Positions 1 to 32,000 of a DNA stretch of 32,000 nucleotides are shown one piece after another (within the stretch, counting starts at the first letter, position 1; each line of letters opens with the position of its first letter). The position numbers and the translations under genes were made by a program. The notes under the pieces were generated by a model. That model was not told where the DNA came from. It made no database searches and saw only the letters and a program-made list of their open reading frames with translations. Location: the NCBI RefSeq assembly GCF_000010625.1, contig NC_010296.1, positions 3,810,001 through 3,842,000 of the forward strand, given 5' to 3'. The stretch is from Microcystis aeruginosa NIES-843 (GTDB lineage: Bacteria; Cyanobacteriota; Cyanobacteriia; Cyanobacteriales; Microcystaceae).

Positions 1-1
1 G

Positions 2-1447
2 GATTTAATCAGTAAATCCCTACGTTATCTATTAATTATCGGCACTATTGCCCCCCTAACTTCCTTAGAGGCTCGCCCAGTCCAAGCCACTCCTCCGAGT
101 AGTCCTGCACCCGCTAAAGAGGCGATTGCTCCTATCCCCGCAGAAAGCAAAGAGTACACCCTAGGAGAAGGAGATAAAGTCCGCGTCACCGTCTACCAAG
201 TCGCCGATTTAAGCGGCGATTTCCTTGTTTTAGCCGATGGAACCCTGACTTTACCTCTGATTGGTAGCGTCAAAGTGGAGGGAATGACCGTCACCGAAGC
301 CGGCCAAACCCTCGCTAAACGTTACACCACCTATCTCAAGCGTCCCGTGGTTACTGTTAGCATTCTCACCCCCCGGCCTCTGCAAATCGCCATCGCGGGG
401 GAAGTCAATCGTCCGGGTACTTATACAATTAACCCCGAACAAAGCCAAAAAACGCCCCTATTGACCGAAATAATCCGGCAAGCAGGGGGAGTGACTACGG
501 TGGCCGATATTGGTCAAGTTCAAATCCGACGCAACCTCAAGGGACAAGAACAGCTAATTCAAGCGAATCTCTGGCAATTAATCCAAAAAGGCGATAAAAC
601 CCAAGATATTAGCCTCAGAGATGGCGATAGCATCGTTATTCCCACTAAAACGACCCTTAGCGTCGGGGAAGTCAATCAATTAGCCGATGCCAATTTTGGA
701 CTAGATAGCGATCGAGAAATTAATGTTACTGTGGTGGGAGAAGTTTATCGTCCGGGGTCCCATCGTATTGTCCCCACTGCCAACAATAACAATAACAACA
801 ATAATGACCAAGATCGCGGCGGCACCAGGAAACCGGCCCGACTAACCCAAGCTATCCAACAAGCGGGAGGCATCAAACCTCTGGCCGATATCCGACAGGT
901 ACAAGTGCTGCGTTATACTCGTGACGGTTCCCAGCAGAAAATCCCCGTAGATCTCTGGAGTTTGCTCGATAAAGGTGATATGACCGGCGATATCTTTCTT
1001 CAAGAAGGTGATACGGTGATTATCCCCACCGCTACTGAAATCTCGGCCAAGGAATCGGAAACCCTAGCATCGGCCAGTTTTGCCCCTAAAACCATTAACG
1101 TGAAAGTGGTCGGGGAGGTGAAAAAACCGGGGACAATTGAAGTTCCTCCCAATACCCCTCTCAATCAGGCAATTTTAACCGCAGGAGACTTTGATAAGCG
1201 TCGGGCCAATCAGTCCACAGTGGAATTAATTCGTCTCAATCCTAACGGGACCGTTACCAAAACCTCAATTAACATCGATTTTTCCCAGGGTATCAACGAG
1301 AAAACTAACCCGATTCTCCGCAATAATGATGTGGTTGTGGTTCATCGTAGCGGTCTGGCATCTGCTACCGACACCCTCGGCACGGTTTTAAGTCCCTTTA
1401 CCGGTCTGACAGGCCTCTTCAACGGATTTTTAAATCTTTTCCGTTAA
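2..1447 (+). CDS. wza: Polysaccharide export protein, Wza/GumB-like (Poly_export N-domain + SLBB repeats); 5' end lies outside the window
   Basis: The frame is open from nt 2 with no stop before 1445-1447. Upstream of the track ORF's first Met (275) it reads ...SLRYLLIIGTIAPLTSLEARPVQA...YTLGEGDKVRVTVYQVADLSGDFLVLADGTLTLPLIGSVKVEGMTV, a signal-peptide-like stretch plus the classic Poly_export motif. Three GEVxxPG(T/S) beta-grasp modules follow (GEVNRPGTY, GEVYRPGSH, GEVKKPGTI). Confidence 0.9.
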   Translation, partial: DLISKSLRYLLIIGTIAPLTSLEARPVQATPPSSPAPAKEAIAPIPAESKEYTLGEGDKVRVTVYQVADLSGDFLVLADGTLTLPLIGSVKVEGMTVTEAGQTLAKRYTTYLKRPVVTVSILTPRPLQIAIAGEVNRPGTYTINPEQSQKTPLLTEIIRQAGGVTTVADIGQVQIRRNLKGQEQLIQANLWQLIQKGDKTQDISLRDGDSIVIPTKTTLSVGEVNQLADANFGLDSDREINVTVVGEVYRPGSHRIVPTANNNNNNNNDQDRGGTRKPARLTQAIQQAGGIKPLADIRQVQVLRYTRDGSQQKIPVDLWSLLDKGDMTGDIFLQEGDTVIIPTATEISAKESETLASASFAPKTINVKVVGEVKKPGTIEVPPNTPLNQAILTAGDFDKRRANQSTVELIRLNPNGTVTKTSINIDFSQGINEKTNPILRNNDVVVVHRSGLASATDTLGTVLSPFTGLTGLFNGFLNLFR

Positions 1448-1512
1448 AAAAGTTTACTTTACCCGGATGTCAATAGCTAAGTAATCGAGCTAATAATAGA
1501 TATAGAAACGGC

Positions 1513-1540
1513 GAAAAGTCGTGAGCAGTCACGGCTTTTC
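1513..1540 (+). terminator. Hairpin downstream of the wza-like gene (possible intrinsic terminator)
   Basis: GAAAAGTCGTGA-gcag-TCACGGCTTTTC: 12-nt arms with one mismatch and a 4-nt loop. The 3' arm ends in CTTTTC. It lies about 66 nt after the stop codon. Confidence 0.45.
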
Positions 1541-1567
1541 TGCTCAAGAGACTCAGGAAAGAAAACT

Positions 1568-1744
1568 ATGATTTTTCTCCTTACTCTAGCCCTAATCTCC
1601 CTGTCGATTAGCTACAATGTTCACGGCGAAATAATTAGCCTCAGTACCTGCTTATTAGGTCTTTTTTGTGGCTTATTAAGTTTGTTCTTTACACCCCTAC
1701 TGGTAAAAGTTTTTATCCTTGTCACTTTAGTCCTCTTTAGCTGA
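1568..1744 (+). CDS. Small hydrophobic (two-TM-like) protein, 58 aa; not in the ORF track (below its length cutoff)
   Basis: ATG at 1568 preceded by AGGAAAG. Translation is MIFLLTLALISLSISYNVHGEIISLSTCLLGLFCGLLSLFFTPLLVKVFILVTLVLFS with an in-frame TGA at 1742-1744. It fills the gap between wza and the reductase on the same strand. Confidence 0.4.
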   Translation: MIFLLTLALISLSISYNVHGEIISLSTCLLGLFCGLLSLFFTPLLVKVFILVTLVLFS

Positions 1745-1805
1745 GATTTTAAACCCTAAACTCGACTAAAACCCTAAGCATACTTAACCCATCAAAAAAA
1801 CTGTT

Positions 1806-2765
1806 ATGCAAAAACGCTATCTCGGTCAGACTAATATAGAAATTACTCCCCTTCTCGTGGGTACTTGGCAAGCAGGAAAAAAGATGTGGGCAGGTATTGA
1901 AGATGAGGAAAGTATTAAAGCCATTCGTGCCGCTTTTGAGGCAGGAATTACCACTGTAGATACAGCCGAAATCTACGGGGAAGGTCACTCGGAATTGATT
2001 GTCGCTCAAGCTTTAGCCGATGTGCGAGAACAGGTAATTTATGCCACAAAAGTTTTTGCTAATCACCTCAAATATGAGCAAGTTATCGCAGCTTGCCATC
2101 GCTCTTTAAAAAACCTCCAAACTGATTATATCGATCTTTACCAAATTCATTGGCCTAGTGGCTCATGGAACACGGAAATAGTGCCTATTTCTGAAACTAT
2201 GGCCGCTCTTAATTATCTGAAAGCACAGGGAAAAATTCGCGCTATAGGGGTTTCCAATTTCTCCCGCTCTCAACTGGAAGAAGCTGGTCAATACGGCAGA
2301 ATTGAGAGTATTCAACCTCCCTATTCTCTCTTTTGGCGCTCGGTAGAAAAGGAAAATATGCCCTATTGTATAGACAATAATATTTCTATTCTAGCCTATT
2401 CTCCCCTTGCCCAAGGTTTATTAACAGGAAAATTTAGAAACGGTTATCAGTTGGCAGCGGAAGACCATAGAATTAAAAATAAACTCTTTCATGGCGAAAA
2501 CTTTCAGAGGGTACAAGCGGCTTTAACTCAATTAGAACCGATTGCTAACCGCTATAGTTGTTCCCTAGCTCAATTATCTCTGGCTTGGTTAATTAAGCAA
2601 CCCCAAACTAATGCAATTGCTGGGGTAAGAAATGCCGCTCAAGCAGTTAATAACGCTCAAGCAATGACAATTAATTTAACCCCAGAAGACCTAAAATTAA
2701 TTGATAATATTGGTAAACAGGTAACTGATTTCTTGGATGATAATCCCGTGCTGTGGGATTTCTAA
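1806..2765 (+). CDS. Aldo/keto reductase family oxidoreductase
   Basis: 319 aa with family hallmarks: LGQTNIEITPLLVGTWQAG, VDTAEIYGEGHSE, IDLYQIHWP, IGVSNF, QPPYSL. Confidence 0.9.
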   Translation: MQKRYLGQTNIEITPLLVGTWQAGKKMWAGIEDEESIKAIRAAFEAGITTVDTAEIYGEGHSELIVAQALADVREQVIYATKVFANHLKYEQVIAACHRSLKNLQTDYIDLYQIHWPSGSWNTEIVPISETMAALNYLKAQGKIRAIGVSNFSRSQLEEAGQYGRIESIQPPYSLFWRSVEKENMPYCIDNNISILAYSPLAQGLLTGKFRNGYQLAAEDHRIKNKLFHGENFQRVQAALTQLEPIANRYSCSLAQLSLAWLIKQPQTNAIAGVRNAAQAVNNAQAMTINLTPEDLKLIDNIGKQVTDFLDDNPVLWDF

Positions 2766-2839
2766 AAATTATGCAGCAGTTATCCTAAGGGTGAGGATAG
2801 AAGTTTTGGTGGGTGCATCTCAACACAACTCTCAACTCT

Positions 2840-2961
2840 GGGAGCATCTCACCTTTGTAACCCCTAAATCAGGTTTTTATGTCAAGCTATTTTGAAAGCC
2901 TTGCTGGAAACCAGTTTTAGGTATAAATATAATTACTCACTTGCATAAATGAGATGCTCCC
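2840..2961. mobile_element. 122-bp MITE-like element with 12-bp terminal inverted repeats GGGAGCATCTCA / TGAGATGCTCCC
   Basis: Perfect 12-nt inverted termini at 2840-2851 and 2950-2961. It is flanked on both sides by TCTCAACTCT, which could be a 10-bp TSD or part of a CTCAACT heptamer tract. A related terminus GGGTGCATCTCA occurs at 2811 and its complement at 3331-3343. Confidence 0.55.
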
Positions 2962-3209
2962 TCTCAACTCTCAACATTTGCAGAAATACCGACAATAAGC
3001 AATTATCAGTGACTCTTAAATTGGTACAAAAATATGAACAATCGCGTCTAAGCATCCCACCGAAAAACTAATGCGCTCCGGGGTTTGGGGGCGGCGCCAC
3101 GACCCCAACGGGGGGTTTGGGGGGTTCTACCCCCCAAAAGCTTGGATTGAGTGATAAAATCGGAAGTAACGCCCAATTTTAAAAGAGAGTTTCCCTTTAA
3201 AAATCCCAA

Positions 3210-3336
3210 CTTAGTAGATTTACGAAAGTGAGATTCAGTTCCTGTTCTTTGATTGTAACTGGCTACTTAGTTGATGATAGGTGGTGCGTTAGTAACGCAC
3301 CCTACGTTTTACTTAGTAGATTTACAAAAGTGAGAT
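3210..3336 (+). repeat. Two copies of a 25-nt direct repeat CTTAGTAGATTTAC(G/A)AAAGTGAGAT (3210-3234, 3312-3336)
   Basis: 24/25 identical by eye. The second copy continues into GCACCC, the inverted partner of GGGTGCATCTCA at 2811, which suggests two MITE right ends. Confidence 0.6.
3283..3301. repeat. Near-perfect palindrome GGTGCGTTA-g-TAACGCACC (member of a small hairpin-repeat family)
   Basis: 9-nt arms that are exact reverse complements. A sibling GGTGTGTTA...TAACACACC lies at 20595-20620. Confidence 0.6.
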
Positions 3337-3367
3337 GCACCCTATTTAATTCTCAGGAAAAAGCCTG

Positions 3368-3373
3368 TATAAT
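3368..3373 (+). promoter_or_regulatory. Consensus -10 hexamer TATAAT 39 nt upstream of the 191-aa gene
   Basis: Exact TATAAT with no convincing -35. Position only. Confidence 0.3.
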
Positions 3374-3411
3374 GACAGCTATAGTCCGATTCTTATCGCA
3401 GGATTATACCT

Positions 3412-3987
3412 ATGGCTAAATCCAAAAAACACAATCTGCAATGGATCAAAGAAACCCTCGATTTAAATCCAGATCATAACTGGAAATCTAGTCCGGGTAA
3501 TAGTATTTTTGTAGCTGGTCGCGGTGCAGTGCGCTTTGAAGTTCCCCAAGATTGGCATTTTGAACCCGATGATAATTCCTTTCGTTTTTTGGATAGAAAA
3601 CCCCCCGATGATGATTGTCGTTTAGAGGTTTCCTATAATTTACTTCCCCCCGGAGATTGGAAAGAATTACCCCTAAAAGGAATGGTCAAAAAGTTAGCTC
3701 GTGAAGATAGCCGCAATCCTCACGAAATTGGCGAAGTTATCCAAGAAAAACGCCAAACTGCGCGCATTGTTTGGGTGCAAATTCAATTCATCGACCCCCA
3801 AGAAAATCGGCCAGCTTATTCGCGCATTGCCGTGGGCATTGGTTCCGGGGTTCAATGTTTAATTACTATGGATTATTGGGTCGATGATGCGGAAAAATTC
3901 ACCCCCGTCTGGGATACGGTTATCTCCTCCCTGGTGTTAGGTTTATACATTCGCGATCCCCGCAGCGGTTTAGCTTTCCCCGACTAA
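3412..3987 (+). CDS. Hypothetical protein, 191 aa (no family recognised)
   Basis: Long ORF with plausible composition. Its last 93 nt recur at 16468-16560, so it is a real conserved unit. I recognise no catalytic motif. Confidence 0.7.
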   Translation: MAKSKKHNLQWIKETLDLNPDHNWKSSPGNSIFVAGRGAVRFEVPQDWHFEPDDNSFRFLDRKPPDDDCRLEVSYNLLPPGDWKELPLKGMVKKLAREDSRNPHEIGEVIQEKRQTARIVWVQIQFIDPQENRPAYSRIAVGIGSGVQCLITMDYWVDDAEKFTPVWDTVISSLVLGLYIRDPRSGLAFPD

Positions 3988-4255
3988 AGGTAATAGCAAT
4001 TTTGTAGGAAAATTTCCTTGACAAAAAACCTTAATTGTGATAAAGGAAAAATTGATCGCTCGACTCTGGTGGGGATAAGTACCTAAGCAAAATTAATTAC
4101 ACATATCTAACCCCCCCTTGCCTCTTGGCTCCTGCATGAGTGCCTTTCTTCACTAGGAAATTTATTTTGCACGACTACTTAGCTGCCGGTTCCCGCATTG
4201 ACGGGATGTGCAGGAAAGCAAGAGGCACTGAGACTTAAGCGCAAGCTATGACCTT
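3970..4255 (-). pseudogene. Dead 3' stub of a CocE/NonD hydrolase gene (last ~60 codons), split by a MITE
   Basis: Matches the 3' end of the intact hydrolase gene (16543-16724), including its stop codon. There is no upstream coding continuation beyond 4255. Confidence 0.75.
4078..4179. mobile_element. 102-bp MITE, termini AGTACCTAAGCAAAAT ... ATTTTGCACGACTACT, TA target-site duplication
   Basis: Present in the left copy of the 257-bp duplication and absent from the right copy, which has the empty site GGGGA-TA-GCTGCC at 16649-16650. TA is found at 4076-4077 and 4180-4181. A sibling copy lies at 31158-31244. Confidence 0.8.
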
Positions 4256-4257
4256 TA

Positions 4258-4285
4258 AGTACCTAAGCAAAATTAATCACATATA
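4258..4285. mobile_element. Solo left terminus of the same MITE family (TA + AGTACCTAAGCAAAATTAATCAC...)
   Basis: Same first ~25 nt as the elements at 4078 and 31158. No matching right end was found nearby. It sits exactly at the island-side edge of the 257-bp duplication. Confidence 0.45.
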
Positions 4286-4367
4286 CATGAGTTAATCTGA
4301 GAGACAGTTCATTCGATATGCGATTACCCTGTAATACTAAATCCTGTTTAAAAGGGATAGAAGAGTG

Positions 4368-4388
4368 GGGAGCAGGGAGCAGGGAGCG
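4368..4388. repeat. Heptamer tandem repeat (GGGAGCA)x3, STRR-like
   Basis: GGGAGCA GGGAGCA GGGAGCG read directly. Confidence 0.8.
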
Positions 4389-4846
4389 GGGATTAGTGAG
4401 AGGAAGTTCGAGGATTTGTACTAAAATTCCCAATAGGCAGTTTAAATGCAGTACAGCTTACAGCATTTCTCAGATAGATGAGGTTTGCTCTTGCATCTGA
4501 AATACTTGATTAGCAAGGAGCAGTCTGTGCTTCACCTTTACGAGAAAGGCTGTATATAAAACTTTCTAGTTTTGACCGTTAAAACTGGATTTCGATAGTA
4601 ATCAACTCCCTAACGGGGGAAAGAAGACGAAGGCAATTAATCCCTACAGCAGTGTCTTTTTGCTCCTATAAAATAAAGCTTAATATCTCTATCTAAAGGG
4701 ATATGATTAATTTTCCTAGCTCCTATAGAATAACCAGTAAGAGATGAGCAAAATATGAAAGCATATAACTGACTGTCTAAAGTTAAATTATTCTTCCTCG
4801 ATACATTTCTTGAATTTAAACCTCAGTCATATATATGAATACCCTA

Positions 4847-4970
4847 AGTACAGGACAAAAAATAATTTCTTCTCTGGCAAAAATGGTTCCAAGCTTTATC
4901 TGGAGAGACTTTCGGGATTATGTTCCAAAAGTGCTACCGTGCAAGGCTTTCAAAGATTTTGTCCTGTACT
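4847..4970. mobile_element. 124-bp MITE with perfect 14-bp terminal inverted repeats AGTACAGGACAAAA / TTTTGTCCTGTACT
   Basis: The termini at 4847-4860 and 4957-4970 are exact reverse complements. TA lies at the left flank and GA at the right. It shares the AGTAC tip with the 4078 family. Confidence 0.7.
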
Positions 4971-5103
4971 GAGATGAATACCTTCATCTGTAATTAGCAG
5001 GGCTAACCCTTTGAAATTATCACCGATATTAGCAAGGAAATTATCTACAATCACCATGCTATTAAACCTTTGTCGACCAATTATAAACTAGGATAAAACA
5101 CTG

Positions 5104-5544
5104 ATGAAAGTCCTATTAGTTGCCTCGACGGGAGGTCATTTCCAAGCGATGCAAAAACTGCGACTTTTTTGGGAAAACCACAATTGTTGTTGGGTCACTT
5201 TTCGTACCCCCGAAACCCAAGAAATCTTGCAAGACTATCCAGTTTATTGGGCTTATGCCCCGACTAATCGCAATATTCCCAACCTATGGCGTAATTTTGT
5301 CTTAGCAGCCCAAGTTCTTCTCAAAGAACGTCCTCAATTAATTTTATCTACAGGGGCAGGAGTTGCCGTTCCCTTTATCATTTTGGGCAAGTTATTGGGA
5401 TGTAAAACAGTCTTTGTTGAGTCTTTTACACGGGTTGAAGCTCTCAGTTTATCGGCACGATTAGCCCAACCGTTTTTAGATGTTATCTATGTGCAGTGGG
5501 AACAGCTAAAACAACGTTATGCTAAGACCGAAATGGTAAATTAA
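5104..5544 (+). CDS. Alg14-like / Cps14F-like glycosyltransferase membrane-anchor (enhancer) subunit
   Basis: KVLLVASTGGH...WVTF...PTNRN...STGAGVAVPF...VESFTRV...VQWEQL closely follows the Cps14F/Alg14 pattern as I remember it. It lies directly upstream of the Alg13-like partner. Confidence 0.85.
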   Translation: MKVLLVASTGGHFQAMQKLRLFWENHNCCWVTFRTPETQEILQDYPVYWAYAPTNRNIPNLWRNFVLAAQVLLKERPQLILSTGAGVAVPFIILGKLLGCKTVFVESFTRVEALSLSARLAQPFLDVIYVQWEQLKQRYAKTEMVN

Positions 5545-5553
5545 CCGATATTT

Positions 5554-6105
5554 ATGGCAATTGTCGAGGAAAATACTATGATTCTAGTCACTGTCGGTAC
5601 AGAGCAGTATCCTTTTAATCGTCTGATGGAATGGATAGATAGTTTAATCAAACTAAGTATAATTTCTCCAGAAGAAAAAGTGATTGTCCAATACGGTTCT
5701 TGTACCCATTTACCGAAAAATGTGGAAGCATACCCGATTTTGCAGCCAACAGAGTTTCAAGACTTAGCCCAAAAAGCCCGTTTAATTATTGCCCATTGTG
5801 GAGAAGGAACGATTGATTTATTGGCGACCTTGAAGGTTCCCTTTATTTTAGTTCCCCGTTCCCATATTTTCGGTGAACACGTTGACAATCATCAACTAGA
5901 ATTAGCGGCAGCTCTCCGGCTGAAAGGAATTTGTATTGCCCAATCGAAGCAGGAATTAGCTTACTTTGTCAGTGAGCCTAAACTGACCAGTTTAGGGAAA
6001 GCTCCCACGGATTATTATCACGATATCTGTGATTCTTTAAGTCAACGCTTTCAGGATAGGGCTCTCTTATTCCTCTTATTGTGTGATCAGTTTAACTTAC
6101 TATAG
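5554..6105 (+). CDS. Alg13-like / Cps14G-like glycosyltransferase catalytic subunit (Glyco_tran_28 C-terminal type)
   Basis: MILVTVGTEQYPFNRL...HCGEGT...VPR...GEHVDNHQLELA is the Alg13/Cps14G signature. The real start may be the ATG at 5578 (MILVTVGT). Confidence 0.85.
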   Translation: MAIVEENTMILVTVGTEQYPFNRLMEWIDSLIKLSIISPEEKVIVQYGSCTHLPKNVEAYPILQPTEFQDLAQKARLIIAHCGEGTIDLLATLKVPFILVPRSHIFGEHVDNHQLELAAALRLKGICIAQSKQELAYFVSEPKLTSLGKAPTDYYHDICDSLSQRFQDRALLFLLLCDQFNLL

Positions 6106-6580
6106 AAGCGATCAATCTTTGTGTCCTCTGTGTCTCTGTGGTTCCTTCCACTCGCTCGCCAGCAGGACTGTATCTTAGAATACATTTTACCCACCAAACT
6201 CAAGAGAGCCAGGATAGTTACGAGCCTCGTCTAGCTTCTACTTGGCGGAAAGTATCTCTCTCTAGAAAACTCCGAAAAATTTCCGAGGGATTGTTTGTAG
6301 AAATCAGCTACCTGTGGAAAAACCTTAGCCGCTATCTCCACTTTTCCTTTCTTCAGTCCTGTCCTTTAGGAATGTCTTCACTTTAAGACCTGGCACTATA
6401 TAAGAGGGAAAACTGTCTATTAACTGTCTATTAATTGACGCAATTGTGATTAAAATCACGGTTAGATCGAGGTAAGTCTGTTTCAGTAGATTTATATTTT
6501 CCAGTGATTTAACACTCACTTGTCTTCAGACAACTTATAATTTATTCTTTCCAAAAGTCAACTATTTTTAGGAATCAACT

Positions 6581-7705
6581 ATGGCTAATCGATTAAGAGT
6601 GATCATGCTCGGACCTGATCCCCACGAACAGGGCGGCATGGGGTCAGTGGCTTCTTTGATTTTAAATACACCTATACCCAATATTAAAATTCAATATTTG
6701 TCCACTTGGAAAGCTTATTCGGGCAAGGCAAAAATCGGCAATTTGTTGCATTTAATTGCCACCTTTAACCAAGCATTTCTGTCTTTTTTGCGCCTGTTAT
6801 TGCAGGGAAAAGTTGACGTAGTGCATCTTCACCTCTCGGAAAGGGGCAGTGCTTTAAGAGTCAGTATTATGATGGTCTTTGCCCTGATTTTTCGTAAACC
6901 GATTATTATCCATGCCCACGGTTGTGAATTTCATGAATTCCACGATAACTTAGCTGCACCTCTGAAAAAAAGCTTGGATTGGCTGCTACAACAATGCACC
7001 TATCTGATTGCCCTATCCCAAAGCTGGCAGAATTATTATATTTATCATTGTGGCCTAAAAAGTTCTCAGGTTTTGCTCCTAAATAATCCCGTACAGCTGC
7101 CCGCCCAAATTCCCGAACGTCAAAACAGACAGCAATTAAATTTAGTTTTTTTAGGTAGAATAATTCAACGCAAGGGAGTATACGACCTCCTGCACGCTCT
7201 CGCCAGACTAAGCCAAGAATCCCTAGGCAAAATCCATTTAATTTTAGCGGGTAGCGGTGAAGTTGACCAAGCTCAAGCTCTCGCCCAAGATTTAGGCATA
7301 GAACCATATATTAGTTTCCCTGGTTGGATTAACCCCCAAGAACGCGAGCAGCTCCTTGCCCAAGCAGATATTTTTCTGTTACCTTCCTACAATGAGGGGC
7401 TACCCATGGCCCTTTTAGAAGCCATGAGTTGGGGACTAGCGGTAATTACTACACCCGTGGGCGGCAGTGGCGAAGTTGTAATTCACCAACAGACAGGTTT
7501 ATTGGTTAATCCTGGCGATAGGCAAGGATTGGCAGATCAGTTGGAATTATTGGTCAATAATGAATCACTACGCCTAAAATTAGGGAAAAATGCCCGAGAG
7601 TTCGTTACTCCTTTGGATATCAATAACTACAATAGGTCTCTTGCCAACCTATACCAATTAGCCCTTAGAGCAGCCAAATCTTTGGCTGTAGAACCAAGTT
7701 TTTAG
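6581..7705 (+). CDS. GT4-family (group 1) glycosyltransferase
   Basis: 374 aa with the C-terminal EGLPMALLEAMSWGLAVITTPVGG E-x7-E motif region. Confidence 0.88.
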   Translation: MANRLRVIMLGPDPHEQGGMGSVASLILNTPIPNIKIQYLSTWKAYSGKAKIGNLLHLIATFNQAFLSFLRLLLQGKVDVVHLHLSERGSALRVSIMMVFALIFRKPIIIHAHGCEFHEFHDNLAAPLKKSLDWLLQQCTYLIALSQSWQNYYIYHCGLKSSQVLLLNNPVQLPAQIPERQNRQQLNLVFLGRIIQRKGVYDLLHALARLSQESLGKIHLILAGSGEVDQAQALAQDLGIEPYISFPGWINPQEREQLLAQADIFLLPSYNEGLPMALLEAMSWGLAVITTPVGGSGEVVIHQQTGLLVNPGDRQGLADQLELLVNNESLRLKLGKNAREFVTPLDINNYNRSLANLYQLALRAAKSLAVEPSF

Positions 7706-7716
7706 TACCTAAATTT

Positions 7717-9834
7717 ATGGAAAACCGACACCTAACTGAGGAAATTGATTTCCTCAAATACTGGTCAATTGTTAAGCGTCATTGGCTCCCCGCCACGGCT
7801 GTGGCAATGTTGCCATTAATGGCCTTGCTATACTTAGCTTTTTCGTCCGAAAAACAATACGAAGCTTCTGGTAAACTCAAGTTTAAACGAGAAAATGTTA
7901 CCTCTGCCTTGGTCACGGAAGCGGGTGAGAAAATTGGCAAACTCGATTCGTTAAAAGTTCAAGATACACCTCTAGATACAGAAGCAGAAATTTTGCAATC
8001 GGCTCCCATAGTTACTGAAGTGATTAAAAACTTAAATCTTAAGGACAAAAAAGGAGAATTGCTGATATATGAAGACTTTTTAAAGAATTTAAAAGTTACT
8101 AACATACCGGGTACCGATATTTTGATGGTTAGTTATAGAAGTCCCAGTGGAGATCAGTCCGCAAAAGTAGTTAATGAGGTGATGAAGAACTATTTAAAAA
8201 ATAATATCACCTTGAATCGGGCAGAGGTCGAGGCGGCTAAACAATTTGTTAGTCAACAATTACCGAAAGCTGAAAAAGCTTTAAGAGAAGCAGAAAGTAA
8301 TTTACAAAGCTTTAAAACCAAGAATCAGATCGTTGATTTGCGAGGAGAGGCAAGCCTACTTGTACAGCAAATTGGGCAATTAGATCAACAAATTAGTCAA
8401 CTGCAAGGAGAAAAGGCTAAAGTGGCAGCAAAAAGTCAAGAACTACGCCAAAATATCGGCACAAATCCCCAAAAAGCGATCGCTCAAAGTAAGGTTAATA
8501 ATTCCATTGCTGTACAGAATGCTCGCCTGAAACTGCAAGAGGTGGAAAGAGAATTGGCCGTGGAACGCACCCGTTATACAGAAGCTAACCCAGTGGTGAT
8601 AACATTAAGAGACAAACAAGCGGTTTTAAAGAATTTATTGAATCGGGCAGTCCAAGAAGCGATGACACAACCCGGAAGTAATTCTCGCGTGTCTCAAAGC
8701 AAGGACTTACAGGACAGTTTGACAGAATATCTAGTCAGTAATGAAGCGGAAAATAAAGGTCTAATCAAGCAATTAACTTCTCTACAAGAAACAAAAGCTG
8801 CCTATGCTCAACGGGCTAAACAAATTCCACAACTAGAGCAAAGCCAAAAAGTTTTAGAGCGTCAAGTGGAAATTGCTCAAACTTCCTACCAAGCACTCAG
8901 AAAAAATCTCCAGGAGCTAGAAATTACCGAAAAACAGCAGGTAGGCAATGCTCAAATTGTCAGTGATGCTGTGCTTTCTAAATATCCGAAATCATCGCAA
9001 AAACAGTTAGAGACTATCGGTATAGTTGTAGGGGGTATAACTTATTTATTAACGACTTTTCTGTTAGAATTGGTTTCTCCTTCACTTAAAAGTATTAAAG
9101 AGATCAAGAAAATTTTTCCCTATACCTTTTTAGGTTCTTTGCCTCGACCAAATAAAAAAATGACTAATATCATTCTTCAAGAACAGCCCAATTCCCTATT
9201 TAGTCAAGCCTATCGCCGCGTTTTGTCCCAAATCACTATTGCTAATCCCGACAAAAATCCGATAACTGTTATTGTTACCAGTAGCATTTTTGGAGAAGGA
9301 AAATCAGAAGTAGCTGCTAATTTAGCTCTGGCTAAAGCTGAACTTGGTAGTCAGGTTTTAATAATTGATGCTGATCTCCCTAATCCTCAACAACAGAGAA
9401 TTTGGTCTTTAGACAATGATCAAGGCTTAAGTGATATTTTGGCAAGAAAAACTCAATTATCTTTAGCAATCAAGAATATTAGTAAAAATCTCGATCTTAT
9501 CTTAGCAGGTCATCAAGTTATTAACCCATTAGCTCTATTTAATAGTGATAAAATGGAGAGTTTATTGTACGAAAGCCTCGAAACTTATGACTTTATTATT
9601 ATCGATGCGCCGCCGTTGCTTTTGAATGATATTACTCTCCAAATTAGCCCCAAAACAGACGGGATTATTTTCGTAGTCAACCCAGAAAAACTAGAGACCA
9701 CCACAGCCATACAAGTGCAAGAAATACTGAAGAAATATCAGTATAACCTGCTTGGTTTAGTCGTTAATGGAGTGAGAATTAATCGGGAATCAGAACCTTA
9801 TTTTCGCTATGCCAAAAGCTACTTTAACTCTTGA
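7717..9834 (+). CDS. wzc: Polysaccharide co-polymerase / BY-tyrosine-kinase, Wzc/GumC-like
   Basis: N-terminal Wzz-type TM segment, then a long coiled-coil periplasmic region and a second TM. Walker A is SSIFGEGKSEV, Walker A'-like is VLIIDADLPNP and Walker B is YDFIIIDAPPLL. The C-terminal tail contains three Tyr (PYFRYAKSYFNS). Confidence 0.88.
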   Translation: MENRHLTEEIDFLKYWSIVKRHWLPATAVAMLPLMALLYLAFSSEKQYEASGKLKFKRENVTSALVTEAGEKIGKLDSLKVQDTPLDTEAEILQSAPIVTEVIKNLNLKDKKGELLIYEDFLKNLKVTNIPGTDILMVSYRSPSGDQSAKVVNEVMKNYLKNNITLNRAEVEAAKQFVSQQLPKAEKALREAESNLQSFKTKNQIVDLRGEASLLVQQIGQLDQQISQLQGEKAKVAAKSQELRQNIGTNPQKAIAQSKVNNSIAVQNARLKLQEVERELAVERTRYTEANPVVITLRDKQAVLKNLLNRAVQEAMTQPGSNSRVSQSKDLQDSLTEYLVSNEAENKGLIKQLTSLQETKAAYAQRAKQIPQLEQSQKVLERQVEIAQTSYQALRKNLQELEITEKQQVGNAQIVSDAVLSKYPKSSQKQLETIGIVVGGITYLLTTFLLELVSPSLKSIKEIKKIFPYTFLGSLPRPNKKMTNIILQEQPNSLFSQAYRRVLSQITIANPDKNPITVIVTSSIFGEGKSEVAANLALAKAELGSQVLIIDADLPNPQQQRIWSLDNDQGLSDILARKTQLSLAIKNISKNLDLILAGHQVINPLALFNSDKMESLLYESLETYDFIIIDAPPLLLNDITLQISPKTDGIIFVVNPEKLETTTAIQVQEILKKYQYNLLGLVVNGVRINRESEPYFRYAKSYFNS

Positions 9835-9906
9835 CTATCTTGATTAAATACTATATACATAAAAAGTATTTTAGTTATATTAAAATCTCTGAATTTACCC
9901 TAAAAA

Positions 9907-10833
9907 ATGAACGCATATCCCCTAGTATCTATTATCATCCCTGCCTATAACACTGAATCCTATATTGCCAAAGCTATTCAATCTGCCCAAGAGCAAACCT
10001 TAACCAATATAGAAATCATTGTTATTGATGATTGTTCCACCGATAACACTCTTGCCATTGCCCAAAGTTTTAATGATCCCCGTATTATAATTATCCATAA
10101 TTCAGAAAATCTTGGAGTAGCATCTACCAGAAACAAGGCAATTAAATTGGCAAAAGGTAGCTGGTTAGCTCTCTTAGATTCCGATGATTGGTATGAACCA
10201 AACCGCCTGGAAACTCTCTTGGAAGTTGCCCAAAAAACTCAGGCAGATCTAGTTAGCGATGATGTGTATCTCATTTATGATCAAGCACCGTCGCCCTGGA
10301 CAACAGTAATTAAAATGAGTGGGCAAACCCTTGCTCACCCCCTGGTATTAGAGCCAATTTCTTTTATTACAAAACAAAAGTTTGAAAGTAAAAGCCTCTT
10401 TGTCACGATGACTAAACCAATTATCAATCGTCAATTCTTACTAGCGCATAATCTTGAATACGATCCCACTCTCAGACAAGGACAAGATTATTGGTTTTAT
10501 TTAGACTGTTTGTTAAAGGAGGCTAAGTTTATTTTTTATCCCTATCCCTACTATTATCAAAGAACTAGACCAGGCTCCCTGACTCAGCAAAAAACCTCCC
10601 TAAGACTAGAATCTTACTGTCGAGCTAACCAAAAGTTTTTAGAAAAAATAGAAGTAAAAAATAGTCGAGAATTAACCAGAGCTTTAGTTAAGAATTTGCG
10701 TCATCTTCAGAGGTTTAAAAATTATTATAAAGTTGTTGAACCCCTGAAAGAGGGAAAATTTTTGGAGGCCCTACAAGCCCTCAATATCGATTTCTTGCTC
10801 CTGTTCTTGCAACGCATTCCCACACTTTTATAA
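9907..10833 (+). CDS. GT2-family glycosyltransferase
   Basis: VSIIIPAYNTESYI...IIVIDDCSTDNT...LLDSDDW is the typical GT-A/GT2 N-domain. Confidence 0.9.
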   Translation: MNAYPLVSIIIPAYNTESYIAKAIQSAQEQTLTNIEIIVIDDCSTDNTLAIAQSFNDPRIIIIHNSENLGVASTRNKAIKLAKGSWLALLDSDDWYEPNRLETLLEVAQKTQADLVSDDVYLIYDQAPSPWTTVIKMSGQTLAHPLVLEPISFITKQKFESKSLFVTMTKPIINRQFLLAHNLEYDPTLRQGQDYWFYLDCLLKEAKFIFYPYPYYYQRTRPGSLTQQKTSLRLESYCRANQKFLEKIEVKNSRELTRALVKNLRHLQRFKNYYKVVEPLKEGKFLEALQALNIDFLLLFLQRIPTLL

Positions 10834-10872
10834 AACCATCTATCCCAAAAACCCGCTTAGGAAAAAACTATT

Positions 10873-12255
10873 ATGAGCTTAAGAGCAAAAGTGATGCGTG
10901 GGGGAGCTTATCTAGCAGGACGGCAAGGTCTAGGTATGGTCTTAAGTATTATCAGTGTCTTCTTAGTTACCCGTCTAATCGGTCCAGAAAATTATGGATT
11001 ATTTGTATCGGCATTTGGAGTTTTTTCCTATCTGCAACGGATTTTTCAGCTAGGAATTAATTTTTATCTAATTCGAGAGATTAATCCAGAAGAAGAACCG
11101 CATAATTATCATCAGGGATTTACCCTCATGCTTCTACTAGGTATTCTTGGTTTAATACTAGGAATTATTACCATTCCTTTGCTGGCACAATGGATTAAGA
11201 TAGGCAATTTTTCAGCCCTTGCCATATCCCTATTTTTTAGTTTACCTTTTGTCCTCTGTTTTCAAATTCCCTTAGCTAAATTAGAAAGAGAATTAAACTA
11301 TAAAAAAGTTGCCATGATTGAATTGCTCAATCAATGCCTCTACGTTTTAGTAAGCGTTTATTTCGCCTTCCAGGGAGCGGGAGCATGGGCATTAGTAGCG
11401 GCTTGGTGGGCGCAAACTCTCCAGTCAGTGGTGCTGTTTTTCTGGTGTTCCGGTTATCGTCCTCGATTATTCTGGAATCTCGCTTTAGTCAAAGATATGT
11501 TAGGCTACGGCATAACTTTGTCCGCAGCCCAGTGGATTTTCTTTTTGCGAGACCTAGTTAATCCCCTGCTGGTGGGACGTTTTGGCGGAGCAGAAGCCGT
11601 CGGTTTTGTTGCCTTAGCCATTCGTTTAGTTGAAGTTCTCAGTTTTGTTAAACACGCAACTTGGCGTATTTCCATGGCCGCCTTAGCCAAAATTCAAGAT
11701 AACCCGCCCAAGCTACGCTGGGCAATTACCGAGGGTATGAGCCTACAAGTCCTCGCTCTCGGCCCGATTTTGGATGTAGTCGCATGGACTTTACCTTTGA
11801 TTATCGGTTTGGCTTTTGGGGAACGCTGGCGCGTCGCCCTACAGGTATATCCCTTTATTGCCTGGGCTTATTTGACTAATTCCCTCTTTAATCTCCATTC
11901 TTCCACACTCTACGTTCTCAGAAAAAATACCTATGTGGCTTTATTTCACCTTCTCCACGTCGCCCTTTTTGCAGGAGGAGCTTGGTTACTGTTGCCAAAA
12001 TTAGGTATTGTTGGCTATGGATGGGCAGAAGTTATCGCCCTTCCCGCTTATGGTCTGATTCACCTTTTTATTACTAAAATCATTGGCAGCCCCGATTATC
12101 GTTTAGCCCTCCTCTGGTGGGCGGCCTGTTCTCTTCCCTTATTTGTTCAACAATTGGGTATGTGGACGGGTTTCGGTCTAATTTTTGTGATCCTACTGCC
12201 GATAACACGCCAACAAATTCGCAGTTATTGGCATAGTTTTCAACATTCTTCCTGA
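10873..12255 (+). CDS. wzx: Oligosaccharide flippase (MOP superfamily, Wzx-like)
   Basis: 460 aa and multi-TM throughout. The N-terminus GGAYLAGRQGLGMVLSIISVFLVTRLIGPENYGLF is typical of Polysacc_synt proteins. Confidence 0.8.
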   Translation: MSLRAKVMRGGAYLAGRQGLGMVLSIISVFLVTRLIGPENYGLFVSAFGVFSYLQRIFQLGINFYLIREINPEEEPHNYHQGFTLMLLLGILGLILGIITIPLLAQWIKIGNFSALAISLFFSLPFVLCFQIPLAKLERELNYKKVAMIELLNQCLYVLVSVYFAFQGAGAWALVAAWWAQTLQSVVLFFWCSGYRPRLFWNLALVKDMLGYGITLSAAQWIFFLRDLVNPLLVGRFGGAEAVGFVALAIRLVEVLSFVKHATWRISMAALAKIQDNPPKLRWAITEGMSLQVLALGPILDVVAWTLPLIIGLAFGERWRVALQVYPFIAWAYLTNSLFNLHSSTLYVLRKNTYVALFHLLHVALFAGGAWLLLPKLGIVGYGWAEVIALPAYGLIHLFITKIIGSPDYRLALLWWAACSLPLFVQQLGMWTGFGLIFVILLPITRQQIRSYWHSFQHSS

Positions 12256-12272
12256 TTTTTCCTGAACAGCCC

Positions 12273-13217
12273 ATGATTAACCCCAATCAGTCGCCCCTAG
12301 TCAGCATTTTAATCAATAACTATAACTATGCTGGTTTTTTACCGGCAGCGATTTCTAGTTCCCTAGAACAAACCTATCCCCATCTGGAGATAATTGTGGT
12401 AGATGACGGTTCCCAGGATCGTTCTCGTCAGGTGATAGAAGAATACGGTCAGCAAATTATCCCCATATTCAAAGTTAATGGTGGTCAAGCTTCCGCTTTT
12501 AATCAGGGTTTTGCTGCTAGTAGCGGAGAAATTATCTGTTTTTTGGATGCAGACGATTTATTTAGTCTTAATAAAGTTGAAAAGGTCGTAGAGATTTTTC
12601 AGGACTATCCCGATATTGGTTGGTGTTTTCACTCCTTGCAGATGTTTACAGATAAAACTGCTGCCCCAGACCATGCTACCCCAAAATCAGTCAATTCAGG
12701 AGTTTATGATTTAAGAAATTGCTTGTCCCAGGGAAAACTGCGAGGAAAAATGCCCTTTGAGGGTACAGCCACCTCTGGCATCTGTTTTCGCCGCTCTTTT
12801 TTAGAGCAGTTATTACCCATGCCCGAAGAAATTAGAATTACTAGCGATGATTACTTAAAATACGCCGCTTTTGCCCTAACTCCGGGCTATATTCTCCTAG
12901 AAAAACTTGCCCAACAAAGAATCCATGCTAACAACGCTTATACTTTACGAAAAAACCAAAAATCTTTACGGGGTAAAATTAATATCTTAACTGCCTTTTG
13001 GCTTAAAAGTAATTTTCCGCAAATGTCGAAATTTACTAACAATATTTTTACTCTCGGCTATAGCTTCTATAATCGAGAAGATAATGGCGACCCGCACCTA
13101 AAACTTCTCATTCACAAGTATTTCTGTTCTCTTACCATAGGAGAAAAAATAGAAGTCCAGATCAGAAGAATTTATTATTGTTTGAAATCAAAGATTAATC
13201 CTCTTTTTCAACCATGA
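12273..13217 (+). CDS. GT2-family glycosyltransferase
   Basis: VSILINNYNYAGFL...IIVVDDGSQDRS...FLDADD motifs. Confidence 0.9.
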   Translation: MINPNQSPLVSILINNYNYAGFLPAAISSSLEQTYPHLEIIVVDDGSQDRSRQVIEEYGQQIIPIFKVNGGQASAFNQGFAASSGEIICFLDADDLFSLNKVEKVVEIFQDYPDIGWCFHSLQMFTDKTAAPDHATPKSVNSGVYDLRNCLSQGKLRGKMPFEGTATSGICFRRSFLEQLLPMPEEIRITSDDYLKYAAFALTPGYILLEKLAQQRIHANNAYTLRKNQKSLRGKINILTAFWLKSNFPQMSKFTNNIFTLGYSFYNREDNGDPHLKLLIHKYFCSLTIGEKIEVQIRRIYYCLKSKINPLFQP

Positions 13218-14500
13218 TCAGAATCCCCCCACTACTGGAAAAGTTTATAACTATTTTTAGTCTAATTTTTTACACACGACTATTTTCTTTTGAAAGCTTA
13301 TTTGTCCATTCCGAGGGGGAATTAGCCGTCAGTTCTCCTGACTATACTCCCTTAGATCCACTTCTCTCTTTAATGCAGCATGGAATCGCTTTTGTGGTTT
13401 TGGTGCTAATGGCTCTCCGTTGGCAACATACCATCGGATTTTTTGGCCGTAATCCCTTTCTTTGGTTACTAATTATTCTGGTACTAATTTCCGCTAACTG
13501 GTCGAATTTTCCTGAGATTACCCAAAGACGTTCCTTCGCTTTTTTAGAAACTTGTCTATTTGCCTTATATTTTGCCTCGCGCTACGCAATTAAAGAACAA
13601 CTAAGACTAACAGCTTATGCTTTAGGCATCACTGCTATTATTAGTTTTTTCTTCAGCCTTGCCTTCCCCTCTAGTGCTTTAGAATCGGGAGTCCATGCTG
13701 GCTCATGGAGGGGTCCTTTTCTCCATAAAAATCTCTTTGCTCGTTTAATGACCTTAATTTGTCTAGTTAACCTACTGGTCACACCAGTTAATCGGAGAGA
13801 AGGCTATCTATTTTTAGCCTTTTGCTGTCTCTCTTTTGGAATGATTGGACTTAGCACTTCTAAAAGCGCTCTTTTTATCGGTATAATCCTATTCATACTA
13901 ATGCAAATTTACCAAACTATTTCTTGGCAAGATTATATCAGAATTCCCCTCTGGTTAACTGGGCTTTTACTGGCAGGTTCTTTATTTCTTTGGATCGGGA
14001 TGAATTTAGAAGATATTATTACTGCTTCTGGTCGAGATTTAACCCTATCAGGAAGAACTATTATTTGGTCTGCTGTTCTTGATAAAATCCAAGAAAGACC
14101 TTGGCTAGGTTATGGATATGTAGGGTTTTGGTATGGATTAAAAGGACCTTCTTCCTATGTACAGAAAGCCTACGGTACTACCTATATACCTCCCCACTCT
14201 CATAATGGCTTCCTCGAACTAGCTATTGCTTTCGGATTAGTGGGAACTATCCTATTTATTATGAGTTTTTTATTAGTTATAAGACGCACAATTATCTCTG
14301 CTATTTATCAATCCCATCACGAGGGTTTATGGCCGTTGATGTACTTATCATTTCTGATACTATATAATCAAACTGAGTCCACTTTACTCGAACATAACTC
14401 CATTTTTTGGTTGTTGTATATGTCCCTAGCTCTATCTCCTTTTTTACCTCAGCATAATGCTCAATTAAACTATGAACAAAATAGCGTTTTTTCTCAGTGA
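13214..14500 (+). CDS. O-antigen ligase/polymerase family membrane protein (Wzy-like)
   Basis: 428 aa and polytopic, with the PPHSHNGFLELAIAFGLVG motif of the Wzy_C/O-antigen ligase family. Its start overlaps the upstream stop (ATGA). Confidence 0.8.
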   Translation: MIRIPPLLEKFITIFSLIFYTRLFSFESLFVHSEGELAVSSPDYTPLDPLLSLMQHGIAFVVLVLMALRWQHTIGFFGRNPFLWLLIILVLISANWSNFPEITQRRSFAFLETCLFALYFASRYAIKEQLRLTAYALGITAIISFFFSLAFPSSALESGVHAGSWRGPFLHKNLFARLMTLICLVNLLVTPVNRREGYLFLAFCCLSFGMIGLSTSKSALFIGIILFILMQIYQTISWQDYIRIPLWLTGLLLAGSLFLWIGMNLEDIITASGRDLTLSGRTIIWSAVLDKIQERPWLGYGYVGFWYGLKGPSSYVQKAYGTTYIPPHSHNGFLELAIAFGLVGTILFIMSFLLVIRRTIISAIYQSHHEGLWPLMYLSFLILYNQTESTLLEHNSIFWLLYMSLALSPFLPQHNAQLNYEQNSVFSQ

Positions 14501-15569
14501 TTTAGATGGCGGTGGGGCCGAACGAGTTATACTTAACTTGGCTAATGGTTTTGCCCAACAGGGAGAATTTGTTGATCTAGTTTTAGCTCGAAAAGAAGGT
14601 TTATACTTAGGACAGATTGACCCCGGGGTGAATACTATAGATTTAAAAGCCAAAAGTCTGTTTAGGAGTATCCCCTCCCTAGTCAAATATCTACAAAATC
14701 AACGTCCACAAGCCATGATATCAGCCCTAGAAGATACCAATATTGTTGCTCTTATGGCTAAAATCCTAGCAAGGAAAAAAATATCTGTCTTTGTGACAGT
14801 ACATAATAACTTATCTCAAGAAATACGCCATGCTCAACAGTGGAAGCGCAAAATAGTTCCCTATTTTTTGCGATGGATTTATCCCTTTGCTTACCGAGTG
14901 GTTTGTGTTTCCCAAGGAGTGGCTCAAGATTTAGTTAAATTTGGCATCCAACCACGACAAATCCGAGTAATTTATAATCCGATTGTTACCCCAGAATTAA
15001 TCGTCAAACTGCAAGAAAACCTAGAACATCCTTGGTTTTTACTTGGTCAGCCGCCAGTAATTTTAGGAGTGGGAAGACTCAATCATCAAAAAGATTTTCC
15101 TACCCTAATTCGGGCTTTTGCTTTAGTTCGACGAGTGCAACCCGCTAGATTATTAATACTAGGAGAAGGAGAGACCCGCAGCGAACTTATATCGTTGATT
15201 AAAGAACTAAATTTAGATACAGACGTACAATTAGAGGGATTTGTCGAAAATCCTTTTGCTTATATGAAAAAGGCACAGGTTTTAGTATTATCCTCCGCTT
15301 GGGAGGGTTTTGGTAATGTTTTGGTAGAGGCAATGGCTGCTGGCATTGCAGTGGTATCGACGGATTGCCCTAGCGGACCAGAGGAAATTTTAGATAAAGG
15401 AAAATACGGTTCCCTAGTGGCGATCGCTGATTCAGCAGCTATGGCAGCGGCAATTCTTAATACCTTGAAAAATAACGTCGATCCGAGTTGGCTAAAAAAT
15501 AGAGCCGAGGAGTTTTCTTTAGAAAAAATCCTGGATCAATACCGTTTACTAATAGAGAAAAAACTTTAG
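14472..15569 (+). CDS. GT4-family glycosyltransferase
   Basis: LDGGGAERV N-terminus and EGFGNVLVEAMAAGIAVVSTDCPSGPEEIL. It overlaps the upstream gene by 29 nt. Confidence 0.88.
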   Translation: MNKIAFFLSDLDGGGAERVILNLANGFAQQGEFVDLVLARKEGLYLGQIDPGVNTIDLKAKSLFRSIPSLVKYLQNQRPQAMISALEDTNIVALMAKILARKKISVFVTVHNNLSQEIRHAQQWKRKIVPYFLRWIYPFAYRVVCVSQGVAQDLVKFGIQPRQIRVIYNPIVTPELIVKLQENLEHPWFLLGQPPVILGVGRLNHQKDFPTLIRAFALVRRVQPARLLILGEGETRSELISLIKELNLDTDVQLEGFVENPFAYMKKAQVLVLSSAWEGFGNVLVEAMAAGIAVVSTDCPSGPEEILDKGKYGSLVAIADSAAMAAAILNTLKNNVDPSWLKNRAEEFSLEKILDQYRLLIEKKL

Positions 15570-15588
15570 TGGATTTTTATCTAAAATT

Positions 15589-16230
15589 ATGAAAAAATTG
15601 CAGTCTTTTCAACTGATTTTAGCAGCGATTCAAGCAGATCTTGATCGCTATGTTGTTACCGACAATTTGTCTTGGCTAGAAGTGGTTTTAACCAAAAGAG
15701 GTTTTTGGGCGACCTTGCAATATCGTGTCAGTCGTTGGATTCATTTTCATTTCCATTTTCCTATTCTCCGGAGTCTCCTAAAAGCTATTTGCCTCATTTG
15801 GCGTTTAATCCTTGAAATGATTACTGGCATAGAATTACCTAACCGGGCTGAAATTGGTCAGGGTTTGTTTATACCCCACGCTCACGGCATTATTGTTCAC
15901 TGCGATGTTCAAATTGGCGAATACTGTAATTTAAGCCAAGAAGTGACTATTGGTGTGGCTGGCCGGGGAGAAAAAGCGGGAGTGCCTAAAATTGGGGATC
16001 GTGTATATATTGCCCCTGGTGCGAAAATTTTTGGATCGATTATTATTGGTGATAATGTAGCCATCGGTGCTAATGCAGTAGTTACAAAAGATTTACCCGA
16101 TCAGGCGGTGGCGGTGGGTATCCCCGCTAAAGTTATTAGTTATCAAGGTTCAGAAGATTTTATTCTCTATCGAGAAACCCCAAAAAATTCTCAGAAAGTT
16201 TTCCCAACCTCTTTTCAAGATCGACCCTAG
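15589..16230 (+). CDS. Hexapeptide-repeat O-acetyltransferase (serine acetyltransferase-like, polysaccharide-modifying)
   Basis: Left-handed beta-helix repeats IGDRVYIAPGAKIFGSIIIGDNVAIGANAVV, with a CysE/WcaB-like N-terminal helical region. Confidence 0.85.
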   Translation: MKKLQSFQLILAAIQADLDRYVVTDNLSWLEVVLTKRGFWATLQYRVSRWIHFHFHFPILRSLLKAICLIWRLILEMITGIELPNRAEIGQGLFIPHAHGIIVHCDVQIGEYCNLSQEVTIGVAGRGEKAGVPKIGDRVYIAPGAKIFGSIIIGDNVAIGANAVVTKDLPDQAVAVGIPAKVISYQGSEDFILYRETPKNSQKVFPTSFQDRP

Positions 16231-16467
16231 AAGTCTTGAACTATAGCTTCGCCAAGTACGAAAGCGACTAATGATATTCTCAATCTTAATTGAAATGACT
16301 ATAATATTGTCGCCATAATAAACTCTTTTGCTAGAACTATTAAGACAATATCAAAGAAACGGCGTTGTTTAATCAAGATATGAATACTAAAAGTTAGCCT
16401 ATTACTAGGTTTTAAAAATTGCAAAAGAAGACAATTCGTGCTTAAAATCAATCGGCAACGCCAGGAC

Positions 16468-16560
16468 AAATTCACCCCCGTCTGGGATACGGTTATCTCC
16501 TCCCTGGTGTTAGGTTTATACATTCGTGATCCCCGCAGCGGTTTAGCTTTCCCCGACTAA
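16468..16560 (+). pseudogene. Dead 3' stub (last 31 codons + stop) of the 191-aa gene
   Basis: Reads KFTPVWDTVISSLVLGLYIRDPRSGLAFPD-stop, identical in protein to the end of 3412-3987. No upstream homology before 16468. Confidence 0.75.
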
Positions 16561-16724
16561 AGGTAATAGCAATTTTGCGGGAAAATTTCCTTGACAAAAA
16601 ACCTTAATTGTGATAACAGAAAAATTGATCGCTCGACTTGCGTGGGGATAGCTGCCGGTCCCCGCATTGACGGGATGTGCAGGAAAGCAAGAGGCACTCA
16701 GACTTAAACGCAAGCTATGACCTT
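16468..16724 (+). repeat. Right copy of the 257-bp direct duplication (uninterrupted)
   Basis: See 3895-4255. It contains the MITE empty site at 16649-16650. Confidence 0.85.
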
Positions 16725-18201
16725 GAGGAATAGTGATAAAAGTGGCCTGTAGGGCAATATTTAGGGGCGATTCGGGATTATTTACCCGTTTATAACCCTG
16801 AGTGATATTAAAAACCCGACCATCGGGGGTAACTTGAGAAACCACCGCGCAGATATCGAAACTAACCGCATCTGCTTGACAATAACAATCCAGACGGGGA
16901 CTACCCAAAATCGTTAAATCTTTCTCTAGGGGGGGAGAAGTGTAGGTAATCACATCACTGCGACAGTCTAGCATAGTGCGGTCGAATATTCCCCCCGGTA
17001 GGGCGCTATGACCTCCTAAAGATGGGACCGGTCGCCAAGGATCGTGAACGATGGTATCCTCGATCGCAGGTTCTAACAAAATCGCGCTTAATTTCCCCTC
17101 ATCCTCGCGCAGATTGGCTAAACCTTGACTAGCAAGATAATAAATTTGCTGATTTTCTCTGGGAAACTTTTCCAGATATCGCCATTGATTAGACCCCATT
17201 TGAAATAGATACATAGGAGGATTTTCAAATAACTCCACTTCCTGACCTTTTAAGAAATAATCAAACCATTGCAGCTGCATTTTATCCACGGGACTAATTG
17301 CCTGTTGACCATAATCTATCTCTCCTACTTTTCTCCCCCAGGGTAGATGAGTCCAAGCACCAATAATTAGCTGTTGGGGATAGATAGAACGCGCTTGCAT
17401 TTCTTGGTATAAACCCAAAGTTCCCCGGAGATGAGGATCGAACCAACCCCCGATATGTAACATCGGTAAATCGATATTTTTTAAAAGGTTTTGCGGGGAT
17501 AATTTTTGCCAATATTCATCGGGAAGATAACGAGTAATCCACTCGTGATAAAAAGAATCGGCGGCTAAATCTTGCAGAATTTGGGGAGAGGCAGCAATAG
17601 GATCAAAAAGGGGTAAATTTCGGGAAGCTACCCAGAGTTTTTGATAGGCAGTTTCGTCCCCTTTTAATCTAGCTGTTTCCGCCGCTAATTGTATTGCCCA
17701 AGCGAGATTATATTGTAAATTAAATGCTTCGTTTTCATAGCCCCAATCTCGATATAAATCGTGAGCGATCATTGCTGGGCAAATAGTTTTTAAAGCAGCA
17801 TGACCATTAGTAGCGGCGTATAATTGAGTCATTCCCTGATAGGAAAAACCATACATTCCCACCACACCCGTATTATTAGGAATAGTTAAAACCCATTCAA
17901 TGGTTTCTAATCCGTCCCTAATTTCATGGGCAAATAAATTAAAATTTCCCGTCGAGTTTCCCCGTCCCCGGACATCCTGAATTACCACAATATAACCCTG
18001 ACGTGCATACCAGCTAGGATGGGCATAAACCACCGTAGAAGCGATCGCTTTTCCGTAGGGTTGTCGCATTAGTAAAATGGGCAAAGATTCCCTACTATCG
18101 GGACGATAAATATCGGCAACTAAACTAATTCCATCTCTGGTGATTAAACTAGCCGTTTCTTTTTTTATGGGGTAGGGATTAAACATTATTATCTCTTTCA
18201 A
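16543..18201 (-). CDS. CocE/NonD-family hydrolase (X-Pro dipeptidyl-peptidase S15 type)
   Basis: LLMRQPYGK, VIQDVRGRGNSTG and GMYGFSYQG (nucleophile Ser) motifs plus a C-terminal beta-sandwich region. The start may be the Met at 18186 (MFNPYP). Confidence 0.88.
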   Translation of the reverse strand: MKEIIMFNPYPIKKETASLITRDGISLVADIYRPDSRESLPILLMRQPYGKAIASTVVYAHPSWYARQGYIVVIQDVRGRGNSTGNFNLFAHEIRDGLETIEWVLTIPNNTGVVGMYGFSYQGMTQLYAATNGHAALKTICPAMIAHDLYRDWGYENEAFNLQYNLAWAIQLAAETARLKGDETAYQKLWVASRNLPLFDPIAASPQILQDLAADSFYHEWITRYLPDEYWQKLSPQNLLKNIDLPMLHIGGWFDPHLRGTLGLYQEMQARSIYPQQLIIGAWTHLPWGRKVGEIDYGQQAISPVDKMQLQWFDYFLKGQEVELFENPPMYLFQMGSNQWRYLEKFPRENQQIYYLASQGLANLREDEGKLSAILLEPAIEDTIVHDPWRPVPSLGGHSALPGGIFDRTMLDCRSDVITYTSPPLEKDLTILGSPRLDCYCQADAVSFDICAVVSQVTPDGRVFNITQGYKRVNNPESPLNIALQATFITIPQGHSLRLSLSASCFPAHPVNAGTGSYPHASRAINFSVITIKVFCQGNFPAKLLLPLVGES

Positions 18202-18321
18202 ATAAAAAATACGGTCGGGTGGCTCAATCGAGAAAACTTGACAAAGACCAGATAAAGCTTAACTAAATGTTACAATAGAGGCGGACTGCCTCAACTGCCT
18301 AGGACTGGAGAAAAATCAGCG

Positions 18322-20016
18322 ATGCTACGACTAGAGAGAATTAGTAAGATTTACCCGACGGGAGAAGTGTTAAAAGATGTCACTTGGGAAGTAAAAACTG
18401 GCGATCGCATCGGGTTGGTGGGAGTCAATGGGGCCGGAAAATCCACCCAGCTGAAAATTATTATGGGGGAAGTGGAACCCACCGCCGGAGAGATCATCCG
18501 TCCTACCAGTCTCCATATCGGCTATCTTACCCAAGAATTTGAAGTGGATCCCCGTCGGACGGTACGGGAGGAATTTTGGACGGTGTTTCAAGAAGCGAAT
18601 CAAGTCCACCATCAACTAATAGAAATTCCCCAGCGCATGGAAAAAGCTGATCCCGAAGAATTAGATCGCTTAATTCATCAATTGGATCGCCTACAAAGAC
18701 AATTTGAAGCGTTAGATGGTTACGGATTAGAAGCGCGCATCGAGAAAATTTTACCAGAAATGGGCTTTACTATTGATGACGGCGATCGCTTAGTCAGTTC
18801 CTTTAGTGGGGGTTGGCAAATGCGGATGAGTTTAGGTAAAATTCTCCTGCAAACTCCCGATATTTTACTCCTCGATGAACCGACTAACCATTTAGACTTA
18901 GAAACCATTGAATGGTTAGAAAAATTCCTCAAGGATTTAACCACTCCCATGGTCATAGTTTCCCACGACCGGGAATTTCTCGATCGTCTCTGTACCAAAA
19001 TTGTCGAAACTGAAAGGGGAGTTTCTACCACTTATTTAGGTAATTATTCTGCCTACCTACAGCAAAAATACGAACAACAATCTGCTCAGTTAAGTGCCTA
19101 CGAACGTCAGCAAAAAGAACTAGAAAAACAGCAAGCTTTCGTGGATCGGTTCCGGGCAAGTGCCACCCGCAGTACCCAAGCAAAAAGCCGGGAAAAACAA
19201 TTAGAAAAGGTAGAAAAAATTGAAGCCCCAATTGCCGATGTGCGTACCTTAAAATTCCAGTTTCCTCCAGCAGTGCGTAGTGGTCGGGAAGTGGTAACTA
19301 TTAAAAATCTTGTTCACATTTACGATGATAAAATTCTCTTTTTGGGAGCAAATCTGGAAATAGAAAGGGGCGATCGAGTGGCTTTTTTAGGCCCAAATGG
19401 TGCAGGAAAATCCACGCTTTTACGTTTAATTGTTGGGTTAGAACCCCCCACAGAAGGCTCGATCGAAATCGGTAAACATAACGTTATTCCTAGTTATTTT
19501 GAGCAGAACCAAGCGGAAGCTTTAGACCTAACTAAAACTGTTTTAAATACTATTCATGATGAAGTTCCCGATTGGAAAGATGTGGAAGTTCGCAGTCTTT
19601 TAGGGCGATTTTTATTCAGTGGGGAAACGGTATTAAAAAAAGTAGAATCTTTGAGTGGTGGCGAAAAAGCGCGTCTTGCTTTAGCCAAAATGTTACTTGC
19701 TCCCGCTAACTTATTAATTCTCGATGAACCCACTAATCACCTCGATATTCCCGCCAAGGAAATGTTAGAATCGGCTTTAAAAGTTTATGAAGGCACGGTT
19801 TTAATTGTTTCCCATGATCGTTATTTTATCTCCCAAGTAGCTAACAAAATTGTCGAGATTCGGGAGGGCGAATTAATTGCCTACGCAGGAGATTATCACT
19901 ATTATCTAGAAAAACTAGACGAAGAAAAACAAAAAGCCGAACAAAAACGCATTGAAGCAGAAAAAGCGGCCAAAGCTGCTGCTAAACGGGCTAAACAAAA
20001 GACCAAAAAAGGTTAG
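18322..20016 (+). CDS. ABC-F family ATPase (two ABC domains, no TM domain)
   Basis: Walker A twice (GVNGAGKST, GPNGAGKST), signatures FSGGWQMR and LSGGEKAR, an inter-domain Q/E/R-rich linker and a Lys-rich C-terminal tail. Confidence 0.9.
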   Translation: MLRLERISKIYPTGEVLKDVTWEVKTGDRIGLVGVNGAGKSTQLKIIMGEVEPTAGEIIRPTSLHIGYLTQEFEVDPRRTVREEFWTVFQEANQVHHQLIEIPQRMEKADPEELDRLIHQLDRLQRQFEALDGYGLEARIEKILPEMGFTIDDGDRLVSSFSGGWQMRMSLGKILLQTPDILLLDEPTNHLDLETIEWLEKFLKDLTTPMVIVSHDREFLDRLCTKIVETERGVSTTYLGNYSAYLQQKYEQQSAQLSAYERQQKELEKQQAFVDRFRASATRSTQAKSREKQLEKVEKIEAPIADVRTLKFQFPPAVRSGREVVTIKNLVHIYDDKILFLGANLEIERGDRVAFLGPNGAGKSTLLRLIVGLEPPTEGSIEIGKHNVIPSYFEQNQAEALDLTKTVLNTIHDEVPDWKDVEVRSLLGRFLFSGETVLKKVESLSGGEKARLALAKMLLAPANLLILDEPTNHLDIPAKEMLESALKVYEGTVLIVSHDRYFISQVANKIVEIREGELIAYAGDYHYYLEKLDEEKQKAEQKRIEAEKAAKAAAKRAKQKTKKG

Positions 20017-20065
20017 AATATAAAGCATCACCCTATCCACGATTATCCATTCATTAATTAATCTT

Positions 20066-20521
20066 ATGGCAGCTATAAAAGTAGGCGATCGAGTTCCCAA
20101 TTTTTCTCTCCCTTCCCAAACAGGGGCAACGGTTAATGTCAGCGATTTAATCGGTAAAAAATCCCTGGTAATTTATTTCTATCCCAAAGATGACACTCCG
20201 GGTTGTACCGCAGAATCCTGCGCTTTCCGCGATAGTTACGAAGTGTTTACCGATGCGGGTGCGGAAGTTATTGGTATTAGTGCCGATAGTCCCCAATCTC
20301 ATCAACAATTTGCCCAAAAATATAATCTTCCCTTCACCCTTTTAAGTGATAGCGATAACCGAGTGCGGAAATTATTCGGTGTTCCCTCTACCTTATTCGT
20401 CCTCCCCGGACGAGTTACCTATATCATTGATCAAGAGGGAATCGTCAGACATATTTTCGATTCTATGTTAGATTTTAAAGCTCACGTTACCGAATCTTTG
20501 AACACGATTAAATCTTTTTAG
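20066..20521 (+). CDS. bcp: Peroxiredoxin, Bcp/PrxQ type
   Basis: 151 aa. FYPKDDTPGCTAESCAF contains the peroxidatic and resolving Cys in Bcp spacing. Confidence 0.88.
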   Translation: MAAIKVGDRVPNFSLPSQTGATVNVSDLIGKKSLVIYFYPKDDTPGCTAESCAFRDSYEVFTDAGAEVIGISADSPQSHQQFAQKYNLPFTLLSDSDNRVRKLFGVPSTLFVLPGRVTYIIDQEGIVRHIFDSMLDFKAHVTESLNTIKSF

Positions 20522-20594
20522 GTTGATGATTATGCAAGAAATTAAAACATCTATCCCATAATTGGGACAGTTCTGACTTAAAAATAAAATTAAT

Positions 20595-20620
20595 GGTGTG
20601 TTAATTTTGACTAACACACC
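20595..20620. repeat. Hairpin repeat GGTGTGTTA-attttgac-TAACACACC
   Basis: Exact 9-bp arms. A sibling of the 3283-3301 palindrome, differing at a compensated position (C/T with G/A). Confidence 0.55.
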
Positions 20621-20622
20621 CT

Positions 20623-20745
20623 CAATCTGCTTTAGTTATTGGCAAAAATGACGGCTGGAAACAGAAGGCTAACATAGGCAAAGCTAACAGCCAAAAGTTT
20701 GTCGTTATTCCTTATAAACGTCTAATTGAAATGTTAACTTATACT
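20623..20745 (+). pseudogene. Short remnant of a TnpB (IS605/IS607-family OrfB) gene
   Basis: Translates to ...QSALVIGKNDGWKQKANIGKANSQKFVVIPYKRLIEMLTY..., the G-x-N-x-GWKQ ... F-x-x-IP ... L-x-Y segment that precedes the RuvC-II E in one TnpB subfamily. The remainder of the gene is not present. Confidence 0.55.
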
Positions 20746-20901
20746 AAATCCGTTGTGGTTTCAAGTTACAACATCCTAAGAAAAGCATTGCCAAATCCGT
20801 TCAGCTATGGGATAGAGAGGTGCGTAGTTCAGCCAAGGAGAATTAATCTCTCGAAGTAAAAGTGAAGGGAATTTCTCAAATGGAATTCAGTCTGTTTATA
20901 T

Positions 20902-20929
20902 TTGACTATACTTTTACTAACTATATAGT
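20902..20929 (+). promoter_or_regulatory. Candidate sigma70-type promoter TTGACT-16 nt-TATAGT upstream of the ClC gene
   Basis: Hexamers read directly. Located about 80 nt upstream of the ATG at 21009. Confidence 0.35.
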
Positions 20930-21008
20930 AAAGACTTTCAGGGTGTTTTGCTTGACCACTCCAAGGGACTTGCTATAGGAACGATAAAAGTTTAACTTTC
21001 TTGGCACG

Positions 21009-22352
21009 ATGCTAAATAACAAACTACAACTTCTGTTAACCAGGGTAGGCCCATGGGCTGTTGGCGGCCTGCTCGGCGGTTTGATCGGCTCTCTGGCCGC
21101 GGTACTACTGACTGAGGCAATTAAGCAAACCCTCAGGATTGCCTCTGACCTAGACAAAGTCTGGCTACTGCTGCTGCCTCTGGTGGGCGTTACCTTAGCA
21201 GTGCTAGTCCTGTTTGGACTGGGTAGGGGGCAACCCGTGCAGACCTTAGCTCCCCGGGGGGCAACTTCCTCTGGTCGCTGGGGTTCTCTCATGGACTGGT
21301 ACTCTTTCCCCCATGACATTGCTCGCGCCGACCTGACCGGTGACGTGGTGAACGCATCCGGCGCGGAAGAGCGGTTCCCTTGGAATCTAGCCCCCTTGCG
21401 CGCCCTGGCCATCCTCTCCACCGTTGGACTGGGTGCGCCCATGGGAACAGAATCACCGGCAGCTCATATTGGCGTGGCGACGGGAACCTGGTTAGGTAGC
21501 ATAAATCCAGCCCTAGGTCAACTGGTGCGGCCCCTGGCCATCGGTGGCGGTGCGGCCAGTGTTTCTGCTCTGATGGGAATCCCTCTGGTGGGCAGCTTTT
21601 TTATGTTTGAGTTGAGTCAGCGACGCCAGGTTCCGATCACCCCGGAGCGGGCAGCGGCGATGTTAGCCGGGGGACTGGTGGGATGGGGAGTCAACGCTGC
21701 CTTTAAGCTGCAACTGATCCGGCTGGTCGTGCCGCAGGTTGCCCCGACTGACTTCTGGGATGCGGTGGGTGCCACTTTGTTGATCGGAGTGATCGCCGGC
21801 ACGATTACAGCCCTCACTGGTGAGGCGATCTACTGGGCCAGAGGCTTGCGGGACAGGCCCGCCACTCGTCTCCTGATCGGTGGCCTGGTGATGCTATTCT
21901 TGGCGATCGTGATCGGACAGGTGGCGACCCCCGCAGCGGCTTTTGGACCGGGGGGAGCCGCTATCGTCTGGGCCGAAAACATTAAAACAACTCCTTACCA
22001 TCTGTTAGCGGTAGCTCTGCTCCGGGCCGCGGCCACCACCGCTGCCGTTTTAGCCGGGGGCTGTGGCGGCGTGTTTGTCCCTTTTCTGGCGATCGGCGAC
22101 CTCAGTGGCCGGGTGTTCGCCACCACCTTTGAGATTTCGGGGGATCTGGCGGGTGCGGCGGGGGCAGCGGCCGGTATTGCTGGTGGCTATCGCCTACCTC
22201 TGACCGCCATGGCGATGGTACTGGGGGTGGGTGGCCCGGGGGCAGCCCAGCTAACCTGCCTTGCCACAGTGGTGGTCGCCGCCCTTTCGGGATTGGTGGC
22301 CGCACGGGCAGCCAATCAACTCTCCAGTTCCCTGCGCGCAATGTTCCGCTAG
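21009..22352 (+). CDS. ClC-family (voltage-gated chloride channel type) anion channel/antiporter
   Basis: 447 aa and polytopic, with GTESPAAHIG (GxEGP-like selectivity motif) and GGVFVPFLAIG (GxFxP motif). GC-rich codon usage unlike its neighbours. Confidence 0.8.
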   Translation: MLNNKLQLLLTRVGPWAVGGLLGGLIGSLAAVLLTEAIKQTLRIASDLDKVWLLLLPLVGVTLAVLVLFGLGRGQPVQTLAPRGATSSGRWGSLMDWYSFPHDIARADLTGDVVNASGAEERFPWNLAPLRALAILSTVGLGAPMGTESPAAHIGVATGTWLGSINPALGQLVRPLAIGGGAASVSALMGIPLVGSFFMFELSQRRQVPITPERAAAMLAGGLVGWGVNAAFKLQLIRLVVPQVAPTDFWDAVGATLLIGVIAGTITALTGEAIYWARGLRDRPATRLLIGGLVMLFLAIVIGQVATPAAAFGPGGAAIVWAENIKTTPYHLLAVALLRAAATTAAVLAGGCGGVFVPFLAIGDLSGRVFATTFEISGDLAGAAGAAAGIAGGYRLPLTAMAMVLGVGGPGAAQLTCLATVVVAALSGLVAARAANQLSSSLRAMFR

Positions 22353-22373
22353 AAGCCTCCGTCAGGGGATTGA

Positions 22374-22400
22374 CAATCTCCGCACTTTTAGGGCGGAGAT
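22374..22400 (+). terminator. Hairpin 22 nt after the ClC stop (possible terminator)
   Basis: AATCTCCGC-acttttagg-GCGGAGATT: perfect 9-bp stem with no clear U-tract. Confidence 0.35.
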
Positions 22401-22521
22401 TCTTGGGCAACATCTTGCCTCTACTAGCAACCAGCAATTCTCAGTTTTAGACATAGCAAGCCTTTTAGGGATTTAAAGAACATTTTAAAGGGGGATTTTT
22501 GGGGCAACTTTGGGTGTACTA

Positions 22522-22645
22522 AGCTGTTAAGCATTTAAATTGCTTGTTGAGACGAGGCAAGAGGCAAGAGGCAAGAGGCAACAGTAAAGGGATTGGGGGA
22601 GATTCGGCTAATCTTAAGAATAAGTGCTTTAAATGCGTCTTAGCT
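22522..22645. mobile_element. 124-bp MITE derived from the IS630-family element at 27496-28726
   Basis: The left end AGCTGTTAAGCATTTAAATT matches the IS left end AGCTTTTACGCATTTAAGTT at 17/20. The right end (rc AGCTAAGACGCATTTAAAGCAC) matches the IS right end (rc AGCTAAAACGCACTTAAACCAC) at 19/22. TA lies on both flanks (22520-21, 22646-47). Confidence 0.7.
22554..22581. repeat. Heptamer tandem repeat (GAGGCAA)x4 inside the MITE
   Basis: Read directly. Confidence 0.85.
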
Positions 22646-22786
22646 TATCACGTCAAAAGCCTGAAGACTCGTGACATGAAATTTGCAATCCCATTGAATT
22701 TGACCCCGTATTATGGGAACTAACCCCCAAAAGCCTTGCTACAGGGCAAATTTAGAATTGCTGTCTTCACCCCGACATTTGAGATC

Positions 22787-22960
22787 AAAACCCCTAAGAG
22801 GATTTGTTAGGGGTTTTTACCTATCAGAAAACTGGTCACAACTTGTCGTAAAGTGAAATAGGACTGACCAGTGCCACCGATTTTGATTAGCAAACTCCCT
22901 TGACATCCTCGCCGCCGTAAAACGGACGGCGATTCCCAAACCTCACGATTTGGGTTTCTG
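22787..22960 (-). ncRNA. Expected position of the TnpB guide RNA (omega/reRNA) scaffold; not verified
   Basis: In TnpB elements the guide RNA overlaps the 3' end of tnpB and runs to the right end. This stretch holds three hairpins (CCCAAA/TTTGGG at 22935-22955, the 22911-22931 hairpin and 22787-22817). Confidence 0.3.
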
Positions 22961-24131
22961 CTTCTTTCCCGAAGGATTTTTCGCACCTGCCTTAACAGAT
23001 TTACTCTGTTCTGGTCTTATGGTCGCTCTACAGACTGACACCGCAAGCCCTGCGGCCAAAATGTTTTTACTGGCGTTAATATCTCGGTCATGGTGTGTTC
23101 CACAGATTGGACAGTCCCATTCTCGAATATTTAACGGCATTTTCTCAGCAATATGCCCGCAATTACTACACCTTTTAGAGCTAGGAAACCATCTATCTAT
23201 TTCGATGTAATTTCTCCCATACCAACGGCATTTATAGGCTAATTGTCGAGTGATTTCTCCCCAGCTAACGTCAGATATTGCCTGAGATAATTTCGGGTTT
23301 TTTGACCATATTCTTGACGGCTAAATTCTCAACCACAATCGTTTGGTTTTCACGAACTAATTGAGTGGTTAGCTTATGTAAATGGTCTTTTCTGCTATCG
23401 GTGATTTGAGCGTGAATCTTGGCTACTTTGATTCTCGCTTTTTCCCGATTCTTTGAGTCTTTCTTCTTCTTAGAAAGATTTTTTTGGGCCTTTCGCAGTC
23501 TCCGATAATGCTTTTTAAAATACTTGGGATTAGACACTTTATCGCCATCGCTAGTAATCACGAGGCTACTAATTCCTAAGTCAATTCCGATGGCTTTATC
23601 TGTTACTGGTAGAGGCTTAATCGTTGGGTCATCAAATCTAATTGAAATATGCCAACGTCCAGAAGGATGTAATCTGACTGTTACTGTACTTGGGTCACAG
23701 CTTTCTGGTATTTGTCTTGACCATCGAATAGGTAAAGGTTCTGTGCATTTGGCTAAATAGATTTGTTTGTCTTTAAATTTAAAGGCTGATTTGGTAAATT
23801 CGGCACTTCCTCCCTGATGTTTTTTCTTAAAGTTAGGATACTTAGTACGACCAGCAAAGAAATTAGTGAAAGCTGTTTGTAAATGTCTTAACCCTTGTTG
23901 TAAGGGTACACAGCTTACTTCATTGAGAAAGTTTAATTCTTCTTGCTTTTTCCAATCAGTTAGCATTGAAGAAGTTTGAGCGTAGCCTACTCTTTCTTGC
24001 TTTTCGTACCAAGCTTGTGTTCGTTCGTGGAGAGCTTTGTTGTAAACTAATCTTACACAGCCCAATGTGCGCCGCAATAGCGACTCTTGTTCGGGTGTTG
24101 GGTAAAATCGAAACGAATAGGCTTTTTCCAT
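22943..24131 (-). pseudogene. tnpB: tnpB (RNA-guided endonuclease TnpB / OrfB) split by a +1 frameshift in an A6 run
   Basis: ORF 24131..23271 carries IGIDLGISSLV (RuvC-I D) and VVENLAVKNM (RuvC-II E). The frame through 23280..22943 carries SDVSWGE...CSNCG...CPICG...HDRDINASKNIL (zinc finger and RuvC-III). The two frames join if one A is removed at 23298-23303. Confidence 0.85.
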
Positions 24132-24221
24132 GTCTCACATTTTAGCATATATTTCGTAAATGTGCTAATATTTAACAGTAAAGCCGTCGTAGAACGACGG
24201 GGTTTCAGACCCAAATTTTCG

Positions 24222-25439
24222 ATGATTCATCAACCCCCGGCGGGGACAAGGGATTTATTACCCCTAGAAGTTACCCAAAAAGGCTGGATTAACGATCGCC
24301 TTCAGTCTGTCTTTCAGCGTTGGGGCTATCAAAGGATCGTCACCTCCACCATTGAATGGCTCGATACCCTCACCGCAGGCGGTGCGATCGATCCCAGCAC
24401 CGTGATCCAACTCCACGGGGATAGTCAAGGACTATCGGGATTACGCCCCGAATTAACCGCTTCCATTGCCCGCAGTGCCGTCACCCGCATGAGTGGGGAG
24501 TCCTATCCCCAACGTCTCTGTTATCGGGCCAACGTTTTTCGTCGCCCTAGCGCCGGTTATCACGGTCGTCAAGTGGAATTCTATCAAGCGGGGGTAGAAC
24601 TGCTCTTTTCTGGCGGTTTACTAGCTGATGCCGAGATTTTACTGCTCCTGGCCGACTGTTTCGATAGTTTGGCCGTCCCTAACTGGCAGATTATTTTAGG
24701 AGAAGCGGGTTTGACTCGTTCGCTACTTTCTCCCTTTCCGGCTCCCTTACGCGAACAGGTGAAACGCTGTTTAGCCCTCCTCGACTACGTTAGCCTCGAA
24801 AATCTTCCCTATCCCAACGAAACCCTCCGGCAGCAAGCCCGACAATTATTTCACCTGCGCGGTAATCCTGAGGATGTCCTCGCACAAGTGGCCCTATTAG
24901 CCCAGGAAGAATCAGCCCAAAAAGCCGTTAATAACCTTAAATCCCTAGTAGAGCTGCTTAATGCCGATCGCTCTGGGCCTTTCCCCCTAATTCTCGATTT
25001 AAGTCTGATTCAAACCTTTGATTACTACACCGGCATCGTTTTTAAGGCGGTTAGTGATCACCAGCAAAATCTCAGTATTTTAGGCCAGGGCGGACGCTAT
25101 GATCAATTATTGGGCGTTTTTCATCCCCAGGGCCAATCGGCTCCGGGTATCGGTTTTTCCCTGAATATCGAAGAACTGCACGAAAGTTTATTATCGGGGC
25201 AGACTTTACCCACTCAAGCTGCCCCCCTCGACTGGTTACTTATCCCTTTGGGTAATAACGCCCAGATAGCGACTTTTAGTAAGGCTCGCTCCCTTCGCAA
25301 CGGTGATCCTAATCTGAGGGTGGCGATCGATTTAGGGGGTCGCAGCGAGGCACAAATTCGTACCTATGCCCGCGATCGAATGATTAAAAATCTCGCCTGG
25401 GTGCAGGAAGATGGTTCCGTGAGCGAAGAATCTCTCTAA
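24222..25439 (+). CDS. hisZ: ATP phosphoribosyltransferase regulatory subunit HisZ (HisRS paralogue)
   Basis: MIHQPPAGTRDLLP start, EFYQAGVELL, GQGGRYDQLL and PGIGFSLNIEEL (the GFS..L pattern is HisZ-like rather than HisS-like). The track start at 24087 lies inside the IS end and is rejected. Confidence 0.8.
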   Translation: MIHQPPAGTRDLLPLEVTQKGWINDRLQSVFQRWGYQRIVTSTIEWLDTLTAGGAIDPSTVIQLHGDSQGLSGLRPELTASIARSAVTRMSGESYPQRLCYRANVFRRPSAGYHGRQVEFYQAGVELLFSGGLLADAEILLLLADCFDSLAVPNWQIILGEAGLTRSLLSPFPAPLREQVKRCLALLDYVSLENLPYPNETLRQQARQLFHLRGNPEDVLAQVALLAQEESAQKAVNNLKSLVELLNADRSGPFPLILDLSLIQTFDYYTGIVFKAVSDHQQNLSILGQGGRYDQLLGVFHPQGQSAPGIGFSLNIEELHESLLSGQTLPTQAAPLDWLLIPLGNNAQIATFSKARSLRNGDPNLRVAIDLGGRSEAQIRTYARDRMIKNLAWVQEDGSVSEESL

Positions 25440-25451
25440 AAGGGGGCAAAA

Positions 25452-25481
25452 GCAGCGGAAATACTGCCTTCTGCCCGCTGC
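25452..25481 (+). terminator. Hairpin 13 nt after the hisZ stop (weak terminator candidate)
   Basis: GCAGCGG-16 nt-CCGCTGC: 7-bp stem with no U-tract. Confidence 0.3.
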
Positions 25482-25517
25482 TATAGGACTCTATCTAGGG
25501 TTTGCGGCAAAAAGTAC

Positions 25518-25583
25518 GGGCGAAGCATTCGGGCAATAACCTATCGGTGAAACCGTAGATTTTTTATCCGAATGCTTCGCCCC
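25518..25583. repeat. Long inverted repeat GGGCGAAGCATTCGG ... CCGAATGCTTCGCCC (15-bp perfect arms, ~35-nt spacer)
   Basis: The arms are exact reverse complements, read directly. MITE- or REP-like. Confidence 0.7.
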
Positions 25584-25829
25584 TACAGGACGGGGGCCGA
25601 TGAAAACGCAAGGTTTTGAAGCACGATTCCCTCAAAATCTTGCACCTGTTTCGCGAGAATAGACCTCGTTTCCAAACATAAACCAGAAGAGCCGTTCAAA
25701 AAACTTTATAAATAATATTGATTGGTTTGTTTATAATAACCCCCATTAATACCCACTGAAACCATAATAAATCATAAGCAAAAATCAATGTTAATAATCG
25801 ATTCTAATCTATACCAGAGATGAACGTGG

Positions 25830-25854
25830 GTTGGGTTAAAGCATGAAACCCAAC
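25830..25854. repeat. Hairpin GTTGGGTT-9 nt-AACCCAAC
   Basis: 8-bp perfect stem. This type of GGTTGGGTT...AACCCAAC hairpin is a common cyanobacterial dispersed repeat in my recollection. Confidence 0.4.
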
Positions 25855-25961
25855 GCTGACGGCGATGATTGAGCCGCTTCTTGGCATGGTAACGACTAGG
25901 GCTGTCCCAAGTGCGGGAAACGGCGATTTTAAAATTTTTACTCTTTATTCAGGAAAAAATC

Positions 25962-26114
25962 ATGTCAACTCCTTTTTTGGTCAAAGATATCCTTCCCGGT
26001 GCCTTTAACTCCTACCCCAAATATCTGACGGCATTATATAGTTTTACCAATAAATGTCAGAACAAAGATGTAGATGTAGGTTGCTCTAATGGGAAGTTTT
26101 GTGACGACAAGTAG
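25962..26114 (+). pseudogene. N-terminal fragment of an ELWxxDGT-repeat-type exoprotein gene
   Basis: MSTPFLVKDILPGAFNSYPKYLTAL... matches the family N-terminus (LVKDIxPGxxSSxPxYLT) and then degenerates into an unrelated tail. The leader and first ~25 codons recur at 31264-31361. Confidence 0.5.
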
Positions 26115-26184
26115 CATTGATGATATTTATGGGGAATAATAGATTTAGATGAGTGCCTAACTTTCCAATTGGTAGCGACTCGCC

Positions 26185-27255
26185 ATGAAACAACCAACCG
26201 CCAATTATGATGAACCCTGGAAAGAAGCATTAACCGAATATTTTGAAGCGTTTTTACATTTCTTCTTTCCTGAAGTTCACCAACTAATTGATTGGACAAA
26301 AATTCCCGAATCCCTAGAAAAAGAACTCAAACGGATTACCGCTTCAGCAAAGACAAAAAAACGTTTCGCTGACAAACTCTATAAAGTCTGGTTACTCAGG
26401 GGTGAAGAAGTCTGGATTTTGATTCATATTGAAATTCAAAGTCAATACGAAGAAAATTTCCCTCAGAGGATGTATATTTATAACTATCGGGCCTTTGATT
26501 TGTATCAGAAACCAGTTATCAGTCTCGCTATATTAGGGGATGAACGAGTAAATTGGCGACCAGATTCCTATAATTATACTATCGCTGGTTGTGAAGTCAG
26601 CCTCAAATTCCCAACGGTTAAATTACTGGACTATGAGGAAAGCTGGTCAGAACTAGAAACAAGTAGCAATCCTTTTGCGATAATAGTGATGGCACACCTA
26701 AAAACGAAAGCGACTACTGGGAAGCTGCCACAACGGGAACAGTGGAAGTGGAAGTTAATCAGGGGATTATATGAAAAGGAGTTCGAGAGAGAACAGATAA
26801 TTAAACTGTTTGAAATCATCGACAATATGATGACTTTATCCCCTGAATTACAGTCAAGCTTAGAGAGTAAAATCAAACAATTTGAAGAGGAAAGAACCAT
26901 GCCTTTAATGAGTAATATGGAGTTACGAGGAATAGAACGCGGTAAAGAAATAGGCAAGGAAATTGGTAAGGAAATTGGGGAGTTACGAGGGATAGAACGC
27001 GGTAAAGAAATAGGCAAGGAAATTGGTAAGGAAATTGGTAAGGAAATTGGTAAGGAAATTGGTAAGGAAATTGGAGCGTTAGAAAATGCTCGTAACTATG
27101 TTAAAACGGTGCTGAAAACGCGATTGGGTGATATTCCAATAGAAATTGAGCAAGCTGTGGATAAAATTTCTGTATTATCGATTTTAGACGAGTTACTGAA
27201 ATCGGCATTAACCGTTAATTCTTTTGATGAGTTGCATCAACTTTTAGAACAATAG
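26185..27255 (+). CDS. Rpn-family PD-(D/E)XK recombination-promoting nuclease / putative transposase with DUF4351-like tail (copy 1, 356 aa)
   Basis: ANYDEPWKEAL...FADKLYKVWLL...WILIHIEIQSQYE core typical of YhgA/Rpn-like proteins abundant in cyanobacteria, followed by a (GKEI)9 hinge and a C-terminal helical tail. Confidence 0.75.
   Translation: MKQPTANYDEPWKEALTEYFEAFLHFFFPEVHQLIDWTKIPESLEKELKRITASAKTKKRFADKLYKVWLLRGEEVWILIHIEIQSQYEENFPQRMYIYNYRAFDLYQKPVISLAILGDERVNWRPDSYNYTIAGCEVSLKFPTVKLLDYEESWSELETSSNPFAIIVMAHLKTKATTGKLPQREQWKWKLIRGLYEKEFEREQIIKLFEIIDNMMTLSPELQSSLESKIKQFEEERTMPLMSNMELRGIERGKEIGKEIGKEIGELRGIERGKEIGKEIGKEIGKEIGKEIGKEIGALENARNYVKTVLKTRLGDIPIEIEQAVDKISVLSILDELLKSALTVNSFDELHQLLEQ
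26920..27072 (+). repeat. In-frame coding microsatellite: 12-nt unit GGTAAGGAAATT (GKEI), 3 + 6 units, embedded in a 60-nt duplication
   Basis: The units occupy 26941-26976 and 27001-27072. The segment 26920-26979 is repeated at 26980-27039. Confidence 0.95.
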
Positions 27256-27276
27256 TCTCAGGAATTTTCTTCTCCA

Positions 27277-27474
27277 ATGAACCCAACAACTGCCAATTAT
27301 GATGAACCCTGGAAAGAAGCATTAAGCGAGTATTTTGAAGCGTTTTTATGCTTCTTCTTTCCTGAAGTTCACCAACTAATTGATTGGACAAAAATTCCCG
27401 AATCCCTGGAAAAAGAACTCAAACGGATTACCGCTTCAGCTAAGACAAAAAAACGTTTCGCTGACAAACTCTAT
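27277..27474 (+). pseudogene. Rpn-family copy 2, N-terminal 66 codons only
   Basis: Nearly identical to 29322-29519. Homology stops after ...FADKLY, where a TCAGTTA heptamer tract and the IS630 element begin. Confidence 0.85.
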
Positions 27475-27495
27475 TCAGTTATCAGTTACCAGTTA
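27475..27495. repeat. Heptamer tract (TCAGTTA)x3; continues as TCAGTTA TCAGTGA at 28729-28742 on the other side of the IS
   Basis: Read directly. The reconstructed pre-insertion site has 5 heptamers. Confidence 0.8.
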
Positions 27496-28726
27496 AGCTT
27501 TTACGCATTTAAGTTACATTGACAGCATTACCCTTATTTTTAAGTTTTCTACTCCATTTAATAATCAATCCCCCTTCATTTAAAAGCTGATTGACTACTT
27601 TTTCCAGTTCTTCTTTATTTTCAAATTCTCGATTAGCTATGTATTCTTTAGCGGAATGCCACACTAATTCTATTAGGTTGTAATCTGGACTATAAGCTGG
27701 TAAAAACTCTAGCCTAATATTGGGCAACTCTTTTTCCACCTGCTCAATAACATCTTTCTTTTTGTGATAACTAGCATTGTCTAATATAATGATAATCTTC
27801 GGCCCCTTTTCTCGAAAATCTTCGGGCAGATTTCCCAAGTTTATCCATTCTTGACGAATCTCTTCATGAAGTTTCTTTAATTGTTCATGGAAAGTTTCTG
27901 AATTTCCTTTTTTGATCATAAAACAGACTCTTTTTTTATCATTATATCTTAAGGCTCCCATCACATTCACCCTTCCTCTTTTTCTTTGCCCATTCACTTT
28001 TTTTCGCTTTCCTTTTTTTGTCCAAGCTCTCCTTCTTATTACTCTCAAACTAAATCCACACTCATGAGGGGCTGTGTGGCGAACCTGCGTCGCCACCTTG
28101 AAAGCCCCGTCCCAAAACCATACCTGGATTGACTCTGGCTTTTCTTTCGCTAACTTTAAATATTCATCTAATTTTTCTTTAAATGCTTTTCTTAATTTCT
28201 TGTCTTGCTTATCTTCTAGACTATATTTTGCCCAGATATACACATACTTTTTTCTTCTCAATATTCTTCTCACTTGCGAGCCACTCAGTTTAATTCCTGT
28301 TTCCTTTTCTAGATGCTCTGCTAATCTTGCCGCTGTCCATCTCCCGAATTCATATCCCAATTCCTTCGGGTCTTCATCAACTATTTTCAATAGTAAATTA
28401 ATATATTCCTCTGTGGCTTTTTTATGATTTCCATTTTTTCTACCATCTTCTAGACTTTCTATATTGTTAGGATCGCCATGAACACACCAAGGGGCGACTG
28501 TTTTGAGTGAACAGCCAATAAACTCAGCTATTTCTCGTTGAGTTTTTCCGTCGTTTAGCAAGAGAAACATTAAAATTCTTTCCCTAACCTCTGCTCTTTC
28601 TTCTTCTTTAAGAGCTTTTTGTAAGTTTTTCTTTTCTTCTAAGTCTAGGAAATCTTTGGCTGGCATAAGTAGGATTTTTCTCAAGTTACTATTTCTATTT
28701 TAGGTGGTTTAAGTGCGTTTTAGCTT
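27496..28726 (-). mobile_element. IS630-family insertion sequence (1231 bp) with TA target duplication
   Basis: Imperfect terminal inverted repeats AGCTTTTACGCATTTAAG / rc AGCTAAAACGCACTTAAA, flanking TA at 27494-95 and 28727-28, and a single transposase ORF. Confidence 0.85.
27509..28684 (-). CDS. IS630-family DDE transposase (with a 15-aa insert at the first catalytic D)
   Basis: N-terminal HTH (GKTQREIAEFIGCSLKTV), WFWD...ECGFSL, IIILDNASYH and PAYSPDYNLIELVW (the DD(35)E pattern of IS630/Tc1). Confidence 0.88.
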   Translation of the reverse strand: MRKILLMPAKDFLDLEEKKNLQKALKEEERAEVRERILMFLLLNDGKTQREIAEFIGCSLKTVAPWCVHGDPNNIESLEDGRKNGNHKKATEEYINLLLKIVDEDPKELGYEFGRWTAARLAEHLEKETGIKLSGSQVRRILRRKKYVYIWAKYSLEDKQDKKLRKAFKEKLDEYLKLAKEKPESIQVWFWDGAFKVATQVRHTAPHECGFSLRVIRRRAWTKKGKRKKVNGQRKRGRVNVMGALRYNDKKRVCFMIKKGNSETFHEQLKKLHEEIRQEWINLGNLPEDFREKGPKIIIILDNASYHKKKDVIEQVEKELPNIRLEFLPAYSPDYNLIELVWHSAKEYIANREFENKEELEKVVNQLLNEGGLIIKWSRKLKNKGNAVNVT

Positions 28727-28745
28727 ATCAGTTATCAGTGACTAA

Positions 28746-29300
28746 TTGGAAGCAAGTAGTAATCCTTTTGCGATAATAGTGATGGCACACCTGAAAACAA
28801 AAGCGACTACTGGGAAGCTGCCACAACGGGAACAGTGGAAGTGGAAGTTAATCAGGGGATTATATGAAAAGGAGTTCGAGAGAGAACAGATAATTAAACT
28901 GTTTGAAATCATCGACAATATGATGACTTTATCCCCTAAATTACAGTCAAGCTTAGAGAGTAAAATCAAACAATTTGAGGAGGAAAGAACCATGCCTTTA
29001 ATGAGTAATATGGAGTTACGAGGGATAGAACGCGGTAAGGAAATTGGTAAGGAAATTGGGGAGTTACGAGGAATAGAACGCGGTAAAGAAATAGGCAAGG
29101 AAATTGGTAAGGAAATTGGAGCGTTAGAAAATGCTCGTAACTATGTTAAAACGGTGCTGAAAACGCGATTGGGTGATATTCCAATAGAAATTGAGCAAGC
29201 TGTGGATAAAATTTCTGTATTATCGATTTTAGACGAGTTACTGAAATCGGCATTAACCGTTAATTCTTTTGATGAGTTGCATCAACTTTTAGAACAATAG
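28746..29300 (+). pseudogene. Rpn-family copy 2, C-terminal ~184 codons (could still be translated as a stand-alone C-module)
   Basis: From SSNPFAIIVMAHLK onward it matches copy 1, including the tail ...SFDELHQLLEQ. The (GKEI) count is 2 + 3. The track ORF begins at a TTG. Confidence 0.8.
29034..29117 (+). repeat. Coding microsatellite (GKEI) 2 + 3 units
   Basis: Units at 29034-29057 and 29082-29117, separated by the ELRGIER-coding 24 nt. Confidence 0.95.
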
Positions 29301-29321
29301 TCTCAGGAATTTTCTTCTCCA

Positions 29322-30284
29322 ATGAACCCAACAACTGCCAATTATGATGAACCCTGGAAAGAAGCATTAAGCGAGTATTTTGAAGCGTTTTTATGCTTCT
29401 TCTTTCCTGAAGTTCACCAACTAATTGATTGGACAAAAATTCCCGAATCCCTGGAAAAAGAACTCAAACGGATTACCGCTTCAGCTAAGACAAAAAAACG
29501 TTTCGCTGACAAACTTTATAAAGTCTGGTTACTCAGGGGTGAAGAAGTGTGGATTTTGATTCATATTGAAATTCAAAGTCAATACGAAGAAAATTTCCCT
29601 CAGAGGATGTATATTTATAACTATCGGGCCTTTGATTTGTATCAGAAACCAGTTATCAGTCTCGCTATATTAGGGGATGAACGAGTAAATTGGCGACCAG
29701 ATTCCTATAATTATACTATCGCTGGCTGTGAAGTGAGGTTGAAATTCCCAACGGTTAAATTACTGGACTATGAGGAAAACTGGTCAGAACTAGAAACAAG
29801 TAGCAATCCTTTTGCTATAATAGTCATGGCACACCTGAAAACAAAAGCGACTACTGGGAAGCTGCCAGAACGGGAACAGTGGAAGTGGAAGTTAATCAGG
29901 GGATTATATGAAAAGGAGTTCGAGAGGGAACAGATAATTAAACTGTTTGAAATCATCGACAATATGATGACTTTATCCCCTGAATTGCAGTCAAGTTTAG
30001 AAAGTAAAATCAAACAATTTGAGGAGGAAAGAACCATGCCTTTAATGAGTAATATGGAGTTACGAGGAATCGAACGCGGTAAGGAAATTGGAGCGTTAGA
30101 AAATGCTCGTGATTTTGTGAAAAAAGTTTTGGAAAACCGACTAGGTGATATCCCTGGAGATATTGGACAATGTCTCAATGATGCTTCAGTTATTTCGGTT
30201 TTAGAAGAGATGTTAAAAGCCGCACTTATAGTAAATTCTTTTGAGGAGTGTAGGAAGTCTTTTAGTATCATCATAAATAAGTAG
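29322..30284 (+). CDS. Rpn-family PD-(D/E)XK nuclease / putative transposase (copy 3, 320 aa)
   Basis: The N-domain is nearly identical to copy 1. It has a single GKEI unit (30078-30089) and a divergent tail ...DFVKKVLENRLGDIPGDIGQCLNDASVISVLEEMLKAALIVNSFEECRKSF. Confidence 0.75.
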   Translation: MNPTTANYDEPWKEALSEYFEAFLCFFFPEVHQLIDWTKIPESLEKELKRITASAKTKKRFADKLYKVWLLRGEEVWILIHIEIQSQYEENFPQRMYIYNYRAFDLYQKPVISLAILGDERVNWRPDSYNYTIAGCEVRLKFPTVKLLDYEENWSELETSSNPFAIIVMAHLKTKATTGKLPEREQWKWKLIRGLYEKEFEREQIIKLFEIIDNMMTLSPELQSSLESKIKQFEEERTMPLMSNMELRGIERGKEIGALENARDFVKKVLENRLGDIPGDIGQCLNDASVISVLEEMLKAALIVNSFEECRKSFSIIINK

Positions 30285-30310
30285 GGTGGGTAATACCTAC
30301 CTTACTTAGT

Positions 30311-30688
30311 AAACTGTTTGAAATCATCGACAATATGATGACTTTATCCACTGAATTGCAGTCAAGTTTAGAAAGTAGAATCAAACAATTTGAGGAGGAA
30401 AGAACCATGCCTTTAATGAGTAATATGGAGTTACGAGGAATAGAACGCGGTAAGGAAATTGGTAAGGAAATTGGTAAAGAAATAGGCAAGGAAATTGGGG
30501 CGTTACAAAAAAGCCGCGATGCCATAAAAACAGTTTTAACTGTGCGGTTTGGAGCGATTTCTTCAGAAATTGAAGAGATAATCGGCAAAATGACTAACCC
30601 TACTATCTTAGAAGAGCTACTAAAATTAGCAGCTACCGCTAATTCTCTCGCAGAATTTAAGCAGTCTTTGGCAAAAATCAATATCTAG
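30311..30688 (+). pseudogene. Rpn-family copy 4: 3' module only (homology starts at KLFEIIDNMMTLS); ORF 30335-30688 intact
   Basis: Begins abruptly after a short hairpin (30278-30304). It carries (GKEI)4 and a third tail variant ...ALQKSRDAIKTVLTVRFGAISSEIEEIIGKMTNPTILEELLKLAATANSLAEFKQSLAKINI. Confidence 0.75.
30449..30496 (+). repeat. Coding microsatellite (GKEI)x4
   Basis: Four 12-nt units read directly. Confidence 0.95.
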
Positions 30689-30702
30689 AAAACGGGTTTC
30701 TT

Positions 30703-30735
30703 AGAAAACGGGTTTCTTTGAGAAACCCGTTTTCT
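30703..30735 (+). terminator. Strong intrinsic terminator closing the Rpn array
   Basis: AGAAAACGGGTTTCT-ttg-AGAAACCCGTTTTCT: perfect 15-bp stem followed by GTAAATTTTTG. The left arm is also tandemly duplicated at 30688-30702. Confidence 0.8.
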
Positions 30736-30816
30736 GTAAATTTTTGTTATATCCCCCTTGAAAAATTCGGGATTCTTTGCACAAAATAGTCGCATTAATC
30801 TTTTGCGGTCAGTGTC

Positions 30817-31158
30817 ATGACTTCTACCCTGTTGCCGAGCTTTCCTGCTGTTGACGATGTTTTGTTCAATTTCGCTCAATCTGATGGCTTGAGTCAAGCT
30901 AATCAGGTGAATAGTGTGAGAAATCAGCGTTTAACCGCACCCGAATTAAATACCGTAGTTTTCCTCGATGCTGGTGTTAGCGATTATCAAAGTCTCCAAG
31001 CTGGGGTAATTCCAGAAGTCGCCACCGTTATTCTCTCTCCCAATCAAGACGGAATCGAACAAATATCCGCTTTTTTACCACTGTTGAAACCTCAGATTTG
31101 TCGGATTTGCAGACATCTGGGGTTTTTCAGCCAGATATACCCTTCTTTGCCGGCTTAA
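30817..31158 (+). pseudogene. N-terminal fragment of a DUF4347-type giant exoprotein gene
   Basis: LNTVVFLDAGVSDYQSLQAGVIPEVATVILSPNQDGIEQISAFL matches the DUF4347 pattern (vvFID..V.dyq.L..gv......v.L....dG..QI...L). The similarity ends near 31077, and the ORF then runs into a MITE at 31158. Confidence 0.6.
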
Positions 31159-31244
31159 GTACCTAAGCAAAATTAATTACACAAATCTAACCCCCCCTTG
31201 CCCCTTGCCTATCTCCACTAGGAAATTTATTTTGCACCACTACT
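31158..31244. mobile_element. 87-bp MITE of the AGTACCTAAGCAAAAT family with TA duplication
   Basis: Termini AGTACCTAAGCAAAAT ... ATTTTGCACCACTACT, with TA at 31156-57 and 31245-46. Confidence 0.75.
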
Positions 31245-31282
31245 TAATTGTTTAATTTTCACCCTTTATTCAGGAAAAAATC

Positions 31283-31399
31283 ATGTCAATTCCTTTTTTA
31301 GTTAAAGATATCTTCCCCGGTTTATCTGGCTCCTTCCCCAGCTATCTAACGACGCTGGGCAATACCCTGTACTTCCAGGCCCGGGACGGCGTGAACTAA
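31283..31399 (+). pseudogene. Second N-terminal fragment of an ELWxxDGT-repeat-type exoprotein gene (38 codons)
   Basis: MSIPFLVKDIFPGLSGSFPSYLTTLGNTLYFQARDGVN-stop. The stop falls just before where the first ELWxxDGT motif would be expected. Confidence 0.55.
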
Positions 31400-31475
31400 A
31401 CTATATATATATAGCACCGCCAAGTCGGCTAGGACAAGTGGGGGGCGGCAAATTCCCGCAATGCTTAAGCTTTTT

Positions 31476-31518
31476 CCCCTGTTGCCTGTTCCCCGTTCCC
31501 CGTTCCCCGTTGCCTGCT
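31476..31518. repeat. Degenerate heptamer array centred on (CCCCGTT)x3
   Basis: CCCCTGTT GCCTGTT CCCCGTT CCCCGTT CCCCGTT GCCTGCT read directly. Confidence 0.8.
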
Positions 31519-31598
31519 ATATCAACGGGACATCCGGGAATTTAAGTCTGTGGAGCGAGTGTAAGACCGAAAAACTTGACAAATGAGGAAGATTTATT

Positions 31599-32000
31599 AT
31601 GCCTAATAACTTCAACTGGATTGACGCAACCACCTTAAATGGTATGCTTTGGGATAATGGAATTCTATCATCAGTAGCTTCTATTAACCAAATTGGAAGC
31701 TTAAGTATTCTTGGAGCGTCGCACAAGTATTTATATACGTCACTAATTAATTCTGGTACAATATCTCAAAATATAAGTGGCTATACCTTATTTCTTAATC
31801 AAAGTGCTAATATAAATAATTCTGGCATCTACGAGTTTCAAGCAGGAGAGATTCGTAATGCTCCTAATAGTGTAGGAGTCTTTAACAATTCTGGAACTTT
31901 CCGTAAAACCAGTTCAGGTTTGTCCATAGTTTCTGTTCCTTTTTACAATACGGGAACGGTTAATGTTGAGTTAGGAACGTTACTCCTCTTGGGTGGAGGC
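31599..32000 (+). CDS. N-terminus of a probable large beta-helical secreted/surface protein; 3' end outside the window (not in the ORF track because it has no stop)
   Basis: ATG at 31599 preceded by GAGGAA, then 134 codons with no stop up to the window edge. It shows periodic NSG(T/I) motifs, ...FNNSGTFRKTSSG...FYNTGTVNVELGTLLLLGGG, typical of parallel beta-helix/adhesin passenger repeats. Confidence 0.6.
   Translation, partial: MPNNFNWIDATTLNGMLWDNGILSSVASINQIGSLSILGASHKYLYTSLINSGTISQNISGYTLFLNQSANINNSGIYEFQAGEIRNAPNSVGVFNNSGTFRKTSSGLSIVSVPFYNTGTVNVELGTLLLLGGG

Follow-up and report, generated by a model that had tools for sequence, protein, structure and literature searches.

The locus described here raises the question of how a 12,208 bp block of polysaccharide genes (positions 4256–16463) came to stand between two convergent genes with overlapping 3' ends. 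A plain insertion at such an overlap would truncate one gene or the other, and both are intact. The window analysed is a stretch of 32,000 nucleotides from Microcystis aeruginosa NIES-843 (GCF_000010625.1, NC_010296.1:3810001–3842000) and is 99.8% identical to its counterpart in M. viridis NIES-102.

The duplicated gene junction

The gene to the left of the island, gene A (3412–3987, plus strand, stop codon 3985–3987), encodes a protein of 191 residues that is kept across many cyanobacteria at 65–77% amino-acid identity. It produced no match with the Pfam copy used and is assigned to PF27270 (Alr1449) by precomputed annotation. The gene to the right, gene B (16543–18201, minus strand), encodes a hydrolase of the CocE/NonD family (S15) with Peptidase_S15 and PepX_C domains (TIGR00976, 426 bits). 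The 3' ends of both genes are present twice. The left repeat, R1, consists of a segment of 187 nt (3891–4077) in which gene A ends and a dead hydrolase stub begins, and a segment of 74 nt (4182–4255) containing the remainder of that 3' stub. The right repeat, R2 (16464–16724, 261 nt), contains a dead 3' stub of gene A (16464–16560) together with the hydrolase 3' end that remains functional. After removal of a 104-nt insert at 4078–4181 from R1, the two copies align without gaps over 261 nt with 12 mismatches (95.4% identity), slightly longer than the colinear repeat of 257 nt and about 11 mismatches given in the first-pass annotation. A match of this length at 95% identity within 32 kb lies far beyond chance expectation.

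Each copy comprises the last 32 codons and stop of gene A, one codon more than first counted, and, as first described, the last ∼60 codons and stop of the hydrolase. The minus-strand stop codon of that gene (16543–16545) corresponds to 3970–3972 in the left copy, so that the two genes overlap tail to tail by 18 nt, as had been claimed; gene calls in genomes that lack the island (191-residue gene 3001–3576, hydrolase 3559–5202) give the same 18-nt overlap. The left copy thus completes gene A and carries a dead stub of gene B, while the right copy completes gene B and carries a dead stub of gene A. Since each stub duplicates a functional gene end, the overlapped junction must predate the island structure.

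The insert in R1 is a MITE (4078–4181, plus strand; 102 nt plus a duplicated TA), of which a second copy lies at 31156–31246. With its flanking TA and imperfect terminal inverted repeats it resembles MITEs of the IS630/Tc1-mariner type. It entered the left copy later than the duplication, because it is missing from two island loci (L079 and L090), in which the left copy is uninterrupted. A terminus of the same family also stands exactly at the left edge of the island (4255/4256), where TA is followed by AGTACCTAAGCAAAAT (4258–4273), an exact match to the left terminus of the MITE, in accordance with the earlier observation. This solo terminus opens the non-coding island leader (4256–5103, plus strand), and the similarity continues to about 4287; a search for a matching right terminus found none. 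The description of the leader as MITE-rich suits a variant leader found in the divergent island version L090, which shares only its first 124 nt with that of the window; in the window itself there is a single solo terminus.

Insertion as a transposon or IS element was considered and rejected: one MITE-type terminus is present, at the left edge, there is no right partner and no transposase in the island, and the duplication far exceeds the TA of such elements. Its length of 261 nt rules out a transposase target-site duplication, a point on which the first-pass annotation was right.

Polysaccharide genes of the island

Profile scans against Pfam and NCBIfam found domains of polysaccharide synthesis in all ten ORFs between the repeats, the number originally reported, and this domain content identifies the cargo as a Wzx/Wzy-dependent polysaccharide cassette. 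All ten ORFs lie on the plus strand. The first two encode a PssD/Cps14F-type (Alg14-like) glycosyltransferase subunit (5104–5544; Pfam Alg14, NCBIfam PssD at 122.5 bits with a cut-off of 110) and a PssE/Cps14G-like (Alg13-like) subunit (5554–6105; Pfam Glyco_tran_28_C, NCBIfam PssE at 83.6 bits, under the cut-off of 120). They are followed by a GT4 glycosyltransferase (6581–7705), a Wzc-like polysaccharide co-polymerase and tyrosine autokinase (7717–9834; Wzz, GNVR and P-loop domains, TIGR01007 above cut-off), a GT2 glycosyltransferase (9907–10833), a Wzx-type flippase (10873–12255; Polysacc_synt_3 and Polysacc_synt), a second GT2 glycosyltransferase (12273–13217), a Wzy-type polymerase or O-antigen-ligase-family protein (13214–14500; Wzy_C), a second GT4 glycosyltransferase (14472–15569) and a hexapeptide-repeat O-acetyltransferase similar to EpsC/CysE (15589–16230). 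A non-coding, island-specific tail (16231–16463) ends at the right junction (16463/16464).

The components expected of a Wzx/Wzy locus that are found in the island are therefore Wzx, Wzy and Wzc together with two GT2, two GT4 and the PssD/E-like glycosyltransferases. An outer-membrane exporter (Wza/OPX) is supplied by a Wza-like gene two genes upstream of the island (275–1447, plus strand; SLBB and SLBB_2); ORF calling truncates its 5' end in the window, and its full version in related loci contains Poly_export and SLBB. It belongs to the flank, and strains without the island have it too. No Bac_transf or Glycos_transf_4 domain, indicative of an initiating phosphoglycosyl transferase of the WbaP/WecA type, was detected in the island ORFs or the window ORFs scanned, which weakens the case for a self-sufficient exopolysaccharide locus; the priming transferase may be encoded elsewhere in the genome. 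Together with the upstream exporter and such a transferase, the cassette is predicted to produce one additional type of surface or extracellular polysaccharide. Strain-specific wzx/wzy systems have been noted in Microcystis (PMC4390846).

Beyond its own cluster of at least 90% identity (P0001), the closest relative of the Wzy protein is just 64% identical; a metagenome contig with a Wzy of 64% identity has the same gene order (Wzc, GT2, Wzx, GT2, Wzy, GT4 and acetyltransferase). The next-closest named homologs are cyanobacterial and 53–56% identical.

Empty sites, single entry and spread

In all 18 island-free Microcystis loci sampled (11 of the 12 GTDB species-representative loci and seven further loci), gene A and the hydrolase are convergent, overlap by 18 nt and share one copy of the 261-nt segment. 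The search of related genomes that had been proposed as a test thus found the empty site, and the view that the island was inserted into an ancestral junction of the two genes is upheld. The island contigs examined that cover a junction share the same left (4255/4256) and right (16463/16464) joints, including the divergent version L090; the exceptions are two loci with a rearranged left flank (L087 and L091) and three with a 27-nt deletion on the island side beside the right junction (L089, L093 and L094). Because the junctions are identical, the comparison indicates a single entry of the island into a Microcystis chromosome.

Pairwise differences average 0.62% for the island and 0.18% for the non-coding leader, compared with about 2–2.3% for the flanks, so that the island is ∼3.5 times less diverse than its surroundings and is younger than the lineages that carry it. 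Its low diversity across diverged backgrounds implies spread between lineages after formation. These comparisons establish the island as a strain-variable, horizontally acquired segment, and the structural and historical parts of this account are held with high confidence.

A cassette of this kind at a fixed site invites comparison with capsule and O-antigen loci such as galF–gnd of Escherichia coli and dexB–aliA of pneumococci, which strains exchange through homologous recombination in the conserved genes on either side. The Microcystis island resembles these in being a Wzx/Wzy cassette that is much younger than its flanks and occurs across diverged backgrounds. It differs in being present or absent rather than allelically replaced, none of the 18 empty sites containing an alternative cassette, and in its bounding 261-bp duplication, which those loci lack.

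The duplicated gene end could also suggest the remnant of an integrase-driven element that carried a replacement 3' end in its attachment site and later lost its integrase. Phage 21 and e14 integrate in this manner within the protein-coding icd gene of E. coli, bringing a replacement 3' end, and such prophages are flanked by long, imperfect duplications of the 3' end of the target gene. The left copy does supply gene A with a substitute 3' end, and here too one copy is functional and the other a dead stub. Those prophages, however, rely on a tyrosine integrase and on a short crossover core, whereas the island has no recombinase, att core or phage genes, and its duplication serves two convergent genes at once. 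In profile scans, none of the island ORFs had an integrase or transposase domain, and no tyrosine or serine recombinase was detected in these ORFs or in the two flanking genes. Integrase, excisionase and phage/ICE genes are absent from every island version, including L090 with its additional 1.7 kb of leader, in which no ORF exceeds 56 residues. The window contains no tRNA and gave no Rfam match, and no other cargo was found at the site in the 18 empty loci. The locus was accordingly not classed as an integrase-mediated island, prophage or ICE, and an origin from such an element is regarded as very improbable.

The repeats have a history of their own. Among island strains, polymorphism is highest in R2 (4.2%), while the second segment of R1 (4182–4255) is invariant in all standard-type island loci and differs in L090 alone. 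Alleles otherwise private to the left copy (GTAGG and AAAGG) occur in the right copy of L093, L094 and L089, and in L071 and L073, the flanks of which resemble those of the window, the right copy is 4.8% different. These patterns show allele exchange both between the two repeat copies and with other strains. Most of the 12 differences between R1 and R2 are either variants that segregate among the empty sites as well or changes within a non-functional stub; both copies are mosaics of population variants reshuffled since the insertion, and for this reason the donor origin of either copy cannot be read from their differences.

This variation bears on a one-step alternative, in which a staggered break or replication template switch spanning 261 nt was joined to foreign DNA and the overhangs were filled, leaving a very long target-site duplication. 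Such an event would need no more than the two observed joints and would not depend on prior homology in the donor. The two copies differ from each other in every locus examined, which speaks against it, although later mutation of the stubs and import of alleles could account for these differences. We know of no precedent for a 261-nt staggered insertion in bacteria, and this origin is considered improbable.

Route of insertion and the question of loss

A Campbell-type single crossover is the best-fitting and most likely mechanism, though not a proven one. A circular or circularized DNA would have carried the cassette with a single adjoining copy of the A/B junction and would have recombined with the junction of the recipient by a homologous, RecA-type single crossover. 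Such an integration would duplicate exactly the shared homology and would need no integrase. Direct copies of 261 nt flanking the insert and a single copy at the empty site (18 of 18) are the arrangement that it leaves. In E. coli, single crossovers of partly deleted circular molecules with the chromosome produced locus duplications of 109–950 bp (PMC3240628). As in suicide-vector integrants, and in these conjugation recombinants with their lacZ duplications, homology-sized direct repeats flank the insert, one copy of the homology is present at the empty site, an integrase is not needed and the product could in principle revert if the repeats recombined. The Microcystis island differs in being a natural, population-wide chromosomal polymorphism and in that its homology is a short piece over two overlapping gene ends, with both genes intact.

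Several observations count against the single crossover. A circular donor was sought among 72,556 plasmids and no match was found; the island contains no replication or recombination genes; a circle with exactly this 261-bp piece would itself require two illegitimate joints to form; and a solo MITE terminus lies directly at the left junction. One circularly permuted metagenome contig (L096, described below) has precisely the content expected of a donor circle, but it may be an assembly loop. The Campbell-type integration put forward in the first-pass annotation is plausible: the anatomy fits and there is experimental precedent (PMC3240628), but no plasmid or circular donor was found, and linear two-step routes would give the same product. 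The crossover step by itself remains tentative, falling somewhat below an even chance, and the full account of structure, history and Campbell step is likewise put at a little under even.

In the two-step route, linear DNA is inserted plainly at one of the two junction positions and truncates gene A or B, and the damage is then repaired with DNA from an island-free strain by homology-facilitated illegitimate recombination (HFIR): one DNA end pairs within the intact gene and the other joins illegitimately inside the island edge, creating the stub and the duplication. The predicted end product, with two illegitimate joints and both genes intact, is identical to that observed, and selection for restoring the truncated gene would provide a rationale. 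Natural competence has been reported for M. aeruginosa PCC 7806, according to work cited in PMC7690421, and short-patch exchange at the repeats is plentiful, as in the right copies of L071 and L073. According to the summary in PMC3240628, HFIR occurs in the natural transformation of Acinetobacter, Streptococcus and Pseudomonas stutzeri; it resembles the present case in that a single homologous anchor combined with illegitimate joining serves to fix foreign DNA, and no dedicated mobility genes are involved. The same summary gives deletion of recipient DNA as its expected outcome, whereas the island is accompanied by a duplication, and in one experimental system 56 of 60 recombinants tested were single-crossover duplications and not true HFIR (PMC3240628). 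The route also requires three illegitimate joints in total, one of them later erased, and none of about 40 island loci showed an intermediate in which gene A or gene B is truncated. It is thus rated as unlikely, while the single crossover is preferred. The island is a clean example of recombination-driven insertion and not a new kind of mobile element.

A further proposal of the first-pass annotation, that the repeats form an on/off switch, found no support. RecA-dependent loss between the repeats would be possible in principle, and frequent loss appears to have nothing in its favour here. None of the 18 empty sites contains the MITE or the left-private alleles, a marker test in which crossovers in the first ∼114 nt would go unmarked. 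In the window, R1 and R2 share no exact run longer than 59 nt. Deletion junctions and excised circles were also sought in JGI metagenome contigs, where scans for a circle-junction pattern and for a MITE-bearing empty site, for which that collection offers no positive control, gave 0 matches each.

If the repeats were nevertheless an active present-day switch, RecA would loop out the island as a circle of 12.57 kb (or a tandem would form), which could be lost, moved between strains and re-inserted by single crossover in competent island-free Microcystis. A surface-polysaccharide type, and perhaps likewise colony form or phage susceptibility, would then be transferable and reversible without a dedicated mobility gene. 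Such an integrase-free mobile cassette is judged quite improbable. Besides the exchange of alleles between the repeats, the one hint in its favour is L096, a circularly permuted metagenome contig of 12,714 bp that runs from the island end through a repeat with the MITE to the island start. In this reading L096 would be the circle itself. It is one contig only, assembled from short metagenomic reads, and the same loop would result if the right copy had been converted to the left type or if low-coverage flanks had been pruned. Its first and last 141 nt are identical, and 12,714 minus 141 gives 12,573, the exact spacing of the repeats. The longest exact run common to both copies is 59–132 nt in eight strains, shorter than k = 141, so that a simple collapse of the assembly graph would not automatically produce this contig.

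Repeat anatomy and the empty site

With the 104 nt at 4078-4181 taken out, computed alignment of the left copy (3891-4077 plus 4182-4255) with the right copy (16464-16724) is gapless over 261 nt and contains 12 mismatches (95.4% identity), so that the colinear duplication described in the first-pass annotation as 257 nt in length is real and slightly longer than claimed. The excluded segment consists of a MITE of 102 nt and a duplicated TA; the MITE has a further copy at 31156-31246. The 3' ends of the 191-aa gene (3412-3987, plus strand) and of the CocE/NonD hydrolase gene (16543-18201, minus strand; TIGR00976, 426 bits) both fall within the repeat, where the placing of their stop codons gives a tail-to-tail overlap of 18 nt; the same overlap is present in the gene calls of island-free genomes. 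The left copy completes the 191-aa gene and also holds a dead 3' stub of the hydrolase gene, while the right copy completes the hydrolase gene and also holds a stub of the 191-aa gene. The left edge of the island (4256-16463) is a TA followed by the exact left terminus of a MITE. Both this edge and the gene content of the repeat agree with the earlier description. A 4-nt GGAC microhomology considered at the right junction was dropped, as these are the first four bases of the repeat.

A species-level scan (a single genome for each species, queried with the 191-aa protein) returned 12 Microcystis loci and 54 loci in other cyanobacteria. In 11 of the 12 Microcystis representatives the segments equivalent to 3346-4077 and 16464-20542 form one continuous stretch sharing a single repeat copy, and an exact-protein look-up added seven island-free loci of the same structure. 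The predicted empty site, with the 191-aa gene directly convergent with the hydrolase gene, was thus found in 18 island-free Microcystis loci and is common in the genus. The window itself is 99.8% identical to M. viridis NIES-102 (L069). None of the 54 loci outside Microcystis has the hydrolase beside the 191-aa gene, and these are of no help for polarity. Judged from the sequence, the overlapped junction must predate the island because the stubs are copies of functional gene ends. The opposite polarity, an ancestral island from which the empty sites arose by deletion, was rejected because the stubs can only copy a pre-existing overlapped junction, because diversity is lower in the island than in the flanking DNA and because all but one of the species representatives are empty. 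In five island-free loci (L101, L102, L104, L106 and L108) the gene pair and its 18-nt overlap are kept but the left neighbour is a molybdopterin oxidoreductase gene instead of the reductase and Wza genes, so that the two convergent genes move together from one context to another.

Insertion history and formation route

Exact-protein look-ups with three island proteins gave an island-bearing set of about 40 contigs (isolates, MAGs and metagenomes). The left junction (4255/4256) or the right junction (16463/16464) is identical in every junction-covering contig except L087 and L091 and the group L089, L093 and L094. Standard junctions are also found in L090, which has a diverged island version (Alg14-like gene of 92.6% DNA identity, a GT2 of 317 aa and a leader extended by 1.7 kb of MITE-filled sequence). 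These junction sequences point to one insertion that was modified afterwards. The left copy of L079 and L090 is without the MITE, which must therefore have arrived after the duplication. In L089, L093 and L094, 27 nt have been lost secondarily just inside the island at its right junction (window equivalent 16435-16461), which cuts a spurious 74-aa minus-strand ORF to 65 aa. In L087 and L091 (GCA_046069285.1 and GCA_046068505.1) a divergent version of the island is followed by the usual right repeat and hydrolase gene but has a different left flank, in which TerD, PIN and DUF4258 genes, or AraC and an IS605 fragment, are the neighbours; the 191-aa gene and the left repeat are absent within both loci, and this flank may reflect either subsequent rearrangement or an assembly error. 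Scaffold gaps (runs of N) account for two irregularities: what looked like a third, partial copy of the repeat in L068 and what looked like loss of the first two genes of the island in L070.

Among the island strains that span both flanks, the mean pairwise difference is 0.62% in the island, 0.18% in the non-coding leader (4256-5103) and 0% in the last 74 nt of the left copy, compared with about 2-2.3% in the flanks and 4.2% in the right copy. The lower diversity of the island than of its flanks indicates that it is younger than its carrier backgrounds and has spread among them. Each repeat copy is a mosaic, and its alleles segregate at empty sites as well. The left copy has three private alleles (T at 4005, AAGG at 4044-4045 and G at 4239); all lie in the dead hydrolase stub and none occurs in the 18 empty sites. 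Two of them recur in L093/L094 and L089 in the right copy, demonstrating that the copies exchange sequence. In L071 and L073 the island and the hydrolase flank differ by 0-0.4% from the window but the right half of the right repeat (16620-16724) differs by ∼5%; this ∼100-nt patch has been swapped for another allele, which marks the repeat as a local recombination hot spot.

The proposed route is that a circle carrying the cassette and one copy of the junction would have crossed once with the chromosomal junction, giving the present structure. Such a Campbell-type integration, claimed in the first-pass annotation, is the first-ranked route at somewhat short of an even chance: the anatomy is what a single crossover would leave, but a search of 72,556 plasmids gave no match to a donor circle or plasmid, and the alleles do not separate donor from recipient. 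Assignment of these roles from the 12 differences between the copies was rejected because most of these differences segregate as alleles in the population or fall within dead stubs. Single-crossover events of exactly this type left 109-950-bp duplications in E. coli (PMC3240628), and natural competence is reported for Microcystis (PMC7690421). The same product would result from a two-step linear route, in which a plain insertion truncated a gene that was afterwards repaired, or from the fill-in of a staggered break. Whatever the route, selection explains the persistence of the duplication, since the genes overlap by 18 nt and both can stay intact only if an insertion duplicates their junction. 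The island works like a Campbell-type integrant and is similar to prophages that supply the gene they target with a replacement 3' end. By their defining tests it is neither an integrase-driven island nor a transposon, and no integrase, transposase, tRNA or Rfam match was found within it.

Excision and the L096 contig

The duplication had also been proposed to act as an on/off switch through RecA-dependent loss of the island. Pattern scans of JGI metagenome contigs gave 0 matches for the circle junction and 0 for a MITE-bearing empty site, both weak negatives in that the controls for the patterns, which behaved as expected, came from the loci analysed here and not from that collection. These scans and the lack of scars in the 18 empty sites give no support to frequent excision; occasional loss through RecA is possible. 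The only positive hint for a switch is L096 (ENA ERZ27272065, contig k141_1886662), a 12,714-bp MEGAHIT-style contig that is circularly permuted, with exactly 141 nt shared by its two ends. Once this overlap is subtracted, the contig measures 12,573 bp, which matches the repeat spacing and also the island plus one repeat copy with the MITE, and its order runs from the island end through the MITE-bearing repeat to the island start. This contig could represent an excised circle or a tandem amplification, or the loop could be a de Bruijn artefact arising from a converted right copy or from pruned low-coverage flanks. The longest exact run common to both copies is 59-132 nt in eight strains, so that a k = 141 graph would not automatically collapse them. 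Excision and circle-mediated transfer, if true, would raise the interest of the locus.

Cargo, significance and neighbouring features

The ten island ORFs encode, in order, PssD/Cps14F-type and PssE/Cps14G-like subunits, a GT4, a Wzc-like co-polymerase/tyrosine kinase, a GT2, Wzx, a second GT2, Wzy, a second GT4 and a hexapeptide acetyltransferase. Domain scans of these ORFs found no priming phosphoglycosyl transferase, and a Wza-like exporter is encoded outside the island, two genes upstream, and occurs in island-free strains as well. By its predicted proteins, the cargo is a Wzx/Wzy polysaccharide locus without its own priming enzyme. Microcystis strains have been noted to have variable numbers of wzx/wzy systems (PMC4390846), with which a strain-variable island agrees. 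The Wzy sequences form one tight Microcystis cluster; the next relative (64% identical) is on metagenome contig L097, in the order Wzc-GT2-Wzx-GT2-Wzy-GT4-acetyltransferase as in the island, suggesting that cassettes with this type of core are not confined to Microcystis. Among named homologs, the next-closest are cyanobacterial. The suggested composition check showed a mildly different GC content (39.3% in the island and 42.9% in the flanks) but no distinctive tetranucleotide usage, and composition says little because the island-flank correlation (0.89) is no lower than that between the flanks (0.87). A promoter and terminator scan gave nothing above shuffles.

Strains with different surface and extracellular polysaccharides are mixed in Microcystis blooms, and these traits are linked to colony formation, buoyancy, grazing and attack by phages. 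The island is real, well bounded, strain-variable and of a known general kind, and does not represent a new class of element. The locus offers a well defined presence/absence marker for one polysaccharide cassette, with junctions exact enough for PCR or read-based typing, and a tidy natural case of a gene cluster placed between two overlapping convergent genes by general recombination only, with neither gene damaged.

Several other features lie in the window. Between the aldo/keto reductase gene and the 191-aa gene is a strain-variable 535-nt insert (2811-3345), probably nested small elements, with 29-nt direct repeats at 3209 and 3311; it is not present in L001, L002, L003, L008 and L012. A truncated TnpB-like ORF (23271-24131, minus strand; OrfB_IS605 and HTH, 286 aa) adjoins the start of the histidyl-tRNA synthetase ORF, which is called shorter (405 aa) in other strains, and a piece of this region is found at the rearranged left flank of L091. 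Large direct repeats (300-nt families, 96-97% identity, spacing ∼1.0-2.1 kb) make up a block at 25926-31351 containing ORFs of ∼320-356 aa, of which the one scanned (26185-27255) has no Pfam match; the block is bounded by a 105-nt repeat (25926/31247, 81% identical) and the MITE copy at 31156-31246. The voltage-gated chloride channel (CLC) gene at 21009-22352 has ∼60% GC against ∼42% for the genome, is also present in other Microcystis loci at ∼95.5% identity and looks like an older foreign acquisition.

Follow-up and report, generated by a model that had tools for sequence, protein, structure and literature searches.

By ORF check, a tandem array of four distantly Rpn-like gene copies, all on the same strand, is present in the window, i.e. 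the whole stretch of 32,000 nucleotides of Microcystis aeruginosa NIES-843 that was analysed. The coordinates given for c1, c2N, c2C, c3 and c4 by an earlier sequence-only reading all match this check, and the four same-strand copies it described were found again, with 5′ parts that are ~96% identical. The features are listed by position in the window:

26185..27255, + strand: c1, Rpn-like gene of full length (356 aa) with an A-type tail; ATGs that could serve as internal starts: 26827 (ATGATG, M215/M216) and 26899 (M239, GAGGA before it)
26929..27072, + strand: c1 hinge, GIER-(GKEI)3-GELRGIER-(GKEI)6, 12 four-residue units
27277..27474, + strand: c2N, initial 66 codons of the core-deleted copy
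27475..27495, + strand: left portion of the (TCAGTTA)n heptamer tract, TA target site at its end
27496..28725, - strand: IS630-family insertion sequence, 1230 bp
28726..28745, + strand: right portion of the heptamer tract and conserved junction CAGTGACTAATTGG
28746..29300, + strand: c2C, remaining 3′ portion of the core-deleted gene (residue ~157 onward) with an A-type tail; translation could begin at 28920 or 28992
29022-29117: c2C hinge, 2+3 GKEI units, 48-nt duplication
29322..30284, + strand: c3, Rpn-like gene of full length (320 aa) with a B-type tail; ATGs that could serve as internal starts: 29964 and 30036
30066-30089: c3 hinge, one GKEI unit
30285..30310, + strand: conserved junction from B-tail gene to tail-only module (GGTGGGTAATACCTACCTTACTTAGT)
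30311..30688, + strand: c4, tail-only module, tail type C, homology from K207; ORF 30335-30688 (117 aa), alternative start at 30407
30437-30496: c4 hinge, four GKEI units
30702..30736, + strand: terminator-like hairpin, 16-bp stem formed from a 16-nt repeat, T-rich stretch after it

The strong hairpin 3′ of c4 closes the array, and c4 therefore lies inside its apparent transcription unit. An exopolysaccharide cluster and housekeeping genes make up the wider surroundings, which are not an obvious defence island.

The GKEI counts of the earlier reading, 3+6 in c1, 2+3 in c2, 1 in c3 and 4 in c4, were obtained again, and TRF recovers the 12-nt array together with nested duplications of 60 nt in c1 and 48 nt in c2. 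Upstream of the repeat the copies share 95-98% nucleotide identity (c1 vs c3: 726/756 nt and 244/252 aa), whereas the initial 171 nt past the repeat show 55-67%. The step lies exactly at the repeat, and the divergence is not uniform along the copies, as had been anticipated. However, the window holds only three tail types and not four, the tail of c2 being 100% identical to that of c1. Across strains the number of repeats differs widely, in agreement with the earlier expectation: inside each tail type the hinge spans 1 to 12 units (57 genome copies and ~85 metagenome copies), and the c1 hinge is the longest of all copies sampled. The array thus carries the four-residue repeat, varying in number between strains, that marks the Rpn/YhgA-like family. 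In other genera the corresponding units of the GKEI family are GLQQ, GLEQ, GIEQ or RGEQ.

The assignment to Rpn/YhgA-like proteins is supported, but the relationship is a distant one and stays under the curated cut-offs. PF04754 (17.4 bits, cut-off 21) and TIGR01784 (19.4 bits, cut-off 52.1) are the sole nuclease-family matches to the window proteins, both weak. A more significant connection leads through the neighbouring (QGIE)n subfamily, to which c3 aligns over its full length (BLASTP E=9e-18; hhalign 99% probability, E=5e-19) and which matches DUF4351 with 1e-20 and PF04754 with 21.0-21.7, at the cut-off. These cyanobacterial DUF4351 (PF14261)/Transposase_31 (PF04754) proteins have the same domain order and repeat position, and are often found at the same locus, their genes lying directly upstream of many GKEI-family genes; they differ by an identity of only 24%, by canonical DUF4351 tails scoring above 70 bits and by the unit QGIE/GIEQ. 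Some proteins that are 83-88% identical to those of the window carry the NCBI names Rpn family or RpnC/YadD family.

Residues D63, E83, Q85 and S86 show no variation among 62 members of the family, and more than 60 residues, the catalytic-type motif included, are invariant across genera. By hhalign against E. coli RpnA/B/C/E, the D63...E83-x-Q85-S-...RM motif falls on D63...E82-H-Q84-S of RpnA, with E=0.03 for the family alone and 8e-4 for the combined profile. In the AlphaFold2 models (pLDDT 84 and 79) this PD-(D/E)XK-type motif belongs to an alpha-beta core, D63 being on strand 62-70 and E83 on the adjacent strand 75-83; the repeat lies within one long helix that is followed by three short helices, and in the c4 model it is located in helix 30-72. 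Foldseek searches against the PDB gave nothing significant when the full-length model was the query (best E about 0.1), the weak matches being mainly PD-(D/E)XK nucleases, and with the module model RpnA_S (7TH0) was not recovered.

The tail occupies the position of DUF4351/RpnS, as proposed before. Over its entire length the PF14261 model gives 19.9 bits (E=8e-4) with tail A, short of the cut-off of 25, and E=0.12 with tail C; tails B and D do not match it. In profile-profile comparison by hhalign the Microcystis tails align to canonical DUF4351 tails with E=4.5e-5 and 69% probability, and orthologues from Nostocales and Geminocystis with the same N-domain carry canonical DUF4351 tails of 28-77 bits. 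PADLOC, which has no models for the family, returned no match, and a search for phage-borne copies of the family found none.

One could argue that the proteins are not Rpn-like in function, but represent some other kind of PD-(D/E)XK enzyme, or have no catalytic activity, and have only the repeat helix and the tail in common with Rpn. The sub-threshold scores of every direct Rpn/DUF4351 model match, the non-significant structural match and an extra segment of ~25 residues that separates the MMTL motif from the hinge and is missing from E. coli Rpn would agree with this. Nevertheless, we regard it as very improbable in view of the significant full-length homology chain via the QGIE subfamily and the DUF4351-bearing orthologues, the conserved aligned D...E-x-Q-S motif, a domain order and repeat behaviour as in Rpn, and the NCBI naming of close homologues. 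Motif, full-length homology to the DUF4351-bearing sister subfamily and domain order are all consistent with a membership in Rpn.

Copy 2 had been described as broken. Its core is indeed missing: codons 67-158, nuclease core included, are replaced by the (TCAGTTA)n tract, and a TAA stop in the downstream reading frame lies within 28726..28745. However, it is not simply a split paralogue, since many other Microcystis genomes have the same core-deleted structure with no IS in it. The remaining N-terminus matches that of c3 in all but one of 198 nt, and the 66 residues are the same. The inserted element combines a DDE_3 transposase (ORF 27509-28684, minus strand; NF033545 296 bits, PF13358 8e-38), imperfect terminal inverted repeats (17/30 positions) and a TA target duplication at 27494-27495 and 28726-27, which are the attributes of the IS630 family. 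It is not present at any of the 77 comparison loci, and its in-silico excision restores the junction of locus L007 exactly. Given this exact restoration and the IS-free core-deleted form elsewhere, the IS630 element is a later simple insertion into the heptamer tract. Copy 2 is a nuclease-dead, core-deleted derivative that acquired the element afterwards.

For comparison, 77 genome loci and 79 metagenome contigs were used. In more than 150 copies from Microcystis only four discrete tail types (A-D) occur. Tails are 97.7% identical within a type vs 62% between types, whereas N-domains are 95.6% identical for pairs of the same tail type vs 95.2% for pairs of different type. Synonymous divergence is ~1.3 in the tails vs 0.2 in the N-domains, and variants immediately upstream of the hinge show no linkage to tail type. 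Hence the tails are reassorted relative to the N-domains in the cross-genome comparison, with breakpoints at or beside the repeat, as the sequence-only reading had supposed. From these comparisons, the copies were evidently made by tandem duplication, and slippage of the 12-nt tract evidently changes the number of units. Homologous recombination or gene conversion among the paralogues evidently holds the N-domains at ~95-99% identity and reassorts four old tail types across the hinge breakpoint.

The N-domain dN/dS of 0.09 points to strong purifying selection on this domain. This value bears on the idea that the genes have no current function and are degenerating members of a 'putative transposase' family that is selfish or was once mobile, with repeats and mosaicism as neutral by-products. 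Every Microcystis genome has several copies of the family, and many draft contigs break within it; truncated and core-deleted copies are common, the flanks are themselves repeated and an IS is present in the array. Besides the purifying selection, however, the residues kept invariant across genera, the open frames retained in nearly all modules and the genes' lack of own terminal inverted repeats or target duplications speak against decay, and Zhong et al. 2023 (PMC10400941) argue against Rpn as a transposase. Among the explanations considered we give this one the least credence.

All 8 B-tail genes have a downstream tail-only module; this module can belong to any of the types A-D and usually differs in type from the gene itself. 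The junction at 30285..30310 also precedes every tail-only module in other genomes, and c4 is a module of the kind that always stands behind B-tail genes. Full-length C and D genes occur as singletons without such a module. It is rare for a stand-alone module to agree with a full-length gene of the same genome in tail type as well as unit number, and usually no resident full-length gene carries the tail type or the unit number of the module; strain FBCC-A1114, for instance, has full-length genes A2, A9, A4, A3, B2, B7, B7 and D7, and modules C5, C5, C5, D5 and D6.

This arrangement recalls a dedicated cassette-switching locus, similar to antigenic variation, in which tail-only and core-deleted modules are silent donors and are copied or fused at (GKEI)n onto an expressed nuclease gene, within a strain and at high frequency. 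If true, specificity would change on ecological time scales. The mismatch of stored modules to resident genes, the constant module behind B-tail genes and the intact reading frames of the modules agree with it; so do the position of the breakpoints at the hinge, the 140-290 nt of 95-98% identity upstream of it, which could support exchange, and the singleton C and D genes, which resemble products of fusion with deletion. In the Neisseria pilE/pilS silent-cassette system, too, the 5′ part of the expressed gene is conserved, and promoterless, divergent 3′ copies are arrayed nearby. However, the Microcystis array has no sign of high-frequency non-reciprocal transfer or of a dedicated initiating element, and its repertoire is small, with just the four tail types. 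No recombinase, invertase or reverse transcriptase is encoded at the locus, where the sole transposase is that of the IS630 element. All modules are in direct orientation, so that a fusion by deletion would be irreversible, and the comparisons are between genomes, for which slippage and general homologous recombination over evolutionary time are an equally good explanation. Dedicated switching, as suggested by the sequence-only reading, is therefore not supported and we consider it unlikely. Ordinary slippage and homologous recombination account for the data.

With moderate confidence, we interpret the array as paralogues of a cyanobacterial branch of Rpn (YhgA-like) proteins, shaped by slippage and recombination, in which a long and a short form would act, by analogy, as toxin and antitoxin. 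The predicted domain order of c1 and c3 begins with a PD-(D/E)XK-type nuclease domain at the N-terminus, continues with a long alpha-helix that is longer or shorter according to the number of four-residue (12-nt) repeats, and ends with a small helical DUF4351-like tail. By homology to E. coli RpnL, the long protein may be a toxic DNA endonuclease, possibly with a role in defence. The short protein would comprise the same helix and tail and start internally, most likely at M239 and possibly at M215/M216. By the published rule (Zhong et al. 2023, PMC10400941), 8-20 residues separate the internal start of RpnS from the repeats that follow. M239 (ATG 26899/30036/30407) is invariant and has GAGGA in front of it; 14 residues lie between M239 and the first GKEI unit, 10 between M239 and the hinge-opening GIER unit, and M239 aligns with a Met of the (QGIE)n sister subfamily found 8-14 residues ahead of the repeat. 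The previously favoured ATGATG (M215/M216) is likewise invariant in the family and provides the stand-alone ORF of c4 with its first ATG. It is 38 residues upstream, and the spacing of M239 as a candidate start fits the rule better.

As in RpnS, the short form would bind and inhibit the long form, and tail type and repeat number would determine which short form fits which long form. Since modules seldom match the residents, the specificity rule from the literature would exclude them as antitoxins of adjacent genes. This mismatch, the sub-threshold scores, the absent Foldseek and PADLOC matches and the non-island setting were counted against the interpretation we prefer.

An Rpn array with a coding microsatellite hinge had been thought undescribed, but such a hinge was already reported (Zhong et al. 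2023, PNAS, PMC10400941). In that study, 12-nt/4-aa repeats vary in number between strains and set RpnL/RpnS specificity, tandem rpn arrays arise by direct duplication, stand-alone RpnS genes lie downstream of rpn genes (ypaA/RpnE_Ss, RpnC_Ss), and an N-domain can fuse with a downstream RpnS gene that replaces its tail. The Microcystis proteins resemble E. coli RpnA-E and RpnP2 (RpnL-RpnS, genes within genes) in the N-terminal PD-(D/E)XK-type domain with D...E-x-Q-S and in the small helical C-terminal domain after a long helix with four-residue repeats. The repeat unit consists of one hydrophobic and three charged or glycine residues, KGIE in RpnC and GKEI in Microcystis, and strain-variable repeat number, tandem arrays and downstream stand-alone tail genes are common to both. 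In contrast, sequence similarity is limited to about the first 100 residues, the ~25 extra residues are found in Microcystis, and its downstream modules are mostly of another tail type than the upstream gene, whereas those of E. coli cluster with their upstream partner. Three further features set Microcystis apart and appear to be newly described: four discrete old tail types that have been recombined with a homogenised N-domain, the breakpoints falling at the hinge, a widespread, conserved core-deleted form with the heptamer microsatellite (TCAGTTA)n in place of codons 67-158, and a tail-only module, usually of another type, behind every B-tail gene. Another in-helix four-residue repeat whose number alters the specificity of a defence protein is TAEL in HsdS of EcoR124I/EcoR124II (via Zhong et al. 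2023, PMC10400941); there, however, it spaces the DNA-recognition domains in a subunit of a type I restriction system, and this protein is unrelated and follows no toxin-antitoxin logic.

The array comprises four paralogues on the plus strand, and the coordinates proposed by the sequence-only reading were reproduced by ORF listing and translation:

26185-27255, plus strand, copy 1, tail type A
27277-27474 and 28746-29300, plus strand, N- and C-terminal parts of copy 2, tail type A
29322-30284, plus strand, copy 3, tail type B
30311-30688, plus strand, copy 4, tail type C

Codon-wise parsing likewise returned the same unit counts for the in-frame 12-nt (GKEI)n tract, here called the hinge: 3+6 in copy 1, 2+3 in the C-terminal part of copy 2, one in copy 3 and four in copy 4. 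The GKEI units of all copies are made of GGTAAGGAAATT and two synonymous variants, and Tandem Repeats Finder reported 12-nt arrays with nested duplications of 60 nt in copy 1 and 48 nt in the C-terminal part of copy 2. That the tails diverge right after the repeat was borne out by pairwise counts in the DNA alignment, with 95-98% identity before the repeat and 55-67% over the next 171 nt; in the window copies the step is located exactly at the repeat. Before it, copies 1 and 3 agree in 726 of 756 nt and 244 of 252 residues. Since the tail of copy 2 is identical to that of copy 1, three tail types are present in the window. Long minus-strand ORFs over the hinges (e.g. 26631-27017) were rejected as genes, being merely the reverse complement of the repeat. 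Searching the whole window with Rfam at gathering thresholds gave no match. The promoter scan found 14 sites versus 13.6 in shuffled sequence, i.e. no excess, and is therefore uninformative on internal promoters.

The best-supported reading of the locus is an array of Rpn-like long-toxin/short-antitoxin paralogues, a function that distant homology would assign to it. The nuclease-family match expected from the sequence-only reading was obtained in part: the window proteins do match PF04754 (Transposase_31, YhgA-like; 17.4 bits) and TIGR01784 (Rpn family; 19.4 bits), but below the cut-offs of 21 and 52.1 bits, and the DUF4351 model found no match in the whole window proteins. The charged helix of the repeat also gave matches to FliH (NCBIfam) and Yae1_N (Pfam), which were discarded as compositional. 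While this direct HMM evidence is weak, the indirect evidence from a sister subfamily, orthologues, profiles and a structure model is much stronger. A large protein search gave 1334 matches, all cyanobacterial and none with a precomputed Pfam domain; some are named Rpn family or RpnC/YadD family by NCBI. The sister subfamily, with (QGIE)n repeats, has a DUF4351 match of about 1e-20, and its PF04754 match, which covers almost the entire model, attains the cut-off. The alignment of copy 3 with this subfamily spans the entire protein (BLASTP E=9e-18; hhalign 99% probability, E=5e-19) and pairs the GKEI repeats with the QGIE repeats and the tail with DUF4351. Orthologues from Nostocales and Geminocystis have N-domains 53-62% identical and carry canonical DUF4351 tails (28-77 bits). 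Tail A of the window scores 19.9 bits across the entire DUF4351 model (cut-off 25), and the Microcystis tail profile matches the canonical DUF4351 tail profile with E=4.5e-5.

Profile comparison with E. coli RpnA/B/C/E is limited to the first ~100 residues (E=0.03 for the family by itself, 8e-4 when the sister subfamily is included); there, the invariant D63 and E83-I-Q85-S86 are aligned to D63 and E82-H-Q84-S of RpnA. In the AlphaFold2 model of copy 3 (pLDDT 84), D63 and E83 lie on neighbouring strands of an alpha-beta core that is followed by a helical region. Foldseek with the full-length model against PDB returned nothing below E=0.1, the weak list consisting mostly of PD-(D/E)XK nucleases; with the model of the copy 4 module it returned nothing below E=1.8 and did not retrieve the RpnA_S crystal structure 7TH0. 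The structure search thus neither supports nor contradicts the Rpn assignment. Among PDB sequences the family profile found only a spurious 42-residue match (E=0.22), and PADLOC found no match among the window proteins. We conclude that the GKEI proteins form a divergent line within the Rpn superfamily and are to be called Rpn-like, not members by curated thresholds. Genes of the QGIE subfamily are often located directly upstream of GKEI genes (L008 4964-5947, L010, L012-L014, L019, L020, L042 and L076 among the comparison loci from other genomes). Their products have 3 to more than 10 units of (QGIE)n/(GIEQ)n and match DUF4351 strongly in the tail and PF04754 at threshold level; the repeat number likewise differs between genomes.

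In E. coli, RpnL is a toxic endonuclease and RpnS, made from an internal start, is its specific antitoxin (Zhong et al. 2023, PMC10400941; commentary PMC10400984). Both share a long helix of four-residue repeats with one hydrophobic and three charged or glycine residues, e.g. KGIE in RpnC; the repeat number differs widely among strains, must match for inhibition, and the repeats start 8-20 residues past the RpnS methionine (PMC10400941; PMC10400984). Tandem direct duplication gives rise to rpn arrays, stand-alone RpnS genes (ypaA; DUF4351) lie downstream of some rpn genes, and such a gene can disappear through fusion of an N-domain to it (PMC10400941; PMC10400984). The Microcystis array has the coding repeat, the stand-alone tail modules and the tandem arrangement in common with these systems, and the earlier suggestion of an undescribed Rpn array with a coding microsatellite hinge has to be given up, because the repeat, the spare C-modules and the array are already published Rpn traits (PMC10400941). 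Our literature search found no paper on Microcystis or cyanobacterial Rpn arrays. We regard the locus as a divergent cyanobacterial instance of the published system and not as a new kind, its function being predicted through distant homology. The new elements concern organisation, namely the reassortment of four tail types, the storage of non-cognate modules and the core-deleted form with its heptamer microsatellite.

Two sites, M215/M216 (ATGATG) and M239, are candidate internal starts, and both are invariant in the GKEI family. M239 precedes the first GKEI unit by 14 residues and the hinge-opening GIER by 10, with GAGGA upstream at a suitable distance, a placement that agrees with the published 8-20 residue rule. 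In pairwise alignment it coincides with a methionine of the QGIE subfamily (VMQITTSWMRQGIEQ...), where the sequence resembles MMTLAQWFEEKGIEKG of RpnC. The ATGATG lies 38 residues upstream and is the first ATG of the stand-alone copy 4 ORF, in which homology begins 24 nt earlier.

Copy 2 had been described as broken. It is indeed interrupted by an element, encoding an IS630-family transposase (NF033545, 296 bits; DDE_3), but it is not just a split gene: its halves are non-contiguous in gene terms, codons 67-158 with the nuclease core being absent. The same junction, ...GACAAACTCTAT-(TCAGTTA)n-TCAGTGACTAATTGGAAGCAAGTAG..., occurs without the IS in other Microcystis genomes (e.g. L003, L007, L008, L042, L049), and an alternative left junction after codon ~35 was found in L020 and L042.

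Window 27475-27495 and 28726-28745, (TCAGTTA)n tract in two parts flanking the IS
Window 27496-28725, IS630, 1230 bp, inserted at TA within the heptamer tract
L003 5380-5480, L007 10060-10160, L020 7050-7150 and L042 6680-6780, (TCAGTTA)n tract replacing codons 67-158 (or ~35-158)

Across the genome and metagenome loci the core-deleted junction was counted 33 times, the number of heptamers being 2-7, and this form has a fixed TAA immediately ahead of the downstream reading frame. In silico removal of the window IS and one TA restores the exact L007 sequence; copy 2 is therefore a widespread, predicted nuclease-dead core-deleted form that acquired its IS afterwards. None of the 77 comparison loci carries that element. 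An origin of copy 2 from copies 1 and 3, parts of which an IS would have joined by duplication or deletion, was rejected, because the same junction is IS-free in other genomes.

For comparison, 77 loci from a scan of species-representative genomes and 79 metagenome contigs from a DNA-pattern scan were available, and arrays resembling that of the window proved to be the rule in Microcystis. Among more than 150 copies only four tail types (A-D) occur, 97.7% identical within and 62% between types, and every type is present on full-length, core-deleted and tail-only forms. As had been anticipated, the repeat number varies across genomes, with 1-12 four-residue units within each tail type; copy 1 of the window has the longest hinge among the sampled copies. 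Chimeric combinations were also found, tails being reassorted relative to N-domains. Tail type has no bearing on N-domain identity (95.6% in same-tail versus 95.2% in different-tail pairs), array neighbours reach 99.6% despite different tails, and the nearest N-domain relative shares the tail type in only 6 of 24 copies. Synonymous divergence is ~0.2 in N-domains and ~1.3 (saturated) between tail types, so that the contrast reflects age; hypermutation of the tails was rejected as its source on this pattern. N-domain dN/dS is 0.09. These values argue for old tail lineages on a recombinationally homogenised, strongly constrained N-domain. A view of the locus as junk or a transposon remnant conflicts with strong purifying selection and intact reading frames. 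Variants in the 35 residues ahead of the hinge track locus and not tail type, which places the breakpoints at or beside the repeat. In the best-supported reading, the array has been shaped by tandem duplication, by 12-nt slippage and by homologous recombination or gene conversion breaking at the hinge, and an IS630 has inserted into a dead copy.

All eight full-length B-tail genes (8/8) are followed by a tail-only module through one conserved junction, and this module may belong to any of the four types A-D. Most full-length C and D genes stand alone, with no module downstream, which would be the expected product of a deletion fusing an N-domain to a downstream module. At the syntenic site beside the hisZ-like gene, other genomes differ: L009 has one D-tail gene only, and L003 has an array unlike that of the window. 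In two closed genomes, no stand-alone or core-deleted module shares both its tail type and its unit number with a full-length gene of the same genome:

M. ichthyoblabe FBCC-A1114 (L002, L004, L006, L008, L009, L020): modules C5, C5, C5, D5, D6 (tail type and unit number)
BLCC-F210 (L003, L010, L051): modules A5, A6, C8

The three C modules of FBCC-A1114 are independent and have 5 units each. Non-cognate stored modules and the obligatory pairing of B gene and module hint at a dedicated cassette-switching system; however, no recombinase was found, all copies are directly oriented, the repertoire is of only four types and all evidence consists of between-genome comparisons, so that we consider such a system unlikely. 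There is a similarly small chance that four conserved tail types and a slippage-prone repeat, kept as promoterless, non-cognate modules (the tail-only and core-deleted copies), are moved by hinge recombination onto the constant nuclease domain. On ecological time scales, the pairing of toxin and antitoxin would then be re-keyed, or orphan antitoxins against incoming Rpn toxins would become available. If true, this would amount to cassette-based diversification of a toxin-antitoxin defence gene.

Microcystis is a rich natural source of data on both questions left by Zhong et al. (PMC10400941), namely the expansion and contraction of the 12-nt repeat and the origin of stand-alone RpnS and duplicated rpn genes. 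Each genome has dozens of copies. Overall, the tails are of four discrete types, the hinges have 1-12 units, and copies are built in three ways (full-length, core-deleted, tail-only), including at one syntenic site by hisZ. The recombination and specificity rules of Rpn-type systems thereby become open to test, both comparatively and in pairwise toxicity assays. By analogy, the idea of a gene-within-gene antitoxin might be extended to bloom-forming cyanobacteria, where phage defence matters ecologically. The findings also concern annotation, as GKEI genes are now labelled "hypothetical" or "transposase", and these genes break short-read assemblies. A 686-bp contig of Nocardioides allogilvus (contig055, L027) encodes an 89% identical fragment of the family, most likely contamination of the actinobacterial assembly.

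A defence island is not evident in the window, and no relatives of the GKEI family were found in a phage collection and IMG/VR. The surroundings of the array include:

275-16230, complete-looking exopolysaccharide biosynthesis cluster, filling the first half of the window
23271-24131, minus strand, IS605-type OrfB/TnpB ORF, 286 aa, without the C-terminal part of a typical TnpB
24087-25439, plus strand, hisZ-like ORF (tRNA-synt_His domain), called start adjoining the end of the TnpB ORF
25516-25590, long hairpin GGGCGAAGCATTCGG...CCGAATGCTTCGCCC, intergenic between hisZ and the array
4368-4392 (GGGAGCA), 22554-22581 (GAGGCAA x4), 31194-31209 (CCCCTTG) and 31474-31511 (TTCCCCG x5), other heptanucleotide tandem repeats in non-coding DNA

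The exopolysaccharide cluster encodes a Wza-like SLBB protein, a Wzc-like tyrosine kinase, several glycosyltransferases, a flippase, a Wzy-like polymerase and an acetyltransferase. Housekeeping genes, the TnpB fragment, the hisZ-like gene and, downstream of the array, a DUF4347 gene fragment are also present. Translation of hisZ probably starts downstream of the mechanically called position, and the hairpin may represent either a terminator or a small repeat element. The array flanks (30717-31375 and 25745-25839) are repeated too, in L001, L002, L003, L006, L007 and others. Positions 30717-31078, with the start of a DUF4347-like ORF (30817-31158), recur immediately upstream of family genes at at least 10 other loci, while 31152-31375 and the 95-nt piece 25745-25839 recur downstream of other arrays; 31078-31152 resembles an unoccupied site relative to L006. 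The heptanucleotide repeats in non-coding DNA resemble cyanobacterial short tandemly repeated sequences.
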